Shown: positions 1 through 64,000 of the stretch, one piece after another
Layout: each line of letters opens with the position of its first letter
Numbering within the stretch: position 1 is the first letter of the stretch
Assembly: GCA_039621445.1 (NCBI GenBank)
Contig: CP154954.1
Coordinates: 40,169,572-40,233,571, forward strand
DNA from: Euglena gracilis
Lineage: Eukaryota
Length of the DNA: 64,000 nucleotides
Direction: 5' to 3'
Translations under genes and position numbers: made by a program
The notes under the pieces: generated by a model
Database searches by the model: none
Told to the model about the DNA's origin: nothing
What the model saw: only the letters and a program-made list of their open reading frames with translations

Positions 1-19
1 ATGGCTTCCCATCCTTCCC

Positions 20-1700
20 TGGGTGCGTACCTGGGGTACTACCACCCCAGTACCTGTTGTACCTGTACAGGTACTGGGGGGTACACGCAGGTCCTGGGGG
101 GGGGGTAAGTACCCCCCCACACCGGCGCCGACAAGGCCCATGTTTAAATAGGTACGTACCCCGCCCAGAACCTGTTGTAACCTGTCCAGGTCCTGGGGGG
201 GTACACGGAGGTCCTGGTGGGGGTACGTACCCCCCCACACCGGCGCCGACGAGGCCTATGTCTAAACAGGTACGTACACCCCCAAATCGTGTTGTACCTA
301 TACAGGTACACGCAGGTCCTGGGGGGGGAAACACAATTGTTGGAGGGCCCCAAAATAACAAAATACCTTGTGTTTCCAAGTCGTTTTGGGGGGCAAATCC
401 CTTGTGTTTCCAAGTCGTTTTGGGGGGCAAATCCCATTTGTTGCTCAATTGTTGGAGGGCCCCAAAATATCAAAATCCCTTGCGTTGCCAAATCACTTTT
501 GGTGGGCAAATCCCTTGTGTTTCCAAGTCATTTCGGGGGGCAAATCCCTTTTGTTGTCCAACTGCTCGAGGGCCCCAAAAATATCAAAATCGCTTGCGTT
601 TCCAAGTCATTTTGGTGAGCAAATCCCTTGCGTTTCCAAGTCATTTTGGGGGACAAATCAGTTTTGTTGCTCAACTGTTGGAGGGCCCCAAAGTAACAAA
701 ATCCCTTGTGTTGCCAAGTCATTTTGGGGGCAAAATCCCTTGCGTTTCCAAGTAATTTTTGGGGGCAAATCCCATTTGTTTTCTGAATTGTTGGAGGGCC
801 CCAAAATATCAAAATCCCTTGTGTTGCCAAGTAATTTTGGGGGGCAAATCCCTTGCGTTTCCAAGTCATTTTGGGGACAAATCCCTTTTGTTGTCCAACT
901 GCTTGGGGGCCCCAAAATAACAAAGTCCCTTGTGTTTCCAAGTCATATTGGTGGGCAAATCCCTTGTTTTTCCAAGTCGTTTTGGGGGGCAAATCCCTTT
1001 TCTTGTCCAACTGCTCGGGGGCCCCAAAATATCAAAATCGCTTGTGTTTCCAAGTCATTTTGGTGAGCAAATCCCTTGCGTATCCAAGTCATTTTGGGAG
1101 GCAAATCCCTTCTGTTTCTAAGTCGTTTTGGGGGGCAAATCCCTTTTGTTGTCCAACTGCTCGAGGGCCCCAAAATAACAAAATCCCTTGTGTTGCCAAA
1201 TAATTTTGGGGGACAAATCCCTTCTGTCTCCAAGTCAATATGGGGGGCAATTCCCATTTGTTTTCTGAATTGTTGGAGGGCCCAAAATATCAAAATCCCT
1301 TGTGTTGCCAAATCACTTTGGTGGGCAAATCCCTTGTGTTTCCAAGTCGTTTTGGGGGGCAAATCCCTTTTGTTGTCCAACTGCTCGAGGGCCCCAAAAT
1401 ATCAAAATCGCTTGTGTTTCCAAGTTATTTTGGTGAGCAAATCCCTTGTGTTTCCAAATCATTTTGGGGGGTAAATCCCTTTTGTTGTTCAATTGTTGGA
1501 GGGCCCCAAAATAACAAAACCCCTTGTGTTTCCAAGTCTTTTTGTTGTGTATCTGTACCTGTACAGGTACATGCAGGTCCTGGGGGGGGGTGCGTACCTG
1601 TTTAGACATAGGCCTTGTTGGCGCCGGTGTGAGGGGGTTGTATCACCCCCCAGTACCTGCTTGTACCAGGTACGCGCCTTGTACCAGGTACGTACCCCCC
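20..1700. mobile_element. Probable inverted-repeat element with GTAC-rich ends enclosing a satellite (ends approximate)
   Basis: caccggcgccgacgaggcctatgtctaaacaggtacgtacacccc (~239-283) is the near-perfect reverse complement of ~1587-1630. Both flanks are rich in gtacctgtacaggtac. No TSD identified. Confidence 0.55.
335..1540 (+). repeat. Satellite with ~36-bp monomer (gggggcaaatcccttgtgtttccaagtcattttg) and higher-order units containing ggagggccccaaaatatcaaaatc
   Basis: Directly visible tandem array. Fragments recur at ~12850-13100, 18162-18230, 18669-18740 and 23511-23552. Confidence 0.9.
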
Positions 1701-2381
1701 AGAACCCCCCCCCACGGCCAGGCTCCCCCCAGGGGGGGGAGGGTCCAGCCTCCGGCTGGAAAAAAGGCTGGCTGGACCCCCAAGGGGACAGGGGGGGGGG
1801 TCCGGGGCTGGAGGCAACTGTGCTGGGCTGGGCTGATGAAAAACAAATTTTTCAAAAACATTTTTGCCTTCTCGAACACAAGTTTATGTGCCAGACATTG
1901 GGGGCGAGGAAGCTGTGATGAGAAAAAAAAATGCAGGGATGGGTGAGCCGGGCAGCCCAATTGGCTGACCAGGCTGGACCAGGCCTCTGGCCAGGCTGGA
2001 CCCAACTTTATTTCACTCGACCCTGAGGGGGGGGACTCCCAGCCCGAATTTGGGCTGCTGGCTGGATTTGAGCTCCTGGCTGGCTTGACCCCCCCTGGAG
2101 ATGGGGTCCCCTCCGGCTTGAGAAATCCCCTGCTTTCCCTCACTGAATCTACATCAGAAAAGGGGGGGACGCGTTTCTGTTAACCTGCGTCCCAGACACC
2201 GGTTCTGTCCGAAAGACAGAACCGGCGTCTGGGATGCAAGATTCACTACAGAACCGGCGTCCCCCCCCCTTTTCTTAAGGTGGCCTTTTAGGGCCGCCGG
2301 GTTCACGACAGAACCAGTTTCCAACCTTCGGTCAAAGGACACTCCCAGGACCAAACTCTGACAATTGATCTGCAATGTTAA

Positions 2382-3278
2382 AACCGTTAACCGTTCACGG
2401 GCTTCCCCACGTGAGGAAACGGGGTGCGTTCACAGGTGCGCACTACGGCACCCGTGAACGGACCCCGTTTTCACATATGCGCACCCGTGGTCGGTTCACG
2501 GGTGCACAGACGGCAGCCGTGGACGGAATTTTACATTAAAAAAAAAGGAAAAACATTTACGCAGTAGGGAAGAGGATGTAAATGTTGCTTACAGCATTTA
2601 CATAGGTCCGAAAACTGGACACTGGCATGGAGCGAAGGCGCCCATCTTTTCCTACCTTCTCCTGCCTTGTCTGGACCCAGGCATCGGCTTCCTGCTGCGT
2701 CTGGAAAAGTTCACGAGCATCAACGCACCATCTGGCCCATCCCACCAAAACTTCGTCCAAAGAGCCAAAAACAACGCCATGCCGGTTGCAAACATCCATT
2801 TACTCCAAAAAACACTTTACTGCGGCATGGTTCTTGGGGCCCAGGTCACAATTTTGACCACCGGTGGGGAGACTGCCAAAAAGGGCATCCACTGCAGCAG
2901 CTCCTTGGGAGCCGGCACCACGTAAAACAGCCAAAAATTCATCTACGTTGGGGGGGCGGGGCATCTGTGCTTCCATCATGTTGGCAAAACGCTTCATCGG
3001 ACTGTGGGGAAAAGCAGAGGACAGACAGAAACACAAATGTAAAAAACCCAAAAAATTCAAATTCCGATCACGGGTAACACCTTGCGCAACCGTGGTCGGT
3101 TCACAGGTGCACGCACGGCAGCCGTGGACGGAAATTCCGTTCACGGGTGCGCACTACGGCACCCGTGAACGGCCAAAGTTCACCCGTGAACGCCAAAAAC
3201 GCGATTTTTGACCCCCTGGGCATCTCGTTAGGAAGCGCTTGCCTACTGCGAGGAAGCCCATGAACTTGGTTAACGGTT
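2382..3278. mobile_element. Nested TTAA-TSD element with AA..TT termini (Kolobok-like) carrying a coding relic
   Basis: ttaa|aaccgttaaccgttcacgggcttcc ... ggaagcccatgaacttggttaacggtt|ttaa. The homologous host copy near 19850-19880 lacks the insert. Confidence 0.8.
2557..3010 (-). pseudogene. Degenerate coding fragment, possibly a tyrosine-recombinase core-binding-like segment
   Basis: ORFs 2800-3144 and 2557-2799 share one frame split by a single TAA: ...AAVKCFLE*MDVCNRH...MPVSSFRTYVNAVSNIY. Family call is by motif impression only. Confidence 0.4.
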
Positions 3279-3282
3279 TTAA

Positions 3283-3386
3283 GAAAAAAGCGGGGTCCGA
3301 TCACGATTCCCGGTGGAGAAACGGGGGGCGCCTACGGCGCCCCCCCCGTTTCTCCACCGGGAATCGTGATCGGACCCCGCTTTTTC
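3283..3386. mobile_element. ~104-bp near-perfect palindromic (foldback) MITE at the same TTAA site
   Basis: gaaaaaagcggggtccgatcacgattcccggtggagaaac...gtttctccaccgggaatcgtgatcggaccccgctttttc, flanked by ttaa and ttat. Confidence 0.8.
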
Positions 3387-6300
3387 TTATAGAACTACTT
3401 TGGATTTTTTTGTATTTGGAGTTCGTCGATTGCGAGCGCATCTCCGGCTGTGTCAATCGTTCAGGTGCAAAGTCACCCTTCAATTAAAAGTTCTTGTCAT
3501 CAGACGACCAGTGATGACCACCAAATTCGGCCACGTTGCACAGTACTCTGATTTCCTCTCCCAGGAAAATCCGAATTTAATAATTTTTATATTTGCCAGA
3601 TCCCTCAGGTCATCAACTTAAACAAAAAAAAAATCCCTTCTGCAGGGAGGGCCGAAAATCACCACAAATTTCAACTCTGAAACCGTGTCTGGGGGCTCCG
3701 CCCGAACCGGCGTCTGGGACGCCGGTTTGGGCGGGAAATTTCTGCGCCGAACCGGCGTCCCAGTTCCCCCAGACGCCGGTTCGGGCGTGAAACCGGCGTC
3801 TGGGGGATTAAAACAAAAAGTGCCAAAAAGTGTTCAAAATGGTTTGTAGACATGTGGCAATCACATTTGAGCAGTTTTTGGGTGGCCTTGGGCCAGAAAT
3901 TGGGGTTTTTTGAGCAACAATTTCCTGTTGGCCAATTTTAGAGAATTTCTAAAATAGAATACCATGCAGCATGGCAGGAATCTAAGGCCATCTGCTGAAA
4001 GCCCTTGAGAAGAGCTTTCTATCGATGGGCAACATGGCAGCTGAAAAGTGGAATTTCAGATCTGCAAACAGGGTCGGAAAAATGCGGAAGAATGCGATCG
4101 CTGGTTTTCAGACCGCTTTGCAATCTGGCTGAATTCTGTGGGTACCAAGCGAAAGGTGTTGGCGAGAGCTTTCGTTTGATGTGCAACATGCAACCTGAAA
4201 TGTGGGACTTGCAAATTAGGATGTCAAATTTTGGAATACACAATCGCTGAAAGTAAGAGCTGCGTGCATTATGGCCGAATTCCGTGGCCATCTGTCAAAA
4301 GCCCTTGACAAGAGCTTTCAATTGATGGGTGACATGGCTTCATAAGGGTGGATTCTGCCAATTTCGACCGGCGGCCCATTTGGGCCAAAGTCAAAACTGC
4401 CCCAAACATGGGGATTTTGGGCGAAATTGGCTGTGATTCCTCAGCTGCCGGTTCGGGCGTGAAACCGGAGCCCCTTGGCCACGGTTTCAAAAACTGTGTC
4501 CCAAACAGGTTCGGGCGTGAAACCTGTGCCTGGGACGCGGTTCGGGCTAGTCCCCGAACCGGCGTCCTGGGCACAGGCTTCACGCCCGAACCGGCGTCTG
4601 GGACACAATTCTCGATACAGATTCTGGCTGATCCGACGATCGCGAGTGTATCTCTGGATTTGTGCAACGTTGGGGTACCAATTGACACCTCAATTAAAAA
4701 AATTCTTTTCAACAGACGGCCAGCGATGGTCACGGTGCTCTAAGTCCAAAACAGCACCAGCTTTCACCAAATTAGATACCCACCCCAGTGGTCCCCAAAT
4801 TGCAAATTACAATACAGTACATCGCTGAAACCGTCAAATCAGGACCTCTATAACCAATTTCGGCCGTTTTGGGGCACTTTCAATAATGCTTTTTTGTGAT
4901 GACAGAACCGGCGTTAGCGACGCCGGATTATGGACAACCGGCGTCCAAAAACCAGTGGGGGGGGGACGCCGGTTCTGTCATGAACCCGGCGGCCCAAACG
5001 CCGGTTTAAAAGCACTCAATATTATCATTCTTGACCTCGTGAGAGACATCACCTTCATAACAATCATCATCCAAATCTTCGTCATCGTCTTCCAAGTATT
5101 CAATTGTTTCAAAATCAGGTTCCATCCAAAGAATGGCAATTGCTCAATCTCAATAAATCATTCCTTGCAATGAATCTGCAGAAGATGCCGAAGGCGCGTC
5201 GCATGCATAGGGGGCTCACGGGGGGGAACACTACATTTTCGGTTGGCAAATTCACCGAACCCAAAATATGGAAAATTTTTCCATAAATTAGGAATACCCA
5301 CACCTGAAATTTGGATTTGAACCGAAATTGGAAACCAACTGGGAAAGGGGTCCTACCTGGACCCCCCCCAGGGGGTGGCAGGAATAATCAATTAACCGCC
5401 AAAGCGGGGACCAAGCGATTGACCGCGATCAACTGGGTGTCCCGGATTGATGAACAGCATTTCCTCGTCGGAAAAGCCTTGGGTTGTAATGTCAAAATGC
5501 CAAGGGGGGTGTCTGAGCATTGGCAGACATGGCATTTTTGGGTGGTGAAATTAGGAACTCGCTGTGTGAAAATTTTGGCCAATTAGGGTCCAAGCACACA
5601 AATTAGGAATTGCTCAACATGAATGAAGAATCACACACACACACACACACACACACCAAACAAGTAATCACCTGCCTCAAATTTCAGAAAAAATCGGGAA
5701 TCACCACCAAAATTTGGCTTTCTTGGCAATCCATAACCAAATGTCGATTAATTGGATTAATTGATCCCCCCCGCAAAAAGAGCGACTAGATGGGGGGACA
5801 CAAGTGATTAACCACACTTCAAATGGCAGACAACCTTGGGGGTGGGGGGTCTAGGGAGGTGGTTTGAACCCAGCTGCCGGGCTGGACCCAGCTAGGACCC
5901 AAAACGGGAAAACCCAAATCCCACTGGGACATTTTTCAACTAAATTTTTGAGGCGCAAACATAGAGAAGCCCAAAATGGCCATTTTTAACAATTTTGACC
6001 ACTTTTTTTTAAAATTTTCTGTGCCGATTTTTTGGGTCCCGTTTTGCAATTAAGGGAACATATCAATGCATTTTGAGAGTCAAGGTGGGGAAGACCAACC
6101 CGTGTGTTTTTAGAGACGACCAGGTACGGAGCGTGAACAAATGGACACTAAATACAAATACATCCCACCGTTGTATTGGACTCCCCTCTCAAGAACTATA
6201 AACCCCCCCCAAAAATAAGACCCTGGGTCCATTTCATGGGTCGGTTGCTGGAAAGTCTGAGGGTGGGTCTTATTCATGGGGGGGGGGTTCATTTTATGGA

Positions 6301-7630
6301 TTTTTGCTGGAAAAATTTTCGACCCCCAAAATGTCAAAAAATGCCCCCCAAAATGCCATTTTTTCGAAAAATTTGGTGCTTCGCACCAGGCAAATCGGGG
6401 AAAATATGCTGAATTGTATGGAAACTGTCCCAAAATGACAGATTTACCCCCCCAAAATGGCACTTTTTTCAAAAATCCGGCGCTTCGCGCCGGCAGGGGG
6501 GTCTTATTTATGGGGGGGTCCATTCCATGGATTTTTGCTAGGACAGGCCAGGGGGGTCGGTCTTATTTTTGGGGGGGGTCCATTTTATGGGGGGGGTCTC
6601 ATCTTTGGGGGGGTTATCTATACCCCGGTTCGGGCGTGCGCCCAAATCGGGGTATGGGACCCAGACTGTGATTCGATTTTGCACATTACTTTCAAATTTG
6701 ACCAAAAATTCTGTATTTTTTTGAAGAAATTTGACTCATTTCAGTTCACCCTTGTGATTAAGGGAATTTGGTGTGTTGTTCTTTTTCCTTTGTTTCCTTG
6801 ATGTTTCTTTGGCCATTTCTTTTCAAACATAAATAAAAAATGGTTTTTTCAAAAAAAACCCCAAAACACTGCCTTCCCCAAATTTGGGACATGCCTGGGC
6901 TCCTTCCGACCCCCCATTTGCTGATTAGGGGGGACCAAGGAATTTCTTAGGTCGACCCCCAGGGGTCAACCAACAACTCCCCCCCCGAAGAAATGAGGTT
7001 TTTGTAGCCCGGCAAAGCCGGTCGAATTGCTACTAGGCGCGCATTTTTGCCAGGTCTGGGACCCCCCCACGCGGCCGCCCCCCCCCCTCAACCCCCCCAA
7101 CTTCCCCAAGAAAAAAAAAACTCCCAAAAAATCGCGACATTTCTGAGGCCCAAAAATGGCAAAGAATGGCCATTTTCGGACATAAAATGGCAAATTTGGG
7201 GGCTACAAGTTCCGCACACAGCCCCAAAAAAAGCATTTTTTTTGATTAAAAATAGCAAAAAAATGACCAAAAAATGACACTTTTTTGGAACCGAAATCAA
7301 GAGCTCAGCACTATTCAAAACCTGGTTACCCATGGACCCATGAACATGTGGGGTAAATTGAGTAGCCCCCCCCCCTAATGGTCACCCCCCAATTGTCGCC
7401 AGGGGGGGGGGTCAAAATGCTCCCGGGGCGGGTGCCATATAGGGGGGGTCACGTTGCATAATCCCCAGGGATTTATTTTGAGGCCTCAAGCGATTTCATT
7501 ATTAAACCGGAGTTTGGGACGCTGGGTTCACGACAGAACTGGCGTCCCCCCCCAAGGACGCCGGTTCTGTCCCAAAAAAGGGAGGGTTAGGGACGCCGGT
7601 TCTGTCCAAAACCCGGCGTCCCTAACGCAG

Positions 7631-8726
7631 GGAGATCAGGCAGTAGACTTTGGTCATTTTGACCCCCCTCCCCCCCCCCCTATGGTGAAGTTCATCGTTT
7701 GAAAGTTCACCGGGGGGTCCCGGACCCCCTCCCCCCCCTCTGCCTAACCCATCGGTGAACTTCACCGGTGAAGTTCACCAAGAGAGCACTTTTTTGCCAA
7801 AAATGGCCAAAAATGACATTTTTGGGCAAGTTTTCGGAAATTTTGATTGAATTCCATGAAGCATCCACCTCAAAATGACCATTTTGAGAGGAAAGGAGCA
7901 AAATTTCACCCATGAAAATTTCACCCCCAACCATCAAAACAGTGAAGTTCACCAGTGAACTTCACCGCCGAAAGTGCCCCCCCCCCCGATGAACGTTCGG
8001 CAGCCCGAAACTACTGGGCCCCCCGGGGGGGGGGAGGGCCCAGTACTTAATCTGGGGGGGGGGAGGTCCATCTTCTTTTACCCCCTCAGGGCCATCTTCT
8101 TTAACCCCCCCGGTCCATCTTCTTTTACCCTCTCCCCTGCCTTGCGCCGCGGCGGGGGGGGGGTGGGGAAATCCGTGGTTGGGCGCACCACGCCTTTTTT
8201 TCGGGGGGGGGGGGTCGCGCTGGGTGGCGGCGGCGGCGCGCGCGGGGGGGGGGGGGGAGAAGCCCCCCACCAACCGGAGCAAAACCGCGGGGCCGTGCGG
8301 CGCGCGCGGGGGGAGACCGAAAACAGGGCGGCGAGCAGGGGGGGGGCAGACACAGACGGACAGACAGACAGAAAAGACAGACGGGAAGGACAGAGACAGA
8401 GACAGACGGACAGACGGAGAAAGGACCGACAGAAAAGACAGGACAGAGACAGGGCGCGGAGAGAGAGAGGAGGGGCGGCGGCGGGAAACAGGGGAACATT
8501 CCCCCCGGCGCGGAGGGAACGGGGCAGGGGAAAGGGGGGGGTCCCTCTTCTTTACCCCGGGGGGTCCATCTTCTTTAAGGCGGGGGGTCCGACTACCCCC
8601 CCGGATTAAGTACTGGGCCCTCCCCCCCCCGGGGGGCCCAGTACTTTCGGGCTGCCGAACGTTCACCGGTGAACTTCACCGGGGGGGGGGGGGTCCACAG
8701 CCCCCCCCCCATACGGCCTAACCTCC
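7631..8726 (+). mobile_element. GGAG..CTCC MITE family with 3-bp TSD (PIF/Harbinger-like) and ggtgaa(c/g)ttcacc palindromic repeats
   Basis: cag|ggagatcaggc ... gcctaacctcc|cag. Confidence 0.85.
7999..8656. mobile_element. Nested element with ~75-90 bp TIRs, GGC..GCC ends and 8-bp TSD gaacgttc (Merlin/Mutator-like)
   Basis: gaacgttc|ggcagcccgaaa...tttcgggctgcc|gaacgttc. Sister host copies carry a single gaatgttc here. Internal GACA-rich tract. Confidence 0.75.
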
Positions 8727-11700
8727 CAGGTTTTGCATTCCTAAAAATGTCACCAAAACTGCCCCAAAATGGCCCTGAGGTGCGGATATGACTGTTCTAA
8801 CCATGTAGCACAATGAAATTTGACACTTGGGGACCACTTGGGGGGATATCCAATTTTGATGAAAATTGGTGCTGTTTTGGAAATAGAGCACCGTGCAGCG
8901 TGGAAAAATCTGATGACCACCACTGGTCGTCTGTTGAAAAGAGCTTTCGAACGAGGGGTAACTTGGTACCCTAACGTTGCACGCAGCCCGAGATACGCTC
9001 GGAATCGTCGGATCGGCTAGAATCTGAGTCGAAATTTGTGGTGATTTTTGGTGCTGTGTGGTTTGAGATGCTAAATGAACCACACAGAAATGAGTTTTCT
9101 CCTCGAATCGACGGCCAGGGGGATAAAAAAAAATTGTGAAAGCAGGACTTCCCAGTGACATGAAACAAGAGCACTGTGAAGAGCTTTCGATTGAGGGGTG
9201 AGTTTGCACCTGAACGATCGACACAGCCAGAGATACGCTCGCGATTGTCGGAATTTGGTGAGATGCAGATTAGTGGTCGGAGATTGGTCCTGGAAGTGTC
9301 CTATGACCGAAGGTTGGGGAAGCCGGTTCTGTCATGAACCCGGCGTCCCTACAGTGAGTGGACAGGGTTATTGACACTATTTGGACAGACAAAATTGTTG
9401 AAACTTTTGGACAAAGTTATTGAAACTTTTGGACATGGTAATTGAAACTCAGAAAAAAATAATAACCACATGAATTGAGGAGTCCTCAAATCTTGTATTG
9501 CGTTCAAAGTGTAACCCCACGCCTTCGGACGCTTCACTTTGTTTGACGCTTGGTCAGTTTGGTTCATCAGAAGAAACAACTCTCCAACTCTCACTGTCCA
9601 ATTTGACGACAATCACACCATTCCTTCTCCAAATTTAAAAAAAAATGAACGCACTTCCAACAAGCAACCGACGACAAAGGGGGAAAAAACCAATGCCCTC
9701 TCAGAACCCATCAATTTTACATTTGCAAACGGGACAAGCAATGGTGAGGTTGGACCCTCACCCCCCGACCTTGTCCCCCCTCCCCCCCCCCCCGATCTTG
9801 TCGACCTTGTCCCATGCACGGGCCAGTGTCAGAGATTGGGGGTGGGGGGGTCACATCAAACAACCGCCGGTGCAAGGTCAAAATCCAAATGTAGGCAACC
9901 CTGAAAACGCAGGCAGATTCAAGGGAACCCAACCAGGGTTGGGAAATTAACCGCCATTTCCAGGTCAAGCGATTAACCATGGTTAAGTGGGGGTCAGGCG
10001 TCAATTAACCAATTTTCGATTAACCGCGCCTGTCCCTCGATGAATTTCGATTATCCGCCGCCGTATCAATTTTTTCCCAAAAAAAACAAAAGTCATTTGC
10101 CTTCCCGACTTACTTCTTCAATCTACAATTGGCCAAAAACCCCAAAAATTTGACGTCCAGAAAATTTGGTATCAGAAACCGTGTTTTGGGCGAAGATTTA
10201 AGACTTTTAAAGTCTCGACAACCAGGGGTGACCGCGGCGCCTTCGGCGCCGCGGTCCCCGCCCCTGGGCTCCCCTAACTTGGCCCAAACACAGTTCTTGA
10301 CACAAAAACAGAGTTTACATTCAAGGCTTTTTTGAAAGAATTTTTCATCCACATTGGCATTGAACACAACCTTGGTGCCCAACCTTGCCATCTTCCTTGA
10401 AGAAAAGTTCCCAAACCCGGGACACTTCTTCTTCCGACAACGAAAAAGAAGCAATTAACCGGGGGGGTCACAAGCGATTAACCGTTTTTTCGATTAACCA
10501 TGGTTAATTATCCCCCCCACAAACGAACGATTAACTAGGGGGTCCCAAGCGATTAACCGTTTTTTGATTAACCATCCAACCTTGACCCAACAAAAATCTC
10601 ATCAAGAACAAAACCACCCAAATTTGCTCTCGTTTGAAGTCAAAGGCAAGCATTTCCCCGAAGAAATGTGCAACTTTTTCCTTCATTTAAAAAAGAGGAG
10701 GAGCGGACCCCTCCACCCTCTGGTGACGACCCCATGGCCAGTTCCACCCCCCAGAACCTCTCCTGCTCCTTGGTCCTGGGGGGGGGGGGGCTGGCCATGA
10801 CTCAGAAATCCCAGCTGGTGGACAAGCAAAATCCGCCTGTCCCTCCCAGCCTGCTCCACGCCGTTCCAGCCTCATGCATCCTCCGCCCCCAGGGGAGGAG
10901 GTCGAACGGAATCCCCCCCCCGCAACTGCCAATTTTTTTGGTAGTTTCAGTTACCTTGTCCAAAAGTTTCAATTACCTTGTCCAAAAGTTTCAAATAACT
11001 TTGTCCGAAAGTTTCAATTTCTTTGTCCAAAAGTTTCAACAATTTTGTCCAAAAGTTTCAATTATTTCTCCAAAAGTTTCAATATCTCTGGGTCCCGGCT
11101 GTAAAACGCTGGTGAAAGAAAAGGGGTGGCGGACGCCGGGTTCACGGCAGAACCGGTGTCCGCCACCCCTTTTCTGATATATTGGAGGTATTTGAAGCTT
11201 TGGATTGGTCCAAAAAGTCCGAAATTTGACCCAGGCCGCAAAACCTTCAAGATTGCCAAAAAAAATGGCCAGAAAATGGTTTTCCATGTCCATGTATTGA
11301 AATGGTGTCAAGGGGCTCCGGGTTCACACCCGATTTGGTGTCTGGGATGCTGGTTCAGGTGAGAAATTTCTGTGCCGAACCAGCGTTTAAGACGCCAGTT
11401 CGGGCGTGAACCTGACGTCTGGGGGACCCAAAATTAAAAAAAAAATGTGTCCAAAAAAGTGTCCAAGATGGTTTGTAGACATGTGGTAAGCACATCTGAG
11501 CAGTTTTTTGGGGGGGTCTTTGGCCAGAAATTGAGTTTCTTCTGCAATGATTTCCTTTTAGCCAACTCTGGTGAATTTCTGAATTCCATACAGCACAGCT
11601 TAAAGTTATGGCCATCTGCTGAAAGCCCTTGAGAACAACGATGGGCAACATGGCAGGTGCACAGTGGAATTCTGAATTTCAAACAGGGTCGGAACATGCG

Positions 11701-12199
11701 ATTGCCGATTTTCAGAGTGCTGTGCACTGTGGCTGAGTTCTGAAGGTTCCAAGCGAAAGTTCTTGGGGAGAACTTTCTGTTGATTTGCAATATTCCACCT
11801 GAACTGTGGGGTTTGACAAATTACACCTTGCGTCTGAAATGTTTGCCCACAGCTGGTAAAAATAATTGCCCCAATCAGTCCAAAAATTTGCCCAGCGCCC
11901 TCAAAAAATATTTGCCCTCTGTCATTTTATCTTTGCAGAATGAAAAAAAATCTTACACTGGGCAATGGAAAAAGATCCACGCCGATTCATTTGCAGATGC
12001 ATTTTTTAAAAAACCTGCGTATTAGAGGCGTGGGGACTCAGGACGGAGTCTGCATCTTTGGCAGCCGATGAAAAATACAAACGTTGATTGTGTTCAATCA
12101 CCATGTTGCACACGTAGAGTTGGTGAACACCTTATTTGTCCAAAGAACGGGAGGCCTTGTGCGAGCAACGGTGCCAAACGGTAGACTGGGGGGGGGGGG

Positions 12200-13810
12200 G
12201 CAGTGTGTAGTCGGCCGACAAGTCGGCCGACTACCCAATTGGTCGGCCGACTAGGCCTGGTCGGTAACTAGTCGGCAAGACGGGGTGGGGCCACCCGATT
12301 AGTCGGCTGACTAACCACTCGAATGTACTAATGGGTCAGCATCGGCGCATGGCGGTAGACTAGGGAAAGGGGGGTAGTGGGTAGTCGGCCGACAAGTCGG
12401 CCGACCACCCAATTGGTCGGCCGACTAGGCCTAGTCAGTAACTAGTCGGCGAGAGGGGGGGGGGGGTAGTGGGTAGTCGGCCGACTAGTCGGCCGACTAT
12501 TCACTCTAATGCACTAACAGGTCCGAACCGCCGACTTTTAAGCCCCCTCCCCCATGAAGAAAATCCAATGCAAACTAGTTGGTGGCTAGTCGGTACTCAT
12601 AAAAATGGTCTGTGGCGGGCCCAAATCACCCGGAAATGGTCCGGATGGGTCCAAATAAGTGTCTTACCCCTAAAAAAGCAACCCCAGATGGAAATCTTTG
12701 GTCGGTGGGGGTCGGTGGGCCCTTTGATGGGGGTCCGGAGGGGTAAAAAACCAATGATGAAACAGAAATTACATGAAAATCCTTTAGAAATGCAAGCATT
12801 CTGCATCACGAGCAGCAGGAAACTCTCTCCTCCACCCCCACCCGAGCCTCCAATAACAAAATCCCTTCGGCGTTGGCAACATACTCGGGGGCTTAGCCGT
12901 TCTTGTGGCTCACTTTGGCATAGGCGGGGGGGGGGGCTCTGCCCCCGCCCCCCTTCAAATAACAAAATACCTTCTGTGTTGGCAACATACTCGGGGGCTA
13001 AGTCGTTTTTGTGGCTCACTTTGACATAGGCGGGGGGGGTTCGCCCCCCACCCACCCCTCAAATAAAAAAATCCCTTCTATGTTGGCAATACTGTTGGAG
13101 GGATACCCTCACCCCCCCCCCTATTTGCCCCCCCCCCTAATTGGCTAATTGGGGGTCCCGTTGGACGGTCCATTAGCCAATTAGGGGGGGGGTCAGGCTT
13201 ATTGGCCATTGGCCGGGGTAACCCCCCCTACCACCTCCCCCCCCCCCTAATTGACCCCCCCCTAATTGACCAAATGCCCCGGGGAAATTTTTTTCAACCC
13301 CCCCCCCCTAATTGACTACCCGGGGGGATTCCGTGCCGAAGCACCCCCAAATTGACGGTACCCCCCCCTAATTGACGGTACCCCCCCCTAATTGACCCCC
13401 CCCCCTAATTGACCAAAAGGGGGGTCCCGTGGAGAGGTCCCACGGTCAATTAGGGGGGGGGGTGGTAATTGTCCCCCCCCCCTAATTGGCTAATTGGGGG
13501 TCCGAAGGAGCCCGGCCATTAGCCAAATAGGGGGGGGGGTGAGGGTAACTCCTTTTTGTGCAAATTTTGACTTATATTGAAAATCCAATGGGAAGAGGCG
13601 TTCTTTTGCCAAAAGTGGCCCAAAATGGACATTTCCCTCCCAATTTTTTGCACCCCGATTGGGGGGTTCTGGAGCCATTTGGGTGAGTTTTGACTGGTGT
13701 TGAGGTGATTTGGACAAAAGTTTTGTCCCAGGGGGGGGGGGGCTCAAAAGTCGGCGGTTTTTGACCCGTTAGTACATTAGAGTGGGTCGACTAGTCGGCC
13801 GACTACCCAC
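12200..13810. repeat. Nested MITE cluster built from gtcggccgactag and cccccctaattg motifs
   Basis: Many direct and inverted copies at 12209-12500, 13110-13530 and 13780-13810. Boundaries not resolved. Confidence 0.6.
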
Positions 13811-14766
13811 TATCGGAGGCAAACCAAATCCCGCGGTACTGAAATGTCCGTTCGCACCACCATGCCCCCCCCATATAAGACCCCCCTCGGGAGCCAAAAT
13901 CCCAGGGGGGCCTTATATGGGGGGGTCGCTGAGCTCTTATCCCTTTATGGGTAAGAGCGAAGCTTACCACCGGCGAAACCCCCCCCCCCCCCCCCCCCCT
14001 CCCCCCACCCCCCCCCCCCGGGTCGGGGCCACCTCGGGAACCGACGGATTATCACCATGATCCCGGCCCCGTTCCCGGAATTTTTTTTTTCAGTCGCGAG
14101 CGACTGGATTCCTAGTTTCCGAATCACCTGGGTTTGACCCCCAACTCCCCGCCAGGCCCGAGTTATTCACGCGCGAAGGGGTCCAAACTCGGTAGGATTT
14201 ACCCGCCCCCCCCTGGATGAGCCCCCCCCTTGGACTGCCAAAAAAATGTCAATTTTCAAAATATCTCCAAAATGAAGCCAAATCAAAGGAAATGTCCGGA
14301 GACCTAATTTGAAGCCCTTGGAACGCCCCATCTACCGGTATTTTGATTTCCCCGCAACTCCCCGCCTAGCCCGAGATACGGCCGTTTTCGGCGCAGCTGG
14401 CCGTTTTGTACACTTTTCCCTCTGTTCGACTTAGCCGTTTTCGGGGGGTGGGGGGTCAAAAAATCGATGTTTTCAAAATTTCGCGAAAATGATGCAAAAT
14501 CAAAGGAAATGTCCAGAGACCTAAATTGAAGCCCTTGGACCCAGAAAAACTGTTTTTGAGCGTTTTTCGACCCGCCAGCGCCCCGTTTTGGGCCGCCGCC
14601 CCATTGACTTTGGGTCAAAACCGGGTCGAAAAAGGCGAAAAAAATCGAAAAATTTTTTTTGCCCGAAACGATGTTTTTGGGCCTCCCGGACCCAGAAAAA
14701 CTGTTTTGGAGCCGAAAACGAGCGTTTTTCGACCCGCCAGCGCCCCGTTTTGGACCGCCGACCATT

Positions 14767-15390
14767 GATGGCCATCATGACCCCGGATGGCCATCATGAC
14801 CCCGGATGGCCATCATGACCCCATCATCATGACCAATGATGGCCATCATGACCAATGATGGCCATCATGACCAATGATGGCCATCATGACCACGGATGGC
14901 CATCATGACCCCGGATGGCCATCATGACCCCGGATGGCCATCATGACCACGGATGGCCATCATGACCAATGATGGCCATCATGACCCCGGATGGCCATCA
15001 TGACCCCGGATGGCCATCATGACCCCGGATGGCCATCATGACCAATGATGGCCATCATGACCAATGATGGCCATCATGACCCCGGATGGCCATCATCATG
15101 ACCAATGATGGCCATCATGACCAATGATGGCCATCATGACCAATGATGGCCATCATGACCACGGATGGCCATCATGACCCCGGATGGCCATCATGACCCC
15201 GGATGGCCATCATGACCCCGGATGGCCATCATGACCACGGATGGCCATCATGACCAATGATGGCCATCATGACCCCGGATGGCCATCATGACCCCGGATG
15301 GCCATCATGACCCCGGATGGCCATCATGACCCCGGATGGCCATCATGACCAATGATGGCCATCATGACCACGGATGGCCATCATGACCCC
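14767..15390. repeat. 19-bp minisatellite GATGGCCATCATGACC-(CCG/AAT/ACG), ~33 copies
   Basis: Directly visible. Palindromic cores gatggccatc and tcatga. Confidence 0.95.
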
Positions 15391-15507
15391 GGGTCAAAAA
15401 AGTCGAAAAAAATCCCAAAATTTTTTTTTGCTCGAAACGATGTTTTTTTGGCCTTTTTGCCTCGCGGACCCAGAAAAACTGCTTTGATCCGAAAACGAGC
15501 GTTTTTC

Positions 15508-15696
15508 GGGCCGCCGGGCTGCCGGCCGGGCCGCCGGGCCGCCGGGCCGCCGGCCGGGCCGCTGGGCCGCCGGCCGGGCCGCTGGGCCGCCGGGCCACCG
15601 GCCGGACCGCCGGGCCGCCGTCCGGACCGCCGGCCGGGCCGCCGGGCCGCCGGCCAGGCCGCCGGGCTGCCGGGCCGTCGGGCCGCCGGGCCGGGG
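15508..15696. repeat. Almost pure G/C minisatellite (gggccgccggcc-like)
   Basis: Directly visible. Confidence 0.85.
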
Positions 15697-16565
15697 TCAA
15701 TGAAGGGGTGGGGGCGCGCTTATAAAGAGCTCAGCACTATTCAAAACCTGGTCTTATGTGGGGGGGGGTCGGTCCCGGCCAAAGGGCCGGCCTTCAGCCG
15801 GCCAGGGGGGGGGTCTTATATGGGGGGTGTCTTGTATGGGGGGGTGGTAATTCCGCATTACTGCCTGCTGTACTGTCATGCTGGCGAACGGTCCAGGTGC
15901 CGCGTGGTAAACACAGGGCGACCTTGAGCACTTCCGAAGTATTATCGCGCATGTAAAACGAAACAAATTTTGTTCCTTTTTTCACCAGGCCTACCTACCA
16001 TGGACGATATTTGGTCAACAGAAGAGATGAAGTGTTGAATCGAGAAGTTCAAGATATATTGGCTACCGGTGTGCCAGTATCCTGTGGATCTCCTGCCCTG
16101 CATGTGTTGCAATCACAAGATGCAAAAATAAAAAATCAAAAAAGCGGCGACAAGTGGAGGGGCGGGGCTGGGGTGGTCCTCAACGAGTGAGGCGGAGATC
16201 AGGCAGTAGACTTTGGTCATTTTGACCCCCCCTCCCCCCCCCCTATGGTGAAGTTCACCGTTTGAAATTTCACCGGGGGGTCCCGGACCCCCTCCCCCCC
16301 CTCTGCCTAACCCATCGGTGAACTTCACCGGTGAAGTTCACCAAAAGAGCACCTTTTTGGCCAAAAATGGCCAAAAATGGCATTTTGGGCAAGTTTTCGG
16401 AAACTTCGATAAAATTCCATGAAGCATCAACCTCAAAATGACCATTTTGAGAGGAAAGGAGCAAAATTTCACCCATGAAAATTTCACCCCCAACCATCAA
16501 AATGGTGAAGTTCACCGGTGAACTTCACCGGTGAACTTCACCGCCGAAAGTACCCCCCCCCCCCC

Positions 16566-17885
16566 GGAGAAACTGCACACGGGCTGGTCAATAACTGCAC
16601 TGCAAAAAACTGCAAAAAACTGCAAAAAACTGCAAAAAAACTGCAAAAAACTGCACTTCAACAAAAAATTAGAAATAAACAAGCAAAAAAGATGTGCATA
16701 TGCAAAACAACGTAAATTGCGACCACATGAGCACACCCCAATTCACCTAACTTTTCTTTGCGCAGCTTTGGAGCTCATAACGACAAAAATGGAAACAATC
16801 AAACAAGGAATACTGCACATGGTTTTTCATTGAAATGCAAGTCATGTGTTTGCCACGCCACTTTTCCTGCGCCAAAACTTGTACCGAACAAAAGTTGAAA
16901 GCCCTCTTCCCCAATTAAGAGGCAGAGCACAAGGCAGGTGTGAAAGCCATGTGGGCTGGAACAAATGATGCCAAGTGATTTAGCAGTCCGGTAGAACTTC
17001 AAAGAACATGTCAAAACTTGAAATCAAGTGAAGAAAAGAATACCACCTGCAGAGATGATCACACATGATTGTGATTCCGAATGTCCCTCAGCTCTGCCAC
17101 AACCCTGATACTAAGACTTCGCAAACACGTCTTCAGTGTCGTGATGCTTTGCCTTCGCACCAGCGGCAGAACAATTGAACTTATCCAATATTCGTAACTT
17201 TTGGTCATTTGAGTGGTGCAGCTTCCAGCTGTTGCTGAAACTCTGTGCCGTCTCTGGCAGGTCCCTACATCCAAGATTCTGCAGGAACCTGCATTCATCC
17301 ATCGGTCCACCCACTCATGCACCTTGAATGACGACGGCAGAGCGTGCTGTCGAGCAAATTGAGATGTCTTTTGGATGAGGCGCAATTTTGTCACCCTCTC
17401 TCTCCTCAATCTCTGACACCCCATCCACCAGCTCATCATTGCTGCCATCGGACAGGACGTCCACATCCGCCGAGGAAGGGGCAAAAGCAGATATATCAAT
17501 GGTGGCCATCAAGGGAACCTTTGATGGCAAGGGCACGGTCCGTCTACATGACGGTCTGGCCTGTTACCAACAATTCCGGATCCTATGACCCCCCCCCCAC
17601 TGATAACCCCCCCTCGGGCCGACCAACCAAACCGGATCCTATAAACCCCTGGGGGTTCACAAGTGGGGGGTTTAAATATGGACTTGTCACCAAAACAACA
17701 AGCACCAAAAATAAACATTTCGGGTTCCAAACTGGATCAAAAAAAAAACTGCAAAAAACTGCACGTGTGCAGTTTTTTCAGAAAAAAAATCATCAAAAAA
17801 CTGCAAAAAAACTACAAAAAACTGCAAAAAACCTAAAACGTGAAAACTGCAAAAAACTGCAAAAACTGCACGGTGCATATTTTCC
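16566..17885. mobile_element. Nested TIR element with subterminal (aaaaaactgc)n repeats and a decayed ORF
   Basis: ggagaaactgcac / gtgcatattttcc. 10-bp repeat arrays at ~16600-16655 and ~17745-17870. Confidence 0.65.
16800..17510 (-). pseudogene. Degenerate transposase-like N-terminal fragment
   Basis: ORFs 17315-17536 and 17111-17314 are one frame split by TGA (acidic N-terminus, then ...LRILDKFNC...). A further piece reads LCLLIGEEGFQLLFGTS. Family not identified. Confidence 0.4.
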
Positions 17886-18045
17886 ACCCCCCTGCCCCCT
17901 ACCCCCCCCCCCGGTGAATGTTCACCGGTGAACTTCACCGGGGGGGTCCACAGCCCCCCCCCACCCCTGCCTAACCTCCGGCGAGTCGGGGGCACTCTAC
18001 AACACAAGAAACGGTCAGAGGTTGCCTCGGAGCAATACAACAGGG

Positions 18046-18161
18046 TGGTGAACTTCACCGGTGAAGTTCACCTGGGTTAGGCAGAGGGGGGGTCCGGGAC
18101 CCCCCGGTGAACTTTCAAACGGGGGGGGGTCAAAATGACCAAAGTCCACTGCCTGATCTCC
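18046..18161 (-). mobile_element. Left half of a GGAG..CTCC MITE split by an inversion
   Basis: Reverse strand reads ctt|ggagatcaggc...gaagttcacca and then stops. Confidence 0.8.
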
Positions 18162-18239
18162 AAGGGATTTTGTTATTTTGGGGCCCTCGAGCAGTTGGGC
18201 AACAAAAGGCATTTGCCCCCATAAACGGGTGGTTTACAC

Positions 18240-18660
18240 CATAGTGGGCATTTTTTTTTGTTTTTTGGAGAAAAAAACAACAAAACAACGTGTTTTTTTT
18301 TAAAAAAACAGTAAAAAAAACATCAAAAAAAACAAAAGGAAAATTTCATTGAAAAAACTCGTTATGAAACTCCCAAACCATACTTCGAATCCTACTAAGT
18401 TCAAAAACTGCCAAAAATGGTCAAAAACATCCCAAAATGCAACAAGAATGTAATTTTATGACTTTTTTCAATTTTTGTGGATGGAAGTTTTTGGCAAAAC
18501 TGACCCAGAAGTTGCCAAAAATGATTAAAAATGTTCATTCAAAAATTTTTCCATGCAAAACCCACTGGGCGTTTTTTTTTGTTCTTTTTTAAAAAAAACA
18601 TTGTTAGAATTAAAAAAAACAAAAAAAACAACGTCAAAAAAAACTGGCCGGCCCACTATG
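18240..18660. mobile_element. hAT-type MITE (CATAGTGGG..CCCACTATG), 8-bp TSD gtttacac
   Basis: TSD at 18232-18239 and 18661-18668. Related copy at ~24802-25360. Confidence 0.9.
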
Positions 18661-20260
18661 GTTTACACAAGGGATTTGCCCCCCATAACGGGTGGGTAAC
18701 ACAAGGGATTTTGTTGTTTTGGGGCCCACGAACAGTTGGGAAAATTTACTTTTTTTCTTTGGAGGGGGGGGAGGTCGTGGGGTGGGCCGAACCTAAGTCG
18801 ACCCCAGGGTTGGAGGGGGGGGGTCGTGGGGTGGGCCGACCCTAAGTCGACCCTAGGGTCGGCCCACAAGGGTTTCTAGGGTCGCCACCCACTCCACAGC
18901 CTCGGGGGGGGGGTCGACCATAGCGACCTTTGGCGACCTTTCGACCGTGGGCCAACCCTGGGGTCGGCCCACAACCCCCCCCCCCCCAGGCCAGATCCGG
19001 GAGCCACTCCGAGGGCCTCGCCACGCCATTTACCCCTCCCCGCCCTACCGGTATTCGGACCCCCTCGCCACGGCGTACCAACCCCCCCCCCCAGCCTCAT
19101 CCGATTGCCAGCTCGCATCGCTAGTACTCTGGATTACATTATAAGTGTCCTGAAACATTGGCCTGTGTACTTGGCCTCCCTGGGGGACCCCTCCCCGGGG
19201 GGCTCAGCCGAAACCACACACCCTGGCCTAGCCCTTTCCTTGCCATTGCAATCTCTAATCTGGACTTTTTCATTGACATTTGAACTTGTCCAAAACTTGA
19301 CTTTTTCTGCCTGCCAACCTAGACCAATGGCAATATATCAAATAGAAACAGTACTCATACTCCACGTAAACAGTTCATGACCCTTGCCACTTGCAAAGTC
19401 AGGTGGCAGGATTCAAATTCAAATTAGGATCTGCGTGAACCTACACCCCCCTGCTTCAAGACCTTGTCGGCGACAAGGTCACACAACGCCGTAGGCTAGT
19501 GAGCGCTGGGAGGACCACCCCCATGTGCAGTCGGGGTGCCCTTGCCATCCTTTATGCCTTAATTACAGAAAAGGTACCCCAACCGCCCAGGGCATCCCCC
19601 CAGAGCCATTGGAAAAACTGTCGCAAACTGGTCCTCTCCCCCTTTTTCAACTAGCTTGCCACATTTACTACAAAAAAGGGGTGACAGACGCCGATTCTGT
19701 CCAAAACCCGGCGTCAGGAACGCCGGGTTTTGGACAGAACCGGCGTCTGTCACCCCTTGTTTAAAGCGGCGTTTTAGAGACGCCGGGTTCAGGACAGAAC
19801 CGGTGTCCCCAACCTTCGGGCAAAGGACACTCCCAGGACCAATGTCTGACCACTGATCTGCAATGTCACGCTACTTTGCATTTGACCAAATTCCGGCGAT
19901 CGCGAGGGTATTTCTGGCTCTGTCAATCGTCCAAGTACAAAGTCACCCCTCAATCAAAAGCTCTTTTCATCAGACGACTGGCGATCACTACCAAATTCAG
20001 CCACGCCGCCTGCAGCTCTTATTTTCTGTCAGTGGGGAATCCTAATTTCACAACTCTGGTGCACAGGGCACAGGGAGTGTGGTGTTTGTTTGACTTTTTT
20101 GACTGATTGCATTCTTTCAGGGTTGGTGGATCGCTTGCGTGAGCATGCGGATACCTGTGACGCTTTGCAAGGAAAGGGGATGTGGGAGAAGTCTTCTCAA
20201 CCACCGACGAAAAAAGTCAAGCAAACCGTCCTCACCTTTGGAGCGACAACAATTGAGGTA

Positions 20261-20476
20261 CCCCCCCCCCCCATAATTGACACCCCCCCATAATTAACCC
20301 CCCCCCCCCCCCGACCGAAAATTTTTTCAGCCGCTCGTTTGGGGTTTGTCGGGAGTCCCTTGTATTTTGCCTTGTCCGTTCGGACCCCCCCCCATAATTG
20401 ACACCCCCCCATAATTGACACTACCTGGGGGTTTGGAGGGTGTCGGGGGTGTCAATTATGGGGGGGGGGGGAGTGG
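20261..20476. mobile_element. TA-TSD MITE (Tc1/mariner-like) inside a transposase intron
   Basis: ta|ccccc..cataattgacac ... gtgtcaattatgggg..gagtgg|ta. Sister copy at ~34251-34487. Confidence 0.75.
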
Positions 20477-20833
20477 TACTTTTTTTAAGATATATATTTT
20501 GAAAATCAAAATGCAGGTTGATCGCTTGGAGAGGCAAGTGGGGAGATTTGTTTTTGCGACAAACAGCCCTTTCAAAATTGTTGAGCACCCGGAGTATGCG
20601 GAGATGATGAATGTGGCTCGTCCTGGTATAATAAAGTTGCCAAAGCGAAAAGTTGTGGGAGGGCGGATTCTCAACGCCGTGTATGACGAAGAATGGAAAA
20701 AGTTTGCTGCTTCTTTGGATGGAAAACATTGCACTATGTCAATGGATGGGTGGTCCACTTTGACAAAGCAGCCTTACATTGCAATTTTGTTGGCAAATCG
20801 ACTGATCGACACAATCGATACAACGGATAGTAG

Positions 20834-21011
20834 GGAGATCAGGCGGTGAACTTTGGGTTTTTCGGGCGGGACCCCCCCCACCCCCCCCCTCTTCATTGGA
20901 AATACATGGCGGTGAACTTCACCGGTGAACTTCACCGGTGAAGTTTCTCCATTGAAATTCCTTTAGGGGCGAAGCCCCCAACCCCCCCCCCCCCACCCCT
21001 GCCTTACCTCC
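20834..21011 (+). mobile_element. Short GGAG..CTCC MITE, TSD TAG
   Basis: tag|ggagatcaggc ... ccttacctcc|tag. Confidence 0.85.
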
Positions 21012-23219
21012 TAGGGACAGCTTTGACATTGTTTCTTGCCAAGAGTGGTCCTTTTGTCCCCAGTTTGTTTGCACAAGTGGGAGATCCCACTTCTTGGTGG
21101 CAGGCCGGGCGTCTCCCGGGCTTCCCTGACCCCCTTGTGTCTGTTGCCTTGCGGTTGTGTGCGTGCATATGTTCCACGGCCAACTTGGAACGTAATTTTT
21201 CAACCATGGGGTCAATGCAACAATTCGGGGTTCATGGGCAAAAACATGTTGATTCAAACTGGTGCAAATCCAGCACTGAGATTTTTTGCAAGGAGTCACT
21301 TGGTAGCTTCATCAAACAAAAGAGTGCTCTGGGAGGTTCAAGAAAAGGAATTGTTGCATTTCATCACACGTGTATGGTAAACTGCGTTCTCGCCTGTCAG
21401 TTGACAAGGCGAACAAGCTCACTCTCCTTTAACGCTGTTTCAATGCGTTCGGTTGCGACGAGCAATCGGACAACGAGGAGTGAACCCTATGAAATACAGC
21501 GGCCTTTCAAATATGCCATGCCTTGATCCACTTGGTAGGTTGTTTTTTTTGGATGGAGATTTATGGCATCAATTAAAAAAAGAATGGAAAAAAATGCCAC
21601 TTTCTCGTTCATCTCCCTCGAAGATGTTTTCGACTTTTCCCCCGAAAGGGCGATTTTCAAAAAAAAACACAAGAATTTTGCATTTTCAAAAAAAAAACAT
21701 GTTTTTTATTGCGTTTTTTTTTTTGAAAAAAAACACGTTTTTTTGTTTTTGTTTTAAAAAAAAACAAAAAAAACGCCAACCCTGGATGCGGAGGGGAAAA
21801 ATATAACAAAAGGGTCAAAACCGCCGGCTTCTTATACACAAATTGTGAGCCCAGATTTCAGCCCCCTTCGGGGGCCTCCCTGAACATTTTTTCAGGCTGA
21901 AATATGGGCTCAACCACAATTTGTTTAAAAACGTGTTCAGAGCCCGCCAAATGCCTGCCCTGAAATTTGTGGTCATGATTCACGCCAGGGGAGAAAAATG
22001 CGAAAATGTGAACTTTGACCGAAAAAAGGGTGCCCCAAAAAACACACCGTCAAAAAAAACAGGCCAGCCCACTATGCCACCCACTATGGCTGAACACACG
22101 GCAAAGTTTGTGAATGGTCCTTTGCCACCTCCCACTAGGACGGAACTGTTCCTGGCTGCTCTCGCGGTGTACCAGCAAGATGCCAAGAAGCCGAAGGTTG
22201 ACCCCCTTCATGGCACCTTGTTGGCACAGGGCAACACAAAGAAAAAGTCTGGCTTTGTAGGTGCAAAGCTTGCTGCTGTTGCCAATTGTTTGGAGTTCTC
22301 CAAACAGTGTCAACATCGGCAAGCATGCGACATCCCCATGACGCGGGGGGGGGGGGGGGGTGGGTTTCGCGGCAGGTCATGTGTGACTTGTGTGACGTCG
22401 TCCTACCCTCTAATTTTAGATCCCAATTCCCAATCCCAGTCCGAAAATAGGTACAATTAGGAAATTGGGACCAATTTTTTGTGTTTTTGAAACCGTGTTT
22501 GGGCCGATTTCGAGACTTTAAAAGTCTTAACTCTTCGCCCAAAACACGGTTTCAAACAAGAACAGTGTTTTGGGCCAAGGTTTTAGGGGGGCCCCGGGGC
22601 GACCACGGCGCCTTCGGCGCCGCGGTCCCCGCCCCTGGGCTCCCCCTAACCCTTGGCCCAAACACATCTCTGCAATAGATTCCTAATTGAGTGGCCAATT
22701 CCTAATTAATGCAAAGTTTTTTGTACTTTTTGGAAACCCGAATCGGGCTCAGGGTGGGTCGCGGGGGGGTCGGGGGGGGGGTCGCGGGGGGGGGTCGGGG
22801 GGAAACACCCCCAAAGGGTGAGGTTGCTGACAATCACGGTGGTGAGACCAAACAGCTATGGCGCGGAACGTTGCATGGTGGTCAACTGGGCAAATTATTG
22901 CCTCGGCCGAAAATCAGGACCTCACCGATGTTCCCTCTGTCTTTCCCACCGCCGAGCAACGTTCTGCTCCTGCGCCCAGCAGCTCCGTAGCGCCTCCCCC
23001 CTTGACCAACCCTCTCTGCCTCCTGCTGTGTCCCAACTGCCTATAAAACAGGACAATTGTGGTTTTTGTGGTGTTGCCATTCCCAAAAATCCAAATTGTG
23101 TGGAGCTGAGGAAAGTGGTGTTTTGGCATACCATTTTCATTGCCATGATTTGCGGCGGCAACCAAAGTATGGCTCTTTTTTGGGTAAAGTGTGTGGTCTT
23201 CCGTGATGTCTAACACTCA

Positions 23220-23510
23220 AGAGAGCACCTTTTTGGCCAAAAAATGGCAAAAAATGGCATTTTGGGCAAGTTTTCAGAAATTTTGATAAAACTCCATGAA
23301 GCATCAACCTCAAAATGACCATTTTGAGAGGAAAGGAGCAAAATTTCACCCATGAAAATTTCACCCCCAACCATCAAAACGGTGAAGTTCACCGGTGAAC
23401 TTCACTGGTGAACTTCACCGCCGAAAGTGCCCCCCCCATCTTCCCCGGTGAATGTTCACCGTTGAACTTCACCGGGGTCCACAGCCCCCCCCCACCCCTG
23501 CCTAACCTCC
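23220..23510 (+). mobile_element. Right half of the inversion-split GGAG..CTCC MITE
   Basis: Starts agagagcacc, exactly where the 18046 half ends in intact copies, and ends cctaacctcc|ctt. Confidence 0.8.
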
Positions 23511-23629
23511 CTTGTGTTACCCACCGTTTTGGGGGGCGAATCCCTTGTGTAACCCCTTGAGTTCACCATTCCGCACACTTGTCGTGCAACTACTTCCCCT
23601 TCGGGGTCGCACAAAGGCACACCAAGCAC

Positions 23630-24590
23630 TTTCAATCCCGAGTCTTTGACAAAGGGAACAATGGGACTCTAGCGCAACGGACTGCTTGAGGGGATGCCAC
23701 CAAGAAAATGGACAGAGTTCCCGGCTGTGAATGCTGGAACCACAGGTTGCACTTTGCCAAGTTTATAGAGAGCCCACGTTTGCCTGGTTCGCAGATGAGG
23801 GGGTGGTTCGGGACGCGGGGGGGGACGCGGGGGGGGGGGGGGGTCGGGGGGGGGACGCGGGGGGGAACCGTGGCCCAACCACCCCCACACTTTTTCTTTG
23901 GCGGCACCTAAATTTGTATGTAATTTTCCTTTGGTCGACCAAAAAACGTGCCCGGCCAAAACCCGGGACGCGGGGGGGACGCGGGGGGGGACGCGGGGGG
24001 GACGCGGGGGGAACACCCCCTGAGGGCACCAATGGCTGAGTTTAGTTGCAAAGGGCTGCCCAAGGTGACTATTGTCGAGATACCAACCTTGCCATTCCAC
24101 AGATCTGGCCAAATTTTTCAGCACACCTTGCATGCCCCAAGCAGGAAAAAAGTTGGCCCACATGGATCACCTTGTTGTGCGCCTCTTGTTGATGCCAGGA
24201 TTGTTTTCCCACGGAACAGGTGAGAGTGTTGGCTGTAAAAGATCTCAACCCAAGGAATTGCCGAGGGCATCTACGCCGACACTGTCAAGGACTCCGCTTC
24301 GGAAAATGCCGTTGAAAGCATTGCTCATATCAATTTGCATCAAGCCGCAATGGTCCTCTTTCTTTTTGACAATCAATTTGTTTGTCATTTGTCGTAGGGC
24401 CATGGCAGTGACACTACATCCCAAACGCCCACACCACTTTGTATTGGTGAACCTTGAGGGACTGGGCAAGGTTGGGATGATGCATGAGCAGCTTAGCCAC
24501 TAAGCGGCACAAACATTCACCCACCGCTATAGGGCGTATCCCCTCTTCCGAACCATCGGGGACAAGGCAGTACATTTGGTCAAACCTTGG
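23630..24590 (-). pseudogene. Reverse transcriptase of a non-LTR retrotransposon (CRE/SLACS-like), frameshifted
   Basis: Motifs in order across frames: GIRPIAVGECLCRLVAK, MQIDMSNAFN, STRGAQQGDPCGP, WYLDN (YxDD-like), RGLSINLAKC. Confidence 0.9.
23799..24020. mobile_element. PIF/Harbinger-like MITE (GGGGGTG..CACCCCC), TSD TGA, inserted in the RT relic
   Basis: tga|gggggtggttc ... gaacaccccc|tga. Internal gggacgcggggg repeats. Confidence 0.8.
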
Positions 24591-25989
24591 GACCCCCCCC
24601 CCCGCCCCCTGTACAGTTCCAACCCTCCCCTCCCGGGACCCCCCCTCCCCCCCCACTTCCAACGCCCCCGAGACAGATGAAAATTTTTTTAAAAAACGGC
24701 TTGTTTTTTGAAACAAAAAAACATGCTTTTTTAAGGGGGTGGTGCGGGTCGCGGGAGGGGGTCATGGGGGGGTCACGGGGGGGGGGGGGCACGGGGTAAG
24801 TCATAGTGGGCCGGCTTGTTTTTTTTGACGTTGGTTTTCTTCTTTTCATTCTAACAATGTTTTTTTAAAAAAAACAAAAAAAAACGCCCAGTGGGTTTTT
24901 CTTGGAAAAATGAATGCCCATTTTCAAGCATTTTTAGCAACTTCTAGGTAACGTGACCCCCCCCCCTATATGACACCCCCCCCCTAATAGTCGCCCCCCC
25001 CTTGGGGGGCGACAATTAGGGGGGGGGTTACCCATGGCCCCAAAAGAAATGTGGGGTAATTGAGTAACCCCCCCCTAATTGTCACCCCCCCCCCTAATAG
25101 TCGCTAGGGGGGGCCAAAACGCTCCCGGGGGGGTGCCATTTAGGGGGGGGGGTCACGTTAATTTCTGCCAAAAACTTCCTTCCACAAAAATGAAAAAAGA
25201 CATAAAATTCCATTTTTGTTGCATTTTGGGATGTTTTTGACCATTTTTGGCAGTTTTTGAACTTAGTAGGATTCAAAGTATGGGTTGGGAGTTTCATAAC
25301 GAGTTTTTTTCAATGAAATTTTCCTTTTGTTTTTTTTGATGTTTTTTTAACTGTTTTTTTTGGTCATCAAAAGTGACGTATTTTGAGTTTTTCTTTCACC
25401 ATTCTTTTTTTAAAAGCATTTTTTTTTAAAAAAAAACAATGAATTGTCATGCATCCTTGTCTGCCCAATGCACTTTCACACCCAAAAATGGCCAAAAATC
25501 TTTTCCCCTGAAAGAAGTGCCAAAAACTGGTGCATTTTCACACCCAAAAACGGAATTTTGTCAAAAATGACCCAAACTTCATATCCCAAAAACGTGTTTG
25601 TCAAGAAAATCCTAACAAAATTCCCTTTTCAAAAAATGACCAAGTTTATCGCGATGCCACATCATGGATGTTGCCTCCCGGCTGCCTGCGGCTCCGTGCG
25701 GAAAATCGCGGATGACCAAATCGCGGATCCTGCCGACCTAGGAGGCAGACGGACGGACGGACGGACGGCTGGTGAAAAAAGCGAAGGTCCGGACGGACGG
25801 CTGACCTTGTGGGCTTGGTCCAGACGGCTGAAGAAAATGCACTTGGTCCAGCTAGCCGGCTAGCCGGCTGGCCGGCTGGCCAGCTGGCCCGCTTGCCGGC
25901 TTGCTGGCTTTTTGTTCTTGTCGCGAACTGGGCAAGTCCTAATTCTGGGTGCTCGGTGCAAAAAAAAGAAATTTTATAATGATGAAAAC

Positions 25990-26060
25990 TGCACACAGCG
26001 GGATTTGAACCCGCGAGCTCACGGTTGTGAACTATATGCCACACCAATTATACTGTGTGC
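25990..26060 (-). pseudogene. tRNA-derived sequence or tRNA pseudogene (anticodon reads CAC)
   Basis: 7-bp acceptor stem gcacaca/tgtgtgc plus A. Perfect T arm gcggg-ttcaaat-cccgc. Loop tt-cac-aa. D arm and anticodon stem degraded. Confidence 0.65.
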
Positions 26061-28699
26061 ACGATACACTTTGAAATATCGAAAGAGGAAAAGGACCAGT
26101 CCATGAAATGAAGACGGACGAAGAAAGTTTTGAATCTCCAAATCTCGCAAAAATGCCACATTTTGAATGTTGTAGTATGCAAATTTCTGTTCTAGTTAAT
26201 CTGATACACAGGGCACATCAAAGATCCCCAGCCCATGTTTTTTTTGAAGAAATTATGAATCACCACACGCAAAAAGATGCTGCATTCCCGATCGTTCTCC
26301 TTCAGTGTCACAATGCCGTTTCGGGTGGAAGCGGTGTGGGATGGTTATGGGGGTGGTTCGGGTCACGGGGGGGTCACGGGGGGGGGGGGGTACGGGGGGG
26401 GGGGTCACGGGGGGAACACCACATTTTTGGTGGCAAAATTAGGAATCACCGAGTCGAAATTTTTGGAGAAAAATTCCACAAATTAGGAATCCCCACACCT
26501 AAAATTAGGATTTTGACACCAAATTAGGAATCACCGAGCCCAAATTTGAAAAATTTACGCCTCAAAATTAGGAATCTGCCCCAGAATTTTATCAAATTAG
26601 GCATCACCAACCAATATTTTTCCCGACAAAATTTCGCCGAAAAGGGTCCTTGTTCGGGTCACGGGGGGGTCACGGGGGGAACACCCCCTATGATGAAAGT
26701 ACAGGGTGCTGAAATGAAGTGAAAATACAGGAACTTATTGCTTTGTGGAAAGAGGGCACATCACCATATACAGGCCTTTGCTCTGAACAAATACACATTC
26801 GATCGAGCAGAGGCCTGCCTGCAACACGGTGACAGGCCCTTGGTGGGTCTACTTATTTTCTGCTTGGTACTTGCTACTTGGATCACAAGTTTCAAGTCTG
26901 AAGACAGATTTTACAGACATTTTGTCCTTAGATGCTAGTTTTCTTCTGAAACTTCCATGTTTGTTTCTTGCGTTCTTTATTTTTCTTATTATGCTGTTCG
27001 ACAAATGTTCTTGGAAACCAAAATTGGGAGAAGTTTTTCAATCTGGCAAACGGCCCAAAGTTTTGCATTTCACATTTTTTGCGATGTCATGGTTTTTTTT
27101 TGGGCCAGATGTTCCATCCAGTTTTGGGCTAGATGTGGTGGCCAGTTTTGGGCCACAGGATTCTCTCAGAAAGGAGTTGTTTGGGTACCATTCTCTTGGA
27201 AAGGGGGGGCAGAAAAGCGTGTTGTTTCCGTTTTTTTTTTGGCAAAATATGTGTTGTTCAACGAGAAAAATATCAGTAAAATTTGACTGTGCCAAAAGTT
27301 TGTTTACTTTATTCGTTTATTTCACCCCCCTGCTCAAAAGTATGAGTTTTTACGAGGAAAACTTTGAGGTTTTTTTGTGAAAAAAGTTTTTTTCCATCAA
27401 AAGTCACGTGTTTTTGGGTTTTATTTTTCAAAAAAACTTTTCTGGGCAAAATCCCCGTTTTCCCGAGATTGCCAAGTTTTTGCTGACAGATTCAAACCTG
27501 GAACGGATACAGGCAACTGGTGGTGCTTCAGGACAACATTGGACTCCCTAGAGGCGCACCCACGGCAATGCTGGAGCGTGCACACCAGGAAAAACCGACG
27601 GCAGGGACGATTTCTTTATTTCACCCGAAGAGAAGAGGGAAACCGTGACTGCTTTTCGGAAGGAAGGAAATTTCTTTTTGGGTCTGGCCGGCTAGCAAGA
27701 CAGACATTGGTCCGGCTGGACAGACGGCTGGCGAAAAAAATGCTACGTCCGGACGGACGGCTGGGCGTCCAGCAGAGGTCCGGCTGAGAAGGTCCGGACG
27801 GCTCGGATGGACGGACGGCCAGCCGCCCCCCTAGTCGGCCCGACCTATGGTCGGCCTGACCTGTGCGTATGGCTTACCGACCTGTGTGGGTCGGCCCGAC
27901 CTGGTCGGCAGGAAACACAATTGTCCGCACTAAACCCCCCCCTCTTCTGGAAATTTAAGCCCCTCCCTGAAAAAAACTTTTGTCCAAATCACCCCAAAAC
28001 CAGTCAAAACCCACTGAAATGGGTCCAGAACCCCCCAATCGGGGGTGAATATGCAAAAACTTGGGGGGAAAATGCCCAGTTTGGGCCACTTTTGGGGAAA
28101 ATGGGAAAATGCCCATTTCCGAGTGAGGGTCCCCCCATGTGTATTAACCCCAGTTGGACGGCTCTTTGGGGTAGCTAGCACCTTGTAGGGGCCAATTTAT
28201 CACGTTTTTGAACAGGGGGCTGTAGTCTCCTGCAAGTTGTTGAGTGTCATTCAAGACGTATACCGGCGGTTTTATACGCCTCACGGGCTCGATTGTATTT
28301 TACTGAATTAAACGACCTGTTTAAAGCGACCGGTTTTCAAACAACCAACCCTGGGGGGTTAGTGCGGACAATTGGGTTTCCTACCAACCAGGTCGGGCCG
28401 ACCCACAATGGTCGGGCCGACCAGGTCGGCCCGACCCGCAATTTGGTCATCCGCGATTTTCCGACCGGGGCCGCTACCCGCAAAGTGTCATACTCCCCCA
28501 TAGTGGGCATTTTTTTTTAAAAAAAAACAAGACATTGTGTCCGTTTTAAAACCTTTTCCTCAAAAAATGGCCATTTCGCAAGGAAATAGGTCAAATTTTG
28601 CTTTTTTAAAAAAGAAAACATGTTTCTGTTTTTTTTTTTTTGGGAAAACACATATTTTTTGTTCTTTGTTGAAGAACAAAAAAAACGTCAACCCTGGCT

Positions 28700-29300
28700 C
28701 AATTCCGCATGGTGTGCCAAGGGGGAGTGATTGAAGCTGCTTCCCGCATACTGGCTACCACTCTTTTTACACGACACAAATATTTTGCAAAATGCATCTG
28801 AATTTCGTAAAATCCACCATTGCCAACCTCAATTGGACGAAAAATGTCGCAACTGTCTCGGGGGCAGGCAGTACAGTTGCCCCCCCTGTGCTTGTCTCCA
28901 TCATGCCAGACTTGCAGAGTGGGCTTAGGGTCGCGGAGGGCAAAATGGGGGCCATGGCTAGGTGCACCCCTTTTGATAAGCAGTTGCGAATGAATTGGCC
29001 AAAGCTCTCAAAAAGGTCCTCGGCTCGGGAGCCTAGCATATCTGCAAGTATGCACCGCAAGTGGTCAGGGCAAAGCCCAAGTCTTTTGGAAAGGAACAAA
29101 TCAGCTAAGAATGAATGTGCAGTCCCAAAGTGCTTCGGCGTCCCGTGAGAAATGGAGCTGATTAGTGGGATCCTAAGGCCCAAAGCCAGGTGGGTCCTCA
29201 TGAGGGTGAAGGGCACGCAATTTCGAAAAAATTGACGGATCACTTGAGTTTTGCAAGCCATCGGTGAGGACACAATAGGCTTCAGAAATGGTACCATGTC
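28700..29300 (-). pseudogene. Second, more decayed CRE-like RT fragment (region just N-terminal of RPIA)
   Basis: GLCPDHLRCIL...FGQFIRNCLSKGVHLAMAPILPSATLSPLCKSG resembles the start of the RT domain in these elements. Confidence 0.55.
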
Positions 29301-32300
29301 CGACCAAATTTTTCACATGGTTTGGTTGCCTTTCTGTTTCTAGCCAGCCGTGTCCGGGTCAAAGGCAATGGGAAGTCTGGAGGGAGAATCCCTCCTTCCA
29401 GCTCTCAAGAATTGGGCGAGGAAGGTACACTTACACACGTGGACGCAGAAAGTGTGACCGGTGCAGGGTTGTGCCTAAAAAATAAATGAAATTTAATAAA
29501 ATGAAAAAATTGAAAAAAATGAAAAAAAATAAATGAAAAAATTTAATTGAAAAATTGAAAAATATATTTTTATTTTTCAAAATTGAAAAATATATTTTTT
29601 ATTTTTCAAACTTGAAAAATATCATTTCCTTTTGCACACATGTTGGCAGCTCACAGACAAGAAATGTCAAGTTGAGGAACATTTTCTTCTGCAAAAGGAT
29701 GCCGTGATGTGTGAGAATATCTGTGCAAATGATTGACACTTGAGACCCTTGGGCTATCCAACACCAGTGCATACCGCAAAGGGGGTGTTCCCCCCGCGTC
29801 CCCGCATCCCCCCCCGTCCCGGATTTTGACCAGGCACATTTTTCCGTATTTTTTCTACACAAATTTGAGTGACATCAAAGGTAACGTGTGGGAGTAGTTG
29901 GGCCACTGTTACCCCCGGAGCCTAGGTACACGGGGGGGGGGGGGGTTGGGAACCCCCCGTTCACTTCCAAAACGAACTGGACATGTTGACTTCCCGGAGT
30001 GGAGGGGTCCGGCGCTGAAGGCGCCGATTTTTTTTGAAAAGTGCCTTATTGGTGTACTCCCATCGTTTTGGTTTTCGGCCGAAGTGAACAAGTACGGCCA
30101 GGTGCACGGGGGTGTACCTGGCCGTACTACCCCTGCAGCACAGGTGCACCAACCCCTGTTCACTTCCGAAGTTAACCGAACAAGGGGGGGAGGGAGGGTT
30201 CCGGGTTTTTTCCCCCATTAGCCCTGTTAGCAAAACCCCCAGGGGGTCTGCAAAATTTACATGGCCATGGGTCTTTGTTGGTGTATCATTTCATTGGAGT
30301 GTAGAAGCAAAGCACGATTTTGAACTGAAATTCAGCCCACACAAAGACGCATTAGAAGCCTTACAACCTCCACCCATGGGGTTGGTCAAAATCATTTCCC
30401 AAATGCATGTGTTGACACTGGGATTTCCTTTACGGCTCAAGAACAAGGAACAAGGATCATCTTCCCAAATTGGGAACAGCGCCGTCGTATTTTTCAAAAT
30501 ATTTTCCAATTTTTTTGAAATTTTTCATGAAATTTTTCAATTGAATTTATTATTTTATTTTTCGAGGCACAACCCTAGGCTGGTGGCGGTTTTTCACGGT
30601 TCTTTGTGTCGTCAAGGGAGGTTCGGCACGTCTGACGAGGACCCTCGGCCACCAGGAGGGGGGGGGTCCCCACTCTGCCGTGCCGAGGGGGTCAGTTTCC
30701 CAGTTTCCCAGGGGGGTCCACCGTGCCGGAAAGCCGGAATTTCGCAAGGAAAATTCATTGGCATGGTTCGGCATGCCGTGCTGAGGAGGTCGGCTGACCG
30801 GGGGGGGGGGGGGGTCCCATTGTGTCTTGGCTGCCCTGGCTGGTCTCCCCACGTTTGCGTACGCGAGCAGAATTCAAGCAATGAGTTCAACAACAACAGT
30901 TATCATCATGGGTTTGCTGTGGATGACGGGATTGCGGCTGGTGTGCGCTGATGCAGAAGTTCGCCTGTTTTTCCGAGTCCATTGTTCACATGTTTTGTGA
31001 TCAACACCAAAATTCTCTCCGCTGTAAGGTTTTATTGTGCTTATTCTTAAACCTCGTCGTAAATCCAAGTTCCTGGTCATCCTGGGTTGGGCTCCAGATC
31101 ATGGAACGTTTGGCCACTGAAGGTTGAATGAGGTTTCCCAAAAAAAAACGTCTCGATTTGAGCTGTCAGAGACTCAACTGCAGTTGACTCTGCTGACAGC
31201 TGACAGTTGGATCATTTGGCGCTTGCATCATTTGGCACTTGGCTATTCTGTTTCAGCAGCAGACCTCAAAAGATTTGCTTGATTGAAGAGGGCACTGCAC
31301 TGCACTGCACTGTACTGTGTCAGAGAGTCAACGGCTGTTGACTCTGCTGCCAACTGACAGTTGCATCGTTTGGCACTTGCATCATTTGGCACTTTGGCGA
31401 TTGGGTTTCAGCAGCAGACTGCCAGTTTCACCATTGGCTTATTTTATGAGGTGCACATGGGACTTGCCTCACTTGACAGCAAAAATGCCTTCATTGCACA
31501 GCCAACTTCCACTGCCACTGCCTGCATTTCACTGCCAGGGCTTCCAATTGTCCTGAAGTGAGTCAAGGCCAAGTAAATCCCCCTTGCAATCCATTGTTCA
31601 TGGTATGTTTTATATGAGGATATGTCAAAGACCACAGTGACTTTGGCGGCCACTGGAAGTTTTGAGTGACAGAGGGAAGCATAAAGTGGACTTGTTCACT
31701 TCATGACAATTGGCACTGCACTGCACTTGGCCTAACAGTGCAGTGCAGGCAGTGGCAGTGTGGAGAAACCAGTGGCAGTGCAGCAAAGGTAGTCGTGAAG
31801 TGAGGCGGCGATTTCAGTGGCAATCAGCAAACGGTTGAGCGGAAACCTGCATTTTGCCCTTCAGTTCCAAACGTTCTGTGAGCTGCATCGGGTGCACAGT
31901 TGACGGTTGGTTTTGTGCTTTTCAGAAATCATGTTGCTTCAAAAAAAAACCAGCTGACCTTTCGGTGGACAAAGTCTGGAGTAATTTGGGAAGCAGTGCT
32001 CGTGCCCAGTGGCCAGAAAAGGAAAGAAAAGCTGAAAAGAAATGCCATCCAAGCTGGATTTGGGATTTTTCCCCCTGTTTTCGGGGTACCCGCCAGGTCC
32101 AGGGACCCCCTGGACCCTGGGAGCAAGCATTGAATGGAAAATGCCAAATTTGGTGTGTAAACTTGGCATTTTCCACTCAATGTTTGGAGGACCTCCCCCA
32201 GGGTCGCCACTGACAGGCAAGGATTGTTGCATGCAAGTCCTTTACAAACAAAGAATGTGTTCTGCATCTTAGGGCCAGAATTCGTTAAACGACCGCCACA

Positions 32301-32399
32301 ATTTTCAGCGTTATTGAAGGAGTAGGGTTTGGTGTGCAAATGGCCATGGCCATTTTGCGCAACATGGCCATTTGCACACCTAACCCTGCTCCTTCAATA

Positions 32400-32537
32400 C
32401 CATGCCCCCCCCCCCCCAATAAGACCCCCCCTCAGGAGCCAAAATCCCAGGGGGGGTTTTATATGGGGGGGTCGGTCCCGGCCAAAGGGCCGGCCTTCGG
32501 CCGGCCAGAAGGGGGTCTTATATGGGAGGGGGCATGG
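32400..32537. mobile_element. TA-TSD MITE (CCATGCCC..GGGCATGG)
   Basis: ta|ccatgcccc ... ggggcatgg|ta. Relatives near 13860 and 15750-15850. Confidence 0.8.
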
Positions 32538-35024
32538 TAACTCCAAAAAATCCGACTCAGAAAAATTTCGGCGGCAGCCGTTTAACGAAGGAGACCCAAA
32601 ACCCCTCATCCACCACCACCCAGGCCTCAATTCGGGCTGTTTTCTATGCAAATGATGGTGTCAAGTTATGCCACGTTGGGTGAAGTGTTTGAATGTGAAC
32701 TTAGTCGGCCCAGAGCCTCCTCACAGGGGGGGGGGGCTGTTGCCCCCTCCACCCTCCACCTCAAACAACACATATTCCCGTCCCCGGGACCCTTTATGGC
32801 CCACTGGGAACAGTGCGGGGAGATCAGCTCGGGGGGGGGGGGGGACCTGGTGCCCCCGAGCTTTTCCCATGCCCGGACCTTGGGCACCCCAAAAGGTCAT
32901 TTTTGGCAACTTTTTTTTGGATGTTCGCAAAAAATGGTCAATTTTTAAGCACATTTTCCAAAAAGTGATTTTGAAAATGTCCCAAAAACGTCGATTTTTA
33001 ATCACTTTTTTTGGGAAGTCCTCATAAAAAGTGCTATGACAGTGAGCTATTCCCGTTGTGGGAACAGCTCGGGGGGGGGGGCAATGGCGACCAATCAGGG
33101 GGGGGCGGTGAGGCCAAATTGCCAAATTGGCCGTTTTCACATTTTCCTCCAAATTGGCATTCTGACCCAGGAAAATTTTTCTACTCCCAAATTTTGCCAT
33201 TTTGGTCAAAAATGATGCCAGATTGTCCCCAGATTGGCCATGGGAGGTTGGTACGCCATGGCGAGGGGTCCGAATAGGGGGTCTGAATAAGAAGAGCGTA
33301 CATGGTTTAGGTGGGGGGGTGTCCCCCCACCCCCCCCCCTCCTGGCCCGCAGGGGGGGTCCGGACCACCCCCCCCCCCCACCTGCCAGGGGGTCCGGACC
33401 GACCCTCGGGGGGGTTCCCGGGACCCCCCCCAAAAGGGTCAATTTTCTCCTCCGGCGATTTGTGCCGAAAATTTTTTGCATTTTTGGCACATTTTTGCCC
33501 AAAAAGTGCCCAAAATGGCACTTTTGGTCGTTTTGGGGGGGTCAAAAATTTTCGGCCCGGCGCTCTGCGCCGGGCCGAAATTCAGTCACCCGGACCGCCA
33601 CTGTTTAGGTGGGGGGTGTCCCCCCACCCCCCCCCCCCCTCCTGGCGAGGGGGTCGGCGACCAGGGGGGGAGGGGTGTACCATGGTTTTCCAACAAAATT
33701 TTTGTTCAAAAATTCGCGAAAACCGCCGGTGGCGTGGTGAGGGGGTCCGGCCAGGGGGGGGGAGGGGGGGTAAATGGCGTGGCGAGGCCCTCGGAGAGGG
33801 GGGGGGAGGGGTGTACCAACCCCCCCCATGTGGGCCGAGGCTGCCCAAGGAACCAATCTGCCCCCAATTATTGTCCGTGAGGGCAAAAAAGGGCAATTGC
33901 TGTTCCGAGTGTTATGAAATGGCAGAAAATGGCATCGAAACGGACCAAAAAATGACTGAAAATAGGTCATTTTTTGCGTCAAAAGTTCAAGTGTTGGCCA
34001 CATCAATGCAGTGCCATCAAATTCCTCTCTCCTTCAAGGTTCTAAAGGCCAGACTTTTGCACAGTCGGGAACCCACCCCACGGGGTCGGTTTTTGGGGGG
34101 TGCCTGCCCACAGCAAGCACCCCCCTCCGACCCCAGTGCCAAAGGCCATTTTCAACGTAAATTTTGTGGGTCTCCTGGACCCCCACCCCCCAGGGGGGTG
34201 TGCCTGCTGGGGCAGGCAACCTGTGGCACCCCCCCCCCGCCCGGTTGGTACCCCCCCCCACAATTGACACCCCCCCATAATTAACACCCATAATTAACAC
34301 CCCCCCCCCGACCGAAAATTTTTTCAGCCGCTCGCGTCTTCACGGACCAAGGGGTTTGTCAGGAGTCCCTTGTATTTTGCCTTGTCCGTTCGGACCCCCC
34401 CCCCCATAATTGACACCCCCCCCATAATTGACACTACCTGGGGGGTTTGGAGGGTGTCGGGGGGTGTCAATTATGGGGAGGGGGTGGTAAGCAAAAGCCT
34501 GGTGGAGGCTGCATTTTTGGCAAAATTCGGAACTACTTGGCCATTTCACCCAATTTGGGTCATTTCATGGTCATCTTGAAAGGCCCTTGGGGAGTTTCCC
34601 CTTCCTCGTCTCTGTCACAGCTGCCGGTACAGTGGCACAGTCCCCCCCAGCGCCCCAGTACCCCAGTGCCTGGCGATCACCTGGTGACCGCCAAGCCACA
34701 CAATTGCTCCTGGGGTGGATCCCACACTGCAAAGACCTCTGCCAGGGAAAATATCCATGATGTGAGTAATCAATAATCAACCACCAAGGGATTTGGGCAC
34801 ACTTTTTTTGGTGATAAAACCTGGTGTATTTCCACACATTTCTCACCAGGATGCCGTTTTGACCATTTTAAAGAGTTTCTGTCACTTTTGGAGCAATTAT
34901 GTGCTGGCAGCAAGCCCTCCTCCCTCCACCCCCTCCAAAATTCACCCTCCTCCCCACCGCTCGATTCGCCCCTCTCCCCACCAAACTACCCCTTCGACGC
35001 CCCCCCCTCCCCCTCCTCGTGGAC

Positions 35025-35450
35025 TCTCTCCCCCTTCGATTCGCCCCTCTCCCCCTTCGAACCGCCCCTCTCCCCCTTCGATTCGCCCTTCTCCCCGCCC
35101 CTCTCCCCCTTCGATTCGCCCTTCTCCCCGCCCCTCTCCCCCTTCGATTCGCCCCTCTCCCCCTTCGATTCGCCCCTCTCCCCCTTCGATTCGCCCCTCT
35201 CCCCCTTCGATTCGCCCTTCTCCCCGCCCCTCTCCCCCTTCAATTCGCCCTTCTCCCCGCCCCTCTCCCCCTTCGATTCGCCCCTCTCCCCCTTCGATTC
35301 GCCCCTCTCCCCCTTCGATTCGCCCTTCTCCCCGCCCCTCTCCCCCTTCGATTCGCCCCTCTCCCCCTTCGATTCGCCCCTCTCCCCCTTCGATTCGCCC
35401 CTCTCCCCCTTCGATTCGCCCCTCTCCCCCTTCGATTCGCCCTTCTCCCC
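35025..35450 (+). repeat. 21/33-bp pyrimidine-rich minisatellite (tcgattcgcccctctccccct)
   Basis: Directly visible. Unit lengths are multiples of 3. Confidence 0.9.
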
Positions 35451-36919
35451 AGTCCCACCCAGGGCTGCCTCAATAATGCCACAAAACCACTTATCTTTTT
35501 GCAAATGAGCCAGAAATCAACCATGTGACGCACATGTTTGTTGTCATCATGGTTCCCCCTAACCATTCATTTGTGGCAGCCAAAACCATGCCCACCGAAG
35601 GTTTCCTGCTGTCTCTTTTTTTTTAACCAAAAGAGCTGCTGATTTCAGGGGTCCCAGGCTCTGTCAAATTGGAGAGGGGGTCATTCTTGGAAAGCAACAC
35701 TAGCATGAAAGATGAAGCAGCCTTATCCACGTCCCACGGCTGGCCCCGCGGGCCCCCCTGCTGGCCCTCCCGGCCCCACCAGCCCCACAGCGGCCCCTGC
35801 TGGCCCTCCCAGCCCTGTGGCCAGCCCCGCAGCGCCTGTTAACCCTCCTGGCCACAACATTGCTTAAGGTTTCTAACCCCCCCAGGGGGGCAGTGCTGAT
35901 TTTTTCGGAGTGACTGATTGATTATTGGCTCCAGGAAAGCTCTTAGGAAGTGGGTGACTGGTTTTCAAAAAGTGACTGTCTGGTTTTTTTTGGAAGTGGA
36001 AAAGTGCTCCCATCCCCTCCGGGGTTGGTAAGCAATGGATGCTCCTGACCCCGCAGCCAGCCCCGCAGCCCCTGTTGACCCTCCCGGCCCCACCAGCCCC
36101 CCCGGCCCGGCCCGGCCGGCCCGGCCCGCCCCCGCGGGGCCCGGCCTGCTCCCGGCCCGCCTGGTCCCGGCCCCCGAAGCCGGCCGGTCCCGGCCCCCCC
36201 GCGGCCGGCCGGCCCCCGCAGCGGCCGGCCGAAGGCCCCCGCCCGGCGGCCCCCGGCAGCAGCCGGCCGGCCCTCCCGCCAGGCCGTCCGGCCCGGCCCT
36301 CCGGCCGCAGAAAGCCTGGCCTCCCCCCCGCAGCGGCGGCCCTCCGGCCCCCAGCCCGGCCGGTCCCTCCCGCAGCCCGGCCCCTCCCGGCCCCCCAGCC
36401 CGGCCGGCCCTCCCGGCCCGCAGCGCTGGCCCTCCCGCCAGCCGGCCGGCCCTCCCGGCCCCCCCAGCCCGGCCGGCCCCGGCCCCCGCAGCCCGGAAGG
36501 CCCTCCCGGCCCCGCAGCCCCCGGCCTCCCGGCCCCCCCCCCCAGCCCGGCGGCCCTCCCGGCCCCCGCAGCCCGGCCAGCCCTCCGGCCCCCAGCCCGG
36601 CCGGCCCTCCGGCCCCCCAGCCCGCCTGGCCCTCCCGGCCCCCCCCAGCCCGGCCGGCCCTCCCGGCCCCCGCAGCCCCCCAGCCAGCCCTCCTGGCCCC
36701 TGAGCACCTGGACAAGCCGGAACCAGAACCTCCTGCTGAGCCGGAGGCCCAGCCCCTTGCTGAGGTCAAGCCAGAGCCCCTCAAAAAGGCCGAGCCAGAG
36801 CACCTCGACGAGACCCAACCTGAGCCAGAGTCCCTCCATGAGCAGGAGCCAGAGTCTCTTGCTGAGCTGGAGCTCCAGGTCCTTGACGAGGCCAAGCCAC
36901 AGCCTCTCGGTGAGGCCAA

Positions 36920-37252
36920 GCCAAAGCCCCTCGACAGGCCTCAGCCAGAGCCCCTCAGCGAGCCCCAGCCAGAGCCCCTCGACAAGCCTGAGCCAGAGCC
37001 CCTCGACAAACCCCAGCCAGAGCCCCTTGACGAGCCCCAGCCAGAGCCCCTCGACAGGCCTCAGCCAGAGCCCCTCAACAAGCCTGAGCCAGAGCCCCTC
37101 GACAAACCCCTGCCAGAGCCCCTTGACGAGCCCCAGCCAGAGCCCCTCGACAAGCCCGAGCCAGAGCCCCTCGACAAACCCCTGGCAGAGCCCCTTGACG
37201 AGCCCCAGCCAGAGCCCCTCGACGAGCCCGAGCCAGAGCCCCTCAGCGAGCC
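36920..37252 (+). repeat. 24-bp tandem repeat (agccccagccagagcccctcgacr)
   Basis: Directly visible. Variants are mostly CpG transitions. Confidence 0.9.
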
Positions 37253-38635
37253 TCGAATGGCCTTCCACACCCCCCGCTACTTTTCCACTTCCACTGCCCC
37301 CTCCTGAGGCTGCTTTAAGCGGTTACTGAACAAGCATTGAATTTTTTGAAAACAACTGAATCTTTCGCACTTCAGACTGTATAAACCCCCCGGGGTCAGT
37401 AGGATCCGGTTTGGTTGGTCGGCCGAAGGGGGGGGTTAGTAGGTGGGGGGGGGGGGTTTATAAGTCCCGGAATTGTTGGTGAAAATCCGAACCCCAAAAA
37501 TGACCCCGAAACCCCCCCAAAATGGCAATTTTTGGCAAATTTGGTCAAAAATGGCATTTTTGATGATGGTCGATCTCAAAAAAAGGGCCAAAAATCAGTT
37601 TTTGGGTGGTTTGAGGCCAAAAAAATCGGCCCCGGCGGCTTTCATTTTCCTTCCCCGAAGGGGGGGGGTTTATAAGTCCCGGTTTGGTTGGTCGGCCCGA
37701 GGGGGGGGGTTAGTAAGTGGGGGGGGGTTATTTTTGCATTTCCGCCACCAACTTGTTTGCATTTCATCTCATTTTATCTCACTTTATCCCCAAAATATTT
37801 GCCTCCTTCGGATAATTTTGCATTCGGCTGCACAGTTGCCCTTTGAAACTTCAACCGGCATGGATATTTTTCCATCATCCATGTATTAGTATTTTGTGTA
37901 TAGTATGTGTATAGTATGTGTATCATGTGTATAGTATTTTTTTTCATAGAGCGAAAGTAAAATGACAGCACAGCAGTGGGGTGGTTGGGGACGGGGGGGG
38001 GGACCAGAGGTTTTTTTAGTTCCGGGGGGGGGGGGGGGGTGGTTGGGTCCGGCCGAGCCCCCCTCCCCCCCCTGGGGGGCCAGAGGGGGTGGGATGTGCT
38101 TTTCAGCGCCAAAAGAGCTGATGCTATTTTTTTTGGCATTTTTCTGATTTTTTGGCCTTTTCAGGAGGGGAAAAGTGTCCCCCCCCCCCGGCCTTAAAAA
38201 AATCCCTGGGGGATGGGGGGTGTACGAGGCCCCCAAATACATATGCACAATTTTTTTTAGATTTTTGACCAAAAAATGTTTGGTTTTTTGCCCCTTTTTT
38301 GGGCTGAGTGGCCAAAGCGACCGACAACCCTTCCCTGGGTAGGAAGGGTGACTGGTTTTTTGAGAAGAGATTGACTGGTTTTTTGAACGTGGAGAATGCC
38401 CCCCCCCCCCAGGGTCGGCAAGCAATGGTGTGGTCCAGACCCCCCCCCCCGAGTCTCAAAGCCTCTGATTCCAAGCAGCTTTATCCCCGTCCGTTTCCAG
38501 CCCCGCAACGCCACCCCGGTCCACCCCAGCCTGCAGCTCACCGCCGCCCCCACAGCCCCAGCGGAACGCCTCCAGCACCACCGCCCAGCCCCACAGCCTC
38601 CGCGCCCCACCCTCTGCAGCTGGGCAGCGCGGGCC

Positions 38636-41600
38636 ATGGCCACCGTTGCTGCCGCCGTCATCCTCCTCCTCGCCCGCCGGGTTTGCCTCCTGTGTCGCGC
38701 TTTTGCGTTTGCAATCTGTTTTGTGCTCTTCGTTTTTAATTCAAAGCAGTCTGAACCCCCTGGTTTCTGTTTTTTTTGGGGGGTGACCCTATTGGCCAGA
38801 TCACTGCCGAGGGCCGAAGGGGGTCCGGGGGCCCCCCTGGAACCAATTTTTTTTCTTCCCCGGCACTTTGCGCCGGCAAATTTCTGTTTTTATCCTTTTG
38901 TGGGAAAAAATTGCCTGAAAACAGAATTTCTTTTTTTGAAGCCCCTCAAAGAAATTTCTGACCCTTCTCGCTGGTTTTTTCACCCAAGGGGGTAGGGGGG
39001 TGTTGAGCCCCTCCCGCCTCCCCTTCCCCCTCTCATTTAATTTCCTCCTGGGGTCATTGGTTTCCCCCCCCAATGTTCTTCTAAATTCACTGGAAAATTT
39101 TTCGATCATGAAAGCTTCTTTCTTTGCCCCCGATTTCCCCCCAAGGCCAAAAATATTGTATGTATGATTTTTGACCATTTTTTGTATTTTTTTTGATTAG
39201 AATTTATTATATTCCCCTGGGGGGGCGCCTGGCTGGGGGGGGGGCAGTCCCAGGTTCCCCATGTTGCTTTCTCACTCGGTGTGCTGTTTCAATGAGTCCC
39301 CTAACCAGGGTTTTTTTTAAGTTTGGACCCCCGGGGGGGGGGAGGGGGAGGGGTAGGGCAGGGTTCGATATAAGGAGGGCGTACATGGTTTAGGTGGGGG
39401 GGGTGTCCCCCCCACCCCCCCCCCCTCCTGGCCCGCAGGGGGGGGTCCGGACCACCCCCCCCCCACCTGCAAGGGGGGTCCGGACCGACCCTCGGGGGCA
39501 AAAATTGACCCCCCCCCAAAAAGGGTCAATTTTTTCCTCCGGCGCTTCGCGCCGAAAATTTTTGGCATTTTTGGCACATTTTTGCCCAAAAAGTGCCCAA
39601 AATGGCACTTTTGGTCGTTTTGGGGGGTCAAAATTTTTCGGCCCGGCGCTTCGCGCCGGGCCGAAAATTCGGCCACCCTGACCGCGCACCTGTTTAGGTG
39701 GGGGGGGTGTCCCCCCCACCCCCCCCCCCTCCTGGCCCGCAGGGGGGGTCCGGACCACCCCCCCCCCCCCTGTCCTTATATCGAACCCTGGGGTAGGGTG
39801 GGTGGGTCCGCCGGACCCCCCCCCCGGGGGGGTCCCCCCGGAGGGGGGTGGGATATACTTTTCGGCGCCGCAGGCGCCAAAAATGCTATTTTTAGCACTT
39901 TTCGCGATTTTTCGGCCATTCTTTGTGGGTCCCCCGGGACCCCCTCCCCCCTGGGGGGGGGGGGCCCGGGCCCCCCCTGGGGGGTGGGTGGGTGGGGGGG
40001 ACCCCCCCCGGTCTTAAAAAAACCCCTGCCCCTAACCCAAAAACTGCTCGACATTGTTTTCCAGCATTCCCCTCCCCCAAATAACCTCGTGGGGTGCCAG
40101 GTTATTGGAACCAACTTTTGGCCCTGCCCCTTGCCAGGTTATTTGGGCCCTTTTTTCAGTATTGCAAAGGAACTTTGCCTTAAAAAGGATTAAGTTACTG
40201 GAACCATTTTTTTGCCCCTCCCCCCACCAAGTTATTCGGCCACTGCCAGGAGGAAGCCCTGCCAGGTTATTTGGGTGGGCTTATGCAAGCCCCCCCCCCC
40301 CCCCCGGGGGGGTCCCAGGGGACCCACTCAATTTCCCCGAAAATGGCCAAAAATCTCGAAAATGCAAAGAAATAGCATTTTTTTTAAAAAATTGGCACCA
40401 GAAAAACATGTCCCCCTGGGGGGGGGGGCTCGGCCGGGCTCACCGCCCCCCCCCCCCGTAAATGTGGCGTGTTTGCCGCATTTATGCTTTGTTCGTTTCT
40501 TTCCGTAGACCCCGCCGCCCACCAACGTCGTCACCGCCGAGCAGCTCCGGCAAGCGGACGACGACGCGGCGCAGCAGGAGCGGGTCCGGCAAACAGACCC
40601 CATTGAGTTTGGTTTTCTTTGCTTTTGCCCCCCCCCAGGTCCTCCAGAAATGGATGAAGGGATTTCAGAAGTCTGGAAAGTGGAGAGAATATGCTTAAAA
40701 AAACATTTATTCATTTGGCCTGAGGGGCCAGGGCAGGGTTTGATATAAGGAGGGCGTACATGGTTTAGGTGGGGGGGGTGTCCCCCCACCCCCCCCCCCT
40801 CCTGGCCCGCAGGGGGGGGTCCAGACCCCCCCCCACCTGCCAGGGGAGGTTCCCGGGACCCCCCCAAAAAGGGTCAATTTTTTCCTCCGGCGCTTTGCGC
40901 CGAAAATTTTTTGCATTTTTGGCACATTTTTGCCCAAAAAGTGCCCAAAATGGCACTTTTGGTCGTTTTGGAGGGGTCAAAAATTTTCGGCCCGGCGCAA
41001 AGCGCCGGGCCGAAATTAAGTAACCCAGACCGCGCACCTGTTTAGGTGAGGGGGGGTGTCCCCCCCCACTCCCCCCCCTCCTGGCCCACAGGGGGGGGGG
41101 TCCGGACCACCCCCCCCACCTGTCCTTATATCGAACCCTGGGCCAGGGTGTTTGCAAGGGGACAGGGTAAGTGGGCAAAGAAACTCAGGGGGGAGGATGA
41201 GCAAATTTTTCTGGTTTCAGAACAAATCAAATGGTCCAAATTGAAATGAAAATGGGGTTTGAAGGAGATTTTTCTTTGATGGAAATTTGAGCCCCAAACC
41301 CCTGATTTGTTTCAGAAAGCGTATAAAATGATGAAAAGGGGGTTTGAATATTTTCAATGGGATTTTGTTTTACCCCCTCTAAGATTTCCAGGGAGAAATG
41401 GGAAGCCCTTCGGTTGTTGTTGAGGTGGTGTGGTAGGGGGGGGGTCCTGACCCAGACCCCCCAAAGGTCAAAATTTTCCCCATTTCTGTGGGTTTCTTTG
41501 GGCAATTTTTTTTTGCATTTTTGACACGTCTTGCCCAAAAAGTGCCCAAAGTTCCTCTTTTGGCCAATTTCTGGGGGAGGGGCAACATTTTCAGCCTGGC

Positions 41601-44600
41601 GCTTTGTGCCCCCCCCATCTGCCCCCCCTCCCCCCCCCCCCACCTGTCCGTATGTCAAACCCCAGCCCCAGCCCCCTTCGCTCCAGTGGGGTCTGGGGGC
41701 ACCGCCAGCTGCACCCTGCCCCGACCTGGATCGAGCGGCTCTTCAACCCCGTCATCGCCCCCTACCGCGGCATCCGCCAGCTCCTCGAGCAGGCTGGGCG
41801 TTGTTTGATTTGACACAATTTTGGGTTTCGAAGAAAGGGTCGAAGACGATGAACAATGGTGAGCGTGAGTGGTTTCATATGGTGAGGGTTTTTCCCCCTG
41901 GGTGCCTTCCAAATCCGTGGGAGCTTCATGGGACACTTCCGCTGCTGTCCCTGTTTGAGACCCTCTTTGAGAAAGAAAAGCTCTTCATCGCAGCTTTCCA
42001 CCAATGCTCAGCCTGCCGGCGAGTACTGGTGGATCGTGGAGACGGCGGAGGAGGCCACCGCGAAGCGCCTCCAGGCGCTGCACGCGGTGGCCGACCCCGC
42101 CCTCTGCGCCCGCTGCCACCCACGCGTTTATTTGCTTTGTTCAATGAAATCCAACTATCCAACTAATGGGTTGGGTGTGCATCACCGTTGCCGAGGCCCC
42201 CCCCCCCTCTGGATTGGATCTCCACCCCAACCCAAGCCCATTCATCCCCCCCAGCCTGTGTTGCACACCACTCCAAGGTTTGGGTTCTTTTGACCTGGGA
42301 AGACCCCCGAGCCCTGCAGCTATGGGATTTTTCTGGGTTGGGGCCCAGGGGCCCTTGGTCCATACCCATTTTTTTAAAAGGTTTTTTTAATTTGAAACAT
42401 GTTGTGAAAAGTATTGGAGGCTTCATTCACACAGGAAATTATGAAATGAAGCTTGACACTGGGCGCGTCTGAAGTCTTGAAATGTGAAAAAGCGGAAATA
42501 TAAAAAATTAAGTGCGTGGCCACACCACCACCGCTTCGGGTTGAAGGACACGGACGTGAATGGCACCATGGTGCCATTGTGCCCATGGTGCGTATATGCA
42601 CCGGTGTGTTTGTCACCCCCTGTTTTGTCGTACCTTTCAATGTTTCAATGGGGTGGGGTTGGTGCATGGGGAGGGTGGATGTGCCCCTCACCATGGGGGG
42701 GGGTGGCCATGAGTTGCCAGAAATGACGTGTGCTTGCTCCCTTGCTTTTGCAAAGTGCCGGAAAAATTTATAGGCTTTCGTATTTACCCCCCCCCCCAAG
42801 GTGCCCCATGGTGCCCACCCTGGAAGTGAGTGGATGCTGACCAGGAATTTTTTAAGTTTGGGGCGGGGGGGGGGTGAGTCTGCTGCCCCCTCCCCCCGAA
42901 AATTGCCGAGGATTTTTGATCCCCAAGGGGACCCCTCCAGGCCTCCTTTTAAGTCAGAAGAGACCGGACCCAGGTGTGAGTTTCGGTGAGAAACACCAAA
43001 ATTCTTTCAAAAAATGCCCTTCAATGCCCCGATTTGGGGGGGGGGGCTCCAGGGATGGATGGGAAGCCCTTCGGTATTGAGGTAGGTGGTAGGGGGGGGG
43101 TGCCCGACCACCCCCCCCCCCCCCCCCTAGATGTTGGGAGGGGGGTCCGGACCCCCCACCCCCCCTCCTTGACAGGTGCCAAAAATAGCAGAAATTTTTC
43201 TTCCGGCGCTGCGCGCCGGAAAATGAGCAAAAACACCCCTTTTTGCTGACTTTTGGCCATATTGCCCTTTTTTTGATGTGTTGGTGTTTCCCCCCAAAAA
43301 ATTGTTCAAAAAATTTCAAGAAACGAGCATTTTTGTGTCGATTTTCAAAGAAAAATCAGGGATTCTTGACCGATTTCGACCCGATTTTCCGGCCCTTTGC
43401 CCGTCCATAAAATCGAAAAATTTTCGGCCCCCCCTCAGTTTCGAGGTAGGAGGGGGGGGCCGACCCTCCCCCCCCCTCCGTGTCGGGAGGGGGAGGTCCG
43501 ACCCACCCCCCTCCCCCCTCAAGGCTTCCCTGGGGATCCCTGGAGGGCTCGCCAGGTTTGGTGCGTGGAGGGGGAGCCATGAGAAGAAGCCCGGACCCTC
43601 CCCCGGTCTCCTGAAAAGGGCGCAGTGCAATAATCACCGGTTGTGGGTAAAAATTCTGACACGTTGAGGCAAATATTTTGCCAGGCGTGGAAAAAATTTT
43701 GGGAGCCAGGTGTAATGTTTTTGCAAGTTTCATTCATCTGGTGTCCAATTTACACGTAATTCAAAATCCTTTTTCCAATTCTGTTGGCGTCCCCAAAAAT
43801 TCTCACTTGAACCTTGGTCATTCTTTGGGGTTTGGGGAAACATTCTTCTCCAGATGCACCTGCCAATGATGCTGATTTTAAAACGGTCAATCCCCTTGCC
43901 CTTCACAGTGGGCACCAGCTGTGGCCGCCCGCGAAGCCGCCCAGAACGCCGCCCGCCACTACAGGCGGCCGCCAACCCGTTCGGTGTGTGATGCCTCCTC
44001 AATATGCCCCCACCCCATGTGCCCCAAGTGGAAAGTGCCAATAGTTAGAAGCCAGCACCTTTCTTCCAGCTGAGAGTCGTGGTGGTGCGAACGCAAATTG
44101 GTGCCAAATGTTTTTCTGGTATTTATCATGTTTCCAGCTTGCCTGGTACTTCCCGTTTTTAAGACATGGATCGGAGAAAGCAGTTCTTTGCTTTGATGGT
44201 GAGTCAACAAAAAACGTATTGGCAGGAAATCCGTTGTTCGGGCGACATCCTGTCATTGAAGCTCCACTCAGGGGTTTTTTTTAGCCTTGCCCGGGGGGGG
44301 GGGGGCGTAGGGAGTGGGTCCCTTGGCCCCCCCCCCCCCGGGGGGGGGGGCGGTGGGTGCAGGGGCTGGTGGGTATATCTTTTTCGGTGCTGAAGGCACC
44401 AAATTTTTTGAAAAGGTGCCATTTTCAGCATTTTTGGCCATTTTCGGGCAAAGTGGGTGGGTTCCCCCGGGGGGGGGGGGCGGGCACCCCAGGGGGGGGG
44501 GGTGGATGCCGACCCCCTCCCCCCGGTCTTAAAAAAAACCCCTGGCTCCAATGTCGAATTTTCTGTTTGTTGCAAATTTTCTGCCATTTTCCCAATTTTT

Positions 44601-47600
44601 GCCTACTTGAACGCTTTTGTGAAAATCAGAAGGTGATTATGATGATTGTGACGACGACGACAATTATTATTATTATTATTGTTATTGTTATTATTATTGT
44701 TATCATCATTGTCATTATTCTCAAAAAATGAGGGAATTTTTTGTTGAAACCCGGAAAGGTTTGGAGCAGGCTTCTTTTAAGTGAACGCCTTTTTTTTGGC
44801 CCCCAAAATGCCCCCCCCCCCCTCCCCGGATTTCCTCCTCTCCCTTTTTGGGGGGGTGGGTGCAGGGCACCCCCTCCCTCTTTAAAAAAGAACTCTTCCC
44901 TTCTTTCCGGCATTATCCCAAAGTGCCTTGCATTCACCCCCCTCCCCGTCTCACAGTTCCGTGGCTGCCGGTGGTGGCTGGTCCCCCTCCTCACCGCCAT
45001 CGGCGCCGCCAGCTGGACACGCAGGGCGGCGCTGTGAAAATGGTTGGTTCGGGGGTGGCCAGGCTGATTTCTTTTCGGGAAAGCACCCCCCAAACTGGGC
45101 GATGAGGATTTTCTCCCAAAAGAACCCCCCCCCCCCAACCCTGGTCGGTGAACCCGTGGTGACCCCAAACGTATTTCTCAGTGCAAAGCGGCAAATCTTC
45201 TCTTTGGGGTTTGTCCTCCCTGACAGGTAGTTGCAGATTCCTGACAGACCCATTTTGGGGTTTTGGCCAGAAGCAGGGGTTTTTTTTTTAGTCTTGGACC
45301 CGGGGGGGGGGGTAGGTGGGTGTGCCCGGCGAACCCCCCCAGGGGGAAATTTTGAAAAGGTGCTATTTCAGCATTTTTGCAATTTTTGGCCATTTTTGGG
45401 GGGGAAAGTGAGTGGGAACCCCCCCCCCGGTCTTTTAAAAAACCCCCTGGCCAGAAGTGCCCACCAAGGAACGGCGCGCCCCTGCCGCAGATATCGCCCA
45501 TCGACAGCTGCCTGGCCAACACGTTGGCGTGGGCAGTGGTGGCCGGCACCTACGGCTGGCTGTGGGTGGACTACCTCCGCCCACGGCTGCTGTGGGTGCC
45601 CCGCCGCTACCCATGCTCCGCGATCGGGGGGCATTTTGCCCTGGGTGTAGTTGGTCAAACTGTCTCTGTCTCTGTCAAGGGAACATTCAATTTTTCAGAC
45701 CCAGATGAGAGTGGAAACGGAGGGGAAGTCCCAACGCTCAGTTCATTTTCTCACAGTTTCCGAGACTCTCAGCATCTGTTGAAATGGAAAAGGCCGCATC
45801 GCCCCCCCCCCCCTGACAAGGGGCCCCCCGCCGCTAGCCGCCGCCACCCTCGTCCACGCTACCGCTGCCCGCCTCCGCCCCCTCGTCGAAGGCAACGGCT
45901 ACGGTGGGCCACGCCCTGCCTCAGAATCCCCCACCCCCCCCTGGCAGGAAACGTGTTTTGATTTGCTTTTCATTTGACAGCATGGCCAGACTCTTTTTGA
46001 GGAAAGTCGCACTGCACCTCACCCCCCCTCAGGGTGGGTGCTGTGGGCAGGTTGGGGGGGGAGGGTATTTTTTTGATCCCAACCTGAGGGGGGTCAAGTT
46101 TTGGGGTGGGCAGTGCTACAGCCAGGCTTCTGCTTAAGGGGTTGCAGTACCCCCCCTGGGGGGGGGGTGGATTGCAGCTAGTCCAAATTTGGCTAGTGGG
46201 ATTTCTAGCAGGGCTAGCTGGTGGAATTTTTTGGGACCCCCAAAAATGGCCAAAAAAATGCCCGTTTTTGGCCATTTTTTTGGGAATTTTTGGAACGTCA
46301 GCCAAAAACCTATTAAAAACCTCATTTTCACCTTGGCACGCAGCGCTGGAGGAATTTTTTTTTCCCAGCTGGGGGGGACCTTTCAGACACCCTCCCCCCC
46401 GGGGGGGAGGGGGGATCTGGCTAGTCCATTTTCCCCAGGGTCTAGCCGATTGGCTGTCCTTAAGCAAAAGCCTGGCTACAGCACATCCGGTGCCGGGACA
46501 GGACCTGAAAATGGCCATTTGCAAGGGAAAATGGCTGGGTCGGAAGGCACCAGGGGCCGAGCCCCCCCCCCCCCCCCCGGTGCCTGCTGTGGGCAGGCAC
46601 CCCACAGCACAAGGCACCGCCCTTGGGGTTTGTAAAACGAAGCCTGAGCGTGGCCCCTTCCTCTCCTCCCCTCCCCCCCCCGGTGGTGAGACCAGGCGTG
46701 GCGGCACAACGCCGCCTACTACGGCGTGCGGGTGGCCCACCTCATCGCCATCGCGGCCGGCGGCCTGGGGGACCTGGGCCTACACGCCCTAGTCCTACAC
46801 CCAGGCTTCCTTTCTTACTTCCTTCTTTTCCTTCTTTTGCCCCTGCTTTGGGGGGGGCAGGGTGTGCCGTGACCCTCCCTCCTCCCAAAGTGTTCCCATG
46901 GTTTCCCACCCCGGGGCACATGGAAACGGGGGGGGGGTCCAGGGTGCGGCCACCTCTGCCTCCGGGGTGGGTGGAGCACTGCATGTAATTTTTGGGCAGG
47001 CTTTTTGGTGCCAGGGCAGCACTCCGCAAAAAACTTGGTTTGGCAAGGCGATGAACGAATGATTTTACTGGAAGTTCGGCGCTCCGGAAATACGACAAGG
47101 CTTGTGTGACTTGGCTTAAGGCTTGTAGACAATGCAATGCCCAGGATGGGGGTGAGGGTGGTGAGAGATCCCTTTCCACCTCCTGAAGGGTTTTGGGGGT
47201 TCTTTTCAGCCTTTCGAGGCACAAGGCACATGTGCAATTTCAAACAGGAAAAAGCCTGCTGTCAAGTCCCCGCCCCCTTCATCAACACCCGCAGCCCCCT
47301 CCAATGCTGGCGGGACCGACAACCGCCCCCACCGCCTGGCATGGTCGCCTGGTTTTTCGAAGCCCTCGGGCTCGGCAACCCCCCTGCCGTGCAGGCCGTT
47401 GCTTAACCCCCCACCCCTCAGCCCTTTCCTGCATTTCCCGGCAGAACAGCCAGGCCAACCCGCTGGGCTGGTTTCGAAGGAACTCAGGGTTTGTGTTCAG
47501 CTGAAGTTGGGGGGATGAGACACCCAGGCCACCCCATCCCTCCCATCAAAGGCAATGGCTTGCCGCTGCACCGCCTGCTGCACCGCTGGCGCAGCCTGGA

Positions 47601-48940
47601 GCGCCGCCGCCGGAGCCCGCTGCGCCGCCTGCCGATGCTGCAGCGCAGGAGCCAGTCAAGCCAGGGTTCAGTGCCCAGGGCTCGTGATTTCAGAGGTTTT
47701 TTTTAAATTTCGTGGTTCGGGTTGGGGGAGACGAACCTCCTCCCCGGGGCTGAGTGGGTGTCCCGCCAGGTTAGCTTTTGTTTTTGGTGCGAGTTTTTTT
47801 TGGACGCAAGATTGACCCCAAAAGTCGGTCCCTCCAAGCCCCCCCCCCCCCGGGCCCCCCAGGGAAAAGGTGTGGCCAACGAGGACCCTCATGGCAGGAA
47901 GTGAGCGTTAGATTTGAGCAGGGGGGTCTGGGTACCAAGGGTTTTTTTTAGCCTTGAACGCTGAACCCCCCCTCCCCCCTGGGGGGGTCCCCCCAGGGGG
48001 TGGTGGGGTACACTTTTCGACGCCAAAGGCGCCGGAAATTTTTGAACAAGGTGCTGTTTTTAGCATTTTCACGATTTTTGGTCATTCTTTGGGGAAATTG
48101 ATTGGTCCCCCGGGGGGGGGGGGGGTGAGGGGACCCCCCTGGCAGGGTTCGATATGAGGAGGGCGTACATGGTTTAGGTGGGGGGGTGTCCCCCCCGCCC
48201 CCCCCCCCTCCTGGCCCGCAGGGGGGGGGGTCCGGACCACCCCCCTCCCCACCTGCAAGGGGGGTCCGGACCGACCCCGGGGGGCAAAAATTGACCCCCC
48301 CCAAAAAGGGTCAATTTTTTCCTCTGGCGCTTTGCGCCGAAAATTTTTTGCATTTTTGGCACATTTTTGCCCAAAAAAGTGCCCAAAATGGCACTTTTGG
48401 TCGTTTTGGGGGGGGTCAAAAATTTTCGGCCACCCTGACCACGCACCTATTTAGGTGGGGGGGGGTGTCCCCCCCACCCCCCCCTCCTTGCCCCCCGGGG
48501 GGGGGTCCGGACCACCCCCCCACCTGTCCTTATATCGAACCCTGCCCCCTGGTCTTTAAAAAAAAACCCCTGCTGGGGACCCCTGAAACCCAGACTTCTT
48601 TTGGTCTCTTTTTGCCAATTTGCTGAGTAAATCTCCAAAATGCGATTTTGCAATGTGCACAAAAATGTCATAAGATGCATTAAATAAGAGGTTTGGGGGG
48701 GGGAAGAAACTCAAAAAAAAATGAAATTGTTTTTTTTTGGAGCAGTCTGTTGTGTTTTTTCCAGTTAAATTGATTGTTTGGTGGGGGTATGTCCTGAAAT
48801 CAGACGGGCGTGATTTCTTTGGGATGAAGGGCCCTTCTCAATGCCCCACCCCTGTACCGCAGAGCCCCAGTGCTGTGCCCTGCACACGACCAAACGCCCT
48901 GCGCCGGGCGTGGAGGAAGCTGAAGAGCAAGCTGCGGTGA
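38636..48940 (+). CDS. 14-exon gene for an unknown, probably membrane protein (371 aa from ATG 38636; may extend upstream)
   Basis: Exons 38636-38680, 40509-40590, 41701-41786, 42021-42117, 42524-42587, 42801-42825, 43909-43983, 44957-45018, 45490-45621, 45821-45906, 46706-46798, 47264-47388, 47568-47658, 48888-48940 join into one stop-free frame (1116 nt) with GC3-rich codons: MATVAAAVILLLARRTPPPTN...LCARCHHHRF...LCPWC...WWLVPLLTAIG...RRAWRKLKSKLR*. Confidence 0.8.
39306..40028. mobile_element. hAT-type MITE (CAGGG..CCCTG), TSD cccctaac, containing nested MITE 39359-39790 (TSD gggtaggg)
   Basis: Both 8-bp TSDs are perfect. Confidence 0.9.
40734..41140. mobile_element. hAT-type MITE CAGGGTT(C/T)GATATAAGG family, TSD ggccaggg
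   Basis: Perfect 8-bp TSD. Same family as 39359-39790 and 48143-48544. Confidence 0.9.
43050..43542. mobile_element. hAT-type MITE CAGGGATGGATGGGAAGCC family
   Basis: TSD gggggctc/gagggctc (7 of 8). Homologous to ~52103-52570 and 55508-56270. Confidence 0.85.
44269..44544. mobile_element. hAT-type MITE
   Basis: cagggg..cccctg. TSD gctccact/gctccaat. Confidence 0.85.
45274..45449. mobile_element. hAT-type MITE
   Basis: Perfect TSD gccagaag. Confidence 0.9.
46123..46474. mobile_element. hAT-type MITE (CAGGCTT..AAGCCTG)
   Basis: Perfect TSD gctacagc. Confidence 0.9.
48143..48544. mobile_element. hAT-type MITE nested in another MITE
   Basis: Perfect TSD ccccctgg. Confidence 0.9.
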
Positions 48941-50081
48941 ACAGAGGACATCGCCATCCATTGATGCCCAAGGATGGTAAATGGTGTCTGTGTGCATTGT
49001 TTGCGCATGTTCACACAACGTGAGATTGTGCCCCATCTTTGTTTGGCCAGGTCAATTTTTCAAAGTTTCATTTCAAACGGAGCAATCGCATTTTGGATGT
49101 TCAATGATTGGAAAGGGAAGGTTCAGGGTTGCCAATTGGGGGTGCTGAGAGGAGTTGGGGCAGGGAGGGGGGAGGCTTTAACTTGTTATCAGTCCCTCGC
49201 CACCTGCAGATTGATGCATCATCAATTTTCCCAAGTTGGAATTTTTAACTCAGTTTTCCCTCAGTCATTGCGTCATTCTTGTTTCGTGCCATTTTATCCG
49301 GATTATATGGTGTATGAACCAAGGTGTGCACATGCATGTGTTTGTATGACATATTATTGGGTCAATTTTATGCTTCTTTATTGCTTTTTCTTACGATCCT
49401 TGGCGCCAGCCAAAGCCCAAGCCCAAGCCCGGGGCTGGCGCCCGGTGCCCATGGGCCTGGGGCAGGGAATTCCTTGAGCTGACCCCCTCCGGTGGGGGGG
49501 GGGGACGCTCAAGGGATCCCCTGGAAGGAAGCAGACTGGGGTGTGCCATCCCTCTGGGGATGGCAAACCCACAGAGGGAGGGTTGGAAGCCCTGGCTGGG
49601 CATTCCTTGGAGGGTTGAGTTTTTTGTCTGGTATTTTTTTATTTTTTAACAATCGAGCCTTTTTTTGAGTTTGGTTTCAGAAGAAGAGAATTGGTTAGTT
49701 GCAAACAAAAAAAATGGCACCTTCAGCCCCCAATAGCGGCATTTGGTTTGAGATTTCCCAGCAAACGTTCTGGGTGAGAATTTGGGGTTGGCTCTTGAGG
49801 GAAGGCAGAGGAGAGGGTCTGGTTCCCCCCCCCGCTTTCTGCATCCACAACCGGAAGCAAACTCATCCCTCGTAAGATTGCCCAGCCAGCCCCCCCCCCT
49901 CCCCCCTCCCAGGCCAAAATGGAAATGGCCTGAACGTTTTGTTTTGGAGGGTTGCATGCAGCTTTCAAGGGTTTCAAGGGTCAAACCCCCCTTTTCCTCT
50001 ATTTTTGGCACAAATGGGTTTCAGCCTCCAAAAAATGACCCCCTACGGAATTAGTCCCTCACAAAGGTTTTTTCCCCCAAA

Positions 50082-50958
50082 CAAGGATGAGTCTTGGTCT
50101 TGTATTCTTGGGGGGGTACCAAGAGTGACCCAAGATTCTTGCCCCCCCACCCAAGACCCAAGATCTTGGGTGCAGGCAATGCGAATGTGAAGAAACAAGA
50201 TGCTCAACACCAAGTCTTGGCCCTTGCCATCACATGCATGGTGCTTCACAAGGATCAAGATTTGCGTCGTTTTGCTAGGATCTCATCTAGCAACGCCTCC
50301 TGTTTAGCACGATGCTTTTCACGCAAAGCAGAGTTGCGCTCAGGCTGTTTTTTTTTTACCAACCCCGGGGGGGAGGGGGGTCAGAAGTGCCTTTGAGTGC
50401 CTGCCCAGGCAGGCACTACCCCCCCGGGGGGGGTTGGGTTTCGGCCTGTGCCCAGGCACTTTCCTTGGAAAATCGGCCATTTTAGGCCATTTTTTTTTGC
50501 CTTCCGGCGCCTTCGGCGCCAGGGTGCCTTGCCAGGCACTTTTGGCCAAGTTTGTTGGAGTGCCTTGGGGTGCCTGCCCACTAAAAAACAGCCTGGTTGC
50601 GCTTGGTCCTTTCTTCGGCCAGCTTTGGACGCATGACAGAAACATAGTTCATGGCAAGCCAGAGCTGTGACTCGCAGTGCGAAGCGGTTAGGCGAGCCCG
50701 CAACTTTCCAAGCATCAATGTATGTGTTCCATCTGCGTGCGAAATGGTGTTGTGAAAAAAAAAATGCAAACCAATTTCAAATCACACCTTGTGACTCCGA
50801 CGCGTTTTAAAAGTTTAGGTTCACGACCTAGAGAAACCTTCTGTGACGAAAAAATTTTTCGGCCGGGGTCCCAAGACCCAAGAATCTTGTCATTCTTGGG
50901 TACCCCCCCAAGAAGCAAGATCTTGGGGGGGTAACCCAAGACCCAAGACTCATCCTTG
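50082..50958 (-). mobile_element. Deleted hAT-like element (CAAGGATGAGTCTTGG TIR) with a transposase C-terminal relic at 50255-50732
   Basis: 16-bp TIR, flanking repeat ccccaaa (7 bp match). Relic reads TLMLGKLRARLTASHCESQLWLAMN...ILAKRRKS*. Confidence 0.75.
50341..50595. mobile_element. hAT-type MITE inside the transposase relic
   Basis: Perfect TSD gttgcgct. Ends caggctg..cagcctg. Confidence 0.9.
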
Positions 50959-51907
50959 CCCCAAAGGATGGCGGCAGGTGGGGGGGCATGGACGGATCGG
51001 GGGGGGGGCAAATCTGCACCCCTGGAAGGTCTACCCAAAGTGCCGATTTTTGGGACATTTTTTTGAGCCCCCCCCCAAATTTGACCGCGACAAGAGGAAC
51101 CCTTTGAGCCATTGGTGGCCACCCCCAAGGAATGGGTGGGTTGGTGCCGACCTCCCTAATCCTCGTGTTTCCCATTCTGGCCTGGCCGTGCCTCAGGCTG
51201 ACTGTGATGCAATGGCACCCCTCGCCCCGAGAGGGAGGGGTCAAGGCCCATCCCAGCAAAGGAAGCAAATCAAACCCAGATTCGAAGACTTTTCACTGCC
51301 TGGAAAAAAAGCACTGGGGACCCCCCCCTTTGTGCCAAAATTTTGGCATTTTTGGCAAAATTTCCCCCCAAGTGCCCAAAAATGACATTCTGGCCACTTT
51401 GGTGGGGGTGGGCAACGTTTTCCGTCTGGTGCTTTGCGCTGGACCAGAAATGGATCACCTGGACCCTGGCTTCTTTTCAAGTCAGCAGAAACTAGTGTAT
51501 GGGTTTCAGCGCGAAGGGAAATGGCCTCAAACAGCCCGATTTTATTGGGGGGAGGGGTCCCCCCCCTGCACCAGGCTGGGTTGGGGGACCCCCCAGGGCC
51601 TTAAAAAGAAGCCTGACCCTGGCGTTGTTTAGGGGGGGGGGGGCTGGACCGGAGGAGAGCCCAACCGATATGAGTTGGGGTGCATCGCATCACAGCCAAC
51701 CAGCCCCGCACGGGAGACCCCCATCCCTCACCCACTGACCACCCCCCCACCACCCCCACCCCCACCACCAGGGCCATGGGCACCAAGTGGTGCTGGCCCC
51801 TGGCGCACCTGCTGGCCAGCCCGGGTGATGGGAGCTGCCACGCCCTCGCCCTCCGCCCCCGCCGCTGCCACCACCGCCATCGCCACCCCGTGGCAACCAT
51901 CCGTTGG

Positions 51908-54900
51908 TCAGCGCCCCTGCTCCAACGACGCCTCCGACTGCCACCACCGACGCCCCCCGTCAGCGTCCCCGGTCCCACTGAGGCCTTTTTTTGCTCATAC
52001 AAAGGCTGTACAGTTTTGGGAGAGGGAGGTTGTTAAGGTTGGAATCTGGGGGTTTCTTTAGTCTTGGACCCCCGGGTGGGGGGGGGGGAGGGTGGGGGGT
52101 CCAGGGATGGATGGGAAGCCCTTCAGTATTGAGGTAGGTGGTGGGGGGGGTCCCTCCCTAGGGGGGTGAGGTGGTCGGGGGGGGGGGGTCCGGACCCCCC
52201 TTAGACGTTGGGAGGAGGGTTCAAAAAAATTCAAAACTGAGCATTTTTGGATCGATTTTCAAAGAAAAATCAGGGATTTTTGACCGATTTTGACCCAATT
52301 TCCAGCCCTTTGCCCGTGCATGAAATCGAAAAATCTTTGTCCCCCCTCAGTTTCGAGGTAGGGGAGGGTCCGACCCCCCCCCCCCCCCCCCGTGTCGGGA
52401 GGGGTCCGACCCCCCCTCCCCCCTCCCTCAAGGCTTCCAACATTTTTTTTGGGGGAAAACCACCAACACATCAAAAAATGGGAAATATGTCCAAAAGTCA
52501 GCAAAAGGGGTGTTATTGCTCTTTTCCGGCGCTGTGCGCCGGAAGAAAATTTTCTGCTATTTTTGGCACCTGTCGAGGAGGGGGGGTCCGGCCAAGTCCC
52601 CACCCGGGGTCCCCCCAGCGGGGAGTGGGGTATATTTTTCGGCGCCGAAGACATCAAAAATTTTGAAAAGGTGCTATTTTTAACATTTTTCGCGATTTTT
52701 TGGCCATTTTGGGGGGAAATTTAGTGGGTCACCCGGGACCTCTCCCTCCCCCAGGGGGTGGGTGGGTGAGGGGACCCCCCTGGTCTTAAAAAAAAAACCC
52801 TGGTTGGAAACCTACCAGGAGTGAAGGGACCACATGCAAAGTTTTTTTGTTTTGTCTCTGGCAAAAATGGGCAAAGGGGGCCAAAGTGTGGCCAACCGTT
52901 GCCAAAAGTGGCAAAAGCGACCAAACGTGGCAAAAAGCGGTCAAAAATGCCTAAAAATTCCGAAAAGTGTCCCAAAAATGTCCAAAAATGGCCAAAAGTT
53001 GCCAACCGTAGTCAAGAAATAGCATAAATGGCCAAAAACAGCCCAAAAATGGCCATATACCCCCATCTATGGTAAATTTTCCTCTGACTTGGGGTCCACC
53101 CCGCTTGTCTAACGACCACCATCACCCCCTGGTCGGAGATGAACATTGGCCATTTAGCGACCCCCCCCCCCCGTCAGAGACGAACATCAGTGGTCGTTGG
53201 ACAAGAGGGGGGGGAGTAGGGGGACCTTCTCCTGCCCTTGTATCCAGTGGCCCGTTTCCTCAAAAAAATTTTCATTTTATTTTCTTTTCCCTTTTGGCAA
53301 GGACTCAGCCGGCCACGGGCACCCCGGGGCTGCCCCCCCCCTCGGGGGTGTGCCCCCCCCCCGGTAAAAAAAAGCCTGCTACCTGCTGACCTGACCTCCT
53401 GTACTCGCTGATTTGTCTGGAGACAGTTTCCAGGGGGAGAGGAATTCTGTGCTTGCACTGGAAACTGGCCTGCCTGTGAGTCAGCCCACAACACCAACCC
53501 CTCAACCCCCGAAGCCCCCGGCCACCCTGGGCCCACCCCCGCACCTCCGGCTCAACCCCCGAAGCCCCCGGCCACCCTGGGCCCAACCCCGCACCTCCGG
53601 CTCAACCCCTGAAGCCCCCGGCCACCCTGCCACATCCCCTCCCCCGTGTCGGATGACCTCGCTTGGCCTCGGTTCGCCCTGGCCGAGCGAGGGTTCCCGG
53701 CGCGGAACGGGGGTGCTGTGCACAGCCACCTGAACCCCACCGCCTGAACCACCGACCCCCGCAGCATTGGGCTCACCCCCCGCAGCTCTGGCTCAACCCC
53801 CGAAGCCCCCCGCCGCCTGGGGCCCAGCCCCCCACCTCCGGCTCAACCCCCGAAGCCCCCGGCCACCCTGGGCCCACCCCCCCGCACCTCCGGCTCAACC
53901 GCCGAAGCCCCCGGCCACCCTGCCACATCCCCTCCCCCGTGTCGGATGACCTCGCTTGGCCTCGGTTCGCCCTGGCCGAGCGAGGGTTCCCGGCGCGGAA
54001 CGGGGGTGCTGTGCACAGCCACCTGAACCCCACCGCCTGAACCACCGACCCCCGCAGCATTGGGCTCACCCCCGCAGCTCTGGCTCAACCCCCGAAGCCC
54101 CCGGCCACCCTGGGCCCACCCCCGCACCTCCGGCTCAACCCCCGAAGCCCCCGGCCACCCTGGGCCCAACCCCGCATCTCCGTCTCAACCCCCGAAGCCC
54201 CCGGCCACCCTGGGCCCACCCCCGCACCTCCGCCTCAACCCCCGAAGCCCCCGGCCACCCTGGGCCCACCCCCCCGCACCTCCGGCTCAACCCCCGAAGC
54301 CCCCGGCCACCCTGCCACATCCCCTCCCCCGTGTCGGATGACCTCGCTTGGCCTCGGTTCGCCCTGGCCGAGCGAGGGTTCCCGGCGCGGAACGGGGGTG
54401 CTGTGCACAGCCACCTGAACCCCACCGCCTGAACCACCGACCTGCCTGTGAGTCAGCCCACAACACCACCACACCAACGCTGCCGCCGATCCAGCAGCGT
54501 GTGGCCCTCAGCCCCCGGCAGCCGCCTGGCAGCTTCCTGGCAACGTTGTGACATTGTGATGCCGGGAGAATTGTCCTCTGTCTGCCCTCTGTACCTGCCC
54601 ATTAATCTGTCTTCATGGGGACCTGTCTCCCACCCTTGTTCATGCTGACCTGTCTGTTTGTTTTTTTTTGTTCAAAAAGCCGGTTAAAAAATTCTGAACA
54701 TTTTCTCCAGGCTTCCAGCCACAAATTTGTGGAAAAATGCTTTTCGGTTTTTTTTGTCCCCGGTGGCCGATAATGTCAACTTTTCCCCCTCCGACCCTGA
54801 CCCGCCCGGGAAATTGTCCCAGCTGTTTATGTGCCAGAGCAGGGGGTTGGTTATTGGGATTTTGTCCCCACCCCTCCCCCCTGAAATGGTCTCCCGGGAA

Positions 54901-57440
54901 ACTGTCTTTGACCCTCTGCACCACACCATTGCTTGCCATAGAGTGTGCCACCCCCCCCCGGGTGATTGACCAATTTTTTCCGGAGTGAGTGATTGGTTTT
55001 TAGCTCCCCCCCCCTGGAGGGCAGTGGGGTCGGCCACCTATCACCAAAGGCGCCGGAAAATTTTGGGGTTTTTTTTAACCAAAGTGCATTGATTTTCGGC
55101 AATTTTTTTTGCCATTTTGTCATTTTGGCCCAGTGGTCAGTGTAACTGACCATCCCCCCCTGGGGTGGGGGGCAGGGGGTAGGGTGTGGGTGATTGGTTT
55201 TTGGAAGTGGGTGACCGGTTTTTGAAAAGTCAGTTTGTGTTGGACAGACCATCAGCTCTACCCTGACCACACTGCTCCTGGCAATCCTGGTTTTTGGTGG
55301 TGGCAAAGGAGGCTGCCTGCAATGACAGCACATCCCCTGCACCCCCCCCCGGCCGTGTCGGATGACCTCGCTTGGCCTCGGTTCGCCCTGGCCGAGCGAG
55401 GGTTCCCGGCGCGGAACGGGGGCCCCAGTCCGTATGGCCCCTGGCTTCCGCCACGTGGGACATAACAACGTGGTGTGCCTCTATTTGAGCCTGCTGTGTG
55501 TTGACACCACGGTTGGATGGGAAGCCTTGAGGGGGGGGTCGGACCCATACATCTCTCTAAGGTTTTGCGAACCCCTCCGGGGGGGCGGCTGCAGCCAGCC
55601 CCGATTTGGGCCCAGCCCAGCCGCAGGAGCACCCCCACCGGGGGGGGGGGGGGTGCTGCTAGCCCAGCTAGCCAGCCCGTTTTTTGGGGGTCCAGCCCAA
55701 AATTTTTCGGCGCGAAGCGCCGAAATTTTTTGAAAAATTGTGTTCAAAAGTGGCCAAAAATGGGGTTTGGGGGGCGTTTGGGGCATTTTTGGGGGGTTTC
55801 AGATGCATCATTTTTTCAAAACTGTGTTTTGCAGGTCATTTTGGGGCATTTTTCCGATTTCAGTCCAGCTCGCCCCGGTTCGGGTCCAGCCGGGGTCCAC
55901 CCCCCCACCCCCCCCCCCCCCGGGGGGGGGGGGGGCGGGCTAGCTAGCCCAAATTTCTAGCTAGCCCAAATTTCTAGCCCTAGCCCAGCACCCCCCCCCC
56001 CCGGGGTCCTTAAAGAGATGTATGGTCGGACCCCCCCTCCCGACACAGAGGGGGGGGGGTGGGCAAAAAATGGGCAATATGTCCAAAAGTCAGCAAAAGG
56101 GGGTGTTTTTGCTCATTTCCGCAGCGGAAGAAAATCTTCTGCTTTTTTTGGCACCTGTCAAGGAGGGGGGGGGTGGGAGGGTCCGGACCCCCTCCCAACA
56201 TCTGGGGGGGGGCGGTCCGGACCCCCTCTACCACCTACCTCAATACCGAAGGGCTTCCCATCCAACCCTGGTTGACACCCTCTCCATTGGTTGTGTCTCC
56301 CCACCCTCTCCATTGGTTGTGTCTCCCCATTGGAATGTCTCTGTGTGTTTGAGAAGGGAACACGTGTGGGGGTGGGTCCACCCTGGGGTGCCTCAAAAAT
56401 CTGAATCGTGCCTGATCATCTGAAGCCCTGGGCAAATGACGGATTTTGGGATGCATGGGATCCGTGGTGGTTTCTCTTGTGGAACGGTTGGGAATATCGA
56501 AACTGACAATAGCCTGTTCCTGTAACCACTCCGTTTCTTTGATGTAAGAGGGGGGGGGGACTCGAGGAAGCCTCTCCTCAATATTTCCCCCGCACAGGCT
56601 CCCCGTGGTTTTATCAGCAGCCCCGTTATGTGCGCTCCATCCGCAGCTTGGCAAACAGCCCCCTGGGCTTTATGTGGTATGTGTGTGTTTGTGTGTGGGG
56701 GCGTTGTTTTAGGGGCCAGATTGCCTCAATCAATGCCAGGAAAGCGGGGGGTGCCAAACAGGGGTTTTTTTGTCATGGACCCGGGAGGGGGGGGGAGTAG
56801 GGTGGGTCGTCCGGCCAAGCCCCCCACCCGGGGGGGTCCCCCCGTAGGGGGGTGGGATATACTTTTCAGCGCCTTTGGCACCGAAAATTTTTGAAATTGT
56901 GCATTTTTTAACACTTTTCGCGCTTTTTCGGTCATTTTTTTGTGAGCCCCCCGGGACCCCCTCCCAGGGAGGGTCCCCCCCAGGGGGTGGGTGGGGGCCC
57001 TCCCCCCTGGTCTTAAAAACACCCCTGGTGCCAAAATGCGCAACCAGCCCCCGGGACCAGGTCAGCTGGGTTCCCCACCGCCAAAAACCCCATCAATGCC
57101 AGAACCACTGCCCCCCCCCCCCCCCCCCGAACAGCAAAATTTTGGCAATTTTTAGGCATAAATCAGGGCATGGGGGGTGGTTTTGGAAGCAGACCTTAGA
57201 AGGTCGCATGATACCCAAAAGGATGGGTTCTGTTGCAGGGTGACAGACAAGGTTTTCTTTCTGTGACGAGATCCTATTTTGGGGGAATTCCACATCCCCC
57301 CCCCAATACCAGCCTTAAAAATGCCAAACGAAGCCCAGCAAACTGGGGGTTCAGCCCAACAGCGCAGTTCCCACCTTGCAGGCCGCGGTGGGCAGCCCCT
57401 CAGCCCCGGCCCCTCAGCCCCACCCAGCGCATCTGCCAGG
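51908..57440 (-). CDS. Multi-exon gene for an unknown hydrophilic protein; 5' end unresolved
   Basis: Exons (?-57310), 56662-56274, 55502-55250, 54649-54475, 53473-53383, 53258-53196, 51970-51908 join in one stop-free frame (345 codons including the stop from 57310): ...NIEERLPRV...NGEGV|NTQQAQ...GRADG|QHEQGW...RRQRW|QASFQC...SGQQ|ETGHW...LLSN|GDADGGRRWWQSEASLEQGR*. No recognisable domain. Confidence 0.65.
53497..54440. repeat. Compound tandem insertion (~50-bp units plus three ~130-bp blocks) between 28-bp direct repeats
   Basis: cctgcctgtgagtcagcccacaacacca at 53469-53496 and 54441-54468. Confidence 0.9.
55508..56270 (-). mobile_element. hAT-type MITE with perfect TSD gttgacac; predicted nonconventional intron 55503-56273
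   Basis: TIR ca(c/g)ggttggatgggaagcc. TSD at 55500-55507 and 56271-56278. Contains nested MITE 55546-56024 (CATACATCTC TIR, TSD gtcggacc). Confidence 0.9.
56759..57027. mobile_element. hAT-type MITE (intronic)
   Basis: Perfect TSD gtgccaaa. Confidence 0.9.
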
Positions 57441-59359
57441 CCTCTTTTTCTCCCCATCCCCTTGCTTTTGGGATGTACGCCCCCTCCCTCCCGGCACAGT
57501 CTCCCCTCCCTCCCAGGGGGAGGCTGGTGGGTGGCCCACAGGGATGCCGGGCCCCCCATCAGTCCCCCCTGCTTTGCGCCCTCTCCCCCCCTCCGGTTTG
57601 AAAGGGGACGGTGGCCACGACCCGCGGCGGTTGGCACGCACGCCGGGGGCAGGGTTGGCGGGCGGCCCACAGCGATGTGGGCGGCCCACCAGCCCTCCCC
57701 CAACCCCCCATCCCCTCCCTCCCATGCCCCATCCCCCTCCCGCCTGGAAAGGAGGCCGCCCCCGAGGCTGCCCCCCCACCACCGCCCCCGGGCGCCCCGG
57801 CGCCACTAAGCGCGGCTGGGCCAGGGCCCTGGCCTGGCGTACCGGGCAGACCGCGGCCAAGGGGAAGGGGGACCCCCTTGGCCTTCCGCTGCGAGAAGGG
57901 CCGGTTGGGAGCGGGGGCCGTAGGGGAGGGTGAGGGGGGACACCGTAGCCGGGATTCCCAACCGGCCCTTCATTTGTCGCCTGACTGCCCCGCCTGGCGG
58001 GGGCTGTCACATAGCGTAGGGCCCCGGGGGGGGTGGGGTGGGGGGGCTGGGCACACGGGGGTGAAATGACAGCTCCCAGGATCGCCTCAGCCGCCGCCCA
58101 ATCCTCCCTCTCCTCTCATTCATTACAACAACGTCGCCGCCTTCTCCGCCGACTTTTTTTTTCCTTTTTGCCGTGCCTGGGGGCTACTTTTGGGTTGGTT
58201 CTTTTGTTGGTGTGGGTGGAGCCTGAGGAGCCGTGTTTTCAATGATGGCTGGAGGCTTTTGGGTTGGTTCTTTTGTTGGTGTGGGTGGAGCCTGAGGAGC
58301 CGTGTTTTCAATGATGGCTGGAGGAGTTTTGAAGGGTTTTTGCAACGAATGGTGTCCAGAGGTGTTGCTGTTGTGAAAAAAAAATGGAGTGTGAAAGTTG
58401 TAAGCTGGTGGGAAGACATCAAAAGTGTTTTTTGGGGGGGTTTGAATTGCACCTTGGCATTTGTTTAAAGGTGTTACCCAAAACATTGCCCTTGGCACCT
58501 CCCGTCAACTGCCAACCACATGGTGGCAATGGTGGAACAAAAGGGCTATGGTGATGGGCCAATGGCAACCACATCATCATTTCTTTTTTTTGCTATTTGT
58601 CCTGATTCTGGCATCAAACGACATCTGCTGCTGTGCTCTATGAAAAGGGGGGGGGGGCATGGGTTTGGGAAACAGAATGTGATGGTGGTCATCACCATGA
58701 AACTTGCATTCGTCCAAGGTCTTTTTTGCGACTCATTTTTGGGAAAAAGTCTGTGCACAACCAACTTTTTTTGTTGCTGTGGGCACCAACAGTGTTGTGG
58801 GCTTCAAAGTTTTTGTGAGGCATCATTGAAACTTGCAATTTTTTATTCAGCAGCAGTGGGAGTCGTTTGTGCCTGATTCAAATTTTGTTGTTTCTGCCCA
58901 ACCATCAAAACTCAGTTGTTGATTTTCTGTATTTTATTAACGTTATAGCTATTTAGCATTGTTTTCTGTTTCCTTGTTTGATCAAGAAATGATATTCTGT
59001 GTTTCAATTGTTTTTTGTTGAATATGCATTTTGTAGAAAGGTTGGTTTATCTGTGTATTCTGGAAGCAATTTGGTTTGGACTCTCTTATCCTCTCTCTTT
59101 TGTTAAAAAAATATTGGCACGTTGCATGTTGTATTCCATTCCATCAGTATTTATTTTTATTTTGAATTCGGCCTCTCACAACGTGGCCCTACCACAACCC
59201 CCCTTCCAATCCAGTGCCCCGTGGCACCGCCCACCAGGCTTTGGTGGTTTGCGACTCTGGTTTTTTCATATTAGTTTGCTTCCCAGTGTGTCAAAAACTT
59301 TTCTGGGTGACTCGCACGCTTCTGCGCATGCACGCACACCAAAACACGTTTCTGGTATG

Positions 59360-62120
59360 GGTTAGTGGAGTTGGTGGAGTCCGTCCCCTGCTGTCTCTCC
59401 CGCGCCTCGCCCCCACCTCACGCAGCCTGCGCCGCACCCCCACCCCCCGTATGTCTTTGGCTTGCGGCGCGACCAGGGGGCACTGAAGACGCGGCAGCCG
59501 GGGCCGGCGGCGGCGGCGGAGGCGGAGGCGGCCGCAGCCGGAACGGCGGGTGCGGGTGCGGGTGCGGGTGCGGGCAGCCCCCAGTCCCCCAGCCCCTCCC
59601 CAGCGCCCTCCGAAGCATTGGCCGGCCTGCCCGCCAGGTGTTCCGCTGCTCGCCCCTCTCATTGCCCCACCCACAGAGTTGGATGCAAGGATTTTTTTTC
59701 AAAAAAATAGAACAAAACTCCGCCTCTGGTGGGGTACCCCCCCCCCCCCCCCCCCCCCCCGGGTCAGCCACCCACCCTCCTCCCCCCCCCCGGGCACAAC
59801 TTTTGGATTGTCTATTTTTTTTGGACCCAGAATTGACCCCCCAAAAGTGGGTCCCCCCGAGGCCCCCAGGGGTTGGGTGGGTGGGTCCAGACCCCCTCCC
59901 TGTGGTGGGTCGGTCCGCCAGACCCCCCCCCCCCAGGGTACCCGCGACGCCTTTGTTCACGTTAGTGATATATAATAATCATGATCATGGTCGTTCTCGT
60001 CGCACATCGTCATCATCATCATCATCATCATTATCATCATCACACTCACAATGGTTTTATAAAAATAAATTTGCAATAATGTATGTTGGGCCAGTTTTCA
60101 TTTGGCGAGGGCTGCAATCCCCACGACACCCACAAGTCGCCTAGCGGTTTGTTAGTTGTTTTATTTTCTTTGCTTTTTCCCCCCCCAAATGCAACCCCCC
60201 CAAACTTCACCCCCCCCGCCCCGAAGGCTTTTTTGTTGAACCCCGGTGCAAACAATTGATTGAGTGAATCCACATGAAATGAGGACAATTGTCCCTTTTT
60301 ATCACTTTTTTTTATTGCACCAAAAGCTGCCCCCAGACCAGCACACAGCAAAGCAAAACCTGCAGGGTTTGAATGGAACACCACTCCCTGAATTTTATGG
60401 ATTTCTTTTAAGACCGGGGGGGGGGTCGACCCCCCCCACCACAGCACCATGCAAAGAAAAAATGCTTTGGTGCCACCAGTGCAGAAGGAAATTTTTGACC
60501 AAAAAAATCGGTGCCCTTGAGAAGAATGCTCGACAGGGTTGTGTCCAGTACAACAGCACACCCCCAAAACAACGACTGGGGGGGGGGGGTCTGGACCCTT
60601 GCTTTTGGGGGGGGGGGGGTTTGGGCTGCTGAGCATCATAATTGAGGGGTGGGTGATTGCCCACCCCTGGGTGATTGCATTTTCAGGTCGACCTCTCACC
60701 ACGCGGGCGGCCACTGCACCCTGCTCCCCCGGCAATATGGTCCGGGACAATGCGCGCACACATATGCAAACATTCTGGGTTATGAGAACATGTGATCACC
60801 AGAAGATCAGAAATTCAGGTGAACTGAGTTTTTTTTTTGAATGGTCGTGATTTTCAGGGAAAATTCTGGAAAAAATGGAATATATACATATGCATGCAAG
60901 TCTGACAGGAAATCTTTTCAATGCATTCTCCTCTGGCTGGGGACAATTTTGGTCGGTGTTTTGGTCAGGCATCTGCCAGTTTTTTTTTCCCTTGGTTGCG
61001 GGGGTGAGCAGGGGGTTGGCACTCAGCCCCATCTCCAGTCCACCTCGGAGCCATGGCGCTGCTGCTGCTGCCATCGCCAACCGAGCACCTCCCCACCCGC
61101 CAACTCAGGGCCCCCTGCTCCCACCCGGCAGCTCACTGGTGTTGGGTTTCCCTCTTCCAACCCGTGGACGCTTGTACCACACCCCCAGGAGTGTGCACCG
61201 AATGCGTGCGATGGACACGTGTGGGGGCATATGATGGTGGAGTGGAATGGAGCATGCTTTTCCCCCACCTCAACCCGGCGAACCCGGCGTGGTATGAGCA
61301 GGGGTCACTGAAGGGATCCGGCAGGCGGCAGCGAAGGCACGGGTGGTAGGCGCAGGGGCGTGCGAGGCAGCACCTCTGCACACCTCTCGCCGCAAACCGC
61401 TCAGGTGTGCCCTGCTGGATTGGCGGGAACACACACGAAGAGAGGTGTCGCGCTTGACTTCAGTCAAAAATGGCAGGATGGAAACAAGGAAGGCGGTGGA
61501 GCGCATGGATTCGAAGTTTCCAAAGGCATTATACTTTGCTTTTCATCCTCACCATGCAATTGTTCGATGTAGGTTCTTTTTTCATTCGTGGGGCAAGGGG
61601 TGACTGGTTTTTCTGAAACTGGATTGCAGTATGGTGTGCAGGCTTCTTTTTAAGTCAGCAGACCCCCCCCCCCCCCCGGGGGGGGAGGGGGGTGGGTGGG
61701 TGGGTCCGGGCCGGACCCCCCCCCCTGGGGGGGTCCTGCGCCGGAGGCGCTGGGTATACCTTTTCGGCGCGAAGTGCCGAAAATTTTTGAAAATTGCCTT
61801 TAACGGGCCCGATTTTGGGGGGGTCCCCCCCCCCCCCCCCCCTGGGGGTCCCGCGCCACCCTGGGTGGGTGGGGGGGACCCCCCCCCTCCCCCCCCGGGG
61901 GTCTTAAAAAGAAGCCTGATGGTGTGTTTTCCCTCATTATTTTGCATCTTTGCCCACCGGTACATTCAGGTTCTCTCCACCATGAAGTTCGACTTCGACG
62001 TGTCTGCTGCCCATGCCAGCCCAGCACCCACCCCCACCTGCCTGCCCAGTGCCCGATGCTACCTCAACAGTTGTGCATGTTGTTCGCAGATCGCAGATGT
62101 GCATGTTTTTGGCAAACGCT

Positions 62121-62162
<42 letters not shown>

Positions 62163-63720
62163 GAAGGTTCAGCGTCCAACGCACGGCACATGCAGTCCAC
62201 CAGGGTTCGCATTTTTTCCCCAGTTGGGTATGTTGCCAAGGAGCACTGAAGGCAGCGGCAACCACAGGAGCGCAGAAGCAGCAGCAACAGGAGCGCAGGA
62301 GCAGCAGCGCCTCCGGCCTGGCGTCCCCATCATTTTGGGGTTGGTTTGATTTAGCAGAGGTGTGGTGAAGGCTACAACGGGTTGGGCCAGCGGTTAATTT
62401 AAAGAAATTTATCACCAAGATGCAGGGGGGGGGCACTTTTTTTTGTCTTTTGAAAACGCCACCGATCCCTCAGTTTGTACCATCCCACCGATGCCCTCGG
62501 GGCAGGTGAATTTGGTGTGTTCATAGAGAAGCCATGTGGCTTGTTCCTGTTGCCAATTTCCTGTGAAATTTCCTGTGAAATTTGTTCTCAGTTTTGTGAT
62601 ATTTGATTTTCATTTTTAAGATTTGTGAAAATTTTTTGATTTTTTCCCATGTGGGCGGGGTTGCAGCCTGCCCATATGCCTCCCCACCACCAGACACATG
62701 ATGTCCCGAGGCATTTATGATCCCCAGCCAGACAATGGGTGAAAGGTGGTTAGTGGTGGCCAATGGTCAACTGCTTCTGGCCGTGTTCTTGGCCTGCTTT
62801 CCTGCTCTTTCTGCCCTTCTTCCTTCGTTCACCCTGGCCACCTCCTTTTGACGCGGTCTTGCGTCGTTCTGCAGCGCTTCAGCAGCTTTGAAGCAGTTTT
62901 GCCACCTTGGACCTGTCTTGAGGGCTTTGGTCTTGCACTTGCTGTGGTTCAGCTTTGGCTGCTTTGGACCTCTTTCCGCTTCGCAGTGGCCATCTTGGCC
63001 ACATTGGGCCCTGCTCACCGTGCTTTGGCTGCAAAGGCAGCCAAAAGGTTTGCTTTGGCCAGCTTGAGTTTCTACCAGTGCTCTATCTGCTCCTCACATC
63101 TTGTGCCTGTTTTCTTTGGCCACCCTGTTTGTTTCTTGGGTCGTGCCAGAAACAAGGCCATTGTATGAGGTTTAGGTTCAGGCATTGGATGATAAGTGCC
63201 TCGCCATGCCATGCATTTGATTTGATCCACTGACCAATGTTGATGTTGTCTCCTGATGTTTGGTGGTGGGTGGCATTGGGCCTGGGCAGACAATGCCGGC
63301 TGTGTTGACACACCACATGTGTTTTGTGTTTTTTTTTGCAGCAACACACTTCCAGAACAGAGCAGTTGGTTCCACCAGAACCCAACCCCCAGTGGGAAAG
63401 AACCTCTAAGTGGTGGCTGTGTGCTTAGTCTGGGCGCGCTTTTTTTTCAGTCTAATTAGTTCAAGTGCCCCCCCCCCCCTCCCCGTGCGATGAAATGGAC
63501 CCCTCCTCTGTGGGGACTGAACCAAAGGGTTGGCCGTCCGTTTTGGTGGGGCAGCATGGGTTGAAGCCGTACACAGAGAAACAGGCACCAATGCTTTGCA
63601 CTCTGGGATGGGCAACACCGGGGTCGCCAGAAGGCAGCCCCGCCGCAGCCGCTGGCAGAGTGGCGGAGGCGGGCGGGCCGGAGCAGCATGCGCCCAGCCG
63701 CGACGGCGAAGATGAGGCGT
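59360..63720 (+). CDS. Partial multi-exon gene for a low-complexity protein, probably continuing beyond the window
   Basis: GC-rich exon-like blocks with AG/GT borders: ~59360-59637, 60687-, ~61000-61138, ~61313-61404, 61970-62048, 62241-~62330, 63585-~63717. The joins SPQTAQ|VLSTMKFDFDV...TCLPR|ALKAAA are in frame. Other joins are unresolved. Confidence 0.45.
61639..61918. mobile_element. hAT-type MITE (intronic)
   Basis: Perfect TSD atggtgtg. Confidence 0.9.
62750..63101 (-). pseudogene. Decayed basic/charged coding fragment antisense within an intron
   Basis: One frame reads RCEEQIEHW*KLKLAKANLLAAFAAKAR*AGPNVAKMATAKRKEVQ... with one TAG and three TGA. Confidence 0.45.
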
Positions 63721-64000
63721 GCGCGTGTGGGGAGGTGTTTGGGTTTCCGTGTGAGGAGTTTTTTTTTTGTGGGGGGCTGGACTCCCCCCTCCGCTCCGGA
63801 ATTTTTTTGGGTGTTTTTTGGCCTAAATCCATTGCTTTTGAGGCAGTTTTCCCTCGGTGTCTCCAGAGGAAACGACGCCCCCCAGGTGGGGGGAGGGTGG
63901 GAAATGAGTGCTTGGTTGTGAAAAGTGGCTGACCGGATATTTTTTCTGAAGTAGATGGTGACCTCGTTTCAAATGAACGACAGTTTTTTGAACATCATTC

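Follow-up and report, generated by a model that had tools for sequence, protein, structure and literature searches.

The nine nonconventional (NC) introns of a Euglena gracilis gene at 38636–48940 are, with high confidence, ordinary members of the NC introns already described in euglenids, a known kind, and the DNA around them carries twelve MITE-like elements that fit the idea of NC introns starting as transposon insertions, for these nine a candidate origin. The window, the whole stretch of DNA that was analysed, comprises 64,000 nucleotides of contig CP154954.1. In the best explanation the gene is nuclear and euglenid, with at least 13 exons between an ATG at 38636 and a stop at 48940. Its predicted product is an orphan protein with hydrophobic stretches; the search for protein relatives found none, and Rfam and tRNA searches gave no match.

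The introns all lie on the plus strand, and the coordinates and end sequences given for them by the sequence-only reading were confirmed throughout. Five carry CAG at the 5' end and CTG at the 3' end: intron 1 (40591–41700, AAA-CAG...CTG-GGGGC/a, the slash marking the exon junction), intron 2 (41787–42020, GAG-CAG...CTG-CCGGC/g), intron 4 (45019–45489, ACG-CAG...CTG-CCGCA/g), intron 7 (46799–47263, ACC-CAG...CTG-CTGTC/a) and intron 9 (47659–48887, AGC-CAG...CTG-CACAC/g). Intron 5 (45622–45820, GAT-CGG...CTG-ACAAG/g) is a CGG...CTG variant. Together these six agree with the strict form N3-CDG...CH'G-N5/R of the published Euglena code, 5'-N3-CDG...CH'G-N5-6/R, which in its strict version is present in 61.2% of NC introns according to the available text of PMC12501133. 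The departures are two CAC...GTG introns, number 3 (42118–42523, ACC-CAC...GTG-GCCAC/a) and number 6 (45907–46705, GGC-CAC...GTG-GCGGC/a), and the CAG...TTG intron 8 (47389–47567, GTG-CAG...TTG-CCGCT/g), with a G.U at the third pair. A GT/GC-AG border pair is absent from all nine; the single canonical end noticed earlier in each of two of them is indeed there (GT at 47389, AG at 45820). Every downstream exon opens with a purine, and intron position +1 is a purine in all nine as well.

The terminal stem proposed at +4 and -6 was borne out, since a helix begins there in each of the nine introns. Counting Watson-Crick and G.U pairs, the uninterrupted runs in introns 1–9 are 12, 14, 10, 5, 7, 6, 7, 13 and 6, and the pairs among the first 14 helix positions are 13, 14, 12, 12, 8, 11, 10, 13 and 12. 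Own ends paired better than mismatched ones, the mean over the 14 positions being 11.67 against 7.71 in 72 mismatched 5'/3' combinations, and at least 11 pairs were formed by 7 of the 9 own ends but by only 1 of the 72 mismatched combinations; the helices are thus specific to each intron. At this offset the GT-AG introns of the gene, three in number, show a helix run of 0. In six of the nine NC introns the helix can be extended outward by one or two pairs, to +3:-5, and in introns 2 and 8 both the MFE and the centroid folds pair the two ends. In the pre-mRNA, the intron ends would pair through a helix opening with CAG (+4 to +6) against CTG (-8 to -6), the machinery would leave 3 nt between its 5' cut and the helix and 5 (sometimes 6) nt between the helix and its 3' cut, placed before a purine, and the exons would then be joined. 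This cutting rule has been demonstrated by others through knock-in mutagenesis, and excision of NC introns as circles has been reported (cited in the available passages of PMC11282704 and PMC12501133); for the nine introns we infer it from sequence, reading frames and a few contig ends.

These features are the ones shared by euglenid NC introns as described in the available text of PMC12501133, PMC3935182, PMC4770533 and PMC11170887: non-GT-AG borders, CAG and CTG (in five of the nine) at +4 to +6 and -8 to -6 with a helix beyond, predicted spacers of 3 nt and 5 nt, a purine opening the next exon and Y/R letters at both junctions. What had been read from the letters of the window is a rediscovery of the euglenid NC code, with its 3-nt and 5-nt spacers around a CAG/CTG-initiated helix. 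Mixture with GT-AG introns in one gene is also shared, 9 of the 12 introns being NC here compared with 71.8% genome-wide in E. agilis. Against these descriptions no essential difference was seen; 3 of the 9 introns deviate from the strict trinucleotides, and introns 8 and 9 may have 3' spacers of 6 nt and 4 nt.

Once the nine introns are excised with the 3+5 offsets, a single frame is open for 1046 nt, closed by the TGA at 48938–48940, while the two alternative frames contain 3 stops each. The earlier claim that 14 exons are all kept in frame holds for the open frame; the exon count does not, as 13 were rebuilt, all on the plus strand. The first coding exon (38485–38680, with the ATG at 38636), read from the sequence, matches in frame the exon at 40509–40590 (GC3 0.96 in the reading frame) across a GT-AG intron (38681–40508); an X2 contig piece covers 38485–38679, and that contig continues beyond both sides (among the matches listed). 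Then follow the exons 41701–41786, placed by frame and GC3, 42021–42117 (GC3 1.00) and 42524–42570, placed by frame and GC3 reasoning, for which the end at 42570 (GT at 42571) appears more likely than 42587. Two GT-AG introns (42571–43908 and 43984–44956) flank the exon 43909–43983, supported by frame and GC3. Downstream lie the exons 44957–45018 (GC3 0.95), 45490–45621 (GC3 0.91), 45821–45906 (frame and GC3), 46706–46798 (GC3 0.90), 47264–47388, 47568–47658 and, as the last coding exon, 48888–48940.

That this gene model is an artefact, either a decaying paralogue or a frame left open by GC-rich sequence, with some junctions wrong, seems to us very improbable. In favour of it are the empty homologue searches and conflicts of frame in two exons: the best-GC3 frame differs between the two halves of 47264–47388, and for 47568–47658 the model frame gives a GC3 of 0.60, the +1 frame one of 0.97. 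With these last values, being in frame is not enough to place the splice junctions of introns 8 and 9, whose spacers are either 3+5 or 3+6 and 3+4; codon bias hints at the second pair of offsets, in which case intron 8 may end at 47568 (N6). Against an artefact, the linked frames of the exons beginning at 40509, 41701, 42021, 44957, 45490 and 46706 have GC3 values of 0.90–1.00, and the high-GC3 frame is carried from exon to exon across the junctions of introns 1–7. Moreover, about 5.5 chance stops would be expected per 348 codons (an estimate from base composition), against 0 in the model frame.

The contigs bear on both sides of this question, and the cDNA support for the gene model is partial. 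The contig data are laden with repeats, and the junction ends given here are those among the matches listed. Seven ends of contig pieces lie 0–3 nt from predicted junctions, which argues against an artefact. Five of them coincide with a predicted junction end or fall in the letters shared across it (41698, 41789, 42523, 45490 and 45621). X2 pieces start at 41698, three shared letters before 41701 (3' junction of intron 1), and at 42523, one shared letter before 42524 (3' junction of intron 3), and an X1 piece ends at 41789, three shared letters past 41786 (5' junction of intron 2). With its letters 12–143, an X4 contig of 214 letters covers 45490–45621 and no more; the piece starts precisely at 45490 (3' junction of intron 4), with 11 more upstream letters in the record, and ends at 45621 (5' junction of intron 5). 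The two further ends are 1–2 nt away: an X2 piece stops at 46796, where the modelled exon end is 46798, and pieces of X2 and X4 both start at 48887, one letter 5' of the modelled exon start. In favour of an artefact, the contigs identical to the window are unspliced (42416–42585, crossing one junction, and 47528–47785, crossing two, each with 0 mismatches), and those that look spliced differ from it by 2–5 mismatches and so probably derive from a paralogue or allele.

A different picture emerged for the sequences flanking the stems, which the sequence-only reading had taken for TSD-like remnants of old hAT insertions that form an age series, with the stem kept (by selection, in the version weighed here) and the 8-bp TSD decaying. 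The 8-mer counts were reproduced (5/8 once, 4/8 three times and 1–3/8 in the remaining five, comparing exon -5 to intron +3 with intron -5 to exon +3), and the mismatches of ctgccgtg and ccgctgca are indeed transitions only. Nevertheless, the mean identity over the nine introns (2.78 of 8) lies below that of mismatched junction pairs (3.03 of 8; permutation p=0.77), and 35% of the 72 mismatched pairs reach at least 4/8. Shared-letter runs in the flanks are at control level too, and transitions are not in excess, making up 0.34 of the mismatches in own pairs and 0.36 in controls. The duplications are no longer detectable in these nine introns, and the proposed series of decaying TSDs finds no footing in them. 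In its favour, flank identity increases with uninterrupted stem length in the set of nine (rho 0.97, permutation p 0.0002), but this combination of a stem and a flank measure was chosen post hoc out of 6, and with Watson-Crick pairs only rho falls to 0.28.

The notion of transposon insertion itself gained support from elements that had not been listed before. Twelve MITE-like elements with CAGG...CCTG inverted ends and 8-bp TSDs were found in the window; their CAG-type ends match in at least 10 of 14 letters, and the TSD is perfect in 10 and 7/8 in 2. Eight of the twelve lie in introns of the host gene, five of these within four of the nine NC introns. In the first GT-AG intron, the element 39306–40028 (CAGGG.../...CCCTG ends; TSD CCCCTAAC, 8/8) encloses another at 39359–39790 (GGGTAGGG, 8/8), and a further GT-AG intron contains 44269–44544 (7/8). 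The NC introns contain 40734–41140 (intron 1; GGCCAGGG, 8/8), 45274–45449 (intron 4; GCCAGAAG, 8/8), 46123–46474 (intron 6; GCTACAGC, 8/8) and, in intron 9, 47936–48572 (CAA head; 7/8) with 48143–48544 (CCCCCTGG, 8/8) nested in it. The remaining elements are located at 50341–50595 (GTTGCGCT, 8/8), 55508–56270 (CAC/CAG heads; GTTGACAC, 8/8), 56759–57027 (GTGCCAAA, 8/8) and 61639–61918 (ATGGTGTG, 8/8), the last with perfect inverted ends of 16 nt. For the 199 CAG..CTG inverted-end pairs, the distribution of TSD identity has two modes, with 9 pairs at 8/8, 1 at 7/8 and the others at 6 or below; flanks displaced by 8 nt gave 1 hit, those displaced by 3 nt gave 0, and 20 local shuffles gave 0–1 each. 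No intact element was found in a recognisable exon and none was caught acting as an intron.

The intron ends resemble these elements. A motif CA-G/C-G/A-S is common to all 18 NC intron ends and to the element ends, and, scored by best identity to an element end, the intron ends average 7.56 of 14, a value reached in 0 of 20,000 resamples; 2061 other CAG 17-mers average 5.43. Past the first five letters the similarity is marginal (5.70 against 4.83 of 12, P=0.067). On balance, we consider it somewhat probable that NC introns go back to short DNA transposons whose inverted ends read CAGG...CCTG and whose TSDs are 8 bp long. An origin without transposition, for example by double-strand-break repair, with the direct repeats as microhomology and the likeness to elements confined to the 5-letter motif, would agree with that marginal similarity and with introns 2, 3, 5, 7 and 8, of which no repeat copies were found within the window. 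Break repair has been proposed for the recently gained NC intron of E. agilis gapC, but this sole documented young intron has direct repeats of exactly eight nucleotides (available text of PMC4770533), and the offsets of 3 and 5 sum to 8, the TSD length of elements with the same terminal motif; we regard such an origin as quite improbable.

Descent from inverted-repeat transposons is a published idea, rediscovered in the sequence-only reading (available passages of PMC3935182, PMC4770533, PMC11282704 and PMC12501133). The MITE-origin hypothesis (Milanowski et al. 2014, PMC3935182; 2024 review, PMC11282704) follows the same logic as that reading, with inverted ends as TIRs and TSD-like junction repeats; by the account of the 2014 paper, euglenids were then without any identified transposable element. 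In contrast to the available text of those papers, the window offers concrete copies, with CAGG...CCTG ends of about 16–18 nt and exact 8-bp TSDs, and the equality of 3+5 with the TSD length is made explicit; a literature search, with supplements outside its reach, found no paper stating it. In Micromonas and other algae (introner elements) and in Fritillaria (noncanonical introns), transposon insertions likewise turn into introns with the TSD as part of the removed sequence, but those introns are spliceosomal and use co-opted GT/AG-like signals, whereas the NC introns here would be cut at a distance measured from the helix (available text of PMC11282704).

The elements were called hAT on the strength of TSD length and terminal letters, which makes the label a guess. 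Elements of the hAT superfamily have the end consensus YARNG and the target pattern nTnnnnAn, and hAT MITEs share with those of the window the 8-bp TSD, short TIRs and a 5' CAG start. About two thirds of the element ends are CAGGG, in agreement with YARNG, but the rest (about 4 of 12) are CAGGC, which is not. Among the 10 TSDs, a small sample, T occupies position 2 in 3 and A position 7 in 3–4, so that the target pattern is not seen in them. A Pfam search of 10 ORFs, picked from the longer ones of the window, gave neither a transposase nor any other domain. An hAT age series, to which intact CAGG-ended elements with 8-bp TSDs and the 8-nt repeat of the young E. agilis intron lend something, is in sum rather doubtful. 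Merlin elements, with terminal 5'-GG and TSDs of 8–9 bp, have been reported in E. gracilis with 8-bp TSDs (available text of PMC8101967); the TSD length fits, but the element ends start with 5'-CA.

The full published splice code is present in 9 of the 12 elements with their flanks, and position 6 of the TSD, the would-be first exon base, is a purine in 10 of 12. Such figures could also reflect the survival of spliceable insertions, NC splicing having come first and those transposons whose ends and 8-bp duplication happened to suit it being the ones that could multiply in a transcribed, gene-dense genome, as the concentration of 8 of the 12 elements in the introns of one gene may indicate. Yet elements residing in introns need no spliceability and keep the pattern nonetheless, and the Y/R letters at both NC junctions (available text of PMC4770533) are most simply two copies of one target. 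We hold this reversed order of events to be unlikely; were it true, the match between elements and code would be uninformative on the origin of most NC introns. Under descent from transposons, cuts placed 3 nt ahead of CAG and 5 nt beyond CTG would take out the element together with exactly one TSD copy, and an insertion into an exon would thus be erased precisely from the mRNA.

A closer inspection of the region 40000-49500, with tabulation of the ends of the nine introns, showed that the sequence-only reading had placed and quoted correctly the ends of nine non-GT-AG introns (introns 1 to 9: 40591-41700, 41787-42020, 42118-42523, 45019-45489, 45622-45820, 45907-46705, 46799-47263, 47389-47567 and 47659-48887). 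On the 5' side, three free letters precede a helix arm that opens with CAG (six of the nine introns), CAC (two) or CGG (one), while on the 3' side the arm ends in CTG (6/9), GTG (2/9) or TTG (1/9) and five free letters lie between it and the next exon, which opens with a purine in all nine cases. The proposed terminal stem is present in each intron, with 8-14 pairs in the first 14 positions counted from +4 and -6 (mean 11.67), versus a mean of 7.71 pairs of 14 when the 5' and 3' ends of different introns are combined (n=72), and at least 11 of 14 pairs are seen in 7/9 own-end pairs versus 1/72 mismatched ones. At the same offset the three GT-AG introns of this gene give a helix run of 0. The terminal helices are not an effect of composition. 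One or two further pairs (+3:-5) can form on the outer side of the helix in six of the nine introns; +4/-6 hence marks the start of the conserved motif and not always that of the pairing. When introns 2 and 8 were folded with short flanks, the terminal helix appeared in the MFE structure and also in the centroid; the fold energy of these two whole introns is ordinary (z -1.5 and -1.0), the terminal helix alone standing out.

The nine sequences are nonconventional (NC) introns of euglenids, a known class whose code is published. Milanowski et al. described CAG/CTG at positions +4 to +6 and -8 to -6, Y|R at each junction and, often, direct repeats (PMC3935182, PMC4770533), Gao et al. gave CCAGG and CCTG as consensus for 16,151 NC introns of E. 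gracilis (PMC11170887), and in 2025 Nomura et al. used knock-in mutagenesis to establish the splice code genetically as 5'-N3-CDG...CH'G-N5-6|R, with an obligatory 5' spacer of 3 nt and a 3' spacer of 5 nt, 6 being tolerated and 4 poor (PMC12501133). NC introns account for 71.8% of the introns of E. agilis, with 61.2% of these NC introns conforming to the strict code (PMC12501133); the gene studied here, with 9/12 introns NC and 6/9 of these following the strict code, is typical in comparison. The fixed 3+5 offset (3-nt 5' spacer, 5-nt 3' spacer) is thus a rediscovery, and the nine introns by themselves are routine members of their class that offer nothing new.

Joining the exons by the 3+5 rule of the sequence-only reading for the nine NC introns, together with two GT-AG introns, leaves an open frame of 1046 nt that ends with the TGA at 48938-48940; each of the two remaining frames contains three stops. 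An upstream exon (38485-38680, with an ATG at 38636) joins in frame through a GT-AG intron (38681-40508). The claimed in-frame chain was thus recovered, with 13 exons rebuilt (counting 38485-38680) in place of the 14 proposed; one contig carries 94 further letters upstream of 38485, which may belong to a further exon or to a spliced leader. The GC content at third codon positions (GC3) is 0.90-1.00 in the exons starting at 40509, 41701, 42021, 44957, 45490 and 46706 and is a sharp frame marker here; for the exon at 42524 it favours an end at 42570 (GT at 42571) over 42587. The high-GC3 frame is passed from exon to exon across introns 1-7, for which it supports the 3+5 offset, while introns 8 and 9 are left in doubt by the codon bias of exon 11 (47568-47658), whose GC3 is 0.60 in the model frame versus 0.97 one base over (+1). 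By the same measure the best frame switches within exon 47264-47388. Placing exon 11 at 47569-47658 and starting exon 12, the last coding exon, at 48887 puts each exon in its best frame, with offsets 3+6 and 3+4; these two shifts cancel, so that the open frame does not decide the junctions of introns 8 and 9. The GC3 figures of exon 11 could equally follow from an Ala/Pro-rich reading. These frame conflicts (47264-47388 and 47568-47658), like the contig starts at 48887 described below, could stem from 3' spacers of 6 and 4 nt, from a homopolymer of wrong length in the assembly or from decay of this gene copy. A word search with exon 45491-45619 against longer proteins, meant to fix the junctions, found nothing, and a full HMMER scan returned one weak repeat-like match, P0001 (E=2e-4), that was left unused. 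The GT-AG introns of the gene have cytidine-rich pyrimidine tracts at their 3' ends (43880-43908 and 44930-44956), a feature already described in conventional E. gracilis introns (PMC11170887).

Alignments to 31000-50999 were made with three sets of contigs and a raw RNA run. The joint table was swamped by repeats, and the ends of aligned contig pieces, among the matches listed, were taken as junction evidence. Pieces ending at 41698 and 41789 correspond to the exon start 41701 minus three letters common to exon 1 and intron 1 and to the exon end 41786 plus three shared letters, respectively, and the end at 42523 to the exon start 42524 minus one shared letter. The ends at 45490 and 45621 match the model exactly and belong to one 214-letter contig that continues beyond both of them. 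The end at 46796 falls 2 nt short of the model exon end, and that at 48887, seen in two runs, is 1 nt over with respect to the model start 48888. Piece ends thus lend partial support to at least seven predicted junction ends. Among the matches listed, contigs identical to the window (42416-42585 and 47528-47785) are unspliced, and those that look spliced (41639-41789, 45490-45621 and 48887-48965) show 2-5 differences from it. These mismatches suggest that expression may come from an allele or close paralogue rather than from the copy in the window; the spliced-looking copy differs at 41691 and 41692, both within the 3' arm of the intron 1 helix.

The sequence-only reading had interpreted the introns as an age series of old hAT insertions, with 8-bp target site duplications (TSDs) decaying around a conserved stem. 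The comparison of flanking 8-mers that this reading had suggested was carried out on the nine introns; as control, the left 8-mer of one intron was compared with the right 8-mer of another (72 pairings), which keeps the position-specific composition. Own identity amounts to 25/72 letters, or 2.78 per intron versus 3.03 per control pair (permutation p=0.77), and with the two junction positions excluded to 1.67 versus 2.00 (p=0.87); scores of at least 4/8 are reached by 35% of the control pairs. Runs of at least 4 shared nt across the junction occur in 3/9 introns versus 9.7% of controls (P=0.056). Transitions are not in excess either, representing 0.34 of own mismatches versus 0.36 of control mismatches. 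A TSD remnant is not demonstrable in the nine introns, where identity stands at chance level with low power (n=9). The length of the uninterrupted helix correlates with flanking 8-mer identity (rho 0.97, permutation p 0.0002, nine introns), a relation chosen post hoc among six combinations of a stem with a flank measure that drops to rho 0.28 when Watson-Crick pairs only are counted and that accompanies an overall flank identity at chance.

Repeat finding revealed copies of dispersed elements inside introns 1, 4, 6 and 9. Their ends are inverted repeats (CAGG...CCTG), about 16-18 nt long and directly flanked by identical 8-mers. A scan of the window for CAG...CTG ends with at least 11 matching letters of 14, separated by 60-2500 nt and with flanking 8-mers alike at 7/8 or better, yielded 10 elements, 9 of them with 8/8 flanks. 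Flank identity is bimodal over the 199 CAG...CTG inverted-end pairs (9 at 8/8, 1 at 7/8, the remainder at 6/8 or less); displacing the flanks outward by 8 nt left one match and by 3 nt none, and each of 20 local shuffles gave 0 or 1. A scan without fixed end letters added 55508-56270 (CAC/CAG heads, TSD 8/8), its other matches being mostly tandem arrays and palindromes, and 47936-48572 (CAA head, TSD 7/8) was spotted by eye and then checked. The resulting 12 MITE-like elements measure 176-763 nt, 10 of them have perfect 8-bp TSDs and two pairs are nested one within the other; besides the two just located, the elements lie at 39306-40028, 39359-39790, 40734-41140, 44269-44544, 45274-45449, 46123-46474, 48143-48544, 50341-50595, 56759-57027 and 61639-61918. 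Eight of the 12 are located within introns of this gene, five of them inside four of the nine NC introns, and position 6 of the TSD is a purine in 10/12. When the intron bodies were compared with the window, the nested elements were the sole repeats, introns 2, 3, 5, 7 and 8 being unique. An element end and an element core gave 0 matches in one metagenome scan each. No intact element was found in a recognisable exon of the window, where it would represent a young intron, the GC3 of the flanks being 0.4-0.7.

The 8-bp TSD and CAG start of the elements fit the hAT consensus, and hAT is the best guess for their superfamily from these ends. The hAT target pattern is not seen in the ten TSDs, CAGGC accounts for one third of the element ends and none of the 10 window ORFs tested contains a Pfam family, transposases included. 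Merlin elements of E. gracilis share the 8-bp TSD but have 5'-GG ends (PMC8101967). Taken together, these points weigh against a firm hAT call. Two further stretches (18240-18660 and 55546-56024) have perfect 8-bp flanking repeats and inverted ends headed by CAT, 10 and about 17 nt long, and may represent another family of equal duplication length. An inverted repeat whose arms match at about 37/40 letters surrounds a 658-nt stretch (7999-8656); it was rejected as a TSD-flanked element because its apparent 8-bp duplication is palindromic and hence belongs to the inverted repeat.

Elsewhere in the window, very GC-rich open frames at 34777-37326 are built of 21-nt and 24-nt tandem units (SPLSPFDSPF-like and Pro/Ala/Gly-rich, 27 and 14-16 copies), gave no match in a Pfam search and are probably a separate repeat-protein gene upstream. 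Tandem arrays are also present at 12219-13798, 14836-15400 and 53500-55400, in the last of which a PPKPPATLGPPPHLRLNP-like unit recurs in a frame that resembles an exon. The window gave no match to Rfam families and none in a tRNA scan.

An element with its flanks reproduces the layout of an NC intron: three letters, CAG, helix, CTG and five letters, with the purine that the code requires next in 9/12 elements. As the sum of the spacers (3+5) equals the length of the duplication, the published cut would take out the element together with a single TSD copy and recreate the unbroken sequence. The first five letters are common to all 18 NC intron ends and the element ends. Intron ends resemble element ends at 7.56/14 letters versus 5.43/14 for 2061 other CAG 17-mers (0/20,000 resamples as high), an excess that is marginal against CAGGS-matched controls (5.70 versus 4.83 of 12, P=0.067). 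The window shows that suitable young transposons are present, and the descent of the nine introns from such transposons is plausible, with better support from the window than the sequence-only reading itself had offered. We give an even chance to a broader proposal drawn from these sequences, in which the 3+5 spacing of NC introns would be the RNA-level mirror of a still-young CAGG-ended transposon family with 8-bp TSDs. The NC machinery would excise the element and one duplication, so that a new exonic insertion would be gone from the mRNA immediately.

A MITE origin of NC introns is an explicit published hypothesis (PMC3935182, PMC11282704, PMC12501133), and their origin has been called unclear in print; in 2014 no euglenid transposon was known, according to the paper of that year (PMC3935182), and the eight-nucleotide direct repeats of a recently gained E. 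agilis intron were read by the authors as break repair (PMC4770533). In the main text of the papers searched, nothing was found on CAGG-ended Euglena elements with 8-bp TSDs, on 3+5 as TSD length or on a link between hAT and NC introns. The finding as first given is of modest interest, and the testable equality of spacer sum and TSD is of higher interest. Concrete copies with the same terminal motif, exact 8-bp duplications and a spacer sum equal to the duplication make the MITE hypothesis countable genome-wide, the predictions being that young NC introns show a sharp peak at 8/8 flank identity and belong to CAGG-ended repeat families, and that there is an autonomous partner element, which would name the transposase superfamily. 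If true, the proposal would account for the 8-nt repeat of the newly gained intron, for the Y|R letters that the two junctions share, as two copies of one target, and for the rise of NC introns to the majority class.

What the first reader, a model, noticed from the sequence alone, without database searches (positions are those of the whole stretch)
55500..56278. A hAT-type MITE apparently caught becoming a nonconventional intron
Seen: on the - strand an open frame runs from 56662 to ...GGA GAG GGT GTC, then meets a 763-bp MITE (CAGGGTTGG...CCAACCGTG) flanked by a perfect 8-bp TSD GTGTCAAC, and stops inside it at 56235. Removing 56273-55503 (AAC-CAG...GTG-GTGTC|AAC) restores ...GEGV-NTQQAQIEAHH..., open for 253 more nt and in phase with four downstream exons. 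Established: euglenid nonconventional introns start with a purine, pair +4..+6 with -8..-6, and are followed by a purine; hAT elements have CA..TG ends and 8-bp TSDs. Inference: the 3 unpaired nt at the 5' end plus 5 at the 3' end equal one TSD, so splicing removes the insertion seamlessly. The same family also sits as ordinary intronic insertions (43050-43542, ~52103), which makes it an introner-like intron source. A transposon origin for these introns has been proposed; whether the hAT 3+5 = 8 link is documented needs a literature check. Caveats: frame restoration is automatic when element plus TSD is removed, and the -8 base is G rather than C.
Basis: partly seen in the sequence, partly recalled or inferred. 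Interest (0 to 1): 0.95.

Follow-up and report, generated by a model that had tools for sequence, protein, structure and literature searches.

The report
Transposon insertion, not a nascent intron
A small hAT-type jumping element with perfect insertion scars really sits here, but it lies in non-coding, repeat-filled DNA and shows no sign of being a new intron; its relatives do carry the exact end pattern that Euglena's unusual splicing system recognises.

Summary
The sequence observation holds. A 763-bp inverted-repeat element lies at 55508-56270 (- strand), with an 18-of-19 terminal inverted repeat and a perfect 8-bp duplication, GTGTCAAC. It has two relatives in the window.

The reading "exon insertion caught becoming a nonconventional intron" is not supported:
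- **Chance frame.** The 222-codon frame restored by removing the element is no longer than the frames at 17-25% of random positions in this window.
- **No coding signal.** Codon-position GC is flat. There were 0 Pfam hits and 0 hits among 1.84 billion protein representatives.
- **No frame constraint.** A perfect 26-bp tandem duplication is read in two frames. The related DNA contig of run X1 has length changes that are not multiples of three.
- **No RNA.** Three RNA runs gave zero depth on the upstream flank.
- **Broken splice motif.** This copy has GTG where the published Euglena code (N3-CDG...CH'G-N5-6|R, PMC12501133) needs CTG. Single substitutions there abolished splicing in that study.

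The general idea fares better. Ten other CAG...CTG elements with 8-bp duplications lie in the window, and all ten fit that code in at least one orientation. A hAT transposase remnant lies at 20.4-21.5 kb. I found no paper that links the code's 3+5 spacers to an 8-bp hAT duplication.

The organism was never named by any tool.

The parts
55508..56270 (-). Composite hAT-like MITE, 763 bp: a 276-bp outer element carrying a nested 479-bp element
   Evidence: The family is highly repeated: summed word depth in DNA run X1 is 1e5-1e6 across it, against about 100 on single-copy flanks.
56252..56270 (-). 5' terminal inverted repeat, 19 nt, starts CAG
   Evidence: I18.
55508..55526 (-). 3' terminal inverted repeat, 19 nt. 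It ends GTG instead of the family's CTG; the - strand base at 55510 is G, which is intron position -8
   Evidence: The family copy at 43050-43542 has CAG...CTG.
56271..56278 (-). Target-site duplication, upstream copy (GTGTCAAC on the - strand)
55500..55507 (-). Target-site duplication, downstream copy (perfect match)
55546..56024 (.). Nested 479-bp TIR element with ends CAT...ATG and its own perfect 8-bp duplication at 55538-55545 and 56025-56032
   Evidence: Contigs of other copies skip 486-496 nt here: 8 X1 contigs and 1 X15 contig.
56274..56669 (-). Judged a chance ORF in single-copy non-coding DNA
   Evidence: RNA depth is 0 in bin 56373-56606 in X15, X16 and X21.
55230..55502 (-). Downstream open frame of 90 codons plus stop. 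It contains a dispersed 88-bp repeat unit
56276..56327 (.). Perfect 26-bp tandem duplication next to the insertion site, translated in two different frames by the proposed ORF
   Evidence: (D7).
55335..55422 (.). 88-bp repeat unit, 93% identical to three units in the 293-bp tandem array at 53501-54398
   Evidence: X1 depth is 5576 in bin 55203-55436.
56759..57027 (.). Neighbouring 269-bp CAG...CTG MITE with a perfect 8-bp duplication (GTGCCAAA), 90 bp from the start of the open frame
43050..43542 (+). Same-family copy, CAG...CTG ends, 7-of-8 duplication
52102..52586 (+). Same-family copy with its 3' end lost near 52432, followed by an inverted fragment at 52472-52586
20415..21526 (+). Degenerate hAT transposase remnant in two ORFs, lying between inverted 9-mers identical to this MITE's terminus (20118 on +, 21784 on -)

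Best explanation
This is an ordinary insertion of a hAT-like MITE into non-coding, MITE-dense DNA. It is not an exon insertion in the course of becoming an intron. A 276-bp outer element, itself hit by a second 479-bp TIR element, integrated by a cut-and-paste transposase that left an 8-bp target-site duplication. The open frame that appears to be 'restored' when the element is removed is a chance ORF of a GC-rich sequence.

The family's architecture (CAG...CTG termini, a paired TIR, an 8-bp duplication) coincides with the published splicing code for Euglena nonconventional introns. Intact members landing in exons should therefore be removable without a scar. This copy, however, has lost the C at -8 (CTG to GTG) and shows no transcript.

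Shown here: the element, its duplication, its composite structure, the family copies, the hAT remnant, the lack of any coding signal and the motif defect. Inferred: the non-coding status, and that the transposase was of the hAT type.
For: **The element is real and hAT-like**
- TIR and duplication. The scan gave 28 hits against 0-1 in 20 shuffles.
- The family is present in the window and highly repeated in DNA run X1.
- A hAT C-terminal dimerisation domain scores above Pfam's cut-off at 20942-21526. The ORF just upstream of it looks like DUF659 / ZBED1_RNase-like.

**The flanks do not look like an exon**
- A stop-free frame of at least 222 codons spans 17% of 4000 random positions in the window, and 25% in the 34-64 kb part.
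- Two of the three downstream frames are open for at least 82 codons. The upstream frame therefore still joins an open frame (204 codons) after one copy of the 26-bp duplication is removed.
- GC at codon positions 1, 2 and 3 is 0.545, 0.553 and 0.545.
- 0 hits among 1.84 billion protein representatives for the upstream 132 residues.
- 0 Pfam families for both flanks and for 112 of 112 ORFs from the 40-64 kb part.
- 0 relatives of the downstream 90 residues.
- The single-copy X1 contig over 56266-56730 differs by a 1-nt deletion at 56290, a 41-nt stretch replaced by 3 nt, and further gaps. The net length changes are not multiples of three.

**No transcript seen**
- Depth is 0 in bin 56373-56606 in X15, X16 and X21.
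- 326 of the 327 X21 reads that were laid fit only partly, so they come from repeats elsewhere.

**The splice motif is defective**
- The 3' motif is GTG. Every tested substitution within CAG or CTG abolished splicing (PMC12501133, section 7).
Against: **The RNA evidence is thin**
- Only about 5% of the raw-read run X21 was read.
- X15 and X16 are only guessed to be RNA.
- The tool warns that a hole in coverage proves nothing.
- 142 of 157 joints were not displayed, so a rare junction could have been missed.
- Low-depth, exactly matching RNA-run contigs lie nearby (54528-54922, 55053-55224, 58032-59310), so the neighbourhood may be weakly transcribed.

**Some features still fit an intron**
- 38.8% of annotated E. 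agilis nonconventional introns do not fit the published code (PMC12501133, section 11). A GTG end with a perfect 16-bp stem behind it might still be processed.
- All other code features are met on the - strand: an N3 spacer before CAG, a 5-nt spacer, a purine at the start of the next exon, and a strong end-to-end stem.

**Limits of the negative searches**
- Lineage-specific genes often have no homologue.
- The hAT assignment rests on a marginal Pfam score and on termini without a matching duplication.
Confidence: 0.8

Rival explanations
1. The MITE interrupts a coding exon on the - strand and is removed from the pre-mRNA as a nonconventional intron (56273-55503). That removal takes out the element plus 3 + 5 nt of duplication and so restores the frame.
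For: - Removal restores a 222-codon frame.
- On the - strand the N3 spacer before CAG, the 5-nt spacer and the purine at 55502 fit the code (PMC12501133, sections 8-11).
- Both junctions are pyrimidine|purine, as described in PMC11282704 (passages).
- The ends pair in the minimum-free-energy fold: -420.3 kcal/mol, z = -9.06, and 0 of 20 shuffles fold as well.
Against: - Frame restoration is automatic when an element plus one duplication is removed, and the frame is of chance length.
- There is no coding signal, no homologue and no Pfam hit.
- A 26-bp duplication is read in two frames.
- The X1 contig differs in length by non-multiples of three, and RNA depth on the upstream flank is 0.
- Position -8 is G, and substitutions in that motif abolished splicing (PMC12501133, section 7).
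Confidence: 0.05
2. The MITE lies inside a larger intron or an untranslated part of an unrecognised, weakly expressed gene or non-coding RNA. It is removed or retained passively with its surroundings, so its own ends play no part in splicing.
For: - Low-depth contigs that match exactly lie on both sides in the RNA-guessed runs: X15 at 54528-54922 and 55053-55224; X16 at 58032-59310.
- According to PMC12501133 (section 5), E. agilis has 55,727 genes and about 700,000 introns in 1.5 Gb, so much sequence is intronic. This applies only if the organism is a Euglena.
Against: - No exon, splice joint or homologue was found anywhere in the 40-64 kb part.
- Depth of 4-6 in runs only guessed to be RNA could be carried-over genomic DNA.
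- X21 gave essentially no locus-specific reads.
Confidence: 0.2
3. The element belongs to a different superfamily that also makes 8-bp duplications, such as Merlin or P, and not to hAT.
For: - Merlin families with 8-bp duplications were reported in E. gracilis (PMC8101967, passage).
- No autonomous partner with matching TIRs and a duplication was found here.
- The inverted 9-mers around the hAT remnant have no matching duplication.
- One of 100 shuffles reached the observed count of that 9-mer.
Against: - The only transposase signal among the 262 ORFs scanned across the window is hAT.
- That remnant lies between inverted copies of the same terminal 9-mer that this MITE carries.
- No DDE_Tnp_IS1595 or other transposase family was hit.
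Confidence: 0.1

Closest known systems
Euglenid nonconventional introns, as defined genetically by Nomura et al. 2025 (PMC12501133: 5'-N3CDG-/-CH'GN5-6|R)
   Same: Taken as an intron on the - strand, the element has a 3-nt spacer before CAG, a 5-nt spacer after the 3' motif, a purine as the next base, and a long stem behind the motifs. Ten other MITEs in the window fit the whole code.
   Different: The 3' motif here is GTG, not CH'G. No transcript, exon or spliced product was seen. The organism is not confirmed to be a euglenid.
hAT-superfamily MITEs (for example Mar in Drosophila, PMC3517528, and BniHAT in Brassica nigra, PMC7385995; search listing and abstracts only)
   Same: 8-bp target-site duplication, short TIRs, no coding capacity, high copy number, and a hAT transposase relic in the same genome.
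   Different: A matching autonomous partner has not been shown. The element is a nested composite and is GC-rich, with long C/G runs.
Recently gained nonconventional intron 4 of gapC in E. agilis strain ACOI 323 (Milanowski et al. 2016, PMC4770533, passages)
   Same: That polymorphic, newly gained nonconventional intron has eight-nucleotide direct repeats at its junctions. This is the same length as the duplications seen here.
   Different: That intron sits in a known gene and is spliced. Its authors attributed the repeats to double-strand-break repair, not to a transposon duplication. The locus studied here has no gene.
Introners, and Ds-derived introns in maize (Huff et al. 2016 and Giroux et al. 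1994, both seen only as references in PMC11170887 and PMC3935182; Gozashti et al. 2022, PMC9860276, listing only)
   Same: DNA transposons whose ends, together with the duplication, supply the signals that let the insertion be spliced out of the RNA.
   Different: Those use the conventional spliceosome and GT-AG-type sites. The mechanism considered here is the structure-dependent nonconventional pathway, whose machinery is unknown.

Membership tests
hAT-superfamily non-autonomous element (MITE) | 8-bp target-site duplication | tested here: met
   Perfect GTGTCAAC on both sides. Shift controls for the 10 other CAG...CTG elements gave 0-1 hits against 10 in register.
hAT-superfamily non-autonomous element (MITE) | Short terminal inverted repeats with CA...TG-type ends | tested here: met
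   19-nt TIR, 18 of 19 paired. The 5' end is CAG. The 3' end is mutated to GTG, whereas the family copy at 43050-43542 has CAG...CTG.
hAT-superfamily non-autonomous element (MITE) | Small, non-coding and multicopy | tested here: met
   763 bp (276 bp without the nested element). The four ORFs inside it that were among the 112 scanned gave 0 Pfam families. There are two more copies in the window and very high summed depth in DNA run X1.
hAT-superfamily non-autonomous element (MITE) | A cognate autonomous element that encodes a hAT transposase and shares the termini | tested here: inconclusive
   The remnant at 20415-21526 scores 22.2 bits on Dimer_Tnp_hAT (cut-off 21.4, E = 1.2e-4) and 0.95 on DUF659 / ZBED1_RNase-like in the Atlas. 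It lies between inverted copies of the MITE's terminal 9-mer. There is no matching duplication, and only 9 nt are shared. The 9-mer occurs 9 times against 2.72 expected, and 1 of 100 shuffles reaches 9.
Euglenid nonconventional intron | Lies in a transcribed gene and is absent from the mature RNA | tested here: not met
   No RNA depth on the upstream flank in X15, X16 or X21, and no such joint among the 15 of 157 joints displayed. The coverage caveats make this weak.
Euglenid nonconventional intron | 5' N3-CDG | tested here: met
   AAC followed by CAG at 56273-56268 on the - strand.
Euglenid nonconventional intron | 3' CH'G followed by 5-6 nt | tested here: not met
   GTG followed by GTGTC. 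The base at -8 (55510, - strand) is G. No alternative register offers CH'G.
Euglenid nonconventional intron | Purine as the first base of the downstream exon | tested here: met
   A at 55502 on the - strand.
Euglenid nonconventional intron | Base pairing behind the motifs that brings the ends together | tested here: met
   The minimum-free-energy fold pairs +2..+5 with -7..-4 and the next 16 nt with each other. Only +6/-8 is unpaired.
Euglenid nonconventional intron | The host is a euglenid | not testable with these tools
   No genome is held. Run labels are coded. There were no Rfam hits and no named protein relative.

The most novel reading that the evidence does not exclude
The CAG...CTG MITEs of this genome, with their 8-bp duplications, may be the direct source of euglenid nonconventional introns. 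On this view the code's fixed spacers, 3 nt before CAG and 5 nt after CTG, are the RNA-level mirror of the 8-bp hAT duplication. The nonconventional pathway would then act as a precise RNA-level excision system for hAT MITEs: any intact copy that lands in an exon with a purine at duplication position 6 is removed without a scar. The published code, the synthetic-intron results and the ten code-compliant MITEs found here fit this view. The 8-nt repeats at the newly gained gapC intron fit it as well. I found no paper that states the link to hAT or to the 8-bp length.
Probability: 0.5. Interest if true: 0.75.

Novelty: new member of a known kind. Interest (0 to 1): 0.35.

Why it matters
It should not be cited as one.

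The window does supply something useful. It holds a clean set of hAT-like MITEs whose ends and 8-bp duplications reproduce, base for base, the splicing code that was worked out experimentally for Euglena nonconventional introns. The origin of these introns has been open since a MITE origin was proposed in 2013 (PMC3935182). At that time no transposon had been identified in a euglenid genome.

The 3 + 5 = 8 correspondence turns the question into a simple genome-wide test on data that already exist. If it holds, it explains two things: why the spacers have those lengths, and why 84% of E. agilis introns are 'slidable' (PMC12501133, section 5).

Tried and rejected
- **Whole genome.** None is held for this window. 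No genome-wide copy count, empty-site search or search for an autonomous element was possible.
- **Sequencing-run search.** No RNA holder was listed. Runs X15-X20 are only guessed to be RNA, and their small shares are largely repeat words.
- **Junction search.** The proposed joint is not among the 15 joints displayed, and 142 were not shown.
- **RNA families.** The Rfam gathering scan of the window gave 0 matches.
- **Homology, flanking frames.**
  - Upstream frame: 0 hits in the exhaustive HMMER search and 0 in Pfam.
  - Downstream frame: 0 hits.
- **Homology, hAT-like ORF 20415-20849.** There were no longer relatives and no match to a solved structure. ORF 20942-21526 gave only a chance-level PDB hit, E = 0.76.
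- **Naming the organism.** A search with the weak 'Sterile'-domain ORF (18368-18589) found nothing.
- **Earlier findings of this scan.** Nothing relevant was found.
- **A full-length element around the hAT remnant.** No pair of termini carries a matching 8-bp duplication.
- **Motif search for the hAT domain.** Strict patterns found nothing. A looser scoring pass found the ORF, and Pfam then confirmed it.
- **A row corrected.** In the code-compliance table, the row for the 43050 copy used a wrong end coordinate and was discarded. Read by eye, that copy has CAG...CTG but a pyrimidine at duplication position 6 in both orientations.
- **Files not seen.** Supplementary files were not opened. Three items may already show an 8-nt peak: Fig. 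1B and SI Fig. S3 of PMC12501133 (the distribution of sliding distances), its Datasets S7-S8, and Table S3 of PMC4770533.
Full report
**What is in the sequence**

On the - strand, a 763-bp element runs from 56270 to 55508.
- Its 19-nt ends are inverted repeats with a single mismatch. The repeat finder reports the arms 55506-55526 and 56252-56272 as 21 nt and 95% complementary.
- It is flanked by a perfect 8-bp direct repeat, GTGTCAAC, at 56278-56271 and 55507-55500.
- This is far beyond chance. A scan of the window for any perfect 8-bp duplication that brackets a 14-nt TIR (at most 2 mismatches, 40-3000 bp apart) found 28 cases. Twenty first-order shuffles gave 0 in 19 runs and 1 in one run.

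- The stop-to-stop frame starts at 56669.
- The downstream frame runs 90 codons, to a stop at 55232-55230.

The two further family copies are real.
- 43050-43542 has CAG...CTG ends and a 7-of-8 duplication.
- The copy starting at 52102 is rearranged and has lost its 3' end.

**The element is a composite**

The scan also picks out a second TIR element of 479 bp at 55546-56024, with its own perfect 8-bp duplication (55538-55545 and 56025-56032). It sits inside the first element. The outer MITE is therefore 276 bp long. Contigs from other copies of the family skip 486-496 nt at exactly this place: eight contigs in DNA run X1 and one in X15.

Summed word depth across the element in X1 is 1e5-1e6, against about 100 on the single-copy flanks. 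That sum is not a copy number, but it shows a very abundant family.

**Is it hAT-like?**

The 8-bp duplication and the CA...TG-type ends fit. Of the 262 ORFs from the whole window that were scanned against Pfam (112, 150), the only transposase signal is Dimer_Tnp_hAT. It falls on the ORF 20942-21526, at 22.2 bits against a curated cut-off of 21.4 (E = 1.2e-4).

The ORF immediately upstream (20415-20849) has a faint DUF659 hit (E = 0.24). Its language-model look-alikes are DUF659 and ZBED1_RNase-like clusters at 0.95, which account for 24 of 30 hits.

This remnant lies between inverted copies, at 20118 and 21784, of the same 9-mer that ends the MITE. The support from this is limited:
- those ends carry no matching duplication;
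- the 9-mer occurs 9 times against 2.72 expected;
- 1 of 100 shuffles reaches that count.

The hAT assignment is therefore likely but not proven. Merlin elements with 8-bp duplications have been reported in E. gracilis (PMC8101967, passage).

**Is it in an exon?**

Nothing says so.
- **Frame length.** Removing the element plus one duplication gives a 222-codon stop-free frame. A frame at least that long spans 17% of 4000 random positions in the window, and 25% in the GC-rich 34-64 kb part.
- **Downstream frames.** Two of the three are open for at least 82 codons. When one copy of the adjacent perfect 26-bp tandem duplication (56276-56327) is also removed, the upstream frame simply joins another open frame of 204 codons. 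The proposed protein reads that 26-bp repeat in two different frames.
- **Codon periodicity.** GC at the three codon positions is 0.545, 0.553 and 0.545 upstream, and 0.689, 0.578 and 0.622 downstream.
- **Homology.**
  - The upstream 132 residues have 0 hits among 1.84 billion representatives.
  - Both flanking frames have 0 Pfam families, even at E up to 1.
  - The downstream 90 residues have no relative.
  - All 112 filtered ORFs of the 40-64 kb part gave 0 families.
- **Repeat content.** The downstream 'exon' contains an 88-bp unit (55335-55422) that recurs three times, at 93% identity, in the 293-bp tandem array at 53.5-54.4 kb.
- **Variation in the related contig.** The single-copy contig of DNA run X1 covers 56266-56730. 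It carries the last 5 nt of the MITE, so the insertion is shared. It differs from the window by a 1-nt deletion at 56290, a 41-nt stretch replaced by 3 nt, and other gaps. The net length changes are not multiples of three.
- **Neighbourhood.** Another MITE (56759-57027) lies 90 bp from the start of the frame.

**RNA**

Four runs were laid on 54501-61500.
- The bin 56373-56606, which lies wholly within the proposed upstream exon, has depth 0 in X15, X16 and X21. In DNA run X1 it has single-copy depth, 91.8.
- Of the 327 X21 reads that were laid, 326 fit only partly and run on into unlike sequence. They come from repeats elsewhere.
- No joint equal to the proposed intron is among the 15 displayed.

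This evidence is weak, for four reasons: 142 joints were not shown; only about 5% of X21 was read; X15 and X16 are only guessed to be RNA; and the tool warns that holes prove nothing. Low-depth contigs that match exactly at 54528-55224 and 58032-59310 leave room for weak transcription nearby.

**Could this copy be spliced at all?**

Nomura et al. 2025 worked out the code by knock-in experiments in E. gracilis. I read the abstract and sections 5, 7, 8, 10 and 11 of PMC12501133.
- The code is N3-CDG ... CH'G-N5-6 | R, with base pairing behind the motifs.
- Every tested single substitution within CAG or CTG abolished function.
- The 5' spacer must be exactly 3 nt. The 3' spacer is 5 nt, with 6 tolerated.
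- Fully synthetic 50-bp introns that obey these rules were spliced.

On the - strand the present element offers AAC-CAG at its 5' end and GTG-GTGTC followed by A at its 3' end.
- Five features fit: the 5' spacer and CAG, the 3' spacer length, the purine, pyrimidine|purine at both junctions, and a strong terminal stem.
- The C at -8 does not fit. It is G here, and no other register offers CH'G.
- On the + strand the element fails twice (CAC at the 5' motif, and a pyrimidine at the exon start).

One reservation remains: 38.8% of annotated E. agilis nonconventional introns lie outside the code.

**What does hold: the general correspondence**

A scan for CAG...CTG ends (12-nt TIR, at most 2 mismatches) gave 231 candidate pairs. 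Ten of them have an 8-bp flanking repeat with at most one mismatch, and nine of those repeats are perfect. Shifting the comparison by 1-3 nt in either direction gave 0-1.

These ten belong to several families, between 39.3 and 61.9 kb. All ten meet the full published code in at least one orientation: nine on the + strand and seven on the - strand. The focal element is the one that fails. The 43050 copy, read by eye, fails only the purine rule.

The code's spacers add up to 8. So an intact member inserted into an exon, with a purine at duplication position 6, would be removed together with exactly one duplication's worth of flank. That restores the original message. This step is an inference from published genetics combined with the anatomy seen here.

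**What is already in print**

- A MITE-like origin was proposed by Milanowski et al. in 2013, who noted that no transposon was then known in euglenids (PMC3935182, passages).
- The 2024 review describes the CAG/CTG positions as TIRs and the junction repeats as 'TSD-like' (PMC11282704, passages).
- Milanowski et al. 2016 reported that a newly gained, strain-specific gapC intron has eight-nucleotide direct repeats. They attributed these to double-strand-break repair (PMC4770533, passages).
- Nomura et al. suggest a MITE source. Their main text has no occurrence of 'hAT', 'TSD' or 'target site duplication', and '8 bp' appears only as the position of CTG.
- The review has no 'hAT', '8 bp' or 'superfamily'.
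- Six library searches found no paper that links euglenid introns to hAT or to an 8-bp duplication.
- I did not see supplementary files. The sliding-distance figure of PMC12501133 may already show such a peak.

**Verdict**

- The classification as a hAT-like MITE and the 3 + 5 = 8 logic are supported.
- The claim that this insertion sits in an exon and is becoming an intron is not supported.
- The organism was never named by any tool. If it is not a euglenid, the comparison with nonconventional introns lapses.

Noticed in passing
window 20415-21526 (+), with termini at 20118 and 21784: Degenerate hAT transposase remnant in two ORFs. The first is an RNase-H-like part (Atlas DUF659 / ZBED1_RNase-like, 0.95). 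The second is the C-terminal dimerisation domain (Pfam 22.2 bits, above the cut-off). The remnant lies between inverted copies of the 9-mer that also ends the focal MITE. No matching duplication was found.
   Followed up: partly
window 39306-40028, 39359-39790, 40734-41140, 44269-44544, 45274-45449, 46123-46474, 48143-48544, 50341-50595, 56759-57027, 61639-61918: Ten CAG...CTG TIR elements of 176-723 bp from several families, each with an 8-bp duplication (nine perfect). One is nested in another (39359-39790 inside 39306-40028). All ten fit the published nonconventional-intron code in at least one orientation.
   Followed up: partly
window 55546-56024: A 479-bp TIR element with CAT...ATG ends and a perfect 8-bp duplication, nested inside the focal MITE. 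It belongs to an even more abundant family: the highest X1 depth, about 1.2 million, is in bin 55671-55904.
   Followed up: partly
window 53501-54398 and 55335-55422: A tandem array with a 293-bp period, built of 50-bp sub-repeats plus an 89-bp unit.
   Followed up: partly
window 2448-3150 and 7999-8656: Two further TIR elements with perfect 8-bp duplications but different ends (GCACCC... and GGCAGCC...). The second has a palindromic duplication.
   Followed up: no
window 34700-37300: A very GC-rich stretch (up to 0.67) with strong negative GC skew (-0.32). Long, highly repetitive frames are open on both strands, such as Gly/Glu/Arg/Ile repeats at 34945-35469 and Pro/Ala/Gly-rich frames of 350-460 codons at 35876-37326. 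It could be a satellite or a low-complexity gene.
   Followed up: no
window 1-2000 and 18525-18845: A dispersed or tandem repeat family whose translation recurs (motif ...KGFA.Q.DLETQGILLFWGP...). There are several units at the left end of the window and one next to the hAT remnant.
   Followed up: no
window 18368-18589 (+): A weak Pfam hit to the 'Sterile' domain, the C-terminal domain of fatty acyl-CoA reductases. E = 8.6e-4 and 19.9 bits, below the cut-off of 35.4. No relative was found in the protein search. It could be a lone exon or chance.
   Followed up: partly
window 55900-55940, 55632-55655 and elsewhere: Runs of 12-14 C followed directly by 12-14 G form perfect palindromes. They recur inside MITEs across the window. 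RNA reads in X21 pile up at such runs (57107-57129, 58046).
   Followed up: no
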